Below the pieces are notes generated by a model, which did not search any database, was not told the DNA's origin, and saw only the letters and a list, made by a program, of their open reading frames with translations. Made by a program: the position numbers and the translations under genes. Below, in pieces: positions 1 through 64,000 of a DNA stretch of 64,000 nucleotides. The DNA is from Bdellovibrio sp. Lineage in GTDB: Bacteria; Bdellovibrionota; Bdellovibrionia; Bdellovibrionales; Bdellovibrionaceae. The stretch covers positions 1,760,001 through 1,824,000 of the forward strand of contig JAKFCY010000002.1 of the NCBI GenBank assembly GCA_036676395.1. The letters run 5' to 3'. How positions within the stretch are numbered: the stretch's first letter is position 1; every line of letters begins with the position of its first letter.

Positions 1-663
1 ACCAATGAATGGGTTAAAAAATCTATTCTTTTATATTTTCGTATCACGACAAATAAAGTGATCAACTCGGGCGATTTATCTTACTTTGATAAAATCCCGG
101 TTAAAAAATTTGGCGAAGCCAATGGCGTACGTGTGGTTCCGCAGGCGATCGCACGTTTTGGTTCATTCATTGAAGCAGGCGCAATCTTAATGCCTTCGTA
201 TGTAAATATCGGGGCATATGTTGGCGCCGGCACAATGGTTGATACCTGGGCCACTGTAGGATCATGTGCACAAGTTGGAAAAAATGTTCACTTGTCTGGT
301 GGTGTTGGTCTTGGCGGAGTTTTAGAACCGGCACAAGCACAACCCGTTATTGTTGAAGATGATTGTTTTGTTGGCAGCCGGTGCATCGTGGTTGAAGGTG
401 TTCATCTTGAACCCGGTGTTGTGTTAGGCGCAGGAGTTACAATTACGGCTTCGACAAAAATCATTGATGTGACTCAAAAAGATGTGGTTTACAAAGGTCG
501 CGTTCCTGCAAATTCAGTGGTGATTCCAGGTGTTGAAATGAAGACTTACCCTGCCGGAACATTCGGTGTACCAGCCGCTTTAATTATTGGTTTAAGAAAA
601 GAATCAACGAACAAGAAAACATCGTTAAACGATGCGCTTCGTGATTTTAACGTTAGTGTTTAG
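1..663 (+). CDS. dapD: 2,3,4,5-tetrahydropyridine-2,6-dicarboxylate N-succinyltransferase (5'-truncated by window)
   Basis: Frame is open from base 1 (TNEWVKKSILLYFR). Contains DapD motifs MPSYVNIGAYVG, VDTWATVGSCAQVG and C-terminal KTSLNDALR. Confidence 0.96.
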   Translation, partial: TNEWVKKSILLYFRITTNKVINSGDLSYFDKIPVKKFGEANGVRVVPQAIARFGSFIEAGAILMPSYVNIGAYVGAGTMVDTWATVGSCAQVGKNVHLSGGVGLGGVLEPAQAQPVIVEDDCFVGSRCIVVEGVHLEPGVVLGAGVTITASTKIIDVTQKDVVYKGRVPANSVVIPGVEMKTYPAGTFGVPAALIIGLRKESTNKKTSLNDALRDFNVSV

Positions 664-1891
664 ATTTTAAAAGAATAGCCGGTTCGATCTTAAGCGATGC
701 TCGAGCCGGAATATAACAGCCAACGACAGCTAAAGCAGTCACGCCCAAGACCACATAAAAAGTAAATACCGGATTTACCAAAGCCGGAATCGAAGAATCA
801 TAATAAACCGCAGGCAAAATATTTAAGGGGTAATACTGCAAGTAATATCCCGCCGCCACGCCAATAAATGTTCCTAAAAATAATCCTGATAATGAAATCC
901 ATAAGCCCATCATTAAAAACAACATGAGAGTATTTTTTGATGAATAGCCTAACGTTTTAATAATCGCGATATCTAATTTTTTCTGCGACATAATAAGAGC
1001 CAACACCGTTAAAATTGAAGAAGATGCAATTAATCCTGCAAGCCCCAGAAATACACCGATCATGGTTTTCTCCATAAACAGAGCAAAAAATAAATCTGAG
1101 TTTTTTTGCTGCCAAGATTCAACGTGCTCAAAACCTTGCGCTTCTAAACTGGTTCTTAGCGGCTCCATTTGGTTGATATCTTTTAACCACACATGATAAC
1201 CGCTGGTCTTAGACGGACTTTGTCGTAATGATTTGATCGATAAGTCTTTATTAAAAAATAGTAATTTTGAATCGAGATCATATAAATCGGTCGTAACGAT
1301 TCTACGAATAGTGGCCTTTTCAAAAACTGGAGCTTCCATCGAGCTTAATAATAAACTCTCGGCCGGAATCAGCGTGACCATATCACCTTCTAATAAACCA
1401 AGAGATCTGGCCAGATCAATCCCCACCGCGATTTCATTAGCCTGAAGCTCTAAGTCGACATCAAGTGATGGGTCATAAAACACAAACCTTGGATCTTGGT
1501 TACTTACTTTTAAATCTTTAAGTTGTTTAAACCAAAAACTGATCCCTGCTTGGTCATACCCGATCGCACTGGTTCCGCGAAACTGGCCGTCCACTGTTCG
1601 AAGCATCAGATCATAACTCTCATAGGGAATGACCGACATGTCATTTGTCGAAGGAATCTCGGCTAAGGCTTTTTCTTTTTTAATGATATTTAAATGCGGG
1701 TCTAAAGCTAAGATACGGTTTTTAATATTGTGGTTCATGCCGTTCATGACAAAAAGCACCAAGAAAAAGATGGCGACACTTAAAGTAATGGCGATAAACG
1801 ATAGTAGCGAAATCCGGCGAATCAACGAAGCTGATCTGTTGGAAATAATTAATTTAGTTAAAAAGAAATAACTTAACGAATCTCGCAGCAT
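653..1891 (-). CDS. LolC/LolE-family (FtsX-like) ABC permease
   Basis: N-terminal TM followed by VMNGM, large periplasmic loop, WQQKNSDLFFALFMEK, IAIIKTLG, three C-terminal TMs ending YIPARA. Confidence 0.88.
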   Translation of the reverse strand: MLRDSLSYFFLTKLIISNRSASLIRRISLLSFIAITLSVAIFFLVLFVMNGMNHNIKNRILALDPHLNIIKKEKALAEIPSTNDMSVIPYESYDLMLRTVDGQFRGTSAIGYDQAGISFWFKQLKDLKVSNQDPRFVFYDPSLDVDLELQANEIAVGIDLARSLGLLEGDMVTLIPAESLLLSSMEAPVFEKATIRRIVTTDLYDLDSKLLFFNKDLSIKSLRQSPSKTSGYHVWLKDINQMEPLRTSLEAQGFEHVESWQQKNSDLFFALFMEKTMIGVFLGLAGLIASSSILTVLALIMSQKKLDIAIIKTLGYSSKNTLMLFLMMGLWISLSGLFLGTFIGVAAGYYLQYYPLNILPAVYYDSSIPALVNPVFTFYVVLGVTALAVVGCYIPARASLKIEPAILLKSKH

Positions 1892-1938
1892 GCGAGCTTA
1901 TTAGAACACTGAGGCTTAAACCTGTCTAGTTCGAGAAT

Positions 1939-2628
1939 TTAGAAATGAGCGACTTTTTTAGTGGGCGCTGTTTCATCAAAATAGATGATGCCTTCTTCTA
2001 AAAACAATTTGTTATGGCCAATATGGTTCATCGCCGTTGGGTGATGGTTGGTCATAAAAATGTGGCGCAAATGCCCAGCACGCTGTTTGTACTGAATAAG
2101 GTCTAAAAAGTTTAACCACTGTGCCTCTGTAAGGCCTGAGGCTGGGTCTTCTAACAAAAGCATTTGCGGATTTTTAGCAATGGCTTGAGTCATAAAAACC
2201 ATCTTTTGTACGCCATAACTTAATTTGCCTAACTCGTTATTCAAATAAGGAGTTAGATCTAACTGTTCACAAATCACTTGAAGTTCTTCAGGCGTGGTAA
2301 ACTGATCAAAAAAAGCTTTCACCGTGATACTTAAGTGGTGATGACTACCTTCAAAGTAGGCTCCCATAATTGAACGTGGGTCAACCTCGTGTTCGTCTGC
2401 AAAAATATCCTGACCGTTCCATAAAATCCGGCCCGAAGTGCATGGACGAGCCCCCGATAAAAACTGTAAAAATTGTAATGAACTATTTGGGTTTGATGAT
2501 TCAATCACCACAGTTTGATCTGCAGGCAATTCAAAATCTACGCTTTGCAAAACGGGATCTGTGCCCGGTTGTAAAAGAGTAACGTTTTCTAAGTAGACTT
2601 GATTTAGATCAAATAAATTTGCCATCAA
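1939..2628 (-). CDS. ABC-ATPase-like protein with degenerate Walker A
   Basis: Signature-like LSYGVQK, Walker B LLLEDP and H-loop MTNHH are present; the P-loop position reads ESSNPNSS. Confidence 0.7.
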   Translation of the reverse strand: MMANLFDLNQVYLENVTLLQPGTDPVLQSVDFELPADQTVVIESSNPNSSLQFLQFLSGARPCTSGRILWNGQDIFADEHEVDPRSIMGAYFEGSHHHLSITVKAFFDQFTTPEELQVICEQLDLTPYLNNELGKLSYGVQKMVFMTQAIAKNPQMLLLEDPASGLTEAQWLNFLDLIQYKQRAGHLRHIFMTNHHPTAMNHIGHNKLFLEEGIIYFDETAPTKKVAHF

Positions 2629-2630
2629 GG

Positions 2631-2656
2631 CTTTATCGGCTTATGCGCCGATAAAG
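2631..2656. repeat. Perfect 10-bp inverted repeat carrying GCCGATAA on both strands
   Basis: CTTTATCGGC-TTATGC-GCCGATAAAG, overlapping the stop of the YdcF gene. Confidence 0.6.
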
Positions 2657-3216
2657 TTAACTAGACCGAAGACTGTATAGAACAATGATTTCACTAATTC
2701 TAAGGCAAAATCAAAAACTGATTGTTCTGACCTAGAATTGGCTAGCGTAAGCTTTTTGATATCGATGGTGTTCGGAAAGACATCGCGAAAGATCGAATAA
2801 GCTCTGGCCATGTGCAATTGCGACGTGACCAATAAAACATCCTGGCATTTAAGTGATTCAACTAAAACCACGGATTGATGGGCATTACCAAAAGTTGTTT
2901 GTGATCTTTTTTCTAAGATCACATCATCGGGATTAATTTCATTATAATACGGCCAATACGGAAAAACTTCGGTGTAGGTGGCCTCTTTGAAAACCCCCGA
3001 CACGATTAGTTTTTTGATGCGTTTTTGCTGAAGTAGTTCAAAGCCTTCACGGATTCTTCCAGGTGCGCCAGTTAAAACAACCGCACAGTCGGCTTCAGTC
3101 GTTTGCGTCCATACATTGATCGGTTCATCTTTTATTTTTTTGGCGTGAATAGTTAAAATACTCACACCAATTAAAAAGAAAACATAGAAGATCAATGATT
3201 TAGGTCTAAATGACAT
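2641..3216 (-). CDS. YdcF/DUF218 (ElyC/SanA-like) envelope protein
   Basis: N-terminal TM; motifs AVVLTG..GR, LIVSG, SQTTFGNA and LVTSQLHMARA. Confidence 0.88.
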   Translation of the reverse strand: MSFRPKSLIFYVFFLIGVSILTIHAKKIKDEPINVWTQTTEADCAVVLTGAPGRIREGFELLQQKRIKKLIVSGVFKEATYTEVFPYWPYYNEINPDDVILEKRSQTTFGNAHQSVVLVESLKCQDVLLVTSQLHMARAYSIFRDVFPNTIDIKKLTLANSRSEQSVFDFALELVKSLFYTVFGLVNFIGA

Positions 3217-3221
3217 CGAGC

Positions 3222-3608
3222 TTAAGCTTGTTTATGAGCAATCACTTCGATTTCAACATTCACACCTTTTGGTAAACCGGCAACAGCTACAGTTGAACGC
3301 GCTGGTGGGTTTTGCGGAAAACGCGTGGCATAAACTTCGTTGACCGCTGCAAAGTCATTCATGCTTGTTAAAAAAATCGTCGTTTTGATGATATTAGAAA
3401 ATTTAAGATCAGCTTGAGTTAAAACAGCTTCGATATTTTTCAATACCATTTCAGTTTGCTGTTTAACATCGCCCGTGAACACTTCTTGTGTTTGTGGGTT
3501 AATTGCAATCTGCCCAGAGCAGAATAAGAAGTCTCCCATTTGCACAGCTTGTGAATATGGACCTACTGCTTTTGGAGCATTGTCTGTGTGAAGAATTGAT
3601 TTAGCCAT
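3222..3608 (-). CDS. ridA: RidA/YjgF enamine-imine deaminase
   Basis: APKAVGPYSQAV, SGQI, PPARSTVAVAGLPKGVNVEIE. Confidence 0.93.
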   Translation of the reverse strand: MAKSILHTDNAPKAVGPYSQAVQMGDFLFCSGQIAINPQTQEVFTGDVKQQTEMVLKNIEAVLTQADLKFSNIIKTTIFLTSMNDFAAVNEVYATRFPQNPPARSTVAVAGLPKGVNVEIEVIAHKQA

Positions 3609-3619
3609 TACATTTTCTC

Positions 3620-4111
3620 CTAGAAATAAAAAATAATACCAGCACGTAACGGATGATCTGCAATCGTGCGGATACGGGTGTCTTTAACTGACGACAATCC
3701 TAAACCGCCCTCAAACGAAAAACCAACATTTTCTAGCCCGCTAGCGAAAAACTCAATGCCCATTAAAAAATTAGCTTCAAAGCCATTTTCTTTACCGGTT
3801 ACCGGCTCTTCAAATGTCACTAAACCCAGCTGACCACCAGCGTAATAATGCAATTGGTTTTCGTGAAAAATAACATGGCGAATACCCGCATTGATTTGGA
3901 ATTTTGAATAATCTTTTTTCGTGTCTACACCGACACCGCCAGTGACAGCTGTTAAGCCATTAATGTGATAGACAACGGCTAAAGAAGGAAGACTTTCAGA
4001 GGTATTATCTTTAATACCCACCCCTAAACGTTGGGGCATTTCTTTAGCCGCAACCAGTGATGAAAATAACGACACAATTGCAAGGGCAAGGAATTTTTTT
4101 GATAACTTCAT
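3620..4111 (-). CDS. Small outer-membrane beta-barrel protein
   Basis: Signal peptide, alternating amphipathic strands and C-terminal IIFYF; GGAGG precedes ATG at 4111. Confidence 0.7.
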   Translation of the reverse strand: MKLSKKFLALAIVSLFSSLVAAKEMPQRLGVGIKDNTSESLPSLAVVYHINGLTAVTGGVGVDTKKDYSKFQINAGIRHVIFHENQLHYYAGGQLGLVTFEEPVTGKENGFEANFLMGIEFFASGLENVGFSFEGGLGLSSVKDTRIRTIADHPLRAGIIFYF

Positions 4112-4181
4112 AGTAGCCTCCATCCCCTATAGGTTGACACTGCGGCGTTGGCTTGTCAGCATATTTTCTATGGAGATTCGT

Positions 4182-4829
4182 ATGAAAAAATTAATGACCT
4201 TAGTAATTACAACTGCAATCACAGCTTTTTCTTTAGCTCTATCTGCTCAATCTTTGACGACTAATGTGGGCGATAAAAAATATGACACTTATAGCTTAGC
4301 TGATTCAGCTGATCTTAAAGTTGATAAAGACACGATGAACTTAAAGCCCGTTTCTCATGGCATCAGAAAGAAAAAATTTTTCGCAATCCTGCCAGTTAAA
4401 GTTTATTACGCTGAATTGTTAGCAGCTAAACCTGAAGCTTTAGTTAAGACTGACACAGAAGTTTTACCTTCATTAAAAGCTGCAGGGCCTGTGCAACTGC
4501 GTTTAACAATGTTACGTGATTTACCAGCAAAAAAGATTTCTGATTCTTTCGTTGATGCTCTTAAGGCTAATGATGTCGCTGTTGATTCAGGTGACATGAA
4601 AACTGTATTAGAACATATCTCGACGATGAGCGAATTCAAAAAAGGCGAAATTTTTTCAATCGTTGGTTCATCAAAAGACGATAAAGGTTTTTTATACTTG
4701 CAAAAACCTACTGGCGAAATCATTACGGTTGCTGGTTCTAATAAACTTGTCGAACAAATGTTTAGCATTTGGTTAGGCAAACCCGTTGATGACAAATTAG
4801 CAGAGTTAAAAAAAGAACTTCTTAAATAG
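4182..4829 (+). CDS. Secreted chalcone-isomerase-like (lipid-binding fold) protein
   Basis: GGAG then ATG at 4182; signal peptide; GIRKKKFF..VKVY and FSIWLGKPVD..L..LKKELL. Confidence 0.8.
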   Translation: MKKLMTLVITTAITAFSLALSAQSLTTNVGDKKYDTYSLADSADLKVDKDTMNLKPVSHGIRKKKFFAILPVKVYYAELLAAKPEALVKTDTEVLPSLKAAGPVQLRLTMLRDLPAKKISDSFVDALKANDVAVDSGDMKTVLEHISTMSEFKKGEIFSIVGSSKDDKGFLYLQKPTGEIITVAGSNKLVEQMFSIWLGKPVDDKLAELKKELLK

Positions 4830-6058
4830 TGCGTAAGTTCATATTATTTTTCTTTATTTCACTTTATTCAGCCTGTGCTTTTGCACAGGCTTTTTCTATT
4901 GGCCAATTTTCAATCGGCGAAGCTGCCGTTGATCTAGATGTAAATGATTTTAACATCGAAAAAAGCCATAGTGATATCGACGCCAGCTTCAATGCCGATA
5001 GCATCCAGTGGCTGCGTCCGGAGAACAATTTATTAACTCCCCGTGTTTTATTAACCATTAATGTTCCTAAGAAATACCACCCGGTTTATTTTAAAATTGC
5101 TGGCCAAGTTGTCTTTGCCACCCAAGTTTATGTAAATTTATTTAATCCTGAAACGATTCAAATTTTTCAGGGCGATAAAATCTTAGACACTATTCATATC
5201 ACTGCCAAATCGGTGGCCCGCTCTAAACTAAAACAATGGATCGATTACACTTGTCTTCCGTATAACGTGGTTATCACTGGCATTGAGCAGCAGTACTCAT
5301 CTACGGGTTGCAAATTGCATCGCGTGGGTTCTTTTGGCCGCGAAACTCCCCGGTTAGAAGTAGCATTCGCTTCTCCGAATTTAGCCACTTTAGCCGGTGA
5401 TCACCCGCCATTTTTATTTAATCTTCAGGATAACGCAGCCGTTGATACGGTTTTAATAAATAATAGCACCAAAGAAAAAGTAAACGTTTCTGTCAGTGCA
5501 AAACTTCCTGAACGTTTGCAGCGTTTAAAAATGGCTGGCGGTATTGGCCCTTACTTTTTTACGAGCACTTATAATTTAGAAACTAAAGGGCCAGATGCGG
5601 CTCCTTCATATATGCTTTATGGAAAATACGAATTATCTGAAACATCATCATTTAAAGCTTTTGATGCTTTAGTTTATAATAATAAATCGTTATTCAATAA
5701 TTCAGGTTTGTATTTTTCTTATGATTTGGCGCAAGTTCTTGATGGCCAGGTTGTTTTAGGCGCACTGATTGGCTTTCAGGGTTTGCACTATCGTTTTGAC
5801 AGCGGTTATCCGAGTGAATTTGAAGTGATTTATCCGCAAGGTTTTGAAATTACTTATAATCATGCTTTCGGAATCCAGAATTACTATTTAAGTTACGGTA
5901 TGTTTTTATCGACCACTGAAGATGTGTACCGCAACATCTGGCTCCGTTACGGCAGCCAAGTGTTTTACGAATTAAATTATATTACCTGGGGTTCTGATAT
6001 TGCCGAAATCGAAATGTGGGGATTGTCTGTGGGCTTTCCGTTATTTAAAGCTTTTTAA
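4829..6058 (+). CDS. Hypothetical exported protein, probable C-terminal beta-barrel
   Basis: Signal peptide ending AFA; aromatic-rich amphipathic strands in the C-terminal half; terminal Phe. Confidence 0.6.
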   Translation: MRKFILFFFISLYSACAFAQAFSIGQFSIGEAAVDLDVNDFNIEKSHSDIDASFNADSIQWLRPENNLLTPRVLLTINVPKKYHPVYFKIAGQVVFATQVYVNLFNPETIQIFQGDKILDTIHITAKSVARSKLKQWIDYTCLPYNVVITGIEQQYSSTGCKLHRVGSFGRETPRLEVAFASPNLATLAGDHPPFLFNLQDNAAVDTVLINNSTKEKVNVSVSAKLPERLQRLKMAGGIGPYFFTSTYNLETKGPDAAPSYMLYGKYELSETSSFKAFDALVYNNKSLFNNSGLYFSYDLAQVLDGQVVLGALIGFQGLHYRFDSGYPSEFEVIYPQGFEITYNHAFGIQNYYLSYGMFLSTTEDVYRNIWLRYGSQVFYELNYITWGSDIAEIEMWGLSVGFPLFKAF

Positions 6059-6525
6059 TTAGACTTAAAATTAAGCTGAAATAAATCCGGCCGAACAATT
6101 AAATTAAACTGGCCGGTATCATCAGTGATATTAATTTCAGATCCATCTTGATTTGGAAAAAACTGAGCAAACATCTCTTTAGCTTTATCTCCGGTGTATT
6201 TTACGATCGCCGAGTTAAAACCGATTTTTCCAAAAGCAGAATTAAAAACTATAAATGAACAGTGATAGACGTTTTCTTGTTTTTTATTGCAGATGAAAGT
6301 CATTTCTTTTTGTGAAACGGCTAAGGCTTTGCCTGGCCCCAACATACTGTTTTGCTCAGAGACATTCATCTGTTCATAAATTCGTGCCGGCGTATGATCA
6401 AAGGTGCCATCGAAAGAATTCGAAATAAGATTAATCATATATTGCTGGCCCAGAAACCGCCCCTCGGTTCGGGCCTGCAAATTAATACTGACTAAAATTA
6501 AACTAAAAAATAATAACTTATTCAT
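6055..6525 (-). CDS. Hypothetical secreted protein
   Basis: 156-aa ORF with signal peptide and one Cys pair. Confidence 0.65.
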   Translation of the reverse strand: MNKLLFFSLILVSINLQARTEGRFLGQQYMINLISNSFDGTFDHTPARIYEQMNVSEQNSMLGPGKALAVSQKEMTFICNKKQENVYHCSFIVFNSAFGKIGFNSAIVKYTGDKAKEMFAQFFPNQDGSEINITDDTGQFNLIVRPDLFQLNFKSN

Positions 6526-6538
6526 GACTTCTAAAAGG

Positions 6539-7822
6539 CTAACGTAAAGATCTGAAATTCACAAAAACTTTTTTTCCAGATTTGATTTCTATGACTTGCG
6601 AAGGCAAGTTATCCGCCGTGGGAAAATCCGCGCTATCTAACCCCAAAACTTGTATGTCATATTTCCCCGGTTTTAAAAAAACACGGGCCATTTGGATTTT
6701 AGACGGTAACGTTGACCATTGACGAAGATCAGCGCGGTCGGCCAAATTCATCGCAATCCAGGCTACCCCACCTAATAATTCATTTTTCTGTCTGATTTGA
6801 TCAGACATTACAGCTTTTGCAGCAACGCCCCCAATTCGGCGCGCTACCAGTGACGAATAATCTTTATCTAAAGTCATCATCGCCATACGATCAATATCAT
6901 AAATCACGCGCGACTTATTAACTTGGGTATAGGTTTTACCTGTTGATGATTCAAGCGGAGTAATTTCAACTTGGGCGATACTGGTTTTAAGATATTCAGT
7001 TTGTAGCGTTGGAAACCTAGGTTCATCTTGACGCGGGATTTTTTTCGCGCCGAATCCCTGTTGAAAAATAACAACAAGTTCACCGTTTTTGCGACCATTT
7101 AATTCTGCATCTAAAGCATTACGGTCAGCTTTAAACTCTTTTTTCCATTTATCTAAAGCTTGTTCTCGTCCGGCTAAACGCGCCGTGCGAATAAGGTCTC
7201 CGCCAAGGCCCGAGATAGATGGATCTAGCTTGTACGCTGCTTCATATTCTATGTAGGCATCGTCATATTTTTTTTGTGATTCCCAAATAATCGCTGATAG
7301 GTAACTGGCAAAGGGCGAAAGTTCATAGGCTTCGCGGCCTTCCATTTTAAATGATGAAATCTTGCTGTTGATTCTGCGGCATTCAACCAAGGCTGCATCA
7401 AAATCACCTAACATTAAATAATTTATAGCGTTCATGCTGTTGAGTAAAAATTTTTCGTAAGATTCACCCTTGTACTGAACCATTTCTTCGGCGCCTAAGG
7501 TGGCACCTACAATTTGACTGACAGAGTGGTAATCTTTTTCTTCTAAAAGTCGATCCGCTTTAATAAAAGCCTCGGCAGAACTGCGGTAATCACCAGAAAT
7601 TTGCAAAGCCATGGCGTAATCCAGCGTATACATCAGCTGGTCTTTTCCTGCCTCAGAAGATTTTTCTTTAAGTTCTTTTAAAGCTTGCATGATTTGCCCT
7701 TGGCGAAGAAGACTTTTGGTATTTTCGGATTGCGCCAAAAAAGAAGCGCAGCCGACCATCGCCAAGATTGTCACGACAAGTACAAAACGAATAAATTGAA
7801 ATGATTTTTTTGTGACTAGCAT
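6539..7822 (-). CDS. TPR-like lipoprotein (COG3014-like)
   Basis: Lipobox MVGC; YKGESYE, ALVECRR and ADLRQWSTLP motifs. Confidence 0.8.
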   Translation of the reverse strand: MLVTKKSFQFIRFVLVVTILAMVGCASFLAQSENTKSLLRQGQIMQALKELKEKSSEAGKDQLMYTLDYAMALQISGDYRSSAEAFIKADRLLEEKDYHSVSQIVGATLGAEEMVQYKGESYEKFLLNSMNAINYLMLGDFDAALVECRRINSKISSFKMEGREAYELSPFASYLSAIIWESQKKYDDAYIEYEAAYKLDPSISGLGGDLIRTARLAGREQALDKWKKEFKADRNALDAELNGRKNGELVVIFQQGFGAKKIPRQDEPRFPTLQTEYLKTSIAQVEITPLESSTGKTYTQVNKSRVIYDIDRMAMMTLDKDYSSLVARRIGGVAAKAVMSDQIRQKNELLGGVAWIAMNLADRADLRQWSTLPSKIQMARVFLKPGKYDIQVLGLDSADFPTADNLPSQVIEIKSGKKVFVNFRSLR

Positions 7823-7874
7823 TATTAAAATTATGATTTATTACTTGATAAGCCGCAATAGCAAAAGATAGCAT

Positions 7875-10061
7875 GTGGAATCTATGATGCATCTACCGGA
7901 GCTTATTCAGGATCTTGGCTTTATTTTAATCACTGCAGCTGTAGTGACGTTGATCTTCAAAAAGCTTAATCAGCCCGTTGTTTTAGGCTATCTGATCGCA
8001 GGTTTTTTAGTAAGCTCGCATGTTCCTTTTTTGCCAAACGTGAAGGATGTTGAATCTATTAAGATTTGGGCCGAAATCGGAATCATCGTTTTACTATTTG
8101 GTTTAGGCTTAGAATTCAGTTTTAAAAAATTAGCGCAAACCGGCAGATCAGCAACTATCACGGCGGTCTTTGAAGTGATCTTTATGTTGGTGGCAGGCTT
8201 TGTTTTCGGCCAAATCATGGGCTGGAATCAAATAGATAGTCTGTATTTAGGTGGTATTTTATCTATTTCTTCGACCACGATTATTATTCGCGCCTTTGAT
8301 GAACTAGGACTCAAAGGGCAGAAATTTGTTTCATTAGTTTTTGGCGTGCTGATCGTTGAAGATATCGTGGCGATTTTACTCTTAGTGGCCCTATCCACAG
8401 TGGCGATCTCGCGTGAACTTTCAGGGCCAGATCTGCTCTATTCGGGTTTTCGCTTAGGATTTTTCTTAATTTTGTGGTTTATCATTGGCATTTACGTGCT
8501 GCCCACACTCATGCGTAAAATCAAACGCTTTTTAAATAATGAAACTACTTTAATAGTTTCTTTAGGGCTTTGTCTTGGAATGGTCAGTTTAGCGACTTAT
8601 GCTGGGTTTTCTCCGGCACTGGGCGCATTCGTTATGGGTTCGATTTTAGCTGAAACTAACGAAGGCCCGCGCATAGAAAAATTAATCCATCCGATTAAAG
8701 ATCTTTTTTCTGCGGTATTTTTTGTGTCTGTGGGAATGATGATTGATCCGGCTATTTTACAGGAGTACAGCTGGCAAATTTTATTAATCACTTGCATCAC
8801 GATTTTTGGTAAAGTGATCAGCACTTCATTGGGCGCGCTGTTATCTGGCGTGAGTTTTCGCCATTCAGTTCAAGCTGGGATGAGTCTTGCGCAAATTGGT
8901 GAGTTCTCGTTTATTATTGCAACTTTAGGCTTAACTTTAAAGGTTACCAGTGATTTTTTGTACCCCATTGCCGTTTCAGTTTCAGCGATCACCACTTTTG
9001 CAACTCCGTACCTGATTAAAAATTCTGACAGCTTACAATTGTTTTTACGGGCTAAACTGCCGGTGAATTTTTTTAATCGAATTGAAAAATATCAAACTGC
9101 TTTCTTAGCTGAGCAAAGTGAATCAGGAATCGTTAAAATTCTATGGCGCGCCTATGGCTGGAAAACTTTGATTAACGGTGTTTTAGTTTTTGCGATCATT
9201 TCTATAGCGATTCTTTTACGTTCGCGCTTTGGCGATTATATTTCTTTTGGTATAGCTTGTTTTCTTTCGATCCCGTTCTACTGGGCGATGTGCTTTGGTC
9301 AGCCTTCGAAATTTTTAACGGATAATGAACTTGTACGTCTTCACCAGCTTGATATTGGTGTTTTTATCGGGCGAAATATTTTAGGTTTTTTATTTGCTCT
9401 TTATGCCGTAAGTAGCTTTATGTCGCTAAACTCATGGCAAGGTTTAGTTTGTTTTGCCAGTCTTACATTGCTGGTGTTTTTTGGTGGTCTTTCGCAAGGA
9501 TTTTATCAAAAAATTGAAAATAAATTCATGAATAATCTGGTGTACGAAAGCCCAACCCGTAAACCCAAACTTGCCCCGTGGGATGCAAGTCTTGCGACTT
9601 TTACTATAAATCCGAACTCAAAATATGTGGGTTTAACGTTATTAGATTCAAAAATTAAAGAAAAATATAACATCACAGTGGCTTTAGTAGAGCGTGGTGA
9701 AAGTAAACATTTAGCTCCGGATCGCGATCTGATTCTTATGCCTTATGATAAGTTATATCTAATAGGTACAGATGAACAGGTTCACAAACTTGGAACTGAA
9801 CTTGAAACTTCAATCTATAAAGATGGCGATAGCCCTGCTGAATCGTATCGCTTACGTTCTTTAAAAGTAACTCCGTCATCCCCATTCGCTAATAAAACGA
9901 TTCGTGAAAGCACAATTCGTGAAAAAACATCGGGTTTAATCGTAGGCATCGAACGTAATGGTGAGAGGATAATTAGCCCCGACTCGTCGATGGAAATCCT
10001 GGTCAACGATATACTTTGGATTGTTGGCGATTATGATAAAATTAGCCGACTGCGTTCATAG
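7875..10061 (+). CDS. CPA2 cation:proton antiporter with two TrkA-C (RCK_C) domains
   Basis: QPVVLGYL, LFGLGLEFS, SSTTII, EDIVAIL and QIGEFSFII motifs; two C-terminal TrkA-C repeats. Confidence 0.92.
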   Translation: MESMMHLPELIQDLGFILITAAVVTLIFKKLNQPVVLGYLIAGFLVSSHVPFLPNVKDVESIKIWAEIGIIVLLFGLGLEFSFKKLAQTGRSATITAVFEVIFMLVAGFVFGQIMGWNQIDSLYLGGILSISSTTIIIRAFDELGLKGQKFVSLVFGVLIVEDIVAILLLVALSTVAISRELSGPDLLYSGFRLGFFLILWFIIGIYVLPTLMRKIKRFLNNETTLIVSLGLCLGMVSLATYAGFSPALGAFVMGSILAETNEGPRIEKLIHPIKDLFSAVFFVSVGMMIDPAILQEYSWQILLITCITIFGKVISTSLGALLSGVSFRHSVQAGMSLAQIGEFSFIIATLGLTLKVTSDFLYPIAVSVSAITTFATPYLIKNSDSLQLFLRAKLPVNFFNRIEKYQTAFLAEQSESGIVKILWRAYGWKTLINGVLVFAIISIAILLRSRFGDYISFGIACFLSIPFYWAMCFGQPSKFLTDNELVRLHQLDIGVFIGRNILGFLFALYAVSSFMSLNSWQGLVCFASLTLLVFFGGLSQGFYQKIENKFMNNLVYESPTRKPKLAPWDASLATFTINPNSKYVGLTLLDSKIKEKYNITVALVERGESKHLAPDRDLILMPYDKLYLIGTDEQVHKLGTELETSIYKDGDSPAESYRLRSLKVTPSSPFANKTIRESTIREKTSGLIVGIERNGERIISPDSSMEILVNDILWIVGDYDKISRLRS

Positions 10062-10101
10062 CTTGGCTTTTGCATGCTGAATTCCTCAATGGAGAATTCA
10101 T

Positions 10102-11535
10102 ATGAATATGCGCAACGCAATGACCGTCTTTTTAATCTCAGCATTAACTACAACTGTTTCGTTCGCTGGTCCGATCGTAAATAAATTAGGTAAAAACCCG
10201 TTCAACACTCAAATTGCTGAACTTATCGAATCCGCTTTAGGGCGCTGGTCTCAATCAGATTCATTAAACCCAGCGGTTGCGTTCTATGAAACTTTTCCTG
10301 CACGATCAATGCTGCCTTTAGATGATGTTACATTTGTACCGCGATCGAACGATACAGATTCAGTGGTATTAACTGATTATATTGCCATCGGCGCCCAGTC
10401 GTCTGTGGGATCTGCAATTGGCTTACGTATGGCTTTAGCGCCGCAAGAATCCCGGCTTAAAGTTTCTCAGTCACTGGCCGAAAGTGGATTAGTTAAAAGT
10501 GGTGATATTATCGTCTCAACTCGTCCTCTATTTGCGAACTCGTTACAATACTTAGCCTTACAATTATTAAATACTCACAACTCTGTAGCTGTTGTTGTTA
10601 ACGAAAACGGCAAAAAATTATTTTATAACATCGATATGCCGATGGATGAAGACATGTTAGGAGGTGCAGCTTTGGGTTTTGGCAGATCCACCATCGATTC
10701 ACCGCATTTTACTAAAGATAACAAAAACATGATGGTTCATATTTTACGCCCACGTTTAGACTCAAACCAAAAAGCAAACCTGCAAAAATGGCTAGAAAAA
10801 TCCTTAAGCAAAGCGCGCGCAAAAACTATTTACCCAAAGTTTGTATCTTTTAACAAAGATTACAATAAACCGACGTATCAAAGTAACGGAGATCTATCTT
10901 TCGTGGCTGATGTCGCCCGTCTTTTATTGGGCCAGAAAATGCAGGTTCACAAACATATCAAAATGTACTGCTCTGAATTTTCGTGGGTAATGTTATCGCT
11001 AAAAGATTGTAATCCAGACACAACTGCAGATGATTTCAAAACATCAAAAACTCCGGCATGCGTGAAAGAATTTTTTAAACCGATGCAAATGTTTGGTTCT
11101 GCATTCAGCGGCGGCTCGGCTTCGGATCCGAGTTTATATGGCATGAGTGATGGTATTCCGATGTTGATCACTCAAACGGGGGCATTGCCCCGGACAAGTA
11201 TGGAACTTATCGACTTTGCTTTACCTGGTGTTGATCGTGAAGCGGATGGTTTATCTAGCGGACACAAAGCCATCGCTGCCGAGATGGCACCCTTGATTAA
11301 AAAGGCCAATGGTTACTTCAAGTTAATTTTAACTCGGGAATACTCACAAATTGATGATGCCCGGGCAAAACTAAATCCAGCTGCTCCCCGCAACTATTCT
11401 CCAACTAGTTTTTCAGTACTGGCTGCCATACCAGACACGTTAAACGGTCAAAAAGTAACACAAAAAAAATTCGACTACGTCACAACAATTAAATACCTTC
11501 CCAAAGCTAAACTCAAAGACCTACAGTCGAAATAA
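10102..11535 (+). CDS. Secreted permuted papain-like (NlpC/P60, YiiX/YebB-like) enzyme, paralog 1
   Basis: Signal peptide; GDIIVS, then His (NTHNS) before Cys (MYCSEFSW); late YSPT motif. Confidence 0.65.
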   Translation: MNMRNAMTVFLISALTTTVSFAGPIVNKLGKNPFNTQIAELIESALGRWSQSDSLNPAVAFYETFPARSMLPLDDVTFVPRSNDTDSVVLTDYIAIGAQSSVGSAIGLRMALAPQESRLKVSQSLAESGLVKSGDIIVSTRPLFANSLQYLALQLLNTHNSVAVVVNENGKKLFYNIDMPMDEDMLGGAALGFGRSTIDSPHFTKDNKNMMVHILRPRLDSNQKANLQKWLEKSLSKARAKTIYPKFVSFNKDYNKPTYQSNGDLSFVADVARLLLGQKMQVHKHIKMYCSEFSWVMLSLKDCNPDTTADDFKTSKTPACVKEFFKPMQMFGSAFSGGSASDPSLYGMSDGIPMLITQTGALPRTSMELIDFALPGVDREADGLSSGHKAIAAEMAPLIKKANGYFKLILTREYSQIDDARAKLNPAAPRNYSPTSFSVLAAIPDTLNGQKVTQKKFDYVTTIKYLPKAKLKDLQSK

Positions 11536-11557
11536 GCCTGTTTTTTCTCGCACCGAG

Positions 11558-11570
11558 GGGGCATTGCCCC
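11558..11570. repeat. GGGGCATTGCCCC palindrome (REP-like)
   Basis: Same 13-mer core occurs at 11179 and 15269, with partial copies at 14589 and 15078. Confidence 0.7.
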
Positions 11571-11732
11571 GAATAAACGTAGTGTCTCAATCTGAGAAAA
11601 ACACTTACAGCAACACTGAACTGTGTCTGATTGTGTCTGACGACGAGTTAGACACTAGGGCCCGCAATAATTGTCCTACGTCAAAATTTTAAGCCTTAAA
11701 ACAATTTTATCCTGTTTAAAGCTTTCTGAATC

Positions 11733-11748
11733 GGGCACTTTTCTTGAA
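11733..11748 (+). promoter_or_regulatory. Possible sigma-54-type promoter for paralog 2
   Basis: GGGCAC-TTTTC-TTGAA resembles TGGCAC-N5-TTGC; repeated GTGTCT sites lie 80-150 bp upstream. Confidence 0.35.
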
Positions 11749-11808
11749 CCCTAGCTCTTCGTTGAGTTTTTATAAACGGTTATTAATTATATAAAACGGA
11801 GAAAACAT

Positions 11809-13245
11809 ATGAACATGAAAAAAGCAATTAGCGCCTTTTTAAGTACAGCATTACTGGTAAGCACAGCGACTGCTGGTCCCATCGTAAACAAATTGGGAAA
11901 AAATGCGTTTAACACACAAATTTCTGCAGGGATTGAATCAGTTCTTGGTAAGTGGACTCAGTCTGCTTCATTAAATCCTTCAGTCGTATTCTATGAAACT
12001 TTTCCGGCAAAAGGAATGTTACCTTTAAATGACGTATCTTTTGTTCCCCGTTCAGACGATTCAAATTCAGTTGTATTAACAGACTACATTTCTATCGCTG
12101 CACAATCAGCAACTGGAACTTCATTAGGTTTACGTATGGCTTTAGCACCGCAAGAATCTCGTCTTGAAGCAGCTCGTTCAATGGCTGAAAGCGGATTAAT
12201 TAAAACTGGCGACACTATCGTTTCGGTTCGTCCGATGTTTGCTAACTCATTACAATATTTAGCGATTCAATTACTTAACACGCACATTTCAACTGCTGTT
12301 GTTGTTACTGAAAATGGCCGTAAGGTTGTTTACAACATCGATATGCCGATGGATGGAGACATGTTAGGCGGAGCTTCTTTAGGTTTTGGTAAATCAGCAA
12401 TGGATTCTCCGCATTTCGTAGCTGATAACGAAAATATGATGTTACATATTTTACGCCCGCGTTTAACTGAAGCGCAAAGACAAAACATGCAAAAATGGTT
12501 TGAAAAATCTTTAGCTAAAGCCCGCGCTAAAACGATGTACCCGAAATCTTTATCTTTCAACTCAGATTACAACAGCCCGACTTACCGTGGTAGTGACATC
12601 TCTTTCGTAGGTGATGTAGGCCGTCTTTTATTAGACCAAAAATTAAAAGCTGCTGACCACTTACAAATGTTTTGTTCTGAATTTGCTTGGGTCATGTTAT
12701 CTTTACGTGACTGTAACCCAGATACTACTGCAAAAGATTTCGCAAAAAATAACACTCCGTCTTGCGTATCTAAATTTTTTGAACCAATGCAAGTTTTCGG
12801 TTCTGGCTTTAGCGGTGGTGATGTTGAAAGAGACCAATCATTATATGGTATGACTGATGGTATCCCAATGCTAATCGAGCAAACTGGTGCTGGTCCTCAA
12901 GTGGCTATGCAATTAATCGACTTCTCTTTACCAGGTACTGAAAAAGAAGCAAAAGGTTTATCGAGCGGTCATAAAGGTGTAGCTTCTGCAATGGCTCCGC
13001 TAATCGCTCAAATGAACGGTTACTTTAAATTAGCTTTATTAGACAAAACTGCTGCGAAAATCGATGGAGCAAGAGCTCAGTTAAATCCGGCTTCTCCTCG
13101 TAACTACTCGCCAACAGGTTTCTCGGTTCATGCAGCAATGCCGAACTCGATCAACGGTAAAACTGTATCACAAAAGAAATTTGACTACGTAGTAACTGTA
13201 AAATACGTACCTAAAGCTAAACTTAAAGATCTTCAATCTAAATAA
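11809..13245 (+). CDS. Secreted permuted papain-like enzyme, paralog 2
   Basis: Colinear with 10102-11535 (GPIVNKLGKN ... PKAKLKDLQSK); NTHIS and MFCSEFAW motifs. Confidence 0.65.
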   Translation: MNMKKAISAFLSTALLVSTATAGPIVNKLGKNAFNTQISAGIESVLGKWTQSASLNPSVVFYETFPAKGMLPLNDVSFVPRSDDSNSVVLTDYISIAAQSATGTSLGLRMALAPQESRLEAARSMAESGLIKTGDTIVSVRPMFANSLQYLAIQLLNTHISTAVVVTENGRKVVYNIDMPMDGDMLGGASLGFGKSAMDSPHFVADNENMMLHILRPRLTEAQRQNMQKWFEKSLAKARAKTMYPKSLSFNSDYNSPTYRGSDISFVGDVGRLLLDQKLKAADHLQMFCSEFAWVMLSLRDCNPDTTAKDFAKNNTPSCVSKFFEPMQVFGSGFSGGDVERDQSLYGMTDGIPMLIEQTGAGPQVAMQLIDFSLPGTEKEAKGLSSGHKGVASAMAPLIAQMNGYFKLALLDKTAAKIDGARAQLNPASPRNYSPTGFSVHAAMPNSINGKTVSQKKFDYVVTVKYVPKAKLKDLQSK

Positions 13246-13272
13246 TTTAAAGCGAAAGAAAACGAGAAATAT

Positions 13273-13779
13273 ATGAAAAAACAAATTTTATTAACTCTAG
13301 TGACTTTGTTAACTGTATCTTCAGCTTTCGCTGAATCAGAGATCACGAGACTACAACGCGTAAAAACTAAAGATTGCTCGACTGCTGAATTAGCAAAAGC
13401 AATTACAGCGACTGCAGATAACGTTCTTTACTCAGAGAAAAAAGTAACTGTTCTTGAAGAAAGCTTAGAAATCACAACAGAACAAAAAGAAGCTGGCACG
13501 ATCGCTAAAGTATTAGGTTCATACCCACGCTCTAGTGTATCAGCGCACAACAAAACTGTTGCTAAAGCAGAAGCGACTGCAGCTGCAGGTAAAGTCGGTA
13601 TCACAGCCCCTGCATCATTTGATGTTGTTTACGCAGTTCAAGATGCATCTGGTGCTCAAATTGGTTCTAGAGGCCGTGTTTCTATCGCAGTAACTTGCCG
13701 TGTAGAAAAAATCGGTAACAAGATCGCTCACGCGGCTTCTCTTTTATCTTTCGATGTAAAAGCTAAAGGCGTTAAGTAA
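13273..13779 (+). CDS. Hypothetical secreted protein
   Basis: Signal peptide ending AFA; two Cys; starts 27 bp after paralog 2 and before a terminator. Confidence 0.75.
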   Translation: MKKQILLTLVTLLTVSSAFAESEITRLQRVKTKDCSTAELAKAITATADNVLYSEKKVTVLEESLEITTEQKEAGTIAKVLGSYPRSSVSAHNKTVAKAEATAAAGKVGITAPASFDVVYAVQDASGAQIGSRGRVSIAVTCRVEKIGNKIAHAASLLSFDVKAKGVK

Positions 13780-13811
13780 TTTTTAAATAAGAAAACCAAG
13801 ACCCAAACTTT

Positions 13812-13846
13812 AAGCCCAGACACTTTATCAAAGTCTGGGCTTTTTT
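13812..13846 (+). terminator. Rho-independent terminator
   Basis: AAGCCCAGAC-N11-GTCTGGGCTT followed by a T tract. Confidence 0.85.
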
Positions 13847-13878
13847 ATTTCTGGAACACTTCTTTCTAGACTAGCCGT

Positions 13879-13905
13879 TAAAACCCGCGCCCTGCTTACC
13901 GATAA
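13879..13905 (+). promoter_or_regulatory. Sigma-28 (FliA)-like promoter
   Basis: TAAA-N15-ACCGATAA ending 7 bp before ATG at 13913. Confidence 0.65.
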
Positions 13906-13912
13906 AAACGGT

Positions 13913-14542
13913 ATGCAAAACATAAAACAAAAAATCAGCGCTCTTTTTTTATTAGCTACGTTAACAATCGCGGGCAATGCCCATGCTCAGACACTTAAAG
14001 TCGGCGATATTATCTTTCACAAAAGTCAGTCGCAACAAGCAAAAGCGATTACTGAAGCCTCTGGATCTGAATGGACTCACGTTGGAATTCTAGTTGCCAG
14101 CGCCGGTAAATGGTATGTGGCCGAAGCTATTGGCCCGGTTAAAGCAACTCCGCTGCAAGATTTTATCAACCGTGGTAAAAACAAAGAGTATAAAATCTAT
14201 CGTTTCAAACACTTCAATCCAAAAACAATGGAATTAGCATTACATAATGCGATCAAAAGACAAAACAAGCCTTACGACATCTATTTCGAAATGTCTGACA
14301 CTAGAACATATTGTTCAGAACTAGTTTACAAAGCGATGCGCGAAGTAACCGGTCAAGAAGTTGGCACAATGCAAAAGTTTAAAGATTTAAAATTAACTGG
14401 CCCGTATGTGAAAGCGTTAATTAAAAAGCGCCTAACAGACACTGGTCGCGAACTAGATCCGAACGAACCAATCATCACTCCGATCTCACAAATGCGCGAA
14501 TCAGATTTTACGCTCGTAAAACAATACGTAAAATCACGCTAA
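13913..14542 (+). CDS. YiiX-family permuted papain-like amidase, secreted
   Basis: GDIIFHKSQSQQAKAI, WTHVGIL, VAEAIGPV, KPYD, YCSELVYK and IITP motifs. Confidence 0.9.
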   Translation: MQNIKQKISALFLLATLTIAGNAHAQTLKVGDIIFHKSQSQQAKAITEASGSEWTHVGILVASAGKWYVAEAIGPVKATPLQDFINRGKNKEYKIYRFKHFNPKTMELALHNAIKRQNKPYDIYFEMSDTRTYCSELVYKAMREVTGQEVGTMQKFKDLKLTGPYVKALIKKRLTDTGRELDPNEPIITPISQMRESDFTLVKQYVKSR

Positions 14543-14575
14543 TTACTTTCGCAAAAAATACGAATTACACTTCAC

Positions 14576-14613
14576 AAACCGTTTCCAAGGCATTGCCCCG
14601 AAACGGTTTTTTA
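14576..14613 (+). terminator. Hairpin/terminator with GGCATTGCCCC core
   Basis: AAACCGTTTC-CAAGGCATTGCCCC-GAAACGGTTT followed by a T run. Confidence 0.7.
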
Positions 14614-14704
14614 CTTTCCACAACCGCCGCAGTTCCGCACTTCGTCCTTGATCTCGCGTTAAACTGGGCACCGCCCCGCTCTGTAAGTTGCACCATGCGC
14701 ATAT

Positions 14705-15304
14705 ATGCAACAAAGCTTATATTTCAAGACCAAAGTTAATTACAGAAAAGAACACGGCGGAGACCTTTCTATATGCCGACGTAAATCTAAACGCCATCTC
14801 ACGATCAAAAATCCCTTTCATGTAACACTTAGAAGTGAGTATGCGACTGGAAAACGATCTTTGCTGCGGCATAAAAACATGATCTACAAGGTTTTACATA
14901 AGGCTTCTCGCCGTTTCGGAGTTAAGATTTATCAACAGGCGATTTGCGGTAATCATATTCATTTATTAGTACGCGGGCGACAGCGATTTGCGATTCAAAA
15001 CTTTTTTCGCGTTGTTGCAGGCCATATCGCGCAGAAAGTTCTCGAGCTCCACCCGATTTCTGATCAAGAACGCCAGCGGGGCAATGCCCTATCTAAAGAT
15101 GCAAAAGCGAAGTATCAGCGGAAATTTTGGGGAGCGTTGTTGTATTCGAGGATGGTTCGGTGGGGACGGGATTTTTCGAATGTTGTGAATTATATCGAAA
15201 GAAACATCCTGGAAGCTATCGGCTGGATTCCGTATGTGCGAAAGAAATGGCGCTATATAGAAAAAGGTGGGGCAATGCCCCACCTTTTTGAAATTCGTGA
15301 ATGA
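14705..15304 (+). mobile_element. HUH Y1 tyrosine transposase (IS200-like / RAYT-type)
   Basis: PFHVTLRS, GNHIHLLV (HUH), RKFW and VVNYIERN (catalytic Tyr helix); no tnpB follows. Confidence 0.85.
15261..15289. repeat. Perfect 14-bp-arm palindrome inside the 3' end of the transposase
   Basis: AAAAAGGTGGGGCA-A-TGCCCCACCTTTTT; could also serve as a bidirectional terminator. Confidence 0.85.
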
Positions 15305-15315
15305 AAATCTGCTGC

Positions 15316-16644
15316 TTAGCGAATAATTTCTAAGGCTTTATTGATGTGTTTATCACCGTCTTCATCAAATGATGTTGATGTGAATTTGAATTTCGACGAC
15401 GTGTTATCTAATTGTAGTACTGTGAAATTATGTTTGCTTGTCGAATCAAGACGACGCGGGTTTTTCTTTCTTTTTGCATTACCTAAGAAAGTAAAACTGT
15501 GCATTGAACTTGAGGTTATTTCGAATGTTTTATAACCTAAGACTTTCGATTCAATTTGCATAATTTCAGAAAAATGTACGTCTCCTGAAACAAAACACAC
15601 TGGCGCATTGATACGTGACAACTGTTGGCAAATTAACGATAAGTCTTTAGCTTGCTCGTATTCGTAAGCGTCTTTCTTAAGATAACCACCGAAAAATTGG
15701 CTGCCGTTCATTAAAAATGCCGGCGAATTATCAGAACTTAGTGTTGAAAATAATTGGTCCTTTTGCGTCTCGCCCCATTGAGTCGTTGCATTTCTGTTAA
15801 AACGACCATCCATTAAACAAAATTTGTAACCGAAAACAGATAGAACTTGTGATACACCCACGCCACGTTTGTATTTGTCGTGTTCTGGATATAACCAAAA
15901 ATTAGAGAATAATTCTAGCGTGAATTGCTTTCCGCCAAAAGATCCATCGAAGCCATTGCCCCCGAAATCGTGGTCATCCCAAATAGCCATGATAGGAACT
16001 AAGTTTTTGTGACGAAACACTCCGATTTTAGTACGCGTTTCAGTGTAACGTTTCCAAAAACCTAATTGTGTTCCATCATTGCCGTTATCTGCATAACATG
16101 TATCTCCGACCAGAAAAACTAAGTCTGGAGTTTGATTTCCCAACGAGGCCCACATTTGCGTGCATGCTGATTTAAAAAAATCATTCATACAGCTTGCAAT
16201 AGCTACTTTTGGATTTTTCTTATTCGTATCTAAGGCCTTAAAATTACGTTCATCGACGATTTTACCCTTAGCATCTAAAACACGAAATCTATAAGTCTGA
16301 CCTAATTGAAGACCAGTCACTTTAAATTTATCTAATTGTAAATCTGAACCCTTCATTCCCGCTGCTGATAAAGCAACTAAGGCAAGCTTTGCATTTTTGC
16401 TATCAACTACTTCAACCGACAGTTCTGCTGTTTTTGGACGTAGTACATTAAAGTAAGCTAAATCTTCAAAAGTTAAACCTTGATGAATTGGATATTTACC
16501 CGTGTAAGCAGGAGTTGTTGCTAATGTAGATACCATATCTGATTCTTGTGCCCAAACTCTTGAGCCCCCGAAAGGTTTAAATGTAAGAATGCCGGCAGAT
16601 ATAATACCTGAGTGTTTTAAAAAATCACGACGTGATTGTGACAT
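15316..16644 (-). CDS. phoD: Tat-exported PhoD-family phosphatase/phosphodiesterase
   Basis: SRRDFLK twin-arginine signal; ASC, GDTCYAD, IWDDHDF and SGDVHFSE motifs; AGGAGG upstream of ATG at 16644. Confidence 0.88.
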   Translation of the reverse strand: MSQSRRDFLKHSGIISAGILTFKPFGGSRVWAQESDMVSTLATTPAYTGKYPIHQGLTFEDLAYFNVLRPKTAELSVEVVDSKNAKLALVALSAAGMKGSDLQLDKFKVTGLQLGQTYRFRVLDAKGKIVDERNFKALDTNKKNPKVAIASCMNDFFKSACTQMWASLGNQTPDLVFLVGDTCYADNGNDGTQLGFWKRYTETRTKIGVFRHKNLVPIMAIWDDHDFGGNGFDGSFGGKQFTLELFSNFWLYPEHDKYKRGVGVSQVLSVFGYKFCLMDGRFNRNATTQWGETQKDQLFSTLSSDNSPAFLMNGSQFFGGYLKKDAYEYEQAKDLSLICQQLSRINAPVCFVSGDVHFSEIMQIESKVLGYKTFEITSSSMHSFTFLGNAKRKKNPRRLDSTSKHNFTVLQLDNTSSKFKFTSTSFDEDGDKHINKALEIIR

Positions 16645-17069
16645 ATGGATGGTCCTCCTAACTAACCTTTCGGAGGGCAAATTCGCCGATTCGACTAGAC
16701 TTATGTGAATCTGGACTATTGCTAGACCACTGGCCTAACTTCTGTAGTGCGATTGTACTAAAACAAAACGGCGCCAAAAATTATTCACCTGAAATTTGGT
16801 GCACAAGTTCGCTTCAGCCTGAAACTTTTTAAAAAGTTATCACCGTGAATTACGCAGCCAATCTGATTCTCATTCTTACGAACGCACCTTTCAGCATGAA
16901 CTTGTTAAAAAAAAATGAAGGATTAAACAAGAAATTCCAATGTGAAACTGGACTTACATCGCCGGTGGATTCTTGACCTTAGATGGTGACCGGGTCTGGA
17001 TCGTTTGCACTGCTAAAGGCTTTGCAAACAAGAAATTAATTTGCTGTCTCAATTTGATCTATGTTGGCT

Positions 17070-17096
17070 TAAGTGAACAGGTTTTTTTGTCGATAA
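17070..17096 (+). promoter_or_regulatory. Sigma-28-like promoter of the surface-protein operon
   Basis: TAAG-N15-GTCGATAA. Confidence 0.55.
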
Positions 17097-17103
17097 ATTA
17101 GTC

Positions 17104-19710
17104 GTGAGATACATGTTGGCACATCTTTGTAAAGCTATGCGTTCTTTTAACCCCATCAGATTATTCGTGGGCGCGTGTTTTATTTTGTTAACATCAGGTT
17201 GTGATTTAAAAGCAAATCTACAATCACTTTTATCAGTTTCAAATGTTCCCATTTGTGAAATTACAGACGGCAAAATTACAAATCCTCCGTGCGAATTACC
17301 TGATGGCTACGAGGAGCATTTTATTTCTGAAAATGAATTCTCTGGCCGTACCACAACAATCACTTCAGCTACTATCGCAGCGTCTTCAACACTTGTTTAC
17401 GGTGAAGAAGGCTTTGAAGGTGTAGCCGTACTTTCACAGCTTCCGATAGCTTGGTCTACGGGCTATGCCGTCTTGAGTTTAGATAAATCTTTAAATCAAC
17501 AAGGTGGAACATTTAATCCTGATTACCTTGCTAATAATATCGCGTCTGGAACTTCTATCTTTGGCTTGGCTGGTAGCTTCTTTAGCACGCAAAAAGTTTA
17601 TTGCTCTAATACAGATACAGCGTCTTCGACCTCTACTGTTCCTGGCATTGGACTTCCGGTAAATGGTAACGAATGTGTGGCTCCTGAAAATAACTTTATC
17701 TATACGACACCATTTAATGGTCGCGCCAACAACTGTAACGCTGCCGGTGGCACGAATAATTCAAGTTGTTTCATTCAACAAGCTGCCCAGGATTTATATT
17801 TAGCAAATGCAAATTCAGTTCCGTTAGCTTGTACATATAATGGTAACAACGGAACATTCTGGGATGTCTCAACTACAAGCTTAACTTACGGTAAATTAAA
17901 ATCTCCGACTATCAATAGTATTGTTCGTGACTACTGCCAAGTAGCACAAGGACAATTTTTCTATTCAGACCCATTCGGAGGACGCACGTCAGTTTGTGGT
18001 CCGGTACCAAATCCGCCATGTTTTTTAGAGATTCCACCATATCAGACTCGAACGGTAAACTTAGGTGAATCATCGACCACGCCAGTATGCCTAGAAGATC
18101 AATCAGACATTTTACCAGCAAACTGGTTAGGTGGCCTTGATGAACCGCTAAGTAAAAATTCGGCGCAATGTTTAACACCGGGTAATAACCGCTACGTTTA
18201 CAACACAGCCTATGATGGACGTTTTCGCGCTTGTAATGGAACTAATATCGGAAAATGTTATTACACTGGTTCAGAAGTTTCTGCAAATATCAGTTATATT
18301 TTTACAACAAGTGAAAATGCATCTTGTCGCACGACTTTGAATTCTTGTGTTAACACTTGTGCGACGCAAAAAGATACTTGTAATGGCTTAGCCGATGCTG
18401 ATGAGAATAAATGTTTAGGGCAATATTCACAATGTTATTATAGCTGTTACGAGCGCCCTACAGTTTCTGGAGTAACACCCGTTGGCTATGCAAAATGCGC
18501 TGACAATGCTTGTACAACGACAAAAAATTCTTGTAACACAGCTTGCGGGTCGAATGTCACATGTAAAAATAATTGTACGACAGCTTACAACGACTGTAAG
18601 TACGTTGAGAATCCACGTACTGGCATTTGGTTTTTAAATGCTTCATTTAATTTAGCAAATCCAAGAACCAAAGCTTTGATCATCCCCGTTGGCCAAAAAA
18701 AATCGGCATCAATTCCGATGGCTGATCTTTTAAATACATCTGCAATTAAAGCCGGTGTAAATATTTTCGGATTCACTGGTTCATTTGGTGGTCTTGGTGT
18801 CTGGGCATCTGGTATGCATCGTGATAAATCAATTCCACAATTAACCTTGAATGAAGAGAATAATAACTTTTCAGGTTTATCTGAAGAACCACTTCCAACA
18901 AATTTTCCGAACTTTTACGAGCCTTTTAAACCGTATCGTGAAGTGACTTCAATTGCCAAAGACGATGATGGTTCAGTCACTGATCAAAATGTATTAGCTA
19001 CTCCAAGTCGCTCTTCATGGGGACAAACCCAGTGTGGTGTCGGGGGCACGTTAACAACAATAGATCTAAAAATTTCAGATTGCGGAGCCAAATTCGGTTC
19101 ACTTTCATCTTGGGATGGCGTAACGAATGGAAATGCCGGTCAAGGTCGCTGGACACTGGTGTCGCGCAAATTAAACGCTTCTACAGGAACAATGGTTGAA
19201 GTATGGCGTGATGAAAGAACCATGATGTTATGGAGTTCTTTAATCAGCGAAGCCACTAATTGGTGTAAAGCTTCAGGCAGCAGCAACAGCACTAATGCTG
19301 CGGTAAATAACCGTTATAAAGAAAATGATCCGTCTGATATTTGTGATAATCCAAGTAACCAAAATCAAGGAGCAGCAGAGACTGTAATCAGCGCTTGTCT
19401 GGCAGATTTAGGTTTTACAAATACTGATGCAGATTTCAATATCAACGGTAAAGTAGACTTGGATTTAACTTCAGCTCCAAAAATTCACTGGCGCATCCCA
19501 ACGATGTACGATTATGAAGTCGCAGAATACAATGGCATTCGTTTCGTATTGCCAGATATGGGAACACAACGAGGCATACCGCTGGTTGAATGGACAGCTA
19601 CGGTTAACTCGGCAAATCGCAGCGAAGCCTGGGGCATCAACTCAATGGATGGAGCACACAGAGTCATCAATCGTTCTGACTTAGCGGGGGTAAGATGTAT
19701 CGGCCGCTAA
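17104..19710 (+). CDS. Cys-rich lipoprotein with fibre-like motifs and C-terminal DUF1566/Lcl-like domain
   Basis: Lipobox LTSGC (start may be ATG at 17137); NIASGTSIFGLAG and AIKAGVNIFGFTG motifs; C-terminal VWRD..T..LWS, WRIPT, EWTAT and VRCIGR. Confidence 0.7.
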   Translation: MRYMLAHLCKAMRSFNPIRLFVGACFILLTSGCDLKANLQSLLSVSNVPICEITDGKITNPPCELPDGYEEHFISENEFSGRTTTITSATIAASSTLVYGEEGFEGVAVLSQLPIAWSTGYAVLSLDKSLNQQGGTFNPDYLANNIASGTSIFGLAGSFFSTQKVYCSNTDTASSTSTVPGIGLPVNGNECVAPENNFIYTTPFNGRANNCNAAGGTNNSSCFIQQAAQDLYLANANSVPLACTYNGNNGTFWDVSTTSLTYGKLKSPTINSIVRDYCQVAQGQFFYSDPFGGRTSVCGPVPNPPCFLEIPPYQTRTVNLGESSTTPVCLEDQSDILPANWLGGLDEPLSKNSAQCLTPGNNRYVYNTAYDGRFRACNGTNIGKCYYTGSEVSANISYIFTTSENASCRTTLNSCVNTCATQKDTCNGLADADENKCLGQYSQCYYSCYERPTVSGVTPVGYAKCADNACTTTKNSCNTACGSNVTCKNNCTTAYNDCKYVENPRTGIWFLNASFNLANPRTKALIIPVGQKKSASIPMADLLNTSAIKAGVNIFGFTGSFGGLGVWASGMHRDKSIPQLTLNEENNNFSGLSEEPLPTNFPNFYEPFKPYREVTSIAKDDDGSVTDQNVLATPSRSSWGQTQCGVGGTLTTIDLKISDCGAKFGSLSSWDGVTNGNAGQGRWTLVSRKLNASTGTMVEVWRDERTMMLWSSLISEATNWCKASGSSNSTNAAVNNRYKENDPSDICDNPSNQNQGAAETVISACLADLGFTNTDADFNINGKVDLDLTSAPKIHWRIPTMYDYEVAEYNGIRFVLPDMGTQRGIPLVEWTATVNSANRSEAWGINSMDGAHRVINRSDLAGVRCIGR

Positions 19711-21827
19711 TTTCAATTATTTTTGTTTTTCTATTTAATGTTTCAGTCGTTCGCGCTGAAGAAATCATCGACACATCTAATCTATTTTTATGTGATCTTG
19801 AATCTATCATTACACAAAAATGTGGCGTGTTAAATACCGCTTATGTTTATGATGTTCAGTACGGCCCGCGCAGTTCAAGTTATTTACAGCACTACACGGC
19901 GAATGCCGAGGCCTCAACTATTCAGTTAGCACCAGGTTGGCATGAAGGTAATGAAATCACTTGGCAATCGATTGGTTTACGACCAGAAAACATCGTGAAA
20001 GATAAAAAGATTTTTGGTGTGGTTGGAACTCTTGATAATACCGTTTACACAAGTTGTGTAACGAATGCGGCTTCTGGACAATTAACAGCACACAACTCGA
20101 ACTTTTGTTATGCACCGGCTGGCGCATATTATGTTTATTCTTCATACTGGGGCGGACGCAATAATGAGTGTTCGTTTGTTCAAGTCGATTCAATATCATA
20201 CAAATTAGTTAATAAATTTGACGGCGAGAAGCCAAAAGGCGCTTGTTGGATCAACACACAAGACACAATAACTGCAGACGGATTTAGCATTGATGGCAAC
20301 GCCTTAAAAACTAGTGGAAATCCAAATTTTGTTATTCGTAACACGGCAACAGCAAACACCTGTTCGGTTATTGGTGGCGGTACGGGTTTACAAACAACGT
20401 CTTGCACAACTCCGGATCGTAACGATTTTAATGGTTACTTCTACCCGGCATTTGTGACAAGAACCATTAATGGGGTGGCCAAGCAGGTCAGTGGATCTTT
20501 CGGTGGCCGTGGTAAAAATTGTATTTACGGAACAAACAACGAACCTTGTTGGATTGATGATGCCGATGCTTATGTAGAAAACGATACGACTTGTAATGAA
20601 AAATATCCAGACGGAACTCCTGGTGTCAGCGCAACTTCACCATTAAATGCTTATTCTTGTAAAACAAAAGGTATTGAGCGCGCGGTGAACATTAACAATG
20701 GAATTGTTTCTTCGACTATTGGTCGTTTCGTTTACAAAACTGCACGCGGTGGAAGAAATACAGACTGCGCCCAAGGTAAAGTCGGCCTTTGTTTTACGAC
20801 AACTGATTTTAAATCCAATCTTGATCCTGATTTAGATCCGAATAACATTCAAAAAGGAATCGTTATTTTTGGCGTGCGCGGAACCTATGAAGCTCCAGAA
20901 ATCGTCTATGGCAGCGGTGCACATCGCACACCATCAAGCAGTACTGTTGCAAACAAATTGAATTACAAACAAAACTTAACTGGTGAATCTAACCGTCTTG
21001 AGGCAAATCCAAATCAAAACTCAAGTCAGATTTACCCAGCGGATTATCATGCGATTCCAAAAATAGCCACTGACTCTGAAGCGGATGTAGTTAAAGTAAA
21101 CCGTGCCACCTGGTCAAACACTCAGTGCGGAACGATCGGTACAACTTCAGCCCGTATTGCAAATTGCGTAACTGCTTTTGGCACGAACGCCACATGGAAG
21201 GGTTCTGTTAAGGGGAATGCCGGGCAAACGGATTGGGAGCTTGTAACCCGTAAACGTGATAGCGTTGATGCAAATAAAACTTATGAAGTCTGGCGTGATT
21301 CAAGCACTGGCTTATTATGGAGTTCACTGGTTTCAACAAGTCAAAATTGGTGTAAATCAACCGGTAGTAATGGTAGAAAAATTTCTGATGGTGTAGACAT
21401 GGTTTATGACCAACAAACATCTTCTGAAGATGATCCGTCAAACTATTGTGACAACCCGACTTATCAAGATCAAAATACTCCGGTTTCAGTTTGTTATATC
21501 GACATGCCCGAAAATGGCGATCCAAATTTATTTTCTACAGATTACAGTACAGCGACAACTCCAGGTAAAGCAGGTCTTCTTCCTGACCTGACGGCGGCTA
21601 CAGGCCGAGTTTACTGGCGCGTACCGACAATGTTTGATTACATTTTAGCAAATCACCACGGTCTTCGCTTTGTAATGCCAGATATCGGTGTAAATACCGA
21701 CGAAGAATGGACAGCTACGACATCAGCTTCAAATCGTAAGAATGCCTGGACATTCAGTGGTAAAACCGGCGCTCGTCAATACAAACAACGCAACAACCCT
21801 GCAGCAGTTCGCTGCATTGGCCGGTAG
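19695..21827 (+). CDS. Secreted paralog of the preceding gene with DUF1566/Lcl-like C-terminus
   Basis: Signal peptide; NIVKDKKIFGVVG and NIQKGIVIFGVRG; VWRDSSTGLLWS, WRVPT and VRCIGR. Confidence 0.7.
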   Translation: MYRPLISIIFVFLFNVSVVRAEEIIDTSNLFLCDLESIITQKCGVLNTAYVYDVQYGPRSSSYLQHYTANAEASTIQLAPGWHEGNEITWQSIGLRPENIVKDKKIFGVVGTLDNTVYTSCVTNAASGQLTAHNSNFCYAPAGAYYVYSSYWGGRNNECSFVQVDSISYKLVNKFDGEKPKGACWINTQDTITADGFSIDGNALKTSGNPNFVIRNTATANTCSVIGGGTGLQTTSCTTPDRNDFNGYFYPAFVTRTINGVAKQVSGSFGGRGKNCIYGTNNEPCWIDDADAYVENDTTCNEKYPDGTPGVSATSPLNAYSCKTKGIERAVNINNGIVSSTIGRFVYKTARGGRNTDCAQGKVGLCFTTTDFKSNLDPDLDPNNIQKGIVIFGVRGTYEAPEIVYGSGAHRTPSSSTVANKLNYKQNLTGESNRLEANPNQNSSQIYPADYHAIPKIATDSEADVVKVNRATWSNTQCGTIGTTSARIANCVTAFGTNATWKGSVKGNAGQTDWELVTRKRDSVDANKTYEVWRDSSTGLLWSSLVSTSQNWCKSTGSNGRKISDGVDMVYDQQTSSEDDPSNYCDNPTYQDQNTPVSVCYIDMPENGDPNLFSTDYSTATTPGKAGLLPDLTAATGRVYWRVPTMFDYILANHHGLRFVMPDIGVNTDEEWTATTSASNRKNAWTFSGKTGARQYKQRNNPAAVRCIGR

Positions 21828-21829
21828 TC

Positions 21830-24800
21830 ATGAATTTTAAATTTTATCTATTATTGTTTTTATTATTAAGCGGCTGTACCGGCTCTATTTTAGAAGAAGA
21901 ACTTTTATCTAACCTGTCACAAAAAGGTGCCGGTGGTATTGAGCTTGATGAGTACATCCCGCCAGGAATCCAATTTGTCGAAAACACGACTCAGGGTATG
22001 CAACAAGAAGGTTTTCCATTTCTTCGCAATAACAGAACTTTTAATATCAAATGGATTATCAAAACTTGTGATCCTGTAAATAATCCGTTAGATGCCGCGT
22101 GCGCAAATTTACCCACAGGCACTGCTGAAAATCCAGATCCGGGCTTTTATATTACTCGTTTAGAATACACATCTGGAACAACTTACGTGCAGATTCCAGG
22201 CGCTACCAGTCTTGGTGGTTATAATGACCAGATTCAAAGTTTCAGTTGGTCAATTCCGATTTCTTTAACTGATGAGGGCGCTGATTTTCGCTTTAGATTA
22301 ATCACGCGCAATGCAAAACTTGAAGACTTCTTTGCAACTTCAAGTAGTTTTGTTATGGATAGCAGCGCTCCTGTTATTCAAACTGGTTCGTTAACTTTTA
22401 ATGGCTCGGCCGACACCCCGTTAAACCTGAAATCGCCGGGTGTTAATATTGATTTTAATGCCGATGATAATTATTCTCCGGTTGAAAGTTTTTGTTTAAA
22501 AGATTCAGCGGCTATTCCAACTGCAGACCATGCCTGCTGGTTAAAAATCACTTCTTTAGGATTAACTGAAAGTAAAAACTTACAAGTTAAAAACTTAAAA
22601 CGTGTTCTTGGCTGGATCGGCGGATCTTTTACTTTCTATTTCTGGATCAAAGACAAAGCCGGTAACTACTCACGTTTAACAAACGATGTCGGCGATGAAA
22701 CAATCGACCGTCGCACTATTTCTTATGCTCCAGGGCGCAGTGTTGCGTTCTTAAAAAACATTGCGGCAAACGATGATTCGGTTACAGATAATCCGGCGCT
22801 CGATAAAACTGTAATCAATGCTTCTGCCCCGACTGTTTTTATCAAGTGGAGTTACACCATCGATCAGAATACAACTCTGGATTCTGTGGAGCCTTATAAA
22901 ATTGAATACTCAACAGACGGCGCTACTTTTCAAAACATCACCGGCGTAAGTGAGACCGCTTTACTTGACAGTGAAATTTCAAACAACGTCAATGTGAATT
23001 GCCAAACTGTTCCTTCACAAGATCCGGCCTCTATTGATAGCTGTTATGCTTGGACCGTTCCGGCAAGTCTTCACGACGTCCCATTCTACATTCGTGTCCA
23101 TGTGCGTGATTCGGCAGGTTTCGTTTATTCAATCAGTACAAACCCTTTCAATCTAAGCACATCAACTAGCTTAGACGGAAAAGTTCAGGGTTTACGTTTT
23201 GCGGCTGGCCTTTCAGATTCATTAATCGGCGCCTCGGCGCTGAACACAAAATTTGATATCGATACGGCTTATTCTCGTACTGGCGGAAAACTCGTTGTGC
23301 ATGAAGATGGACGTATGTTTGTCTTAGATAACAGCGCAGGTATTATTGAAATCAGTCAGTTCGACGGTCGCGCACGATTATATATTAAAAAATCCACGGC
23401 ATCAGTTGACGGTTATGCTGTTGATTCGCCAGATCTGCTAGCCGGACGAACAGAAGCTGTCACTTCAAATATTATTAAAATTTCTCTCGATTACAAGGGC
23501 CGTTTGATCATCATGGAAAACAATCGTATTCGTCAGGTCACTGATGAACGTGATGCTCAAGGAAATTTAACCGGCGTTCGGTACGTAAAAACCATTGTTG
23601 GTTGTTTACAAACACCAACATCAAATTGTTATTACAATAACACTTATAAAAATACCGCTTACAATGCTAAAGTGCCAATTCAGTATTGGCAAAATGCGTG
23701 GATCAATGCCGATGAATTTACATTTCCAGGCCCAGTTAACGACTGGAACCGCCAATTCAGACATTTCACCGCACTTCCGAACGGCGATATTTATTTTTCT
23801 GTGAATGCTGACTACACGCAAGTCTCGACGGCTTTGGCAAGTAGCGCAAACAGCTGGAGAGCTTTAGACTTTCGTATTTACCGTCCAGATGCAGATCCGA
23901 CCAAACCCGGAAAGTTACTTCCCTTAAAGTTAACTGGTTATGGCGTTTTAGGTGAGCCATTTAAACCGATTTCAGAATTGTATCCACAATCAATGGGTGG
24001 ACTTACGTTTAATCCAATCACCGGAAATCCGACGACCCTTGCGATGTTCTGGGATTATTGCCCACCAAACACAACAGCTCAGTGCGAATATTTCACTTCA
24101 AATCATAATCCTAAAACCGGCCAATCAAACGGCACTGGTACACATTACTATTCATACACCATGTCGATCAAAAATTCGCTCGCTAAAGGCTATGTTGATT
24201 CACACACTTTCAGATATTTTACTTCACGTCGCGGCGAACTTTACGCTTACAACACAAACCAATTTGAAAAAGTGTTGGGTAAATTAAATACTTCGACTAA
24301 CAAGTTCGAAAGAATCTTGGGCGGTATTGGCTATGATGGCTATTGCGCCGATGGCACCTTAGCGATAGCTTGTCCTAATTATATTCGCGATGCCTGGGTG
24401 ACCCAAGATAACACCGTCTTTTTTATTGATGGGCAACAAATTCGCATGATCGGGGCCGATGGCCGCGTAGTTACACTGTTTGGCCGTAAACCTGCTGATC
24501 GCAGTGGCCTTGAAGCGACTCTTTCTACCTTAGGCCGCTTTGAGAATTTCGGCAAATGGTATGACACTAACACGTCGAGTGAAAAGTTTGTGCTGCGCGA
24601 ATACGATAGTATTTTACTGCGCGAATTCAGTATGGATAAAAAAATTGAAACCATCGCCGGCAATGAAACTACAAATTGGGGACTCACTTGGAAAGCTGCG
24701 GCCTCAAAACCCGGTTATTTTGTTTCGACCAAATTGGCTAATGCTGAAATGGGTGCATGGACTCAGGCTCACTACATTCATCCACCAGTCACTGTTGACC

Positions 24801-25693
24801 CTAATAACGGTGAAGTTTTTGATTTTACACCTGAAACCAATCGCTCAGTGATGAAATTAATCCGCTCTGGTCATCCAAGTGATACCGGCCGCTGGATGCG
24901 TATTTTAGGTGGCGGTAGTGCGGCTACGCCATATCTGAATACTAAAGGTACAAGCTCTTGCGATGGCAAAATGAACACCCAGTGTCGCGGTGATTCTAAT
25001 GGCGCCAACTATATCTTAGGCTACGTCCCTGCTAAAAACATTATCGTTAACGGTAATCCCGAAGTGCGCCCAGCGCAAATCATCACGCAATATAGCCGGG
25101 CGTTTAGTAATATCTGGCAACAAAATTATCTAAAACTTGTAAACACAGACACAGGACAACAAACCCATGTCATGGGAAACAATGATTTAGCTTCTTCTTG
25201 GGATGCCCTCCACTTCCCGAATACCTTCTCGCCAGTGTCGGTGGCCGCGACTAATAATATTGATATATTATATAACGCTGCACGAATCATCTATGATGAA
25301 AACAGAGACGCCTTATTAGTCACACGCTACGGCGGGACTACAATCGGCGCGATTACCTTTAAATCTAACTCCAACGAACAAATCACCGAAGCCGATAAAT
25401 ACTTTAATATCACCGCTGTCGGAAACGGAACCATTTTATCCTTCACGCACAACGTTCAAGAAGGTGCTGATGTATTTTATTATTGTAACAACAGCGGTCG
25501 CCTATATCGTCGTGTAGTTACAGCGGGTTTTTCTTCTGAAATTATTTTACCTTTACCAACCGGCATGACTTGTTTTGGTCGTACACTAGAAAAAACTGTG
25601 GATGATAACAATGGCGTTATCAAACTTTATTTTCCGGCGGCTTTCAAAGGTCAATATATGATGGGAGAATACAGTGTATCGCTTGATCTTTAG
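21830..25693 (+). CDS. Large surface lipoprotein with Ig-like and NHL/beta-propeller-like regions (adhesin-like)
   Basis: Lipobox LLSGC; WIKDKAGN Ig-like motif; propeller-type segments DGRMFVLD, ENNRIRQV and IETIAGN. Confidence 0.65.
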   Translation: MNFKFYLLLFLLLSGCTGSILEEELLSNLSQKGAGGIELDEYIPPGIQFVENTTQGMQQEGFPFLRNNRTFNIKWIIKTCDPVNNPLDAACANLPTGTAENPDPGFYITRLEYTSGTTYVQIPGATSLGGYNDQIQSFSWSIPISLTDEGADFRFRLITRNAKLEDFFATSSSFVMDSSAPVIQTGSLTFNGSADTPLNLKSPGVNIDFNADDNYSPVESFCLKDSAAIPTADHACWLKITSLGLTESKNLQVKNLKRVLGWIGGSFTFYFWIKDKAGNYSRLTNDVGDETIDRRTISYAPGRSVAFLKNIAANDDSVTDNPALDKTVINASAPTVFIKWSYTIDQNTTLDSVEPYKIEYSTDGATFQNITGVSETALLDSEISNNVNVNCQTVPSQDPASIDSCYAWTVPASLHDVPFYIRVHVRDSAGFVYSISTNPFNLSTSTSLDGKVQGLRFAAGLSDSLIGASALNTKFDIDTAYSRTGGKLVVHEDGRMFVLDNSAGIIEISQFDGRARLYIKKSTASVDGYAVDSPDLLAGRTEAVTSNIIKISLDYKGRLIIMENNRIRQVTDERDAQGNLTGVRYVKTIVGCLQTPTSNCYYNNTYKNTAYNAKVPIQYWQNAWINADEFTFPGPVNDWNRQFRHFTALPNGDIYFSVNADYTQVSTALASSANSWRALDFRIYRPDADPTKPGKLLPLKLTGYGVLGEPFKPISELYPQSMGGLTFNPITGNPTTLAMFWDYCPPNTTAQCEYFTSNHNPKTGQSNGTGTHYYSYTMSIKNSLAKGYVDSHTFRYFTSRRGELYAYNTNQFEKVLGKLNTSTNKFERILGGIGYDGYCADGTLAIACPNYIRDAWVTQDNTVFFIDGQQIRMIGADGRVVTLFGRKPADRSGLEATLSTLGRFENFGKWYDTNTSSEKFVLREYDSILLREFSMDKKIETIAGNETTNWGLTWKAAASKPGYFVSTKLANAEMGAWTQAHYIHPPVTVDPNNGEVFDFTPETNRSVMKLIRSGHPSDTGRWMRILGGGSAATPYLNTKGTSSCDGKMNTQCRGDSNGANYILGYVPAKNIIVNGNPEVRPAQIITQYSRAFSNIWQQNYLKLVNTDTGQQTHVMGNNDLASSWDALHFPNTFSPVSVAATNNIDILYNAARIIYDENRDALLVTRYGGTTIGAITFKSNSNEQITEADKYFNITAVGNGTILSFTHNVQEGADVFYYCNNSGRLYRRVVTAGFSSEIILPLPTGMTCFGRTLEKTVDDNNGVIKLYFPAAFKGQYMMGEYSVSLDL

Positions 25694-27884
25694 AGCGCTC
25701 CTGCTCGTATTAATTTTTACTTCTTGTTCTGGCTCAATGGAAGATCTTTCAAGCCTTGAAGCTTCTAAAGGTTTTATCACTGACGGAGAAAACGTCGAAA
25801 CACCTCCAGCGGTAGATCCTGGACTAGAAACTGATCCCGGCAACGCCGGCTCTGTTCCTAGTGATGGCTCTGGTGATGGCTCAAATGTTGGCGATGGCGA
25901 TGGCAACTCATTACCTCCGGCGGCTCCAGTAATTGAAATTTTAAATGTAAATTCAAATTACTTTCGTGGTGGAATAACTCAAGATCTGATTTTTCGTGTC
26001 ACTTCACGTGTGGGTTCTGTAAGTTTAGTTGAATATGTGGTGGCCTGCCCTACACCAACTGCGATTCCTGAATTTAGCATCTTAACTGGCACAACTTCAA
26101 ATACGACCTCAGCTGTCACTATTCAATCAGGCGTGGTCTCAGTCGGTGCCGGTGAAGACACGACAGTTTCCTGGGCAACGCCCAATTTAGCCGGTGTGCG
26201 CTGCCGAAAAATCGATAATTCTTTTGAACAAGCAGATAACCGTTTTAAAATTCGCATCACCAGCGTGGGTGAATCAAATTTATCAAGCTCAGCTGAAAGC
26301 CAGGAATTTCAAATCGATTCTGAAGCGCCGATCTTAGCTGCAAGCGGTCTTACATGCATTGGTGGCAACTGCGTGATCGGTGGAGTTTCTAACTTACAAG
26401 TTTCAGGAGTTTACGATTTAGTAACCCCGGTTGCTGATATCTGTTTAAAAATGGATGATGCCACAACTCCAGAAGTGAATGATGTTTGCTGGACACCACT
26501 TTCAAGCTTAGGCATTACAGTACCAACTCTTACACCGGCAAATTTTGCATTTAATTATTTCTTAGGATTTTTACCCTTCACGATGACCAGCTATTTCTGG
26601 ACAAAAGATTCTGCCGGAAATATTTCTGAGCTGTCTGCAGCCGCTGCCGGCACAGATGCCCGCGACCGTTTAAGCATTACAACCAGCGGCACAACCCGCT
26701 TTGTAAATGATTACGCAACCCTTTCAGCGTCATCAACGGGCCTTTATCATCATGCGGCTACAGGCGAATTTTTAACGATGCCCAGCGCCAGTGTTTCAGG
26801 AATTAAAACTTATCTTGAATCATCAGCTAACTTTAGTTTAACCGTTCCGGCTCATGATAGTTTAAATTTAGCTCCGAATGGTGAAATATTTGCTAAATCC
26901 GAAGACGGCGTTTATCGCTTCGATACAAAAATTTTAGATGATGCTCCAGGTTCTACTATTAAATCTTCGTTCATTCTAAACTCAGGAACTTTCGCAGAAG
27001 GCGCTTTAGGGGCTGCGACTTTTAACCACGTTAAACGTCATGCGATTGATGCTAAAGGTGTTCACTGGTTTTTAGATGACGGAAAAATTTCCTATTTTGA
27101 CCCAAGCTCTGCAACCCCACAACTGACTTATGTTGCTGGTGGTGGTACCAGCGAAACAACAGATGTGATTGATGATCCCAAACAATTAAAAATTAACGAT
27201 AGTTTAAATATCGATGCCTTCGGTGTATTTACAGTATTACCAAATCAATGGGTGGTTTTTTCGTCGGATGATCCAACTCTTCCGGTCAGTGCCGGTGTGC
27301 CTGCAAATCGTTTTAAACTGCGTGTGTACAAGCACAGCAGCGATCCAAGTAAACGTAGCGTATCTACAGTATTTATCAGCGGCAGCACCGCTCAAGGGCC
27401 GACCGATGCTTTAGTTCCGTATTCACGCTTAGCCATTAGCTTTGATCCGATTCGTAATAACATTGCAAATATCACCGGGCGTTTTTGCGCGACCAGTTTT
27501 GTTGATGGAATTACCGATCACTGTGATAGCGCTAAATTAATTAAGTTTTATGTCAGTACGAATACGAGTCCTGAATATATGGGTTCGGTAAATCGTGATA
27601 GCTTTCTATCATTTCAATACGGAAAAGATACACTATTTATGATGGATTCAACAAAAGGCACGATTTCAAAATATGATTCAAGTTCATTTCAAAAAATCGC
27701 CGGTGGTAATAGTCTTGGAACCGATTATTGTACTAACTTTACGCCTTCAACAAGCTGTCAGTTACGTGTGCGTGATTTTAAACCGATCATGAATGGAAAC
27801 GATCAAGTGCTAATCCTGGATCAAAACTATTTACGAATTATTGAACTAGGACAAGTATTTAGTATTTTTTCGGCTGCGCCTTAG
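25674..27884 (+). CDS. Shorter paralogous surface lipoprotein (Ig-like plus propeller-like)
   Basis: Lipobox FTSC, G/D/P-rich linker, and CLK...CW...WTKDSAGN block shared with the preceding gene. Confidence 0.65.
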   Translation: MYRLIFRALLLVLIFTSCSGSMEDLSSLEASKGFITDGENVETPPAVDPGLETDPGNAGSVPSDGSGDGSNVGDGDGNSLPPAAPVIEILNVNSNYFRGGITQDLIFRVTSRVGSVSLVEYVVACPTPTAIPEFSILTGTTSNTTSAVTIQSGVVSVGAGEDTTVSWATPNLAGVRCRKIDNSFEQADNRFKIRITSVGESNLSSSAESQEFQIDSEAPILAASGLTCIGGNCVIGGVSNLQVSGVYDLVTPVADICLKMDDATTPEVNDVCWTPLSSLGITVPTLTPANFAFNYFLGFLPFTMTSYFWTKDSAGNISELSAAAAGTDARDRLSITTSGTTRFVNDYATLSASSTGLYHHAATGEFLTMPSASVSGIKTYLESSANFSLTVPAHDSLNLAPNGEIFAKSEDGVYRFDTKILDDAPGSTIKSSFILNSGTFAEGALGAATFNHVKRHAIDAKGVHWFLDDGKISYFDPSSATPQLTYVAGGGTSETTDVIDDPKQLKINDSLNIDAFGVFTVLPNQWVVFSSDDPTLPVSAGVPANRFKLRVYKHSSDPSKRSVSTVFISGSTAQGPTDALVPYSRLAISFDPIRNNIANITGRFCATSFVDGITDHCDSAKLIKFYVSTNTSPEYMGSVNRDSFLSFQYGKDTLFMMDSTKGTISKYDSSSFQKIAGGNSLGTDYCTNFTPSTSCQLRVRDFKPIMNGNDQVLILDQNYLRIIELGQVFSIFSAAP

Positions 27885-29260
27885 AAATCGAGAAGAAGAC
27901 CAAACTTAGTTAAACCAAATTTACGGCTACTGCCTGCCGCGGTAGCCAATTGCATATCTTGTGTTTCAAAAATCCCGCCGATAACATATTCAGTTTTACC
28001 CACAGTCATTTTATATTTGTAGTTTAAGCCAATTTTCATGTGTGATTTTACAACTTTTGAACCTAACGAGGCCATTTCAAATTTGCCGATAACCGTGCTT
28101 TTCGGATTCATCGTGTAAATAGCGTCGGCGCCGAAAGCAAATTGTGAAGATTGAAACTTCGTGCTTGAAAGATCTTGTTTAACATCGAAGTTTCTATGCC
28201 CCGTCCATACGCCGTAATTAAAGCTCGCTTTGTTGTTTGAATAATAACCAAAGGTCATTTTTGAATCACGAGAACTCACTACCGCCGGGTCTTCACCCGT
28301 CGAAAAACTATTATAAAAACCAAAGCCCACTTTAAAAGAAGTCCAAACAAAGTCTGTTAATCCAGAAAATTCGTAGAAAAAACTTGAAGAAGAATAACTT
28401 GCAGACTCACTGGCTAAAGCCGCTGACGCCATGCCAAAATAAAATGTTTTATCAAAGCCAATCGATAAAGCCGCTGCTTTTTCTTCTAACTTTTTAACAA
28501 AAACTGCAAAGGTTAAAGTTTGGTCTTGGTGTTTAAAACGAAAAGCCCCCGAAGCCTGGCCTTTTAAATTTCCGGTGGGAATCTCAAAAGTGCGGTAACG
28601 CTCACCTTTTCCAGAAACTTCAACGATGTTGGCGCTATTCCAACGGGCTTCTTGTGGAAGCGAAATAGTCACTAAGCCTGGCGACACTGAAAAATTACAG
28701 TTAATCCCCATCGGAAAAGTCACCGCTAAATTTTTAACTTCTTTTAATTTAAAAAGTTCTTCTGGACAGTTGCGGCTCATAAGAACTTTTTGCTCAGGCT
28801 TCCATTCAATTTCATAAAGCACTTGGCCCGCTTCATCTTGAATAAAAGTTTTACCAGCGCCAGTTACAATTCTGATTTCATCAGCCATCACCGGAGTATC
28901 TAATAGATCTTCAGCGATCACAGGTGTTGCCGCAGCTGCAGTTTCGGCTTTTACCGTGCCTGATTGCTCGGGTGGCGCTGCCGTTGTTAAAATGTATTTA
29001 TTCATGAATGAAAAATCTGTTGCCGCAGAGTCGGCACCTTTGGTTCTATATTTTTGAGGCAAGATAAAACCTTTTTTTAGAACAATTTCAACCCCGTAAA
29101 CAATATTTACCTGATCAAGTTTTACAAAGCCTTCTTTGGCAGAAAATAATACGGGATTGGCCGTTGAATTATTTTTGATATCTTTTATTGTGACTTCAGC
29201 TAAAGCAAATGACGAAAAGACCAATGAAAATAGAAGAGTTTTGATTTGACCTAGATGCAT
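27881..29260 (-). CDS. Exported protein with probable C-terminal outer-membrane beta-barrel
   Basis: Signal peptide; amphipathic strands over the last ~190 aa; terminal LLLDF. Confidence 0.6.
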   Translation of the reverse strand: MHLGQIKTLLFSLVFSSFALAEVTIKDIKNNSTANPVLFSAKEGFVKLDQVNIVYGVEIVLKKGFILPQKYRTKGADSAATDFSFMNKYILTTAAPPEQSGTVKAETAAAATPVIAEDLLDTPVMADEIRIVTGAGKTFIQDEAGQVLYEIEWKPEQKVLMSRNCPEELFKLKEVKNLAVTFPMGINCNFSVSPGLVTISLPQEARWNSANIVEVSGKGERYRTFEIPTGNLKGQASGAFRFKHQDQTLTFAVFVKKLEEKAAALSIGFDKTFYFGMASAALASESASYSSSSFFYEFSGLTDFVWTSFKVGFGFYNSFSTGEDPAVVSSRDSKMTFGYYSNNKASFNYGVWTGHRNFDVKQDLSSTKFQSSQFAFGADAIYTMNPKSTVIGKFEMASLGSKVVKSHMKIGLNYKYKMTVGKTEYVIGGIFETQDMQLATAAGSSRKFGLTKFGLLLDF

Positions 29261-29274
29261 GCCTTAATAGGTTA

Positions 29275-29946
29275 TTAATCTGCGTTATCTAATGCAATGT
29301 TTTTCTTGCTGCCGCGATAAGCGAGTACAAACATCACAACAAGAATAATAAAACTTATAGTAACTAGACCACCACCGGTATCGTGGGGTTGTTCCGAAGC
29401 CGGAGCCCGCTCAGCAATAACAAGCGTACCCTCTGTGGTTTTCTCGTTCGCCATAGCAAGCTGTTGATCTAAAGAGTTCTTCTGAGCTTGGCCTTTGGCA
29501 CTGCTGGTTTCTGCAAATGATTTTTTTGCATGATAAACTTTAACCTGTACCGAAGTGTTGGTTGCAAAGTCTGACACTTGGAACCGGTTTAAAGCTAAGA
29601 CCTCAATCCATGCATTCGAATACCCAATATGTTCATCTAAAGTGGTTTTAAAATCAGACTTTGTTAAAGTCACTAATTGATACGGACAGCGTTCTAATTC
29701 GTGGTTATTTAAAACTTTTTCTTTATGTTCATCTGCACGGGGCAAACTAGAATTAAAATAAACAAATTGTCCTGGTGCAAGCCCGCGCGATACACTGGCA
29801 TCGATTTTTTCAATATCTGCCGTTTTACCACCCAAACGTTTTATCGTTTTACGAATACCAGAAAGTGTATCACCGGGTTTAACGATGTAAACCGCGTTGA
29901 CTGTGATTCCACTTTTAGCAAAAGTTTGGGTTTGGTACTGCTTCAT
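29275..29946 (-). CDS. LysM-like protein with C-terminal membrane anchor
   Basis: YIVKPGDTLSGI; TM LVTISFIILVVMFVLAY followed by RGSKK; ATG overlaps the stop of the MotB-like gene. Confidence 0.65.
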   Translation of the reverse strand: MKQYQTQTFAKSGITVNAVYIVKPGDTLSGIRKTIKRLGGKTADIEKIDASVSRGLAPGQFVYFNSSLPRADEHKEKVLNNHELERCPYQLVTLTKSDFKTTLDEHIGYSNAWIEVLALNRFQVSDFATNTSVQVKVYHAKKSFAETSSAKGQAQKNSLDQQLAMANEKTTEGTLVIAERAPASEQPHDTGGGLVTISFIILVVMFVLAYRGSKKNIALDNAD

Positions 29947-30761
29947 TAGTTAAATTTTTTCAAATTAATTTTTTTAGTTTTAGAACGATTGTCATCGTCA
30001 TCTTTTAATAATATTTTTTCGACTAATTTTTCCTGGCCGTTAACTACAATGAAAAGTGAAACTTCATTCGCTGATTCATCACCGCGGCTATTATACAAAG
30101 AAATATCAAAACTGTATTCACCGTCTTTAGGCGCTGTTGTTTTAAACATTTCAACACCTGGTCCACGATCTGAATCATTTACGAATTCATCAGGATCGGT
30201 ATCAGATAATTTGCGGTTTTTGAAATTAAGTTCTTGGCCTAATGGTGTTGTCACTTTTAAATCGACGTCATGACTTCTATTAGCCCATTTCACAAACACG
30301 ATCACACTTGTTGCATCAGCTGGTATTGCTTTCGTAGAAGCTACACCACGTGCAGCTTCTTGCATTTTGTTTTGAGCTGTTTTTGAAAATTGTGCAATTT
30401 TAACAATGGCTAAATCTTTTGTGCTTAATTCATCTTTAGCTTGTGATAATTGTGAACGTAATTTATTTACATCTGAATTTAATGACGCGATAATTTTTTT
30501 CAGTTCTTCAGTATCTGCATTAGCCACCATTTTATCCATGGCTGAACTTTGTTCAACTGCAGATGACTGAAAACCTTTTTCAGACATTTTTTTAAGTTCT
30601 TTTTCAACAGCATCAGCAACACTTTTATTCTTTAGCGCAAAAGAATATAACATTACGAATAGACCAAACAATAAAGTCATCATATCCGCATAACTGACTA
30701 GCCACTTTTCATCAACGTGGGGAACCCCGTGAGAATCGCTATGACGTTTTTTACGACGCAC
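29946..30761 (-). CDS. MotB-like stator subunit with coiled coil and YfaP/DUF2135-like C-terminal domain
   Basis: WLVSYADMMTLLFGLFVMLY with the conserved Asp; C-terminal W...DVDLKVTTP.G, D...GPGVE, GEY...ISLY; no OmpA-type GHTD/NWELS..RA. Likely GTG start at 30761 after GAGGTG. Confidence 0.8.
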   Translation of the reverse strand: MRRKKRHSDSHGVPHVDEKWLVSYADMMTLLFGLFVMLYSFALKNKSVADAVEKELKKMSEKGFQSSAVEQSSAMDKMVANADTEELKKIIASLNSDVNKLRSQLSQAKDELSTKDLAIVKIAQFSKTAQNKMQEAARGVASTKAIPADATSVIVFVKWANRSHDVDLKVTTPLGQELNFKNRKLSDTDPDEFVNDSDRGPGVEMFKTTAPKDGEYSFDISLYNSRGDESANEVSLFIVVNGQEKLVEKILLKDDDDNRSKTKKINLKKFN

Positions 30762-31614
30762 TCGCCACCTCATCTTTTGGTGGTTCCTCCACCGGAATTG
30801 CTGGCTGTTCATAGCTGGCAATAAATTTACCTAATGATTTTCTAACGGCCATTTGTTCATTGATATCTAAACCAAAAGTAATGACCTCAGTTAAGCTTTC
30901 AAATGACACGCCTTCTTTTTCTTTTACGATCGCTTCAGCGATAACTTCACGGATATGATTATCATCTTCAGCTAATTGAAACGCATAATCGGCCAAGGGT
31001 AAGAACACGAAATTGGCTAAACCGATTCCCCAGAAAGTGGCTGTTAAGGCCACCGCCATGGCTTTACCCATCGCCTCTGGGCCGCCCGATCCTAAATTAG
31101 TCATCATCTGAATCATACCCGTTGAAGCTCCGAGAAGACCTAAAGCTGGTGGATATTTAGAAATATTAAGTAAAACTTTTGCGTACGCTTGGTAGCGGAT
31201 TTTAAAATTTTGTACGCGCATGGCCATAGCTTCATAAACTTCATCCGGCTTCATGTGTGGTTCACGCAATAATAGTAATCCGTCTAATACGAACATGTGG
31301 TTGTATTTACGTTTTTTCGCATCAAAAAATGGGGATTTATTCTGATACAACGATGTTAATAACTCATAAACCACTTCGATATCGTATGAACTCTTTTTTA
31401 AGAAGAATCCGTAGATTAAGAAGTCGATAAGTTCTGAAACCATCTTAAACGAGTACGATAAAAGCGTAATCGCGATGGTTCCGCCGAACACTAAGGCTAA
31501 GGCATGCGTATTCGCAAAAATCGATAGATCCGCAAATCCACTGAAAACCCCGACATACATCACAAAGCCGAGAGCAATAAGTCCAAACCATATTGATCTA
31601 ATTTTCATAACCAT
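30751..31614 (-). CDS. MotA/PomA-family stator subunit (atypical)
   Basis: ALALVFGGT, PPALGLLGASTGMIQMM, GKAMAVALTATFWGIGLANFVFLPLA. Confidence 0.88.
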   Translation of the reverse strand: MVMKIRSIWFGLIALGFVMYVGVFSGFADLSIFANTHALALVFGGTIAITLLSYSFKMVSELIDFLIYGFFLKKSSYDIEVVYELLTSLYQNKSPFFDAKKRKYNHMFVLDGLLLLREPHMKPDEVYEAMAMRVQNFKIRYQAYAKVLLNISKYPPALGLLGASTGMIQMMTNLGSGGPEAMGKAMAVALTATFWGIGLANFVFLPLADYAFQLAEDDNHIREVIAEAIVKEKEGVSFESLTEVITFGLDINEQMAVRKSLGKFIASYEQPAIPVEEPPKDEVASAS

Positions 31615-31620
31615 TCCCCT

Positions 31621-33339
31621 TTAATTAGCCACACTAATAATTTCGCGCGTGCGATGTGTTAAACGAACCACATCCCCATTCATATTCAGCAAACGAATTT
31701 GCTGAAACGCGCTTTGATTGTTTAAGTTCGTAAATTTAAATTCTGAAGTAAAATTGAAATACTGAGAGGCACTTTCAGCCAATTCTTTAGTAACAACGAT
31801 GTTTTGTTCAAGCACCGTATGTAAGTGTGCCGCTTTTTGCACTTCTGAAAAAGGTTTACCAAAATATAACATTTCACCTGTTTGTGGGCTCATGTGAATA
31901 ACAGCACTACCTTTAGCCGCACACAGCATAAATGATTTAAACACGCCACTATCATTCATCTTATGTTTTAGAAAACTTTCAATATCTAAGAGTGAGTTCA
32001 ATCCGCGCAGATTGATTTGCATATTTTCATCAAACAACCCCCACGCCAAAGTCATTGAACCGTTTAACTGTGAAATCACAACGCCATTTGTTTTTGCGAT
32101 AATTTCTTCTAAGTTTTTACGAATAAGGTCGTACTCTTTGACCACATCAGAACCCAGAGCAGATTCATCAACTAATAATTCTAATTGCACGGCTAAAACT
32201 TCAGATTCACTTAAATCAAGATTTACAGCTTTAAAGTTCAATTTATCAGCTAAATTTACCCGGCCAAATTTTTGAATAACATTTCCCAGCTCAGAACTAC
32301 GTTCAACAGTCTCAAATGTACTGCATACATGTTGTGATAATAGATCGAATTCATCTTTTAAGGTGCTGTCAGTGATTGCCGGTTTTATTTCACGGCGCTG
32401 AGCATAATCTTCAAGCTGTTGCATCAAGTGTTTTACTTTTTGAGAAGTAAATAAACCCATGAATGCGAGCAGCACCACCATAGCTGAAAATAGTACGCCC
32501 ACAGCTTTAGAGAAATTAGATTTAATTAAGTAAACCGACTGCCATAAATAACCTTCAGAAGCTTCGCTTAGAACGTAGAAGCCGCCAGCACTACGAATAA
32601 CTGTGGCGTAAAAATTTTCGGTCGTAAGTTTATCAAAATACTTATTTTGCAAAACGGCCTTATTACTTTTATTTAACTCGACCAGCACTGGATGCTCGTT
32701 GATATCACCTAAAAATTCATTACCGCTTTGGGCGATCATGCCACCAACTGATTCAAACATAAACTGGTTATAGCCTGTTAAGGGTGTAAACAGAGCCTGA
32801 AAACGCTGTAAATCTGCATAAACTACGACAACAGAATTATGATCTGCTAAGCGGCTAACCACAGCTAAAAGCTGGGTTTTTTTATCATTTGCTGTCAACT
32901 TTTGAATAAAGTATTTATTAAACTGTAAACGCGAAAAATCTAAAGGATTAGCCCCTACTGTTTCTTTGATAAAATCACTAGATAAACCGCGGTTTGCGGT
33001 AAAATCTGTATTGGTAAAATTTGCCGAAACTTTATATTTGCCGTCTTTAAAAGTAAATAGATCTACAGCCACAAGGTCAGCATCCAAACCTTCTGAACCA
33101 AAACTTTCTCTTTTAACAGAAAGTTTTTTGACTATTTCTAATGAAGCCAATTGGTAATATTTAATTTTAGCTTCGATCTCATTAACTTTTGTAGCCGTTG
33201 TTGTATGTAACTGCGTCAGTGCTTGAGTCACAATGTAATCTTTTAAAATATCCTCGGTGCGTGACCAAGCGATTTTTGTAAAAACACCCACAATAAGAGC
33301 TAGGCCGATTAAGTATTTAAACATAAGCTTCATGGTCAT
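31621..33339 (-). CDS. TM-Cache-TM-HAMP receptor with degenerate class III nucleotide cyclase domain
   Basis: Two TMs flank a ~250-aa loop; HAMP-like KDEFDLL; EIIAKTNGVVISQLNGSMTLAWG matches the cyclase G.IDKFIGDA.MA.WG pattern without the Asp residues. Confidence 0.6.
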   Translation of the reverse strand: MTMKLMFKYLIGLALIVGVFTKIAWSRTEDILKDYIVTQALTQLHTTTATKVNEIEAKIKYYQLASLEIVKKLSVKRESFGSEGLDADLVAVDLFTFKDGKYKVSANFTNTDFTANRGLSSDFIKETVGANPLDFSRLQFNKYFIQKLTANDKKTQLLAVVSRLADHNSVVVVYADLQRFQALFTPLTGYNQFMFESVGGMIAQSGNEFLGDINEHPVLVELNKSNKAVLQNKYFDKLTTENFYATVIRSAGGFYVLSEASEGYLWQSVYLIKSNFSKAVGVLFSAMVVLLAFMGLFTSQKVKHLMQQLEDYAQRREIKPAITDSTLKDEFDLLSQHVCSTFETVERSSELGNVIQKFGRVNLADKLNFKAVNLDLSESEVLAVQLELLVDESALGSDVVKEYDLIRKNLEEIIAKTNGVVISQLNGSMTLAWGLFDENMQINLRGLNSLLDIESFLKHKMNDSGVFKSFMLCAAKGSAVIHMSPQTGEMLYFGKPFSEVQKAAHLHTVLEQNIVVTKELAESASQYFNFTSEFKFTNLNNQSAFQQIRLLNMNGDVVRLTHRTREIISVAN

Positions 33340-35030
33340 AAAGCCTCCATAACATAGCCCACATTAATGTAGTGCCCTGAGTGTGAAACGGTATTTACGC
33401 TGGAGCTGTTTGAGCCTTTAAATTCATGCTCGCTATTTTTAAAAAGATAGCCAATTTCAAAACGATCATTACTGCCTGCACGGTTAAATAAAGCATTAAT
33501 TGAATAATCAATGCTTTCGCCTTTTTCTAAGGTTTGATCCTGAGACTTAGTCAGTTGATAAACTGGTTTTAAATAGCCCACGCGAAAATCGACCGCATAC
33601 TGGTCTAAATAATTATATTGCAAGCTTGCATTCAAAAAAACATTCAATAAATGCTGCGAATAGATATTTAACTGTGTCGCCGAAAGCGGATCAGTTGTTG
33701 CCTGAATAAGGCGATCTAACCCAAGGCCCCCATTTAATTTAATAATCTGTGGGTATGAATTATAGTATGAGTACTCTTGGCCAAAACGAAAGTCATAGAT
33801 CAATTCACCCTTATTCGGTAAATTAAAATAACCCAGATTTAATTTGTAATATTGATTTAAGCTATCGATAATGCCCGGATCATTTTTCGTATAAGAAAAA
33901 TTTAAAACCTGGCCACTGATATCTACGATCGAAGACTGTGACGGAAAATCTGATTTATAATCAATGCTTGAAGAAATTAAATTAAAATTGTGGTAATACT
34001 GGCGACTTTTGGCCTTTATAGTGTCACGGTAAAACTTGTTTTCTGCTACCAGCGTGCGATCACCTGCTTTAATCGAAAAATCAACACAAGCATCCGTCGA
34101 ATAAAGTTTGGCTTTAATATGGGATTTTACGCAAAAAGTGTATTCTCCACCCGCCCAAGATGACGGAACTCTAAAAGTTGTTGCATAAAAAGACGGAGCG
34201 CTAAATTTTTGCATTTCTAATGGATCAACGTTTTTTTGATACACGACAATAGCATATCTTTTAACATCCATCACTTTGTGCCAGCTGATTTCACGAACAA
34301 ACGTATTTGCCGGAGTAATTACGCGCGGACTAAATTTATCCTGTTCATAAACTTCTAGCGGCATAAGATTGGCCGCGATAATTTTATTTTGCGCATTGCG
34401 AGCCACAACTTTTAACATATAAGAACCAGACTCTAAGCCTTTAATTTCAGTTTCAGCGGTTTTAAGATCTGTTAAAACCTGCTCTGGTGCTTCACTGAAT
34501 ATTTTGCTTTTTTTGAAATCGCGTGTAGAGCTTAGTGGGTTTATCTCAAAACGTTCAGTCTGATAAACAGAAAGCACATAAGAAGCTGCATCACTGATCG
34601 GAGTCCATTGTAAGAAGGCTTTATTCTGGTTTTGTAAATCTTTGCTAATACCAGCCACATGGCCATCAAGATTTACTAAAGTGATTTTATAATCTTCAAT
34701 TACGAATGAACTAAATTCGCTCCAGTTAGACTCTGTCTCATCAGCAAAAGAAATTTTAAAACGAAAACGATAACGCCCTTTAGCAAGATATTCTTGCCAT
34801 TGAGGCGTAGCCTGTTCAAAACTCATTACAGCCCCACGAGCTGGATGGATTTCGACGATATATTTTTTGGCGTTAGGTTCAGCCTTAAAATTTAAAGCCA
34901 CCTTACGCTTCATCTCAACATCAACTCTTTCAGTCATATACTTAGAATTCGCCAGCGCCGGCAGCGATACAAATAGTCCTAAAATCAAAATAAATGTTTT
35001 TGCACTAATTTTTGATTTCAACATTTTCAA
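33336..35030 (-). CDS. Exported FN3/Ig-repeat protein with probable C-terminal beta-barrel
   Basis: Signal peptide; FN3-type segments GRYRFR...SNWSE, LQWTPI..A.SY.L and GLESGSY..KV.A; C-terminal strands ending GHYINVGY. Confidence 0.62.
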   Translation of the reverse strand: MKMLKSKISAKTFILILGLFVSLPALANSKYMTERVDVEMKRKVALNFKAEPNAKKYIVEIHPARGAVMSFEQATPQWQEYLAKGRYRFRFKISFADETESNWSEFSSFVIEDYKITLVNLDGHVAGISKDLQNQNKAFLQWTPISDAASYVLSVYQTERFEINPLSSTRDFKKSKIFSEAPEQVLTDLKTAETEIKGLESGSYMLKVVARNAQNKIIAANLMPLEVYEQDKFSPRVITPANTFVREISWHKVMDVKRYAIVVYQKNVDPLEMQKFSAPSFYATTFRVPSSWAGGEYTFCVKSHIKAKLYSTDACVDFSIKAGDRTLVAENKFYRDTIKAKSRQYYHNFNLISSSIDYKSDFPSQSSIVDISGQVLNFSYTKNDPGIIDSLNQYYKLNLGYFNLPNKGELIYDFRFGQEYSYYNSYPQIIKLNGGLGLDRLIQATTDPLSATQLNIYSQHLLNVFLNASLQYNYLDQYAVDFRVGYLKPVYQLTKSQDQTLEKGESIDYSINALFNRAGSNDRFEIGYLFKNSEHEFKGSNSSSVNTVSHSGHYINVGYVMEAL

Positions 35031-36801
35031 CCTGCGGCGTGATAATTCCCTCTTTAGTGACGTTGTAATCCGTCGGAGGAATCAGTTTAACAGAGACACC
35101 TTGTTCAATTTGCGCATTCTGACTTGCGGGCAAACGGCCTTTTGAAGAACTATTAGGCTGTAGATTTTGACTTTCAAAGTAATTAGTCAATTTTCTGTCT
35201 TCTACATGAAACTTCACCTGATAGTAATCAGTTGCCAGACCTTTTAGATTTAATTTATCACCTTTATTAAGAATACCTTTTTTAACAACTTTGTTATCTG
35301 TCGCAAGCACTTCAAAGTGATAATCATACAATGATGAAATTGATTTCGGATCAACATTTAAACTGTATTCGCGATCTGTGATAATTTCTTTCTTTTTAGT
35401 TTTTTCATGTTTTGCAAAAGTTAACAGTTGTTTAGGTGAACGTTTCGAAAGTTTAATTTCGTACTCTAAAGTTTTGCCTAAAATCTGCATTTTATTATTA
35501 AACGGCTCAATTTTTACTTTAACCGGCGTTGCCGTATCAATTTTTACATTTAGCTCTTCGCTATCAACGAAAATACTTTCTTTGACTTGTGAAAGTTCGC
35601 CTGATTTAGCTTCTTGTAAATAGATTAAAGTGACTTTGTATTTGCTGACTGGCCATCTCGAATTTTTCTGCCATTGTAAATGCAGTACCGGATCACGGTA
35701 ATAAAACTGTTCAACTTCCGTTGTTTCGTGCCAAGAAACAACATCAGAATCACTTTGGGCAATCGGGGCAAAATAAAATGCACGCGACTCACTATATATA
35801 GAATGATCTTCATTAAGCACGCGCCAGTAATAGAAACCAAATTCAGACGGCTTATAGGCCAGCTGATTCCTGTTGCCAGCAAACATCTCAGCGATCATTT
35901 GATTGTTTTTAAAAATTTGTACTTTAACTTTATCTACATTAGCCGCTTTTGACCATTTTAAGATAAAGTCGTCAGGGTTAATCACATTATTAATAACTTC
36001 TTTGTGCTCTGGATAAATTAAGTTAATTTTAGATTGAAATTCGTTTTTCCAAAAATTAATGGCGCCAGCTTCTAGAACTGCTTCATTTTCTTTAACAACG
36101 GCTTGCCAGAAAAATTGCGTCATTGTCCAGTCTTCTGAAAAGCCACCCGCTTCAAACGGGTAAGTTTTAACAAGTTGTAAATTGTTTTTTTCAGCACCTG
36201 CCCAAAATTCAACCCAGCGATTTTTTACTGTATCATCTGCTAACCATTTAACTTCAAGCTTAGAACCTTGCTCTTTCGCATTCAGAGCAACCCCATTTAA
36301 TTTAAAAATTGAATTTTGATCTGGTGACATCGGACCTTGCATCGCCATTTCACCAAATTGACCTGAGTCATTTTGTTCAAATAGATTTACAGCTGCTGCT
36401 GCCTTTGTTGTTAATGCGACAACAGAGCCTTTGCTGACGTAAAATTCGACTTTATCTGAATTCTTTTTAACGATCACATCGCTATAGGGTAAAATTCTAA
36501 ACTTATGTTTGCCGATCTCTAACACTGTCGATACTTCAAGTGTTTTGATGCTGTCATTAGCCAGAACGATTTGTCCATGCATGGCTAATGTGCCAGATAA
36601 TGATTGCGCTTTTTTAATAAGTACTGGTTCACCATCAGTGATCAAATAACCTACGACTTCTAACGCATGGTTTGTGGCTTGTTTACTTAGGTAAAAATTA
36701 GATAATTGAAAAGCGGCACCGCATACTGATGCAGTGGCCATAAAAATATATAAAAAGCTTTTCACGTTTTTGTAGAAGAACACAAAGGCTTCATCGGACA
36801 A
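35005..36801 (-). CDS. Membrane-anchored FecR-like plus FN3/Ig-repeat protein
   Basis: N-terminal TM; V...DSIKT...S.V...I.P.S.V...GSV pattern resembling FecR; LIYP...F.LKW and GFYYWRV repeats. Confidence 0.6.
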   Translation of the reverse strand: MSDEAFVFFYKNVKSFLYIFMATASVCGAAFQLSNFYLSKQATNHALEVVGYLITDGEPVLIKKAQSLSGTLAMHGQIVLANDSIKTLEVSTVLEIGKHKFRILPYSDVIVKKNSDKVEFYVSKGSVVALTTKAAAAVNLFEQNDSGQFGEMAMQGPMSPDQNSIFKLNGVALNAKEQGSKLEVKWLADDTVKNRWVEFWAGAEKNNLQLVKTYPFEAGGFSEDWTMTQFFWQAVVKENEAVLEAGAINFWKNEFQSKINLIYPEHKEVINNVINPDDFILKWSKAANVDKVKVQIFKNNQMIAEMFAGNRNQLAYKPSEFGFYYWRVLNEDHSIYSESRAFYFAPIAQSDSDVVSWHETTEVEQFYYRDPVLHLQWQKNSRWPVSKYKVTLIYLQEAKSGELSQVKESIFVDSEELNVKIDTATPVKVKIEPFNNKMQILGKTLEYEIKLSKRSPKQLLTFAKHEKTKKKEIITDREYSLNVDPKSISSLYDYHFEVLATDNKVVKKGILNKGDKLNLKGLATDYYQVKFHVEDRKLTNYFESQNLQPNSSSKGRLPASQNAQIEQGVSVKLIPPTDYNVTKEGIITPQVENVEIKN

Positions 36802-36913
36802 ACCTGTGTTATTTTATAGGGTTACACTCTTAATTTCAGCCTAAGGTATTGTTTAGTTTTGTTAAATGTTTGCAAGAATTATACTCGCGTAACCAAGTTG
36901 CTGGTCTATCGGC

Positions 36914-37477
36914 TTACGACCTAAGACTGCAATACTCGTCTCGATCAGTATTCAGACCATTAGCTGCTGATCGCAACCAAATATCCACGGTCTGCCCTCG
37001 TAAAAACGCAGAGTTGATATTTGTCGTTAATATCAGGCGCAAGTAATATCGGTCTCTGTAGACGTGAATTGTTGCTGTGCCTAATTCAGGAAAAGTAATA
37101 ACTCGGGTCTCGCGATCAAATGAATATCGCGCGCCAAATTGCTCTTCAAAATTCAATGTATGAAAAGTATATTCTCGGTAATTCGCTGTGTATGTGCCAT
37201 CGCGATTTAAATAAATATAAAACTGACCAGTTAAAATATCACTTTCACTCTGCGTTTGTGGCACATCCCACAAGATCGCCCCGCCGCCAACTAATACACG
37301 AAACGTTAAACTTCCGTCGTTGCAAGACCCTATGGTCTGATAGAACAGCTCGTCTGGAATTCCAGCAAATCTTTCTGCAACCCAACTACCACCAAAAACT
37401 TTTTCACCGTCGCACGCAGTAAGAAAAAGCCCACAGAGACCTGTAAAAATAGCCGTAAACAAATTTTTCATTGCCAT
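36914..37477 (-). CDS. Hypothetical lipoprotein
   Basis: Lipobox LTAC; 187 aa. Confidence 0.7.
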   Translation of the reverse strand: MAMKNLFTAIFTGLCGLFLTACDGEKVFGGSWVAERFAGIPDELFYQTIGSCNDGSLTFRVLVGGGAILWDVPQTQSESDILTGQFYIYLNRDGTYTANYREYTFHTLNFEEQFGARYSFDRETRVITFPELGTATIHVYRDRYYLRLILTTNINSAFLRGQTVDIWLRSAANGLNTDRDEYCSLRS

Positions 37478-37483
37478 AATACG

Positions 37484-38359
37484 TTACAAGTAGTTTTTAA
37501 TAACCGCAACTACCCACTCAGAAATTTCTTTAGGTGTAAATCCCAAAGAATGAGCACGATCGGTATTCATAAACCAGTCTTTTTCCAAACCGTAAGGGGA
37601 TTTTTCATCGGGTGTTAAAGCCTGCGAATGAATGCTAGCTTTTTTACCGACAGTTTTTTCAATCAAACTCACCAGATCTTTTAAGCGCATTGGATTTTTT
37701 GAAGCCATATTTATCGGCCCAGTAAAATCAATATTTCCAAGCAAAAACAAACCATCGGCTGCATCTTGCGCGTGCACAAAAGACATGCGCGCTTCAAGAT
37801 TTGGAAAATACACAGGTTCACCGTTTTTAATTTTATCGACGTAAAATTTTAAACGTTCGGTATAATCATCTGGCCCCATCACAATCGGAAAACGCACGGC
37901 TACAACAGCCATGGCATTTTGCGAAAAAAACACGGCTTCGCACTGGCGTTTTGCTTCGCCGTAATCTTGTTCGCGAGTTAAAATTTTGTCATAGGTATGT
38001 GTCTTGGGATCGAACACAGTTTCAGATAAGTTTGCACCAGACTGATAAACCGATTGAGTTGAGGTAAAAATATATTTTTTAGCTATGCCAGAAAAAATAT
38101 CGCAGGCAGCTTGCGCTTGATAAGCATCAAAACACACTTGATCATACACGATATCCCAATTTTTATGTTGCACGCTTGGTTTTAGTTTTTCGATGTCATC
38201 TCGGTCGCAAACAATGCGCGACACCCGCTCACCGAAGCCATCCTCTCAGTGGCCGCGGTTTACCACGGTCACTTGATCGCCATTCGCAAGTAATTTTTCA
38301 ACCAGACGTTTTCCAAAAAAACGATTGCCACCAATAACTAAAATTTGACGTGATTTCAT
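37484..38359 (-). pseudogene. NAD-dependent epimerase/dehydratase with in-frame nonsense codon
   Basis: ATG at 38359 gives MKSRQILVIGGNRFFGKRLV...VNRGH, then TGA at 38246-38248, then the same frame continues EDGFGERVSRIVCDR...YGEAK. Confidence 0.85.
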
Positions 38360-38401
38360 AGAAAATCATTATGGCAAATAAAGTTAGCAGCGGCAAACAA
38401 G

Positions 38402-38911
38402 TTAGCGCGATCGGCGCTGAAGCCGGCTCGGATGCGGACGACTATGCGAAGCCGAATATCTTTCTTGCGAATGATCGTAGTCGTGCTCGGGACGACGTAG
38501 TGGGTATCCGCTATCGCGGGCAAACTTGCGATCGTAATCGCGTACAAATTCACGGTCATGGCTAGCTCGGCGATCACCTGTGCTGCGCATTCCAAGATCG
38601 CGATCTTCATGGTACGATGGTTGTCGCATAGACCCACGGCGGTCATCAGAATAATTCGCCGCTAATCCACGACCACCCATTCCTGATCTGCGGCCTTCGC
38701 TGTATCCGACTTCATCATCAGCAAAATCAGAATAGTCTGGGCCTGAATTACGCTGCTCACCCAATTCATAACCACGGCCCATTCCGCCGCGCCCGCCTGA
38801 ACGGCCATGTCCATCACGTTCGTAGTCGGCATCTTCAATGTCATCATAGTTACGATATCTGTCGTAGTCGGCATTTCTGCGATCTTGTTGCTGTTGTTGT
38901 GTGTAACGCAT
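38402..38911 (-). CDS. Low-complexity Arg/Asp/Gly/Tyr-rich hypothetical protein
   Basis: AAGGAG before ATG; highly charged and likely disordered. Confidence 0.6.
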   Translation of the reverse strand: MRYTQQQQQDRRNADYDRYRNYDDIEDADYERDGHGRSGGRGGMGRGYELGEQRNSGPDYSDFADDEVGYSEGRRSGMGGRGLAANYSDDRRGSMRQPSYHEDRDLGMRSTGDRRASHDREFVRDYDRKFARDSGYPLRRPEHDYDHSQERYSASHSRPHPSRLQRRSR

Positions 38912-39153
38912 AAAATCTCCTTATAAAGTTACGAGTTATGTTTTAACCGTTCGACCTGACATGGCCGCGCTTATTTTCACGCTGCGCCTCATTGAATTCC
39001 ATTATGTGGTTCTTCGCACCGAGTAACCGTTTTGCTGCGTCAAAAAAAGCTTCATTTTTCACAGAGATATAAGCAGCAAGAAGTAGGCCTTACTGAAATA
39101 AAATTTTCATAACAGCTCAGAAAAGGAATATCAATTGCACACTGAAGTTCAGT

Positions 39154-39300
39154 ATGGCTAAAACGCAGTTAGTTGCTGATCAAGATTATTTACCCGAGGT
39201 ATTACGCCTGATCGACAAAGCTAAAACTCACATAGATATAGTGTCGTATTTATTTACGATTGGCAGTTCTTCGAACATGAAAAATAGAGGTTTTAATTGA
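39154..39300 (+). pseudogene. N-terminal fragment of a phospholipase D/nuclease-family protein
   Basis: MAKTQLVADQDYLPEVLRLIDKAKTHIDIVSYLF then a stop after 48 aa; no HKD motif follows. Confidence 0.5.
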
Positions 39301-39734
39301 AAAAATTTTTTCTTGCCGGCGAAAATGGCTTTTTAGCGACAATTCCCATGAGTATTGTCATGTTGACCTTTTTAAATAGAACCCCACCAAAACAAATAAC
39401 TAAAGAAACTTTACAGAGCGCCGACATTTACCCAAGTCGTCGCTCTTTAAAGCTCGCAAGTTTAATTGCTCATTTTAGCTTTGGCACTGTAGCTGCTCTT
39501 CCCTATGTTTTTGTAAATACTAAAAAGTCTAATAACGTTTTTATCAAAGGAAGCCTGTATGGATTAGTGGTTTGGGGCACAAATTATCTTTTGGCCTTAC
39601 CCGCTTTTAATTCTTCAGCTGGTGCGCCAAAGATGTCAGTGAAAAAAAACTTAACAATGATAGCTTCGCATATTGTTTGGGGAGTCGCTTTAGCGACCCT
39701 TTCACAATACGCTGATAAAAATAGAAGTCGTTAA
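39297..39734 (+). CDS. DUF1440-like membrane protein
   Basis: ATIPMS, PP, AHFSFG, G..YGLVVW..NY...LP and SHIVWG motifs. Confidence 0.7.
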   Translation: MKKFFLAGENGFLATIPMSIVMLTFLNRTPPKQITKETLQSADIYPSRRSLKLASLIAHFSFGTVAALPYVFVNTKKSNNVFIKGSLYGLVVWGTNYLLALPAFNSSAGAPKMSVKKNLTMIASHIVWGVALATLSQYADKNRSR

Positions 39735-39747
39735 TAAGACCAGTGGG

Positions 39748-40043
39748 CTACGAACTAGTCTGCATTTGAAAATTATTCTTAAGTTGTTCTAAAGTAATTT
39801 TTTTATCTGTATCTCTATTGCAAGCGATACAGTCTTTTGGCACAGAAACTTCGTATCCCCGCATATGCGCATCATAAGCTGTAAAAAGAACGCAAACATT
39901 ACCGGCAATGCCGGTAATAATTAATTTTTTAATTTTAAAATAGCTTTCGCTGCAATTAAGGCTTTGGGTCGAAGCTTATTTGCTTGCGGAAAATTAAAGA
40001 TATTCAGCATATCACAAATTAAAAGCGCCGTCTTTTTCTTCAT
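39748..40043 (-). pseudogene. Isochorismatase-family cysteine hydrolase with internal deletion and frameshift
   Basis: MKKKTALLICDMLN.F.FP...ILKLK joins out of frame to IKKLIITGIAGNVCVLFTAYDAHMRGYEV.VP.DC; the central region is missing. Confidence 0.8.
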
Positions 40044-40345
40044 ACATGCACTTTACTTTTAAAATTCTGCCATTTTGTCAGAGTCCATAAAATTAACTTT
40101 CCGATCGGCTCTTGCAGAAATGGAACATCAAGTGCCAGCAGCAAAACACCTACAGGAATCATCCACACTCCAAACACTGGCAAAACTCCCAATACGCCTG
40201 CAATAATCAATGCTAAACCAATGGGTATGCGATAACGACGTGCCTTTGGATTTTGGACCCAACGCAAAAATTTAGCAATGCGAGGAGAACTATCTTCCAA
40301 TTTTTTTAAAGACTTTTGAAGCTTTTGGCCTTCGCTTTCATTCAT
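40040..40345 (-). CDS. Small membrane protein (PGPGW-like)
   Basis: RIPIGLALIIAGVLGVLPVFGVWMIPVGVLLLALD. Confidence 0.7.
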   Translation of the reverse strand: MNESEGQKLQKSLKKLEDSSPRIAKFLRWVQNPKARRYRIPIGLALIIAGVLGVLPVFGVWMIPVGVLLLALDVPFLQEPIGKLILWTLTKWQNFKSKVHV

Positions 40346-40426
40346 ATGTTAAAGTAGGAATGCAATAATACTTCCACTGTGTTGAGGGGCGAATACGGAC
40401 CAAAATGAGACATATTTTGACCTTCC

Positions 40427-40456
40427 TTGACATATGCATACAAATGCACATATTAT
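40427..40456 (+). promoter_or_regulatory. Sigma-70 promoter with overlapping ArsR-type operator
   Basis: TTGACA-N18-TATTAT; ATATGCAT-ACAA-ATGCACAT lies between the hexamers. Confidence 0.65.
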
Positions 40457-40461
40457 TAATC

Positions 40462-40797
40462 ATGGCGATTACACAAACGAAACAACAAGCTATGAAAGAC
40501 CTGGTCGAAGTATTCGACTCACAATTTTTTAAAGCTATGGCTGAACCTGTACGCATTGAAATTTTAAAATTTCTTATGATCAACGGAAAGTCAGACATAG
40601 CAACTGTCGCAAAAAGTATTCGCAAGGATCGCTCTGTTCTATCGCGCCATTTACACTTTTTGACTGAAGCTGGACTTCTCAAATACGAAAAGATTTCTCG
40701 CAACTCAATCTTCGAAATAGATGCCACCGGATTTCGCGTCAAAGTTTATGCCCTATTTCACAAAGTTGATCGTGCCATAAAAGACTGCTGTCCTTAG
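40462..40797 (+). CDS. ArsR/SmtB-family transcriptional repressor
   Basis: FFKAMAEPVRIEIL and RSVLSRHL..L..AGL motifs; C-terminal DCCP. Confidence 0.9.
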   Translation: MAITQTKQQAMKDLVEVFDSQFFKAMAEPVRIEILKFLMINGKSDIATVAKSIRKDRSVLSRHLHFLTEAGLLKYEKISRNSIFEIDATGFRVKVYALFHKVDRAIKDCCP

Positions 40798-40813
40798 GTT
40801 TTTTTTACATTAT

Positions 40814-40835
40814 TGTGTGCATGTAAATGCACGCA
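40814..40835. promoter_or_regulatory. Second copy of the ArsR-type operator
   Basis: TGTGTGCAT-GTAA-ATGCACGCA just before the AGGAG RBS of the next gene. Confidence 0.65.
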
Positions 40836-40850
40836 TACATAGGAGTTAAT

Positions 40851-41432
40851 ATGAATAATGGTTTAATGCTAACAAGCTCAATAATTTTAATGCTGTTTCT
40901 GACATTGTCGGCCTTCGATGGAATTTACTTTCATCTTTGGAAGTTCAGACTGCAAGAGCGCGAGGATTCAAAAACTGAACACATTATTCACACAATTCGG
41001 GCGGTGCTTTTTATTCCAACGATCATATTCATTTACTGGATAGGACTGAAAGGCATTCTGCTTTGGGCGACAGTAGCTGTTCTTGCCATTGACATGATAA
41101 CAGAAGTTGCGGACGTACTTAATGAACGTGCTAGCAGGATGACCCTAGGAGGTTTACCTTCATCTGAATACCTGCTGCACATCGTGCTGACTACATTACG
41201 GGTCGCCGCTATTTCATTAGCTTTGGCAGCGCTTCCGTTAGAGGCTTGGAATATAAATGCTGAAGTTGAAATTGCACTGCCTGATCTGGCGAAGTTTATT
41301 GCCTTACAAGCTCTTCCAGGCGCTGTAGTAGTTGCGGCACTACATCTATATCTTATTTTTGATCCTACGCTGATTTCGCGAACGGAAATGTTTATTAAAG
41401 GTAAATGCTGTGTAGCTAGAGAGATTTTGTAA
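40851..41432 (+). CDS. Hypothetical multi-pass membrane protein (His/Asp/Glu motifs, C-terminal CC)
   Basis: AGGAG then ATG at 40851; DGIYFH, EHIIHT and EYLLH within hydrophobic helices. Confidence 0.75.
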   Translation: MNNGLMLTSSIILMLFLTLSAFDGIYFHLWKFRLQEREDSKTEHIIHTIRAVLFIPTIIFIYWIGLKGILLWATVAVLAIDMITEVADVLNERASRMTLGGLPSSEYLLHIVLTTLRVAAISLALAALPLEAWNINAEVEIALPDLAKFIALQALPGAVVVAALHLYLIFDPTLISRTEMFIKGKCCVAREIL

Positions 41433-41442
41433 GAAAAAAAAT

Positions 41443-41519
41443 TGGGGCGACCAACGGGGCTTGAACCCGCGACAACCGGAATCACAATCCGGTGCTCTAC
41501 CAACTGAGCTATGGCCGCC
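41443..41519 (-). tRNA. tRNA-His(GTG)
   Basis: GGCGGCCATAGCTCAGTTGGTAGAGCACCGGATTGTGATTCCGG...GTTCAAGCCCCGTTGGTCGCCCCA, with G-1:C73 pair and encoded CCA. Confidence 0.97.
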
Positions 41520-41539
41520 ACTGACGAAAGAGACTCAAA

Positions 41540-41568
41540 TTTATAATTAATTTTGGGTCAAATGGCAA
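41540..41568 (-). promoter_or_regulatory. Sigma-70 promoter of tRNA-His
   Basis: TTGCCA-N17-TATAAA on the minus strand. Confidence 0.6.
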
Positions 41569-41700
41569 GAATTTGGATTTCAAAACTGTTAAAAGGCCAT
41601 ATCGTCTAACAAACGCGTGGCAATTTGGCTAAATTTTCAGCCTTTTTTGGACAATACGCCACTTTGACGACGGCTTTAGAAGTGTTAGGCTTTAAATCAT

Positions 41701-42327
41701 ATGAAAACTTTATTCTCTATACTTATCGCTACCCTAGTTTTATCAACGGCAAACGCCCAAACTAAAACGGCATCTGCGACCACAAATACTGCCAAGACAG
41801 CAAAAACGGAGACCAAAAAAGTGGAAAAATACAATCCAGAAACATGTGCATTTCCTAAAGATGACGATGCTTTAAAAAAATTATTAACTCCTGAACAGTA
41901 CGCAATCACGAAAAAAAATGGCACTGAACGCCCGTTTGATAATGCATACTGGAATAATCACCACCCCGGTATTTACGTAGATGTGATTTCAAAAGAACCG
42001 TTATTTTCTTCAAAAGATAAATTTGAATCTGGTTCTGGCTGGCCAAGTTTTACCAAACCTATCGATAAAGGTGTTGTTGTTGAAAAATCTGATTCTGCAC
42101 ATGGTATGGACCGCGTAGAAATTCGCTCAAAACGTGCCGATTCACATTTAGGCCACGTATTTACCGATGGACCAAAAGATAAAGGCGGCCTTCGTTACTG
42201 CATGAATTCAGCCTCATTAAGATTTGTGCCTTTAGAAAAACTAAAAGATGAAGGTTACGAAGATTATCTGAAGTTATTCACCACTAAAGAAATCACGGAT
42301 GCGAAAGCGCACCCGTTTAAGCCGTAA
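41701..42327 (+). CDS. msrB: Exported peptide-methionine (R)-S-oxide reductase
   Basis: [26 protein letters not shown] and RYCMNSASL; signal peptide plus Thr/Lys linker. Confidence 0.95.
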
Positions 42328-42332
42328 AAAGT

Positions 42333-45300
42333 TTATTCCCAATCAAGCAGAACTAAACGACCGTCTGGAGTTAAAGCCACCTGACGGGCTTCTTGCACCA
42401 AGGCTGTATCGCGATCAATAGCTTTAGCGCTCTGTAATGAGGTCACCCGTGTTTGATCATTCGAGCGTTTGGCGATCTCTGGCGCGATTTTAGTGAATTT
42501 ATCCCAGACCGCTTGTAATTCAGTGAGTTCTTTTTTCTGACTATCAGTAGGAGTCTTAGTCGCTTTTAAAGAGAACAACCGATCTTCGACTTCATTTAAA
42601 GTCATTTTAATCGGAACTCTTTCATTCACGATATATTCAAAGTTTTTACCATGATCAAAAACTTTGACGACATCTAATCCTGGAATGCCTACGTACTTAT
42701 CACGCGTCTGAACGTAAGTTTGAAAAAAGTCTTTTCCACTTTTTTGGCCAGATACCCCAGTTGTTAAAAACGGAAGTCTAACTACTTTGTTAGGATCTTT
42801 CATTGCATATAAATTTGAAGTATTACCCGCACCAATATAATCGCCCAACTCAAAACTTTCAACCTTACCACTTTGCGCAGAGGTGGCCTGAACGACATCA
42901 CCTTTTTTAAGGCCTGAAAGTACATTATCGTACTGTGATCGTTTAAAATTGATTTGTCTTTCAACTTGCCATGCATTTAATCTAGATGGCTCTAAAAGTT
43001 TTTGATCAGCTAAATTGACAATCACCGGGTCTTTGATTGCAGCTGGAGTACGCTCTAAATTTTTGTATTCTAATAATAATTTAGTGGCATTGCCTTTTAC
43101 ATCATAATGTACAGAATTGGTAACATCTTTGTTTTTTAACCAGCCCGCAAACGCTGGATCATTTTTATATCTTTTTAAAAATTCGACCACTTCAGGTGCT
43201 TCTGCTTTTTCGTTATCAGAACGTTTTGCAATATTAACTAACAAATAATCTAACGAAGCTTGTGAATGACGTTGATCTAATTTTGCGGCGTCAGCGGCAG
43301 CTAAAGTTGCAGTCCGGGGCGGTGCCAGTTTAAATTCTTTAAATGGATCGCCGTGCAGGCTTTCTTCATGGCGTAACATTTTCTCCATGGCACCAGCCAC
43401 ATCTTCTGCCGGTGAATCGTTAGTTAAAACGATTTTTTTATCCTGGTAACGTAAGGTCATTTTTTTTATTAAACCATTACTGTCTTTGGCGATAATTACA
43501 TTCTGTTGAATAAAATCATTTTGCTTTTGTAGGCGCACTATAGCCCCACCCACAAAATGACTAAGTTCTGTTTGCTGGGTTTTAGAAAATTGCGGGCTCG
43601 TCGCTGCATGCTGCTGTAAAGCTTCTAATTGGCTCATTGTTTTTTCAGGGTTTCCGATTAACATCTCATGCGGAAGCTGTAACCCTTTATTCGGGGGCAC
43701 GCCGATTTCACGAATTGCTGTTTTTGGATTGGCCGCCAGAGGAGCACCGCCCAATTCATAGAAAATTTTATCGATGCCACCACGAGTGCCCTGGCTTAAA
43801 CGATCAAATGTTGAATGCACAATTCCTGCCGGAGATTGCGGAGCTGGATATCTGGGAACTACAACTCCATTAATAACTTGATCAGTAGCAAAAACAGAAT
43901 CAGCAAAAAGCAATTTAGCTTTTGGATGTTTGGCATTACCTAATGAAGTTGGAACAATATTATTTGATAAAAAACTCCAATAGCCTTCATTCGGTCCATT
44001 ATGACCTAAATTTGCTAAGATGCGTTCGCGAAATTGATTTTGCGTAATATGACCGGCATTTAAATCGCGAATCGCTAACTGCATACCCGGTAATTCGTGC
44101 AAATAGCCCCGAAGCACCGGCACTTCAGCAATGATTTCTCTGACTTCTTGATTTGTTAAATTAGGATTCAACAAATTCGGGTGCGGAAAACCCAGATCTT
44201 TCAAAACCGTTTTTAATTCTTGCGCTGCCGGAGTTTTCACCGTTCCGCGAAGAGTATCAAATAATTCCTCTGATTCTTTGGTGTTTTTTAAAAGTAAGTT
44301 TTCTTGAAACTTTGCAAGTTTACCTACATCAGAATCAAGCATACCGAATTTTAAACCTTGATAATCTACTCGGGCTTTATCTAAAACCTTAGCCACTACT
44401 GGATTTCGAGTGGCGGCAATTAAATCTTCCTGATGTAAAATTGATTTTACTTCTTTAGGAGACAAATCTGCACCTCTTAAAGCCTCGACATAACGATCAA
44501 CTTGCGCTTCTAACTCGGGTGTTGATTTAGAGATACCTGAATGGACTGCCTTTAATTCAACGGGTAATGCCGCACTAGGCGCAGCCATAGCCGAAGGTGC
44601 TGAAGTGCTTGCTGGTATTCGCTGTGTTTTTTTGAACTTTTCAGGATCAATGATTTGTTTTGGATTTTGAATTAAATCATCCACTGTTAAATCAGCCTGA
44701 TCATCTATTTTTTGAAATCCCTCTTTGCCTATCACGGCTTCAATATCATTTTTTAATCCGTATTTTTGTACAATATGTTGTTGCTGTTTACGAATCACCA
44801 ATAGTTCTAATTCTTTATTTTTATTACCATAGCGTTTTACACCGTAAAGAATGCGGTCATACTCGTAACCTAAATTATGATATTGATCCAGAGCCACTTT
44901 TTTGACGTCTTCGGCTGCATTAGATTTTGTTTTAGCTAACACCGATTTTTGCGTCGCCATGTGCGCAAGCTCAGTGTTATCTGATATAAATCCAGCCTTA
45001 ATAGCCGCTTTTGTATTTACTTCGCTGGCCCAGAAACTTTTTGCCGTGCTTCCAAGATTATTTTCGATCGTTTCAGCAGTAAGACGGTAATAAGGCAGCG
45101 CTAAGTCGACATCACCTGATTTTAGAAAGTCATTGGCTACATTTGAAGAAATGCGCGCAAAGTTTTCTGGTTGAAATTCACGATCTGCGCGGCTTAACCG
45201 GTTAACAATCTGACGTTGCTTTTCAATAACCGGAGTTAAGGGGTGCCCAGAAGTTAATTCAGCAGTGCTACGAAGCCCCATTGAACGGCCTCTGATGCCG

Positions 45301-48300
45301 ATCACGCTATCAAGCTCTTCAACCAATGAATTTGTAGATGTATTTGATGAACTTAAAGCCTGCGCTTTCACGCGATCTGTTGCCGGATTTCTTGCTACAC
45401 CTTTAGCTTCAACAACTTGAAAAACACTTTCGCCGTTTAAAGGCGGCGCAGGTTTTGGTACCCCCACTTTAGTGCGAAGTTCTGTTAAATAAGCTTTATC
45501 GTAATCTAGACGACTTTGAGCATTTAATAATTTAATTTTTTCTTCTCGAGAAAATTCGCGCAATTGTCCCATCGCTTCGCTGCGTGACATATTTACGGGC
45601 GTTGAAAAAGATAAGTGCACAGGGCCATTTTTGCCTTCAACATTATTTAAAGTGATTTGCCAGACCGTAAAGTTTTTATCTCCAGAGCGGCCAACATCTT
45701 TCGCAACAATTGAACCCAGTGACTCATCAACTTGATCTAAGGCATCACGTGAATCATTAATAAATGCTTGTCTGCGATCAACGCTTGTTTGCATATTAGA
45801 AATATCGCGCTTAACAGCTCTATTGGGAATTCCGGGCTTACCCGCTTTGCTTTGCGCAATTACCGTTTGTTTATCGACTGCAAAATTAACTGTAGCGGCT
45901 TTGATTTCATCAAAACTAAAACCCTTACCATAACCTTGCGCTGATAATTCTTTACTGATTGATTGCACAGCTAAATCACCGCGCGCGCGATCTGTTTTAG
46001 TGTGCGACACTTCATGCAGTAGCGTTGAAAAGCGAGCATCCGTATCATAATCGATATTAATATAAACTGCGCCTTCAGGAGTTGTAACCCCAGCACTATT
46101 AGCCAGTAATGGGTTACTGGCATCGTCATAGATGACTTTAGTTTTACCTTCAACCTTAAGACGTGCTTTACGACGTAAATCTGCTAATTGCCCTTCATTG
46201 CGTGCATTTTTAAAATCCTCATCAATTTGCGAACGCAGTGCCAGTGGATCCTTACTTCGAGACGATTCAACTTTAACACCCACATAGGCAGAATTTGAAT
46301 CACCTAGTTCACGGTCAGTCATTTTTTTAAAGCTAGTGCTGCCATCTTTATTCACAACACCAACAGTGTAAATGATTTCGCCTTTGATTTTATCGCGACC
46401 TACAACTATGCCCTCTTTGACTTTATCACCAATACCTGCGGTCACGACATAATCACCGGTTTTTAGCTGCGCCAGCGGCTTCACAATAATCGGTGTCACT
46501 GGTAAATTAGTGACCGATGCTGGCGAACGAATAATATTTTGTGCCAAAGCTAAATTCTCTAAGCCTTTAATACCGCCCCGGCGATAGGCTTCAAACACTG
46601 CGTTTGAAGTTACGCCACTGCGGCGGGCTAATTCAGACAATGCAGAATGAGTTTCAGCATTTAAATCTGGCTTATCGACAGAGCGGCCTTTACCTACAGC
46701 ATCTTTAGCTGCACGATGGCCTTCATCTAAGATTTGTTGCAACTCTGAATTTGATTTACTTTGATAAGTTGCACTTCGTTCGCGATCAGCTTTTACTTTT
46801 TTCAAAGCTTCAGGAGTATTTGTGGCTAATAGTTGATCTTGGGTTAAATGAATTTGGTTAGAAATACCTGCTTCATCTAAGTATTCAACAACGTAAGTTT
46901 TAGCTAAACCAGGTTTTGCTTCAAGCTGTGATAACACACGACCCTGGCGCAATTCGCCATTTCCTAATGGAACCACGATATCTGGATTTTGTTTTTTATC
47001 TTTAGACACCAATAACGGAGAATCCGGAGTGGTATCAATACTAGGCGCCACTTCACGTTTTATAACAGGGGGTTTACTTCCCCATTCGCGCGTGATTTTG
47101 GCATTTGTTGTATCTTCTAAATCTGTCTTATAGATAATAGTTTCTTTGCCGTTAACTTCACGCAGTAAGTAGCCACCATTTTTTGCTGGTCCGGCGATAA
47201 CACCTTCAAGTTCACCCGTGCCGTTAAATTCGCTGATCAGAACTTTATCACCGACACGTGCATTGCTGACATCAACGGGAACAGCTTTTTTAGCCACGGC
47301 AGCAACAATTGGAGCGCGTTCTAACGAAAGCTCTTCAGCGTTGGCAATAAACCGGGCATTCGGGTTACGTGTGATTTGTGCATTAGTTAAATCATCTAAA
47401 TCATTTTTATAAATAATTGTTTCTGCGCCATTGGCTTCGCGTAAGATTAACCCACCATTATGAGCATCTCCTGCAATTGCACCACGCAACTCACCGGTTC
47501 CGTTAAACTCGTGAATCACGACTTGATCGCCAATACGTACTTCGCTTGGGGTGACTTTGATCAATTGTGAAATTTCTGACGAGTTATTACCAGTAATACC
47601 TTTGCGTAATAAAAGCGTAGCTTCCGAATTTGAAAAACCAGCTTTACGTAAAATTGCTGTTTTTTCTTTAAGTTCTTTAGCGGTGTAATCAAAATAGCCG
47701 CGCCCTTCGCCGCCCACATTATGTGAAGCTAAAACAGCATTTTTCTGTGCGTCGGTTAGCGGACGTTTTACGTAGTCGGCAGCAGCCTTAACCCGTGATG
47801 GATCATCTAAATCTCCATTCACTTTTAATTCAGCTGTTAAGCCGCGATAAAATTGCGATTCACTGGTCGCTTGCGCTCCCAAATTAATTTCTTTACCTTG
47901 CGAATCTTTAACTCGAATTGTGCCATCTTTGTTTCTACGAATAAACTTAGCATCTAAATCTGCGCCACCACCGCCGGCCAAGGCTTCAAAGTTTTTCACA
48001 GTGACTTGATCACCGGCGCGAGCCATCTCTGGTTTAATTTTAACTTGTGCGACCACTTCATCACCACGAGCAGCAAAGGCAGAAACCTTGTTGCTAATAA
48101 TACGCGGAGGCACAACTGCCTCTAAACTTTGACGATTAATAGTCTCTATAGTGGGGTTAACTTGACGTGCGTACAACGGCGCGCGGTCAGTGTATTTATT
48201 TAATAACCGACGCTCTGATAAAGATAATGTCGAACCATCAATATCTGCTTTTTGCACCGCTTTTACAAATTTTTCTGCATTAGAAAATTCGGCATTACCA

Positions 48301-51300
48301 ATATAACCGCCACGAGGGTTATAACTCATGCTTTGGCGTAACATTTCGGTATCGAAATCTTTTTTACCCGGAAACAACTTATCAAATAAGGCCGTAGATT
48401 CTTTTTTCGAACCGACAGAAGCATAATCAAGAGCAGCAGCTTTATTTTCGTTATAAATTCCCAGTTCGCGCGCCACGCTTTCACGTTGACGGGGATTTAA
48501 ACGTGAACTTTTAAGACGATCTTGTTCGGCTAAATAATCTAATTGATTTCTGGCATCACCAGCCACTTCAGCTGGATCAATAGCTCTTACGCTAATTGGC
48601 GCCGAATCCGCGCTAGCGGTTTTTCTGATGACTGCTGAATCTACTTCTAAGCTTTGACGCGGAAGTAACGCCACATCCGCATTAGTTTGACGTGCATACA
48701 ATGGCGCACGATCAGTAAATTTATTTAATAAGCGACGTTCAGCTAAGGATAAATTAGCGGCGTTAACATCTGCATTTCTTACCGCTGCAACGAATTTTTC
48801 GGCATTGGCAAATTCGCGGGCATTGATATATCCACCACGCGGATTAAAACTCATTGTCTGACGCAATAACGTGTCATCAAAGTCATTACCATTCGGAAAC
48901 AACTTCTTAAACAATTCACGAGTTTCTTTACGCGAAGCGACCGCCGGATAATCCATCGCTGCGATTTTATTTTCATCTGCAATACCTAATTCAAGTGCTG
49001 CATTTTGGCGTTGTTTTGGGTTTAAATTTAAAGTTTTTAAGCCATCTTGTTCTGCTAAATAATCTAGTTCATTACGAGCACCACCAGCTTGGGCCGAATT
49101 AAACACATCCGCTTGGCTTGCATCTGTGCTCTTGGCTCTGACCTGAACTTGCGGTTTAGCTTTACGTGCTAATTTAACTTCTTCATAAAGCTCATTTACT
49201 TCTTTATTTTGGCGTTTGGCTAATTCTTCTAAGGCTCGTTGACCTTCGATATCAATCTTTTTGCTTTTTAAAGCTTTATCAGGCTTACCTGAAACACCGT
49301 AATCGACATTATAAGCATCACGCCCGCCGCGAGAATCGGCTTGGCGAAGGCTATCATCTAAAATTTGTTCAAGCTCTGCTGATGAACGATCTGCAAAACT
49401 AGCACGTCTGGCTTCACGAATTTTTGCCTGACGCACAGCTTGTGGCGTATTGGCTTTTTTTAGTTCAACTTCATTCATGCGCACGACAGTTGCTGTTTTT
49501 CCCGGAGGATAAATCTCAACTTCGTATTGGCCTTTGCCATTTGGACCACTAATAACTTTACCTGGATAAGAAACATCTTTTCCAACCACAGGCACATTAA
49601 TTATTGGGTTGTCAATTTTACCTGGTAGTTTTACGTTCGCTGCCGTTAGTTCAGCTGCCGTTTTACGTGTGCGCCCGATACCTGCACCCTTTTGATAAAA
49701 TTCAACTTCATAATACCCGCGCGCATCCGGGCCACTCATCACCGCGCCTGGATTTGTGCGTCCGGTATTTCCCATCGGAACTTCAAGTTGTTTACCTTTG
49801 ACGATTTCAAATTTTGGAATTGCCGCTTGTTCTGCAACAATGCGCACATTATCTAAGCCGGGGCTTCCGGTTACACCTTTACGTAATAAAAGACTGGCTT
49901 CATCTTCACTTAGACCTGCATCGCGTAGTGCTTTAGCTTTTTGACGAAGTTCAGTTTTACTTAAAGCAAAAATCCCTTTGTCATCGGCGATCTTATGCGA
50001 TTTAAGAACTGCTTGTTGCTGGGCTGCAGTCAGTGGTCTTTGTAAATAACCCTCTGCCACCCTTACACGGGCTACATCATCAGCAATTTCTAAGTTTTGT
50101 TTAACTTCTGCAGTTAAACCACGCGAAAACTCAGCATCTTTGACTTCAGCTTTAACTAAATCAAATTCTTTACCGGCTTCATCCTTAATACGTACAGTGC
50201 CGTCAGTGTTTTTTCTGACTACACTGGCATTAAGATCTGATCCGCCCTCAAAGTTTTTAACGTTAACGGCATCACCAGGACGAATAAATTCTTCTTTTAA
50301 TTTTACTTTTTCAACGACTTCAGCTGAGTCCGCTTTCGTCAGCGACGGTGCTAAACGTTCTGCAGATTTAACTTCATCGCGAAGCAAATCAAACTCTTTA
50401 CCATTGCTATCACTAACGCGCAGTAAGCCATTTTCTAATTTTTTAACAATTTTAAATTCGGCATCTTTGCCGCCTTCAAAATTAGAAACTTTAATTTGCT
50501 CACCTTCGATGAACCGCACATTATCGCTCTTATCAACATAAGTCGTTGGCCTGTTATCGGCCTTCACATTTATTTGCGGAGTAGAGCCTGAGCCTGCGCC
50601 ACTGTTTGATTTAAAAATTGAAACTGGTTCAGGCTTAACTTTTGCAAAACTGGTTACAGGAGCAACAGCACCAGTGTTGTTATTAGAAGTTAAAGCTCTG
50701 ACTAATTCATCTTCAGCAGCCGTCGAGGGTACATTTTGTGTGAATGATTCAGATGCCGGAGAGCGGCCTGAGCCTTTTTGAATATTATTTACAGGTGCTG
50801 CATTGCCAAAATTTTGCATATCAACTTGTGCAACGACAGGCTGAGTACGTTGCATAACCGGTTGGGTTACAACCGCTTGCGCAGCTGCGACTGGACGGCT
50901 GGGTGCCGCGGCGACGGCCATTGCACTATTGTTCGTACTACCACTGCGCATATCAAGGGCCGCAGATTTTTGCAAATAATCTCCTGTTCCTGCAGCAGAA
51001 TTCATTGTTTTTGCAGGCTGCGGAATAACTAGTTTATTTTGTGCAACGGCTTGATCAGCTTTAAATTTGCCACTTAGAAATTCATAAAACTGATTATCGA
51101 GCTGAGATTTAATCTCTGGGTTTGTTTGATATAATTCTTGTGCCTGTATTCTTCTTGAACGCATGCTGCCATCACGGTGCTGATAGGCCACTTCAGCCAT
51201 TGCCCCCTGAGGAGTCTGATGCAATTTAGTTACAGTTCCTTGAATAACTTCGCCAGTTTCATCCGAAATTCTTACAGCAGCATCTTTACCAGCTACACTA

Positions 51301-53489
51301 TGCATTGCTGCAACCGTAGAGTTAGTCGCTGTTTTTCCTGAATTGCCGATTCGCCCTGCTGTTCCGTCTGTTTTAGCAATTGAAGAATCAACTACGGGTA
51401 CTTTTGGTCGTGCAGTTTGTACAGTATCAAAAAAAGCCATATTTGCATTTTCATTTGCAGTTAAGTCTTTATTAGGAACGACGACTGTATCGGTATTTGG
51501 CTTATCCGTAGTAGGTACTGGCTTATCAGCAACCACGGCAGGTGTAACCTCTGAATCCGCAGAAGTTGCCGGTGATTTATCGGCAGCCACAACTGGTTTA
51601 TCAGCATTAGGTTTCGTTGTATCAGGTTTTTCAGCATTAGTTTTTTCAGGAGGAGTTTTCGCGGCCGTATCGGTTGTAGTTGGCTTTTTAGTATTAGGGT
51701 TAGTTTTTGCCGTTGTAGTTGCAGGTTTATCTGCCGGTTTATCTTTTGGTTTTTCTTCTGGTTTTGTAGCCGCTTGCTGAGCTTTCTGCGCTGGTGTTGG
51801 CGTCGCAGGAGTTTGAACTGTTGGCGCTGCATTTGATGAAACTGTTGGAGGAGTTGGTGCACTCGGTGTTGCTTTCAAACCACGAGCTAACAACGGTGCT
51901 GCGGCACCAACAAATGGCAATACATCAACTCCAGCTAATAAGGCGTCAACCTTACATGAAGTATCAAGTTCACGGGCAATCGTTACTTGTGATTTTGCGT
52001 TATCACAGACCATATTTTTTTGTTTATCTTTTACAGATAAATTATCTAAAATAGCTGTGTTTTTATTTGTACATGATTTATAGGCCTGTTTCATACTGCC
52101 TTGAGCAAAGTAACCATCAACAGCTAGGGTTCCGGCAAAAGCCCCACGGCGTGTAGCGATTGCGGTTTTACTTAAACCACCGATAACTTTAGCACCTACA
52201 GCTATAGATCCTAATCCAGCTGTCAAAACAGTTAACCCAGCATCTAGTGCGGCATTATCAACAATATTTTTTGTACCGGCACGATCTTCACCGCGATCTA
52301 ACAAACAACTTTCGGCATCAAAATAAGTTTTAAATTCCATGTTGCTGCGACGGTCTGCTAATTGCGGCACTGCCGGCGAATCAAGTTTTGCTAATTCAGT
52401 TCTAACTTTGGCAAAATCACATTTTTCGCCTTTATCATCAGTGTCATAAATTAAACATCTTAAATTTTGTAAATTGTCTTTATAAGCTCCAGATAAAGCT
52501 GTGCGATTAGCTTTTAACTGTTCACGCAGGCCTTCTTTAATTTTTTCGCGACTTAAATATTTTCTTTCTGATGATCTTGGTCTTACTTTTTGACGTGCGA
52601 TTTTATCAAAGATTTCACCACGCACCCAAGGAACTTCATCTCGAAGAATTTCGATGGCTTTAGTGATGTTTTCACATTTTATAGCGGCTGTTTTTTGCGA
52701 AGTGTAAGTAAACCCGCCGCGCATAGGGCAGTCTTTTGTTGAACCCGCGCATTTAACCATTGAACCTGATCTACATTTTAGTTCGGCATCTTGAAGTGCA
52801 CTGATCTTACCCAGATTATCCATCGTCTTTTGCACTTGTTCTTCAAAACGATCTGCGGCTTGCCCTTTACACTGCCCGCCAGCATTACGTAAATTTTCAC
52901 AGTTGGTTTTTAAATCCGGAAGTAACGGATTACACTCGATGCCATTAAGCACAGGCGTACCTTCAGTCACAGAATCAATAAATGCAATTTCATCAATCGC
53001 TGATTTATTAAATTTTTCAATGCGCGTTGCTGCTGCATAGAAACGCGTTTGCGCAACTTTTGCTTGTTCTGGAGATAAATCAGCAGAAGTGTTACATCCG
53101 TTTAACGTGCGCGCCATGCTTGGAGAAATTGTTGAAGAAAATTGTTTGCTTAATTCTGCGCTTAACGCCTGTGGAGTTTGAAAATTAGTTTGAACGCCAT
53201 TGCCGCTCATGTAGTTTTGATAAGCTGTTACATATCCGTTACAAGTTTTTGCTTCAGAATCAAATTTAAAAACTATTAATGTCGATTTATCTTGGTAATC
53301 ATCTAACACTGATTCTTTAAGCGCTATCGGACATTTTCCTTTTTTTAATTGCACATCAGATTCAGCTGAAGACGTTTTTTTGTTTGAACTTGACGAAGTT
53401 TTTCCGCCGCCAGAAGTTTCAGGCCCGGCAAAAGAAAATTGAGAATTAAAAATCAGTGAAAATATGACTAAAAAATGTATAGCGCGCAT
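42333..53489 (-). CDS. Giant (3718 aa) secreted multidomain mosaic protein
   Basis: Uninterrupted ORF; signal peptide; Cys-rich N-terminus; P/T/K linker; internal repeats; HEVSH; HD-like region; kinase-like C-terminus. Confidence 0.85.
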   Translation of the reverse strand: MRAIHFLVIFSLIFNSQFSFAGPETSGGGKTSSSSNKKTSSAESDVQLKKGKCPIALKESVLDDYQDKSTLIVFKFDSEAKTCNGYVTAYQNYMSGNGVQTNFQTPQALSAELSKQFSSTISPSMARTLNGCNTSADLSPEQAKVAQTRFYAAATRIEKFNKSAIDEIAFIDSVTEGTPVLNGIECNPLLPDLKTNCENLRNAGGQCKGQAADRFEEQVQKTMDNLGKISALQDAELKCRSGSMVKCAGSTKDCPMRGGFTYTSQKTAAIKCENITKAIEILRDEVPWVRGEIFDKIARQKVRPRSSERKYLSREKIKEGLREQLKANRTALSGAYKDNLQNLRCLIYDTDDKGEKCDFAKVRTELAKLDSPAVPQLADRRSNMEFKTYFDAESCLLDRGEDRAGTKNIVDNAALDAGLTVLTAGLGSIAVGAKVIGGLSKTAIATRRGAFAGTLAVDGYFAQGSMKQAYKSCTNKNTAILDNLSVKDKQKNMVCDNAKSQVTIARELDTSCKVDALLAGVDVLPFVGAAAPLLARGLKATPSAPTPPTVSSNAAPTVQTPATPTPAQKAQQAATKPEEKPKDKPADKPATTTAKTNPNTKKPTTTDTAAKTPPEKTNAEKPDTTKPNADKPVVAADKSPATSADSEVTPAVVADKPVPTTDKPNTDTVVVPNKDLTANENANMAFFDTVQTARPKVPVVDSSIAKTDGTAGRIGNSGKTATNSTVAAMHSVAGKDAAVRISDETGEVIQGTVTKLHQTPQGAMAEVAYQHRDGSMRSRRIQAQELYQTNPEIKSQLDNQFYEFLSGKFKADQAVAQNKLVIPQPAKTMNSAAGTGDYLQKSAALDMRSGSTNNSAMAVAAAPSRPVAAAQAVVTQPVMQRTQPVVAQVDMQNFGNAAPVNNIQKGSGRSPASESFTQNVPSTAAEDELVRALTSNNNTGAVAPVTSFAKVKPEPVSIFKSNSGAGSGSTPQINVKADNRPTTYVDKSDNVRFIEGEQIKVSNFEGGKDAEFKIVKKLENGLLRVSDSNGKEFDLLRDEVKSAERLAPSLTKADSAEVVEKVKLKEEFIRPGDAVNVKNFEGGSDLNASVVRKNTDGTVRIKDEAGKEFDLVKAEVKDAEFSRGLTAEVKQNLEIADDVARVRVAEGYLQRPLTAAQQQAVLKSHKIADDKGIFALSKTELRQKAKALRDAGLSEDEASLLLRKGVTGSPGLDNVRIVAEQAAIPKFEIVKGKQLEVPMGNTGRTNPGAVMSGPDARGYYEVEFYQKGAGIGRTRKTAAELTAANVKLPGKIDNPIINVPVVGKDVSYPGKVISGPNGKGQYEVEIYPPGKTATVVRMNEVELKKANTPQAVRQAKIREARRASFADRSSAELEQILDDSLRQADSRGGRDAYNVDYGVSGKPDKALKSKKIDIEGQRALEELAKRQNKEVNELYEEVKLARKAKPQVQVRAKSTDASQADVFNSAQAGGARNELDYLAEQDGLKTLNLNPKQRQNAALELGIADENKIAAMDYPAVASRKETRELFKKLFPNGNDFDDTLLRQTMSFNPRGGYINAREFANAEKFVAAVRNADVNAANLSLAERRLLNKFTDRAPLYARQTNADVALLPRQSLEVDSAVIRKTASADSAPISVRAIDPAEVAGDARNQLDYLAEQDRLKSSRLNPRQRESVARELGIYNENKAAALDYASVGSKKESTALFDKLFPGKKDFDTEMLRQSMSYNPRGGYIGNAEFSNAEKFVKAVQKADIDGSTLSLSERRLLNKYTDRAPLYARQVNPTIETINRQSLEAVVPPRIISNKVSAFAARGDEVVAQVKIKPEMARAGDQVTVKNFEALAGGGGADLDAKFIRRNKDGTIRVKDSQGKEINLGAQATSESQFYRGLTAELKVNGDLDDPSRVKAAADYVKRPLTDAQKNAVLASHNVGGEGRGYFDYTAKELKEKTAILRKAGFSNSEATLLLRKGITGNNSSEISQLIKVTPSEVRIGDQVVIHEFNGTGELRGAIAGDAHNGGLILREANGAETIIYKNDLDDLTNAQITRNPNARFIANAEELSLERAPIVAAVAKKAVPVDVSNARVGDKVLISEFNGTGELEGVIAGPAKNGGYLLREVNGKETIIYKTDLEDTTNAKITREWGSKPPVIKREVAPSIDTTPDSPLLVSKDKKQNPDIVVPLGNGELRQGRVLSQLEAKPGLAKTYVVEYLDEAGISNQIHLTQDQLLATNTPEALKKVKADRERSATYQSKSNSELQQILDEGHRAAKDAVGKGRSVDKPDLNAETHSALSELARRSGVTSNAVFEAYRRGGIKGLENLALAQNIIRSPASVTNLPVTPIIVKPLAQLKTGDYVVTAGIGDKVKEGIVVGRDKIKGEIIYTVGVVNKDGSTSFKKMTDRELGDSNSAYVGVKVESSRSKDPLALRSQIDEDFKNARNEGQLADLRRKARLKVEGKTKVIYDDASNPLLANSAGVTTPEGAVYINIDYDTDARFSTLLHEVSHTKTDRARGDLAVQSISKELSAQGYGKGFSFDEIKAATVNFAVDKQTVIAQSKAGKPGIPNRAVKRDISNMQTSVDRRQAFINDSRDALDQVDESLGSIVAKDVGRSGDKNFTVWQITLNNVEGKNGPVHLSFSTPVNMSRSEAMGQLREFSREEKIKLLNAQSRLDYDKAYLTELRTKVGVPKPAPPLNGESVFQVVEAKGVARNPATDRVKAQALSSSNTSTNSLVEELDSVIGIRGRSMGLRSTAELTSGHPLTPVIEKQRQIVNRLSRADREFQPENFARISSNVANDFLKSGDVDLALPYYRLTAETIENNLGSTAKSFWASEVNTKAAIKAGFISDNTELAHMATQKSVLAKTKSNAAEDVKKVALDQYHNLGYEYDRILYGVKRYGNKNKELELLVIRKQQQHIVQKYGLKNDIEAVIGKEGFQKIDDQADLTVDDLIQNPKQIIDPEKFKKTQRIPASTSAPSAMAAPSAALPVELKAVHSGISKSTPELEAQVDRYVEALRGADLSPKEVKSILHQEDLIAATRNPVVAKVLDKARVDYQGLKFGMLDSDVGKLAKFQENLLLKNTKESEELFDTLRGTVKTPAAQELKTVLKDLGFPHPNLLNPNLTNQEVREIIAEVPVLRGYLHELPGMQLAIRDLNAGHITQNQFRERILANLGHNGPNEGYWSFLSNNIVPTSLGNAKHPKAKLLFADSVFATDQVINGVVVPRYPAPQSPAGIVHSTFDRLSQGTRGGIDKIFYELGGAPLAANPKTAIREIGVPPNKGLQLPHEMLIGNPEKTMSQLEALQQHAATSPQFSKTQQTELSHFVGGAIVRLQKQNDFIQQNVIIAKDSNGLIKKMTLRYQDKKIVLTNDSPAEDVAGAMEKMLRHEESLHGDPFKEFKLAPPRTATLAAADAAKLDQRHSQASLDYLLVNIAKRSDNEKAEAPEVVEFLKRYKNDPAFAGWLKNKDVTNSVHYDVKGNATKLLLEYKNLERTPAAIKDPVIVNLADQKLLEPSRLNAWQVERQINFKRSQYDNVLSGLKKGDVVQATSAQSGKVESFELGDYIGAGNTSNLYAMKDPNKVVRLPFLTTGVSGQKSGKDFFQTYVQTRDKYVGIPGLDVVKVFDHGKNFEYIVNERVPIKMTLNEVEDRLFSLKATKTPTDSQKKELTELQAVWDKFTKIAPEIAKRSNDQTRVTSLQSAKAIDRDTALVQEARQVALTPDGRLVLLDWE

Positions 53490-53496
53490 AGGCTAT

Positions 53497-53523
53497 TTAT
53501 CGGCAAAATCCCTGAATTTATTA
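53497..53523 (-). promoter_or_regulatory. Sigma-28-like promoter of the giant gene
   Basis: TAAT-N15-GCCGATAA ending 7 bp before the ATG. Confidence 0.6.
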
Positions 53524-53562
53524 AGGATTTGCGAGCTATAGAACAGTCTAGATTATTTGGAT

Positions 53563-54759
53563 TTAGCTAGCGATTTTTTCTTTAACGATTTGCATAGGCA
53601 GTTTCATGAACAAATCCATCGGCAGAGCCTTAGAATATAACCAACCCTGAGCAAAGTAAGCGCCTAATTGCAATAAAGCTTCGCGCTCTTCAAGCGTTTC
53701 AACACCTTCAGCAATAATATCCATACCTAAAGCTTGCGCCATAAAGACCATAGACTTTACAACAGCTAAAACTTTTGGATCAGCGTTTATTTTTGAGACA
53801 AATGACTTGTCGACTTTTAGATAACTGACTGGCATTTGTGATAAATACTGTAAACTTGAGTACCCAGTACCGAAATCATCGATTGAAATGTGAAAACCTT
53901 TGTTTTTACATTGATCTAAAATCTCGATGGCAACGACTCCGTTCATCATCACACGTTCAGTAACTTCTAATTTAATATTTTTTGGAGCGACTTTGTGCTT
54001 CCATGTCAGTTTTTCCAGATCCACTAAAAAATCCGGATGCGTAAACTGGCGACCGCTCACATTGATACTCATAATAAAGTCATCACCAAACGCCGTTTTG
54101 ATCTTTTGAAAGTCTTGAAAACAACGTTCAAAAATCCAATGACCGACAGAAACCATAAGTGATGAATTTTCTAAGAAATCGATAAATTTATCCGGCTGAA
54201 TATATCCAATAACTGGATCTTTCCAACGGATCAAAGCTTCAGCTCCGACCACTGCACTCGTCTGCATATTGACGATGGGCTGATAAAACATTTCAAACTC
54301 TTGGTTGTTCAAAGCTTCTTGCAGACGATTTTCAAATTTCAGGTTTTCAAAACCATCCATAATCGTATCATCTGGGCTGACGATATCTTCATTGCCCTGA
54401 GCAACATGAGTCAGTGATGAATTGTTTTTACGTACGCGATTCATCATCACTTTTAATAATAATTGAACTAACTGGTCAGACCCTTGAAAACGCTCGATCA
54501 ATTGATCTTTAGTCACAACATTTAAAACTGTATCTTCAACAGCTTTAACAGAAGCCGAACGTGGTAAAGAATCAATTAATGACATCTCTCCAAAAATTTC
54601 GCCTTTTTTAATTTGTGTAAGTGGAACTACTTTTGAATCGATTTCCAGGTAGACAAGGACTTTACCGCTTTCTACAACGTACGCACAATCACCAGCTTCA
54701 CCCTGTTTAAATAAAACAGTGTCTTTCGCAATTGTAATTTGTTTTTTTAACGTACTCAT
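53563..54759 (-). CDS. cNMP-binding plus EAL c-di-GMP phosphodiesterase (Bd1971-like architecture)
   Basis: GEIFGEMSLID..PRSASV; YQPIV, AEALIRW, LEVTE, DDFGTGYSSL, AEGVET and QGW motifs. Confidence 0.92.
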   Translation of the reverse strand: MSTLKKQITIAKDTVLFKQGEAGDCAYVVESGKVLVYLEIDSKVVPLTQIKKGEIFGEMSLIDSLPRSASVKAVEDTVLNVVTKDQLIERFQGSDQLVQLLLKVMMNRVRKNNSSLTHVAQGNEDIVSPDDTIMDGFENLKFENRLQEALNNQEFEMFYQPIVNMQTSAVVGAEALIRWKDPVIGYIQPDKFIDFLENSSLMVSVGHWIFERCFQDFQKIKTAFGDDFIMSINVSGRQFTHPDFLVDLEKLTWKHKVAPKNIKLEVTERVMMNGVVAIEILDQCKNKGFHISIDDFGTGYSSLQYLSQMPVSYLKVDKSFVSKINADPKVLAVVKSMVFMAQALGMDIIAEGVETLEEREALLQLGAYFAQGWLYSKALPMDLFMKLPMQIVKEKIAS

Positions 54760-54868
54760 TAAGCTTCCTCGCAAACAACCTATCGACAGTGGTGACTGTG
54801 TTATTTACTGGACTCCGGTCTAGTTCTTGATGCGGCTTAGGGCTAAAACTCTACCAATTCGAGAATGT

Positions 54869-55723
54869 CTAAATATTATTAACCTTGTTTTTATTTAATC
54901 CCAGACTTTTACACATCAAATAATCGTAAATTCTCAATGGAATCAACTTTGGTAAATACCAATTTTGAAATTTTCGCGGCACCGGAGCGTATCTAAACTT
55001 TGGATTCGAATTTGTCAGCGCGTGATCGATATCTTTAACTACATCTTCTACATGCAAGGCATGATTGATTTCGCTACTAACAAACGCGATAAATTTTTGG
55101 AATGATTTTTTATATTCTGTAGAATCAAAAGCGTTGGCTACTGCATTAATTCCTTTATTCCAAATCGGTGTACTCACCGACCCAGGAGCAACGATTGAAA
55201 CCTTCATGCCATACAAATTTAATTCACGACGAAGTGTTTCTGAAAAACCTTCGATCGCATGTTTACTGGCACAGTACCCCCCTAAAAATGGGGTCCCGTT
55301 TTTGCCTGAGACAGAAGAAATATTAACAATTCGGCCCTGCTTAGCTTTTTTTAAAAAAGGCAGAATCACTTGAGTCATCTTAATCACCGCAACTACATTA
55401 ACTTGCAGCATGCTCTGAATTTCTGAAAACTTTTGATACTCGATTGGCCCAGCCAAAGCCACTCCGGCATTGTTAACTAAGGCATCAATGTGAGTGATAT
55501 TATTTTTTATCAAGAGGTCTGCAATTTGATCTACTTTTGCGAAATCGGTGACATCTAATTGCAGGCCCAAAAAATTCTGTGGATGCGTTTTTTGAAAATA
55601 TTCACCGTCTTTTTTGTTTCGGTAAGTCCCGATAACTTTACCCCCCTGTTTTAGGTAAAAATCAGCAGTTGAAAAACCTATTCCACTGCTGACTCCGGTA
55701 ATAAAGACGATTTTTTGATTCAT
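54869..55723 (-). CDS. Short-chain dehydrogenase/reductase
   Basis: TGVSSGIG, NNAG and YCASK motifs. Confidence 0.92.
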   Translation of the reverse strand: MNQKIVFITGVSSGIGFSTADFYLKQGGKVIGTYRNKKDGEYFQKTHPQNFLGLQLDVTDFAKVDQIADLLIKNNITHIDALVNNAGVALAGPIEYQKFSEIQSMLQVNVVAVIKMTQVILPFLKKAKQGRIVNISSVSGKNGTPFLGGYCASKHAIEGFSETLRRELNLYGMKVSIVAPGSVSTPIWNKGINAVANAFDSTEYKKSFQKFIAFVSSEINHALHVEDVVKDIDHALTNSNPKFRYAPVPRKFQNWYLPKLIPLRIYDYLMCKSLGLNKNKVNNI

Positions 55724-55734
55724 ACTTATTAAAA

Positions 55735-56598
55735 TTACTCTAAGAAAACTCTTCGAGGAGCTCTTGAATCACAACGACCTGAAAAATTATGCGCAACGAC
55801 GCGTTTTTTAGGTGAATTTTCTAAAAATCTGCGAAGGCCTGGCGTGTTTACATCGACCATGTTTTTAATTGCCGTAGTGTCTGGGTTATGTGAAAAACCT
55901 AATTCAAATAATAAAGACCAGATGCCATGCTTCCAATAAGCATAGTCCTCAAAAGTTCCGTCAGCGGCGTATAACACTTCTGTATTATTACCAGTTTGAT
56001 AGCGACTTTCTATAGTTGCATCAGCCACTAACTTTTTATAAGTGTCATCATACGGCGTTGATAAGTCAGTTGTTGAAATTCCCCAAGGGTAAACCACGGC
56101 TGGCCAGTAAGTATGAAGAGTTGCAGATATTTGAATATTTTTTTCTTCAACAAAGGCAGCTAAAGCACTTGTCGATTTTAAACGAAAAGCCTTATCTGTC
56201 TTACAAGGGCTGGTGTAATCGCGATTGGCATCGACAGAAGTTTGTAAATTTTGTTCATAACGGCTTCCGCGGTTATAGCCAGTTACGTTCAATACCGGCA
56301 CGATGTAAACAGTTTGTCCCTGAATCGGATTAGCCGCGATACTTGCTGCAAAACCTAAAGCTACGGCAGTTGAACCGTACTCATTACCATGATGAGTGGC
56401 CACAACTAAAGACGCTGTTTCACCGCTTCCAACTTTTAAAGCTTTAATCGGAGTTCCCTGATCATTCGTTCCGATCGTAACAACCACAGCTTGTGCCGGG
56501 TTAGTTGCAGCGATTTCATTTAATTTATTGACGGCATTATCATAGTTGTTCGCTGCAGGCGCTTGTAATAAGAATAGCGCCAGGATTGATTCTAACAT
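55735..56598 (-). CDS. M14 zinc carboxypeptidase, probably secreted
   Basis: HHGNE, DANRDY, LHTY, GTFEDYAY and FELG motifs. Confidence 0.88.
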   Translation of the reverse strand: MLESILALFLLQAPAANNYDNAVNKLNEIAATNPAQAVVVTIGTNDQGTPIKALKVGSGETASLVVATHHGNEYGSTAVALGFAASIAANPIQGQTVYIVPVLNVTGYNRGSRYEQNLQTSVDANRDYTSPCKTDKAFRLKSTSALAAFVEEKNIQISATLHTYWPAVVYPWGISTTDLSTPYDDTYKKLVADATIESRYQTGNNTEVLYAADGTFEDYAYWKHGIWSLLFELGFSHNPDTTAIKNMVDVNTPGLRRFLENSPKKRVVAHNFSGRCDSRAPRRVFLE

Positions 56599-56613
56599 TG
56601 GGATCTCCGTTTC

Positions 56614-57606
56614 CTAATTGTTAAACGTAACTTTGGTCTTGTTTATAATCGTCTTTGGATTTCCGTTGTTTGTTAAGTAATTTTTAACAAGAAGTGATTG
56701 AATTTTTAAAATTTCAGCTTTCGGATAGTAATGCGTCAAAATATCCATGTAAGTTCGGCCCTTTTTAGCCATATATAAACTTCCCCACTGACACAACCCC
56801 ACACCATGGCCAAAACCACGGCCACTAAAGGTGACAAGTGCATCGCTGACTTCAACAGCTTCAGGATTCGAACGAATTTTAGAATACCCGAACACCTGAC
56901 GCAGCTTTTGGATGCCCCAGTCTTCGAAACGAACTATTTTGTTTTTAAAATATGCCGCTTCAAATACATCTTTGTTTTGAAATTCACCGACAGGCACTGA
57001 AAAGCTCCACTGGTTGCTGGCTTTCGTTTGGCACCACGGATCTTGAGTCGTTCCTAAATCGACCGCGCCTTTCCAAACTTTATCTGCGGGCAAGGTTTGT
57101 CCACCACAGTCTGAATGATAAAAAGTTTTAACGATCTTTTTATTCATCGACAGCACGATATCCTCAGTTGCCGCAACGACAAGATAGGCTTTGTCTGAAG
57201 TAGTCCATTGAAACACTTGATCCATTTGATCAGCATCGACATGAAATAATTTGTCGCGACGTTCATTCATGCGCGAAAATAAATACGAACGCGCCACTAC
57301 GGCTTGGGCTTTTAAAGCCTCAACGGGCCAAGCCAAGGGCATCTCTTTAGAAACTACTCCGGCTAAATAGTGCGTCAGCGGCACAACTTCGATCAGATCA
57401 TATTTATTATTTTCTTTATGAACCACTTCATAACGACGTGCTTGTGAACCAAAGCGCGCGCTTAAGTTTTTCGGATATTGAATCAAGTCTTTTTCGACAC
57501 GCACCCGAACATGCGAGAATTCTGATTGCGTCGCTTCAACCCCCAGTGGGGTAAATAACGAAGCCATTGCTAATGTAACAATAAAATAAGAGCGAACCCA
57601 AACCAT
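56614..57606 (-). CDS. SpoIID/LytB-domain protein
   Basis: YLAGVVSKEMP..WP.EALKAQAVVARSY, FYHSDCGG and GFGHGVGLCQWG motifs. Confidence 0.92.
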   Translation of the reverse strand: MVWVRSYFIVTLAMASLFTPLGVEATQSEFSHVRVRVEKDLIQYPKNLSARFGSQARRYEVVHKENNKYDLIEVVPLTHYLAGVVSKEMPLAWPVEALKAQAVVARSYLFSRMNERRDKLFHVDADQMDQVFQWTTSDKAYLVVAATEDIVLSMNKKIVKTFYHSDCGGQTLPADKVWKGAVDLGTTQDPWCQTKASNQWSFSVPVGEFQNKDVFEAAYFKNKIVRFEDWGIQKLRQVFGYSKIRSNPEAVEVSDALVTFSGRGFGHGVGLCQWGSLYMAKKGRTYMDILTHYYPKAEILKIQSLLVKNYLTNNGNPKTIINKTKVTFNN

Positions 57607-57679
57607 GACTTATTTGACCGAGACTCTGTCTAAACGACTAGGAAATTTTATCCCTTAGGCCGCAGAGTTGGCCCTGTGT

Positions 57680-58066
57680 CTAGTTTAGTGATTTATACTT
57701 TTGCATGATCGTCTGTAAGAAAGTCCAGACTGTGCTTTTAAGATTTTTATTTGCGTGCAAAATTTGCGGAGAATAAGTCTGGTTTTCTGAAGTATCTGGA
57801 CTAAGTACTAAGTCAAAGTCGATTAACGACTGCCCTACGGTTTTAAGAGACAGATCATGCACCACCATATCACCATCAGGTATTTTCATTGCGGCTAACA
57901 TATTATTTAAAAGTGTATGGTCTTCTGTGGTGAATTGATTGTAGTTTTCAACCCACACAGAGATTTTATGAGCTCCTGTAGACGCGGCTTCAAAAGATAA
58001 GCTTTCATCCTTCAAAATCTGGCTTACGCCCAATACATTTTTTAAATATTTGATATATTCTTGCAT
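57680..58066 (-). CDS. Hypothetical protein (weak resemblance to a degenerate UDG/HolD-like fold)
   Basis: 128-aa ORF with RBS; LLNNMLAAMKI and SP..L.....LK..VW..LQ. Confidence 0.5.
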   Translation of the reverse strand: MQEYIKYLKNVLGVSQILKDESLSFEAASTGAHKISVWVENYNQFTTEDHTLLNNMLAAMKIPDGDMVVHDLSLKTVGQSLIDFDLVLSPDTSENQTYSPQILHANKNLKSTVWTFLQTIMQKYKSLN

Positions 58067-58269
58067 GTTGAGCCTTCAGGTATAAATCGCAATTGTCATT
58101 TTTTCAAAGACTCTTTTTGGCACTCAAATCAAATATACCAGCCAAAAGCGCCACAATAGCCTAAAGCGTCGACTCTTTTTACAGCTCCTTTTTACAGAGT
58201 CAAAAATCATAACATCTATTTAAATTAACACACCCAAGCTAAATTCTTTCAAAACAAGGAGTTCCCCCC

Positions 58270-59001
58270 ATGAAACTACACTCTCTATTAATAACATCAG
58301 CTTTAGTTATCTCAGTAATAACTTCGGCGACATCAGTGAACGCTATGTCTGCAGCAGAGTACGATACGCAAACTGAAATGTTCATGCCCGGTTATTTAGA
58401 AGAATTCGCTAATGCCGTTAATATGGATCAATTAAAACATAACGTCAGCTACCCGTTATCGACTACTGAGGTTGATGATAAATGCATAGCTCTGATGGAT
58501 GGCAAAATGATCGCCGGTGACGTGGGCAAAACTCTTTCGCAAATCTTTTTAGATAATCAACAAGGTTTAAGCAGTTTAGTTTCTGGTGGTTCTGTTAGGG
58601 CTAAATACTGCCCTCGTTACGGAAAAATGACAGCTAAAGAAAAATCTATCGTTTGGGTTTTTATCCTAACAGCGATGGCTCACTTTGAAAGCAACTGTAC
58701 ACGCACAGCTGCAGCAAAAGGACCAAATGGCACAGCTTATGGTTACTTCCAATTACACCGCGGTCATGAAGACAACTATGGTGGCGGTAACTTTTGTAAA
58801 AAAGGCGATGCCGCAAAACCAGTTGCAGCCAGCAAATGTACTTTAGGTATGTTAGAAAAACAGTTCGTAAATCGCCAAGGAGAATTATTCAGCAATAAAT
58901 CTTACTGGGATGTTTTACGCCCAACTGGCAGCTCTAAAAAATGGTCTGTAATTCGCAGAGCTTTAATGCGCTCTAGCCTTTGCAATCCGCAAACGATCTG
59001 A
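58270..59001 (+). CDS. Secreted lysozyme/lytic-transglycosylase-like protein
   Basis: Signal peptide; MAHFESNC (catalytic-like ES), AYGYFQL and YWDVLR; six Cys. Confidence 0.65.
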   Translation: MKLHSLLITSALVISVITSATSVNAMSAAEYDTQTEMFMPGYLEEFANAVNMDQLKHNVSYPLSTTEVDDKCIALMDGKMIAGDVGKTLSQIFLDNQQGLSSLVSGGSVRAKYCPRYGKMTAKEKSIVWVFILTAMAHFESNCTRTAAAKGPNGTAYGYFQLHRGHEDNYGGGNFCKKGDAAKPVAASKCTLGMLEKQFVNRQGELFSNKSYWDVLRPTGSSKKWSVIRRALMRSSLCNPQTI

Positions 59002-59009
59002 TTTTAAAT

Positions 59010-60935
59010 TTACTCTTCTGTTTTTTCTAAAGAGTCTGAGCCATCAAGCTCGGACTCTTCTGAATTTAAATGAATCAAAATTCTTTCAGCCAATACCCGA
59101 TTAAAAGTTTTCAAAGCCGCAATAGTTTCAACATCTGATTCTTTAATTGCCTCAACAGATGGAAACGCCTTAAGTAAAATCGCTTTTCTTTTTTCACCCA
59201 AACCACTGATCGCATCTAATTCACTTGAAAGACTGCGCTCTTCACGTCGTTTACGATGAAACGTGATCGCAAATCTATGGGCCTCATCACGAATACCCGT
59301 TAGAATATGCAAGGCTTCTGAGTTGGTTTTAAAGGTCACAGGGTTTGACCTGCCCGGAAGAAAAAATCGCTCTTCAGTCGATGAGACTTCTTCAGCCTGA
59401 AAATCCCGTTCAGTTCTGGCTTTGGCTAAACCGACCACCGGAATATCCGTTTTACCGATTTCTTGTAAAATGCGCACCGCTTGCGATAACTGCCCTTTAC
59501 CACCATCGACCACTAGTAAATCGGGGTCTTCATATTCGGTGTGTTTAAATCTGCGCGCTAAAACTTCATACATCGATTTAAAATCATCGATGCCTTCGAC
59601 CGTTTGGATAATGTATCTGCGGTAATGATCTTTACTAGGGCGCCCGTCTTCGAACACCACTTGGCTGGCTACGGTTTCAGTGCCTTGAAAGTGCGAAATA
59701 TCAAAACATTCAATTCTTTGCGGAATTTTAGTTAAGTGAAGTTTTGTTTTAATTTCAGCAAGGCCTTGTTGTTTTTCTTCTTCTTTAGAAACTAATTTTT
59801 CAAAATGGGCTTTCGCATTTTGATCAGCCATTTCTAAAAGTTTTTGCGCTTTCGAATCATGACCGAAACGCACGATCACATCTTTGCCTGAACGTTCTTT
59901 TAAAACATCATGTAATAACTTATTTAAATCCCCGCCAAGGTCTATGACCGTTAAGATTTCATCCGGAATAAAATTATCTTCGTAATACTGATTTAAAAAT
60001 GAGGTAAACCACTCTTGCGGCGATTCATCAGGTGAGGTGATATCTAAGCCCCCTAAGTAATGCGGCCTTGCCCCGATCACACGCCCTGCACGCACATGCA
60101 GTGTTTCAACCACTACACCCCGGGAGTCACCATGAAAACTTATAATATCCTGGTCAGTTTCAGAGGCATCGTTAATAACGGTTTGTTTTTCTAAAATGCT
60201 TTTAACTGACCACATTGAATTTCTTAATTTTGCCGCCACTTCAAATTTTTCTTCATCGGCTGCAGCCATCATCCGAACTTCGATGTCTTTAATAACTTTT
60301 TTACTGCGACCTTTTAAGAAATCTTTCGCACCTTCGACTTCGTCGCGGTAAGCATCACGCTCAATGTATTTCACACACGGCGCGGTACAACGGCCGATTT
60401 GATAGGTCATGCACGGCCGCGTGCGCGAACGAAACATATGATCCGTGCAATCGCGAATTTTAAATACGCGATTTAAAAAGCGAATCGTACCGAATACGGC
60501 TCCGCCTGAAGTAAACGGTCCAAAGTACATGGCCCCGTCTTTATGAACTTTACGGGCTAAGTATAACCTTGGGTAATCATCACCCCACGAAAGTTTAATA
60601 TAAGGATAAGATTTATCATCTTTAAGGCGAATATTATATTTGGGGCGATGTTTTTTAATTAATGAAGCTTCTAATAAAAAGGCTTCGACTTCTGTTTTTG
60701 TTAAGATGTAATCGATCTTATCAATGTTATGAACAAGGGCTTTAGTTTTTGCCGAATGATCGGCTGAATTTAATAAATAACTGCGCACACGATTACGAAG
60801 ATTTTTGGCTTTACCGACATAGATGATCTTGTCGATCGTGCTTTTCATTAAATAAACCCCCGACTGGGTTGGAAATTCTCTGACCAGTTCTTTTAGGGTT
60901 TCTATTTTTAAAAGGCCTTCTTCAAACTTGCTCAT
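59010..60935 (-). CDS. uvrC: Excinuclease ABC subunit C
   Basis: GVY...IIYVGKAKNLRNRVRSY, RIECFDISH, PDLLVVDGGKGQL, RDEAHRFA and HhH motifs. Confidence 0.97.
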   Translation of the reverse strand: MSKFEEGLLKIETLKELVREFPTQSGVYLMKSTIDKIIYVGKAKNLRNRVRSYLLNSADHSAKTKALVHNIDKIDYILTKTEVEAFLLEASLIKKHRPKYNIRLKDDKSYPYIKLSWGDDYPRLYLARKVHKDGAMYFGPFTSGGAVFGTIRFLNRVFKIRDCTDHMFRSRTRPCMTYQIGRCTAPCVKYIERDAYRDEVEGAKDFLKGRSKKVIKDIEVRMMAAADEEKFEVAAKLRNSMWSVKSILEKQTVINDASETDQDIISFHGDSRGVVVETLHVRAGRVIGARPHYLGGLDITSPDESPQEWFTSFLNQYYEDNFIPDEILTVIDLGGDLNKLLHDVLKERSGKDVIVRFGHDSKAQKLLEMADQNAKAHFEKLVSKEEEKQQGLAEIKTKLHLTKIPQRIECFDISHFQGTETVASQVVFEDGRPSKDHYRRYIIQTVEGIDDFKSMYEVLARRFKHTEYEDPDLLVVDGGKGQLSQAVRILQEIGKTDIPVVGLAKARTERDFQAEEVSSTEERFFLPGRSNPVTFKTNSEALHILTGIRDEAHRFAITFHRKRREERSLSSELDAISGLGEKRKAILLKAFPSVEAIKESDVETIAALKTFNRVLAERILIHLNSEESELDGSDSLEKTEE

Positions 60936-63010
60936 TACTTCTCGTCACTCGAATCCCCCAGATGGGCATCACGAATTTGTAATTCTAAAATCTGCAGTCG
61001 TTTGATTTCGTCACGCACTTTCGCTGCCTCTTCAAATTCAAGCTCAGCCGAAAGTTTTTTCATTTTTTCTTTTAATTTTTTAATTTCATCCTGAATTTTA
61101 TTTGGCTTAGCAGAAAACTTCTGCATTTTTTCAGCAGTTTTATCTTTTTCGCCTTTAAGTTTGTAAGCACTCACCGATCCGTCGAATAAATCGCCAAGTC
61201 CTTCTTTGATTCTTTTCTTAATCGTGGTTGGCGTAATGCCGTGCTCTTTATTATAAGCATCTTGAATTGCACGACGACGATAAGTTTCAGCAATCGCTTT
61301 TTTCATCGAATCAGTTTCACGGTCTGCATACAAGATCACTTGCCCGTTGGCATTACGAGCCGCACGACCGATAGTTTGGATTAACGAGCGCTCAGAACGT
61401 AAGAAACCTTCTTTATCAGCGTCAGTAATACCAACTAGTGACACTTCAGGAATATCCAAACCTTCACGCAGTAAATTAATACCAACTAAGACGTCGAATA
61501 CGCCTAAGCGTAAATCGCGAATAATCTCGGTACGTTCCAGAGTTTCAATTTCGCTATGCAAATATTTAATTTTAATGCCCAGCGATTCATAGTATTCGGT
61601 TAAATCTTCTGATGAACGTTTTGTTAATGTTGTAATCAACACGCGTTCTTGTTTGGCGATACGAATACGAATTTCTTTTAACAAATCATCAATTTGTGAT
61701 TTCACCGGACGAATTTCAATTGGCGGATCAATCAACCCTGTCGGGCGAATGATTTGTTCAATGATTAATCCTTCAGATTTTTCTAATTCATAAGCTGCAG
61801 GAGTTGCTGATACATAAACAACTTTATCCATTAACTTTTCAAACTCTTGAAAGTTTAACGGACGATTATCTAATGCCGAAGGTAAGCGAAAGCCATGCTC
61901 AACTAAAGTTGACTTACGCGCTCTATCACCGCGATACATTCCACCGATTTGCGGAACAGTAATATGTGATTCATCAATAATGGTGATAAATTCTTTCGGA
62001 AAATATTCAATTAAAGTTGGCGGTGGCTCGCCGGGCCCGCGGCCTGTTAAGTGGCGCGAGTAATTCTCGATGCCTGAACAAAATCCAATTTGCTCCATCA
62101 TTTCAATATCATAATATGTACGCTGCTCTAAGCGCTGCGCTTCTAAAAATTTAATGTTAGCTTTTAACTCATTAAGCCTGTGCCCTAGTTCATCTTGAAT
62201 AGTCACAATCGCTTTTTTTAACGAACCTTCACCTGTTGCATAATGCGATCCTGGGTAAATACCGATTTGATCCATCTCTTCAAAAACTTCACCGGTTAGT
62301 GGATCAATCCAAGAAATTTTTTCGACAAAATCGCCGAAAAATTCAATACGGATCACACGCTCTTCTTCGTACGGAGGAAAAACCTCAACGATATCACCGC
62401 GCACCCGAATCGTCCCGCGCGAAAAATCTATGTTATTGCGTGCATACTGAATACGAATTAATTCACGCAATAAATCATCACGTTTTAATTTTTGCTCAAC
62501 AACGACATGCACCATCATGCCCTCGTAAGCTTCAGGAGAACCAAGACCGTAAATGCACGATACACTCGATACAATAATCACATCACGACGATCAAATAAC
62601 GAGCGCGTGGCGCTGTGGCGCATACGATCGATTTGTTCATTGATCGCCGAATCTTTTTCAATAAAAGTGTCAGACGATGGCACATAAGCCTCAGGCTGGT
62701 AGTAATCGTAATAAGAAACAAAGTACTCAACCGCGTTCTCTGGAAAGAGTTCTTTCATTTCTGAATATAGCTGAGCTGCTAAGGTTTTATTTGGCGCTAA
62801 AATCAAAGCCGGCTGATTCAATTGCGCAATAGCGTGCGCCATCGTAAAGGTCTTACCAGATCCGGTAACCCCTAAAAGAGTCTGGTGTTTAACACCGTTT
62901 TTAAAATTTGATACCAGCGTTTCGATCGCTTTTGGTTGGTCACCTGCCGGTTGAAACGGAGATACCAATTTGAAGTTTTTCTTAAACGCTTTCTTTTTAG
63001 CCTCTGCCAT
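60935..63010 (-). CDS. uvrB: Excinuclease ABC subunit B
   Basis: [28 protein letters not shown] and QTIGRAARN motifs. Confidence 0.98.
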
Positions 63011-63078
63011 AACTAAATATTTTAGGTCGTTATCAACGAGCTTTCAACCAACAAACCGTTGACCACGAGCGCTACTCC

Positions 63079-63486
63079 TTATAAATGGCGAACCTCAGCA
63101 GGTTTATTCCACCAATTATTATTTAAACCATCAAAGTAAGTAATAGGTGCAGCGATTAATTCTTCTGGCTGAACATCTTCAAGACACGACAGAGCAATAG
63201 AAATGTAGGCCCCACCCAACTCTTCAAGGTGGCCTTTGCCGAATGGACGACAGCCACAGGTTTTACAAAATAGATGGTGGCCGCTGAATGTGCCAAACTG
63301 ATAGCCCGACAGGTTATCCTGCCCAGAGATAAGCTCAAAGGCCTCGGGTTTAATAATGACACTCCAATTACGAACTTTACGGCAATAAGTACAATTACAA
63401 CGGCCAGTGCCCTTGCTTAGATCAATATTCGCTTTAATTTTAACCGCTCCGCAATGACAACTTCCGTGATAAGTTTTTTCAGCCAT
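63079..63486 (-). CDS. GFA (CENP-V/Gfa) family protein
   Basis: GSCHCG, CNCTYC and FCKTCG motifs. Confidence 0.92.
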
Positions 63487-63536
63487 AGTAAATTCCCTTC
63501 AAAAAATTAAACTCTTTATACTTTTCATTATCGGCG

Positions 63537-63563
63537 CAAATATGTCATAATGTGGCATATTTG
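63537..63563. promoter_or_regulatory. Probable operator of the WYL/YafY regulator
   Basis: Inverted repeat CAAATATGTCA-TAATG-TGGCATATTTG between the divergent genes. Confidence 0.65.
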
Positions 63564-63579
63564 TTTTTAAAGTGAGTTT

Positions 63580-64000
63580 ATGACAAAAAGCAGCTATCAG
63601 GAAAAAAAACTGCGGATGGATCGACTTTTGGGAATACTTAAGTCTGAAGACCACTCGACCGCCGCAGGGATTGCAAAAATATTGCGCGTCAGTCATCGCA
63701 CGCTGATGCGTGATATTGAAGAACTTCGAATTTCTGGAATACCTATTGAAGCTGACCGCGGGCGCGGTGGCGGCATTCGTCTGAATACGCAATGGGGCCT
63801 TGGACGCCTGCAACTGAATTATAAAGAATCATTGGATTTGATTCTTTCACTCGCCGTCATGGAGAAACTTAAATCGCCAATGCTTCTCACTCATGTCAGA
63901 TCGTTACGGGATAAAGTTTTTCAATCTTTTCCCGATGAACATCGTACAAAACTACAATTAATTCGCAAGAGAGTACTTATCACCGAAGTCGCTGAAACAG
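63580..64000 (+). CDS. YafY-like wHTH-WYL transcriptional regulator (3'-truncated; absent from ORF track)
   Basis: MTKSSYQEKKLRMDRLLGIL...TAAGIAKILRVSHRTLMRDIEELR..GIPIEADRGRGGGIRL; frame open to the window end. The WYL domain itself lies beyond the window. Confidence 0.88.
   Translation, partial: MTKSSYQEKKLRMDRLLGILKSEDHSTAAGIAKILRVSHRTLMRDIEELRISGIPIEADRGRGGGIRLNTQWGLGRLQLNYKESLDLILSLAVMEKLKSPMLLTHVRSLRDKVFQSFPDEHRTKLQLIRKRVLITEVAET

Follow-up and report, generated by a model that had tools for sequence, protein, structure and literature searches.

A MotA/MotB-type pair linked to an outer-membrane barrel and lipoproteins in Pseudobdellovibrio: a possible trans-envelope energiser

ExbBD-TonB and TolQR-TolA-Pal are ion-driven motors of the 5:2 family that act with a long periplasm-spanning protein, the globular tip of which binds an outer-membrane protein. 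In Salmonella, the SiiAB proteins form a non-flagellar MotA/MotB-like proton channel that is encoded with, and needed by, a large surface adhesin (SPI-4 type I secretion). The flagellar-type pairs MotAB and PomAB have been placed in the "FIT" group, of which an OmpA-homologous peptidoglycan-binding domain in the B subunit is a hallmark according to excerpts of Puente-Lelievre et al. (2025; PMC12505986), and several stator pairs are used by Bdellovibrio species according to part of another study (PMC11870529).

Here, we describe a MotA/MotB-type pair, MotA* and MotB*, in a window of 64,000 nucleotides, which is the whole stretch of DNA that was analysed. An earlier note had presented the pair as part of a self-contained, undescribed seven-gene unit. 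No description of a MotA*-MotB*-barrel system was found in print, in line with that note, and the results suggest an undescribed machine that conveys energy across the envelope, from inner membrane to cell surface, in predatory Pseudobdellovibrio.

The MotA*-MotB*-barrel triad

Seven tightly packed open reading frames are located on the minus strand at positions 27881-36801, in the order g1, g2, g3, MotA*, MotB*, g6 and g7. The first gene, g1 (35005-36801, 598 aa), overlaps g2 (33336-35030, 564 aa) by 26 nt, which in turn overlaps g3 (31621-33339, 572 aa) by 4 nt, while a gap of 6 nt separates g3 from MotA* (30751-31614, 287 aa). MotA* overlaps MotB* (29946-30821, 291 aa) by 71 nt, an overlap that shrinks to 23 nt with ATG 30773, the likely true start of MotB*, which has GGAGG about 11 nt upstream. 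A TAATG stop/start overlap couples g6 (29275-29946, 223 aa) translationally to MotB*, and 14 nt separate g6 from g7 (27881-29260, 459 aa). The co-oriented, overlapping or abutting arrangement is real: three other genomes show the same collinear series of seven genes, together with the genes on either side, and in each of the four genomes the flanks consist of syntenic chromosomal genes. A synteny comparison proposed in the earlier note recovered the exact order in 4 of the 52 genomes of the genus (Pseudobdellovibrio), whereas a triad of MotA*, MotB* and g7 is conserved across the phylum. As had been noted, the window contains no flagellar, TonB or TolA genes, judged by Pfam scans of its 47 open reading frames.

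MotA* was rightly labelled MotA-like (PF01618, 6e-18). It is a 4-TM channel subunit of the MotA/PomA type and has no long cytoplasmic tail. Its cytoplasmic loop (~90 aa) is full-size and of the flagellar-stator type, which suggests a cytoplasmic partner. It is also the most conserved of the seven proteins (89.5-99% identity at three orthologous loci). The equivalents of the TM prolines P173 and P222 are retained in the alignment, whereas the positions of the E. coli FliG contacts R90/E98 tentatively fall within a deletion and are unconserved. The NCBIfam models for flagellar stators align over its full length, but far under the cut-off (87.6 vs 237 bits). In the phylogeny, which the earlier note had proposed as a check on the non-flagellar character of the motor, MotA* is split from ExbB/TolQ-type proteins (100/99), four of which are encoded by separate genes in the same genome, and is placed inside the flagellar-type MotA/PomA stator lineage, but as a clade of its own (99/97) with B subunits of a different build. 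A separate MotA of the E. coli type is encoded in the same genome along with a plug-bearing MotB partner, and so is FliG.

For MotB*, the label MotB-like holds for the plug and the transmembrane segment (PF13677, MotB_plug, 3e-14) but not for the C-terminus, where no OmpA domain was matched in the Pfam scan. The channel aspartate, D46, is invariant across 50 homologues. MotB_plug was matched by 48 of them and coiled-coil families by many, but OmpA is missing from the 25 families that most of these 50 proteins match, as compared to 14 of 15 B subunits with OmpA in neighbouring stator clades. The MotB* of the window contains instead a coiled-coil linker of about 116 aa and a C-terminal beta-sandwich head at residues ~165-291. 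Among the 45 of 50 family sequences that were measured, linkers range over 106-259 aa, with a median of 169, and heads over 111-125 aa. A search with the head alone retrieved 233 cluster representatives, mostly proteins of 270-470 aa with the domain at the C-terminus, and 101 of the best 150 head relatives have a MotB N-terminus. Relatives other than MotB bear PPC, P_proprotein and, weakly, DUF2135, which are beta-sandwich families. The head could itself bind peptidoglycan, which would make MotB* an ordinary though long anchor.

The product of g7 consists of a signal peptide, a small beta domain, a disordered linker (73-126), a periplasmic beta-sandwich (128-255) with C165/C188 and G217-K-G-E220 invariant in the family alignment, and a barrel (269-458). 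The AF2 model (pLDDT 77.3 overall, about 90 in the barrel) has 10 strands, and it matched OpcA, Pla and OmpT in Foldseek; in the structure comparison (VIA) the scores were highest for OpcA (Z 20.3), pOmpT (19.3) and the Legionella Dot/Icm porin I (18.6). The model thus confirms the predicted assignment of g7 as an outer-membrane beta-barrel, the second in the earlier description, here with 10 strands and a periplasmic sandwich. Secretion through it is unlikely, since a barrel of this size is too narrow for folded proteins.

The conserved unit is this triad, the linkage of which is kept across the phylum, and the idea of a non-flagellar ion motor tied to outer-membrane barrels is borne out to that extent. 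The MotB* head was identified in 25 of 401 Bdellovibrionota genomes, and a g7-type barrel gene lies at most 8 kb from MotB* in 19 of the 25 loci, as compared to none of 55 ordinary MotB loci. Among the six loci without g7 in 8 kb, two (L084, L097) have the barrel ~10 kb away and three (L080, L082, L094) are interrupted by a contig end. In genomes matched in both the MotB* and the barrel search, the pair is found within 10 kb on the same contig in 11 of 12 cases. The gene set is constant and the gene order varies from locus to locus; the lengths of the MotB* linker and g7 do not covary (rho -0.15, n=21). One genome (G218) contains as many as three copies, and 26 genomes of a large sister genus (g17) yielded no match to the head. 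This patchy distribution indicates that the function is accessory.

Accessory lipoproteins and lineage-specific genes

The seven genes are not the self-contained unit that they were taken for. A convergent four-gene operon at 17104-27884, missed in the earlier note, is also part of the system: homologues of all four genes sit within the MotA*B* operon at paralogous loci. The first gene, p868 (17104-19710, plus strand, as are the other three), encodes a lipoprotein (lipobox LLTSGC) containing Cys-rich repeats and, at the C-terminus, an Lcl_C/DUF1566-like lectin domain, and its homologues are placed inside the paralogous operons (1e-70 to 5e-84). It is followed by p710 (19695-21827), a secreted paralogue of p868 with an Lcl_C-like C-terminus (Lcl_C 7e-4; homologues at 3e-72 to 2e-85). 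The large lipoprotein dn_1287 (21830-25693, lipobox LLLSGC) has weak NHL/Ig-like matches (TEN_NHL 0.0018), and its homologues of 1174-1181 aa are encoded immediately after MotB* at paralogous loci (3e-82). The last gene, dn_736 (25674-27884, lipobox IFTSC), the stop of which overlaps that of g7 by 4 nt, encodes a lipoprotein of an NHL-like family with homologues of 660-697 aa after the barrel gene (6e-31). An IS200-type transposase gene is located 2 kb from this operon. Accessory sets differ between loci: some consist of a pair of lectin-like and a pair of NHL-like proteins, others of an S8 subtilase plus two further proteins. Lipoproteins account for 43 of 51 accessory proteins by regular expression and 49 of 51 by eye, as compared to none of g1-g7.

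Outside the triad, g1, g2, g3 and g6 occur in a small subclade only. A search of 5.8 billion proteins gave only 11-14 relatives for each of the first three (E<=0.001-0.01), and no relatives of g6 were found at other MotA*B* loci. For g1 (12 homologues, most annotated at 576-578 aa; likely start M21, 36741), the nearest Atlas clusters, which are language-model look-alikes, are FecR(+fn3/Ig_J) at 0.94. The FecR-FN3 label agrees with these clusters, but recognition (1858) is below the 2300 mark and no match was obtained in Pfam or PDB; going by the look-alikes, g1 may consist of an N-terminal membrane anchor, a FecR-like beta domain and Ig/FN3-like repeats. The g2 protein (14 homologues, all at least 60% identical) has a signal peptide and three W..Y-type Ig/FN3-like repeats, as read by eye, and no family or PDB match. 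Its aromatic-rich C-terminal ~235 aa are possibly an outer-membrane barrel; an hhalign comparison with the g7 barrel was not significant (E 0.15-0.21).

A putative two-TM receptor with a periplasmic domain (~30-270), a HAMP-like segment and a C-terminal cyclase-like domain is encoded by g3 (11 homologues, in 4 of 52 genomes of the genus; AF2 model poor, pLDDT 46.6). Its description as Cache-HAMP-cyclase is backed by Atlas look-alikes (HAMP+Guanylate_cyc(+dCache), 0.97-0.98) but by nothing in Pfam or NCBIfam, and PF00211 fails to detect the cyclase domain. Aligned by hhalign to cyclases encoded in the same genome, g3 gave a weak match (E 0.034, probability 1.5%), yet in the expected register: residues 381-527 pair with 394-547 of the cyclase, with E387 facing Asp1 and G427 facing Asp2. 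If this alignment is right, g3 would be a class III cyclase-like protein without the second metal Asp, a pseudo-cyclase. In g6, four aligned orthologues share a putative LysM-like N-terminus (18-64), a second conserved domain (77-142) and a C-terminal TM; three matches on 18-64 agree with the LysM label but all are weak (Pfam 0.041; MltD LysM region NF008050, 0.0021; PDB 4uz2, E 0.44).

Proposed working and alternative explanations

We tentatively favor an ion-driven trans-envelope energiser, in which the MotB* stalk would act on the barrel and the lipoproteins, a reading to which we give a little less than an even chance. MotA* and MotB* would form an inner-membrane channel and motor of the MotA5B2 type, a stoichiometry that we infer from homology and that fits with the retained channel Asp and two TM prolines. 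The coiled-coil stalk, long enough to span the periplasm, and its beta-sandwich head would replace the peptidoglycan-binding OmpA domain, and the head might dock on the periplasmic sandwich of g7. Ion flow would then produce movement or force at the outer membrane, following the logic of ExbBD-TonB, TolQRA and GldLM if energy flows in that direction, and the co-encoded large lipoproteins (two lectin-like and two NHL-like in the window, elsewhere an S8 subtilase with two companions) may thereby be exposed, moved, released or activated at the cell surface. In a predator, a role in binding or degrading prey is plausible for them. In the subclade, g1 (FecR-like, inner-membrane anchored), g2 (secreted, Ig-like, possibly a barrel) and g3, the receptor next to MotA*, could add an input module, and the LysM-like membrane protein g6 may provide the wall anchor that MotB* misses. 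The system might serve sensing, adhesin display or gliding, as had been inferred in the earlier note.

Alternatively, the stator-like unit could be a sensor that reports envelope load or prey/surface contact through MotA* to cytoplasmic signalling proteins, with the barrel and lipoproteins as the outside antenna. In several variants, the immediate neighbour of MotA* encodes a signalling protein (g3 in the window; a histidine kinase in L030, there with HAMP-HisKA-HATPase, and in L073; FHA proteins in L034 and L036), HAMP-GGDEF genes adjoin MotB in a neighbouring stator clade, g1 resembles FecR-type trans-envelope signal relays in Atlas, and the stator protein MotC of Pseudomonas aeruginosa reportedly binds the diguanylate cyclase SadC in surface sensing. 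However, the signalling neighbour changes between variants and is missing at many loci, such as the paralogous locus of the same genome and the S8-type loci, while the barrel and lipoproteins recur, and g3, which according to the weak alignment would lack its second catalytic Asp, would in that case not produce a second messenger directly. We consider a sensor unlikely. Lower still is the probability of Tol-Pal-like envelope maintenance, in which the stalk would tether or remodel the outer membrane via the barrel, for example for outer-membrane stability or constriction in attack or division, and the lipoproteins would not be surface cargo but would serve as structural partners in the periplasm. 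The outline of MotB* does resemble a TolR-plus-TolA fusion (TM with Asp, long helix, globular head), its partners are outer-membrane proteins and lipoproteins, and MreB and LpoB genes adjoin one variant (L030). Yet envelope systems with a housekeeping role are found in nearly every member of a clade, unlike MotA*B* with its 25 of 401 genomes and multiple copies; S8 protease and lectin-like domains are found among the partners, and the four ExbB/TolQ-type genes are already in the genome.

The position of MotA* within the MotA/PomA lineage, the retained plug and the full-length NCBIfam alignments would also fit a specialised flagellar stator that drives or brakes a sheathed flagellum, with a scaffold of outer-membrane barrels taking the place of peptidoglycan as its anchor. 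The genome is flagellated, and Bdellovibrio species run several stator pairs (PMC11870529, in part). We nevertheless hold this to be improbable, given the missing OmpA domain, the tentatively unconserved FliG contacts, NCBIfam scores far under the equivalog cut-offs, no flagellar gene in the window, the steady link to protease and lectin lipoproteins and the patchy, multi-copy distribution. An anti-phage or conflict system of the Zorya kind, with a membrane motor that senses envelope breach, is very improbable. The distribution and the variable accessory genes would suit it, as would the nearby transposase gene and weak PADLOC matches to ZorB (3.8e-5). But among the seven operon genes, which were those scanned, the ZorB matches are limited to the plug/TM and there is no match to ZorA, the long tail is absent from MotA*, the accessory proteins are all exported lipoproteins or outer-membrane proteins, with no cytoplasmic nucleases or helicases, and the flanks are syntenic.

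Comparison with known systems

Bdellovibrio species are known to glide, and if g17, in the 26 genomes of which the head was not found, corresponds to Bdellovibrio, MotA*B* is unlikely to be a general gliding motor of the phylum. As in ExbBD-TonB and TolQR-TolA-Pal, outer-membrane processes would be energised by a 5:2-family ion motor, but MotA* is clearly apart from ExbB/TolQ-type proteins, MotB* has a plug and the spanning part fused to the B subunit instead of a separate TonB or TolA, and the partner is a 10-strand barrel rather than a 22-strand TonB-dependent transporter or Pal. With SiiAB, the system shares a non-flagellar MotAB-like pair encoded together with a large surface protein, here a putative one; SiiA, however, keeps its peptidoglycan-binding domain and works with T1SS parts (ABC transporter, membrane-fusion protein, TolC-like protein), none of which are present here.

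Likeness is closest in sequence to MotAB/PomAB (excerpts of PMC12505986): the 4-TM A subunit with its ~90 aa cytoplasmic loop and TM prolines, the B subunit with channel Asp and plug, and the adjacent, overlapping genes. The differences are the coiled coil and beta-sandwich head in place of the OmpA-homologous domain, the tentative loss of the FliG-contact charges, the separate clade, and a gene context of outer-membrane barrel and lipoproteins instead of flagellar genes. The motor of the Myxococcus Agl-Glt system, AglRQS, is of the TolQR type and no Glt homologues were found here, but it likewise combines a motor, periplasmic struts, several outer-membrane beta-barrels and an outer-membrane lipoprotein adhesin, CglB, the exposure of which is controlled by the machinery (PMC9946355, in part). 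GldLM/PorLM of type IX secretion and gliding in Bacteroidota has no sequence relation to MotA*B*, with no Pfam match to GldL or GldM; MotA* is MotA-type with four TM, the putative cargo consists of lipoproteins without the T9SS C-terminal domain, and the outer-membrane partner is a small 10-strand barrel as compared to the GldKN ring or the Sov translocon. In logic only, the two are alike: an ion motor, a single-TM B-type subunit with a long periplasmic rod and a beta-sandwich tip, outer-membrane partners, and large surface adhesins or enzymes encoded nearby that are, or here would be, served by the machine (excerpts of PMC13104615; see also PMC8986121).

Gene arrangement and the conserved core

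The ORF listing places all seven genes of the operon on the - strand at window positions 27881-36801, in agreement with an earlier note that had described them as co-oriented and overlapping or abutting. The genes are g1 (35005-36801, 598 aa), g2 (33336-35030, 564 aa), g3 (31621-33339, 572 aa), the stator-type pair MotA* (30751-31614, 287 aa) and MotB* (29946-30821, 291 aa), g6 (29275-29946, 223 aa) and g7 (27881-29260, 459 aa). The overlap between g2 and g3 is 4 nt, and the sequence TAATG is common to the stop of MotB* and the start of g6. An ATG at position 30773 with GGAGG ahead of it is probably the start codon of MotB*, which would give a 23-nt overlap with MotA*.

The proposed synteny check was run: the order of the seven genes is kept in three other genomes, in which both flanks are also collinear with the window, but g3 is present in just 4 of the 52 genomes of the genus. 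MotA* is the most conserved of the seven in these collinear genomes (89.5-99% identity), and the identity of g1, g2, g3 and g6 goes down to 64-70% in the two more distant ones. In a collection of 5.8 billion proteins, 11 relatives were found for g3, 12 for g1 and 14 for g2, the full-length ones being at least 52% identical. The distribution of the seven-gene operon is narrow.

The genome that contains the window carries a second copy of MotA* (45% identity). At this paralogous locus (L013), and at loci from four other genomes of the genus (L014-L017), MotA* and a MotB* with the same C-terminal domain occur as in the window, and a g7-type barrel is also found in L013-L016. The operons in L013-L016 also contain two proteins of ~610 aa and one of ~1180 aa, and those in L015 and L016 additionally contain one protein of 660-697 aa. 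These proteins are homologues (E 6e-31 to 2e-85) of p868, p710, dn_1287 and dn_736, four + strand genes at 17104-27884 that are convergent with the seven-gene operon. Because homologues of the four genes are located inside paralogous MotA*B* operons, the system in the window would comprise about eleven genes (17104-36801). The convergent operons meet without intergenic space, with the stop codons of dn_736 (+) and g7 (-) overlapping by 4 nt (27881-27884) and no terminator-like site between the two genes, and in a scan of positions 16500-36499 promoter and terminator sites were no more numerous than in shuffles. The conserved core is the triad MotA*-MotB*-g7. The idea that the seven genes are a self-contained machine is supported in part only: g1, g2, g3 and g6 are not shared by loci L013-L017, and the convergent four-gene operon had been missed.

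Two further observations concern the surroundings. An IS200-type Y1 transposase domain (1.4e-6) is encoded at 14705-15304 (+), ~2 kb upstream of the convergent lipoprotein operon, and a single ORF of 3718 aa at 42333-53489 (-), with no Pfam match at E≤0.001, may encode a giant surface protein.

Lineage of the stator pair

The assignment of the MotA-like and MotB-like genes was confirmed by Pfam, with matches of MotA* to PF01618 (6e-18) and of MotB* to MotB_plug (3e-14), and no other supported families were obtained by Pfam for the seven genes. Residue D46 of MotB* is invariant across 50 sequences. MotB_plug is matched by 48 of 50 MotB* family members. Matches to coiled-coil families are frequent in these members, the 25 families matched most often do not include OmpA, and MotB* itself has no OmpA match at E≤10. 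In neighbouring stator clades, plug and OmpA are both present in 14 of 15 B subunits, and the loss of OmpA and gain of a stalk and head therefore mark the MotA* clade.

We inferred a maximum-likelihood tree from 35 A subunits, including the seven of the same genome, E. coli MotA, ExbB and TolQ, and relatives. The MotA-type rows are split from the ExbB/TolQ-type rows at 100/99. In this phylogeny, which had been suggested as a check, MotA* falls in the MotA lineage, but as a separate clade of its own (12 rows, support 99/97) with a sister group that is not fixed (81/98), and it lies apart from ExbB and TolQ of E. coli as well as from four ExbB/TolQ-type paralogues of the same genome. Both TM prolines are kept in MotA*. 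The positions of E. coli R90 and E98, which contact FliG, tentatively correspond to a non-conserved, partly deleted stretch in the MotA* rows, in a region that is hard to align with MAFFT. Altogether, the comparisons show a flagellar-lineage channel pair with the Asp and plug intact, in which the wall-binding domain is replaced by a stalk and head.

FliG is also encoded in the genome, as is an E. coli-like MotA that has a plug-bearing MotB of its own; this fits the statement in the accessible part of PMC11870529 that epibiotic Pseudobdellovibrionaceae retain only motAB3. A second, weak FliG_C-like match (9.6e-6, 259-aa frame) was observed in this genome outside the window (G000:C2:483758-484066), far from any MotA gene. 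The stator clade adjoining MotA* has a MotB with plug and OmpA, located beside HAMP-GGDEF cyclases (5e-42, 2e-44; L019:11333-12490, L022:11284-12432), and at two other loci of this clade, L018 and L021, a protein of 653-655 aa, a small outer-membrane barrel and a TPR protein adjoin the stator genes. Among the neighbours of this clade, Pfam identified HAMP-GGDEF, TPR and the small barrel, and no FliG. From its gene content, it looks like another non-flagellar stator-pair context.

Stalk, head, barrel and the associated proteins

The linker between the TM segment and the head of MotB* is 106-259 aa long (median 169), and the head 111-125 aa. Residues 63-164 of MotB* were strongly helical-amphipathic according to a home-made beta-moment script that failed its barrel positive control; if helical, the linker would span ~16-38 nm. 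A head-only search recovered 233 cluster representatives among 1.84 billion, and 101 of the best 150 head relatives have a MotB N-terminus. In the non-MotB relatives, PPC, P_proprotein, weak DUF2135 and C-type lectin domains were identified, suggesting a beta-sandwich fold.

AF2 models were made for g3 and g7. The g7 model, based on an alignment of 21 sequences (pLDDT 77.3), begins with a signal peptide and a small beta domain; a disordered linker follows, and then a beta-sandwich (128-255) and a 10-strand barrel (269-458, pLDDT ~90). In structural comparisons, it is closest to 10-strand barrels, namely OpcA (Z 20.3; rmsd 2.4 over 185 residues), pOmpT (19.3) and Legionella Dot/Icm porin I (18.6). 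The C-terminal residue is F, as in most homologues, and in the sandwich of the g7 family a Cys pair is invariant and a G-K-G-E motif is present. With a signal peptide, a closed antiparallel barrel and a C-terminal aromatic residue, g7 is, as modelled, an outer-membrane beta-barrel. The earlier note had postulated two such barrels; g7 is borne out by its model, and g2 is a possible barrel with putative Ig-like repeats. The latter has a signal peptide and no family or profile match, its profile search against PDB sequences gave chance-level rows, and hhalign was not significant for g2 against the g7 family or for g1 against g2.

Of 301 genomes of the order, 32 have a member of the g7 family. In the phylum, 25 of 401 genomes have the MotB* head, representing several families and 17 of 203 genera. 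A g7-type gene and the head are at most 10 kb apart on one contig in 11 of the 12 genomes matched by both searches. We also collected 80 loci with MotB TM/plug patterns, several of which were records fetched earlier, so that the counts are not independent of the earlier ones; 25 of them, all Bdellovibrionota records, carry the MotB* head. MotA* adjoins MotB* in 22 of these 25, and a g7-type gene is located within 8 kb in 19 of the 25 MotB* loci as compared to 0 of the 55 ordinary-MotB loci, where the genomes are samples and related loci are non-independent. A complex prediction from alignments for g7 (22-459) and the MotB* head (160-291) gave a score of 0.14 (mark 0.32), and the length of the MotB* linker does not correlate with that of g7 (rho -0.15, p 0.51, n=21).

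The neighbours of the triad differ among the 25 MotB* loci. An S8 subtilase (~1100-1170 aa) and/or two companions (~750 aa and ~500 aa) were found in 10 loci, lectin-like (Lcl_C/DUF1566) and/or NHL-like proteins, including the window type, in 6, and a histidine kinase upstream combined with an LpoB-like protein downstream in 3. In two further loci, L034 and L036, a small FHA protein is encoded ahead of MotA. A lipoprotein signal was identified on 43 of 51 large accessory proteins by a crude pattern and on 49 of 51 by eye, versus 0 of 7 for g1-g7. An unusual lipobox-like signal end, F-Q-N-C, is common to the S8 subtilases linked to MotA*B* (L035:1984-5412, L041:2261-5683, L042:13812-17294, L044:9169-12669, L034:4272-7040 and others), and their two companion lipoproteins terminate in a Cys-rich tail with the pattern ...C.E..CP. 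Across the loci, linkage to an outer-membrane barrel with a periplasmic sandwich is constant, and the co-encoded lipoproteins come in variable sets.

Directly upstream of the paralogous MotA*, a 2197-aa protein (L013:10322-16915, -) contains a C-terminal Peptidase_S74 chaperone domain (2e-7), which is typical of trimeric fibre proteins, and a 1978-aa fn3/Big_1/NHL protein is placed similarly in L038. In L030, the triad is preceded, at a distance of a few genes, by MreB (2783-3826, 8e-154) and has an LpoB-like lipoprotein (11679-12272, 6e-42) downstream.

Among the genes outside the core, g3 had been labelled Cache-HAMP-cyclase-like. Atlas, a language-model look-alike search, places it among HAMP+Guanylate_cyc(+dCache) clusters at 0.97-0.98, but g3 has no family match, PF00211 detects four other genes of the same genome and not g3, and hhalign to cyclases of this genome aligns residues 381-527 weakly with the cyclase domain (E 0.034, probability 1.5%). 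In this weak register, Glu387 aligns with the first metal Asp and Gly427 with the second, and g3 is plausibly a pseudo-cyclase. Its AF2 model is poor (pLDDT 46.6), and its profile retrieved chance-level rows only from PDB sequences. A degenerate GGDEF domain was also considered for g3 and is not supported, since hhalign against two HAMP-GGDEF proteins hit the TM/HAMP stretch only (E 0.13). At 53563-54774 (-), 17 kb from g3, the window encodes a protein with cNMP-binding and EAL domains (4e-19, 1e-67), possibly connecting cyclic-nucleotide with c-di-GMP signalling.

The Atlas look-alikes of g1 carry FecR and fn3/Ig_J (0.94, low recognition); Pfam identified no FecR domain (PF04773) in g1, and no profile match was found among PDB sequences. 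No sigma-70/ECF or TonB-dependent receptor family, as would accompany a FecR-type regulator, was detected among the 47 ORFs of the window. For g6, three sub-threshold LysM matches cover residues 18-64, one of them to a PDB LysM at E 0.44. The protein has no signal peptide, and its sole TM segment is at the C-terminus, with R-G-S-K-K after it; according to the positive-inside rule, the LysM-like N-terminus of 195 aa would have to cross the membrane without a leader.

Proposed function and comparison with known motors

We infer that MotA* and MotB* would form a 5:2 assembly, that the MotB* head would dock on g7, and that force or rotation would be passed to the outer membrane to act on lipoproteins. 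Here, g1-g3 would be a lineage-specific input module and g6 a possible wall anchor supplied in trans, a role that the translational coupling of g6 to MotB* fits and the topology of g6 does not obviously fit. Our tentative proposal, in which we place limited confidence, is that the triad is the engine of a new stator-derived envelope-spanning system, in which ion-motive force exposes, moves or releases large surface lipoproteins in predatory bacteria, such as lectin-like adhesins, NHL propellers and S8 proteases. The main rival, which strikes us as unlikely, is that the device is a sensor talking to adjacent signalling proteins, and it is compatible with a role of the triad as an energiser. A general gliding motor was rejected, since the MotB* head was found in none of the 26 genomes sampled from one large sister genus.

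If true, the engine proposal would establish a class of energised surface display or secretion that is new, and it would be the first clear example of a stator from the flagellar lineage with a non-flagellar use. A motor tied to co-encoded lectins, propellers and a subtilase would also provide testable candidates for the way in which prey-contact factors are brought into action at the surface, and genetics and cryo-ET are feasible since a cultured isolate with a closed genome, Pseudobdellovibrio sp. HCB154, has the whole cluster.

The set of 5:2-type ion motors is small (the flagellar stator, ExbBD, TolQR, AglRQS, GldLM and ZorAB), and the triad would extend it by one member whose output architecture is new. 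The picture given in the accessible part of PMC12505986, that the MotA/PomA (“FIT”) lineage serves flagella only, would also be contradicted. We found no description of the module in the literature, including look-ups of terms in PMC11870529 and PMC11656739, which for PMC12505986 applies to that part, and its supplementary table of 379 proteins may list members of the clade.

As in the earlier note, Pfam detected neither TonB nor TolA families in the window, and none of the seven genes is a Zorya effector of the ZorC/D/E kind according to PADLOC. ZorA has a long cytoplasmic tail, whereas MotA* is just 287 aa long and PADLOC on the seven genes gave no ZorA match; the PADLOC matches to ZorB, which has a PG-binding domain, cover residues 34-131 of MotB* only (3.8e-5). 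Unlike ExbBD, TolQR and AglRQS (“GIT”), MotA* is located outside the ExbB/TolQ rows, and MotB* has a plug, which the GIT B subunit lacks. With the flagellar stator (MotAB/PomAB), MotA* shares the MotA/PomA lineage and MotB* the channel Asp and plug, but MotB* has no OmpA-type peptidoglycan-binding domain, one of the four FIT hallmarks in the accessible part of PMC12505986, and MotA*, which aligns over its full length to NCBIfam flagellar stator models, has a best score of 87.6 bits, far below the curated equivalog cut-off of 237. The triad is like GldLM, TonB, Tol and Agl-Glt by its logic. Judged by its sequences, the system is a stator relative by descent and is classed under none of FIT, GldLM, TonB/Tol and Agl-Glt.
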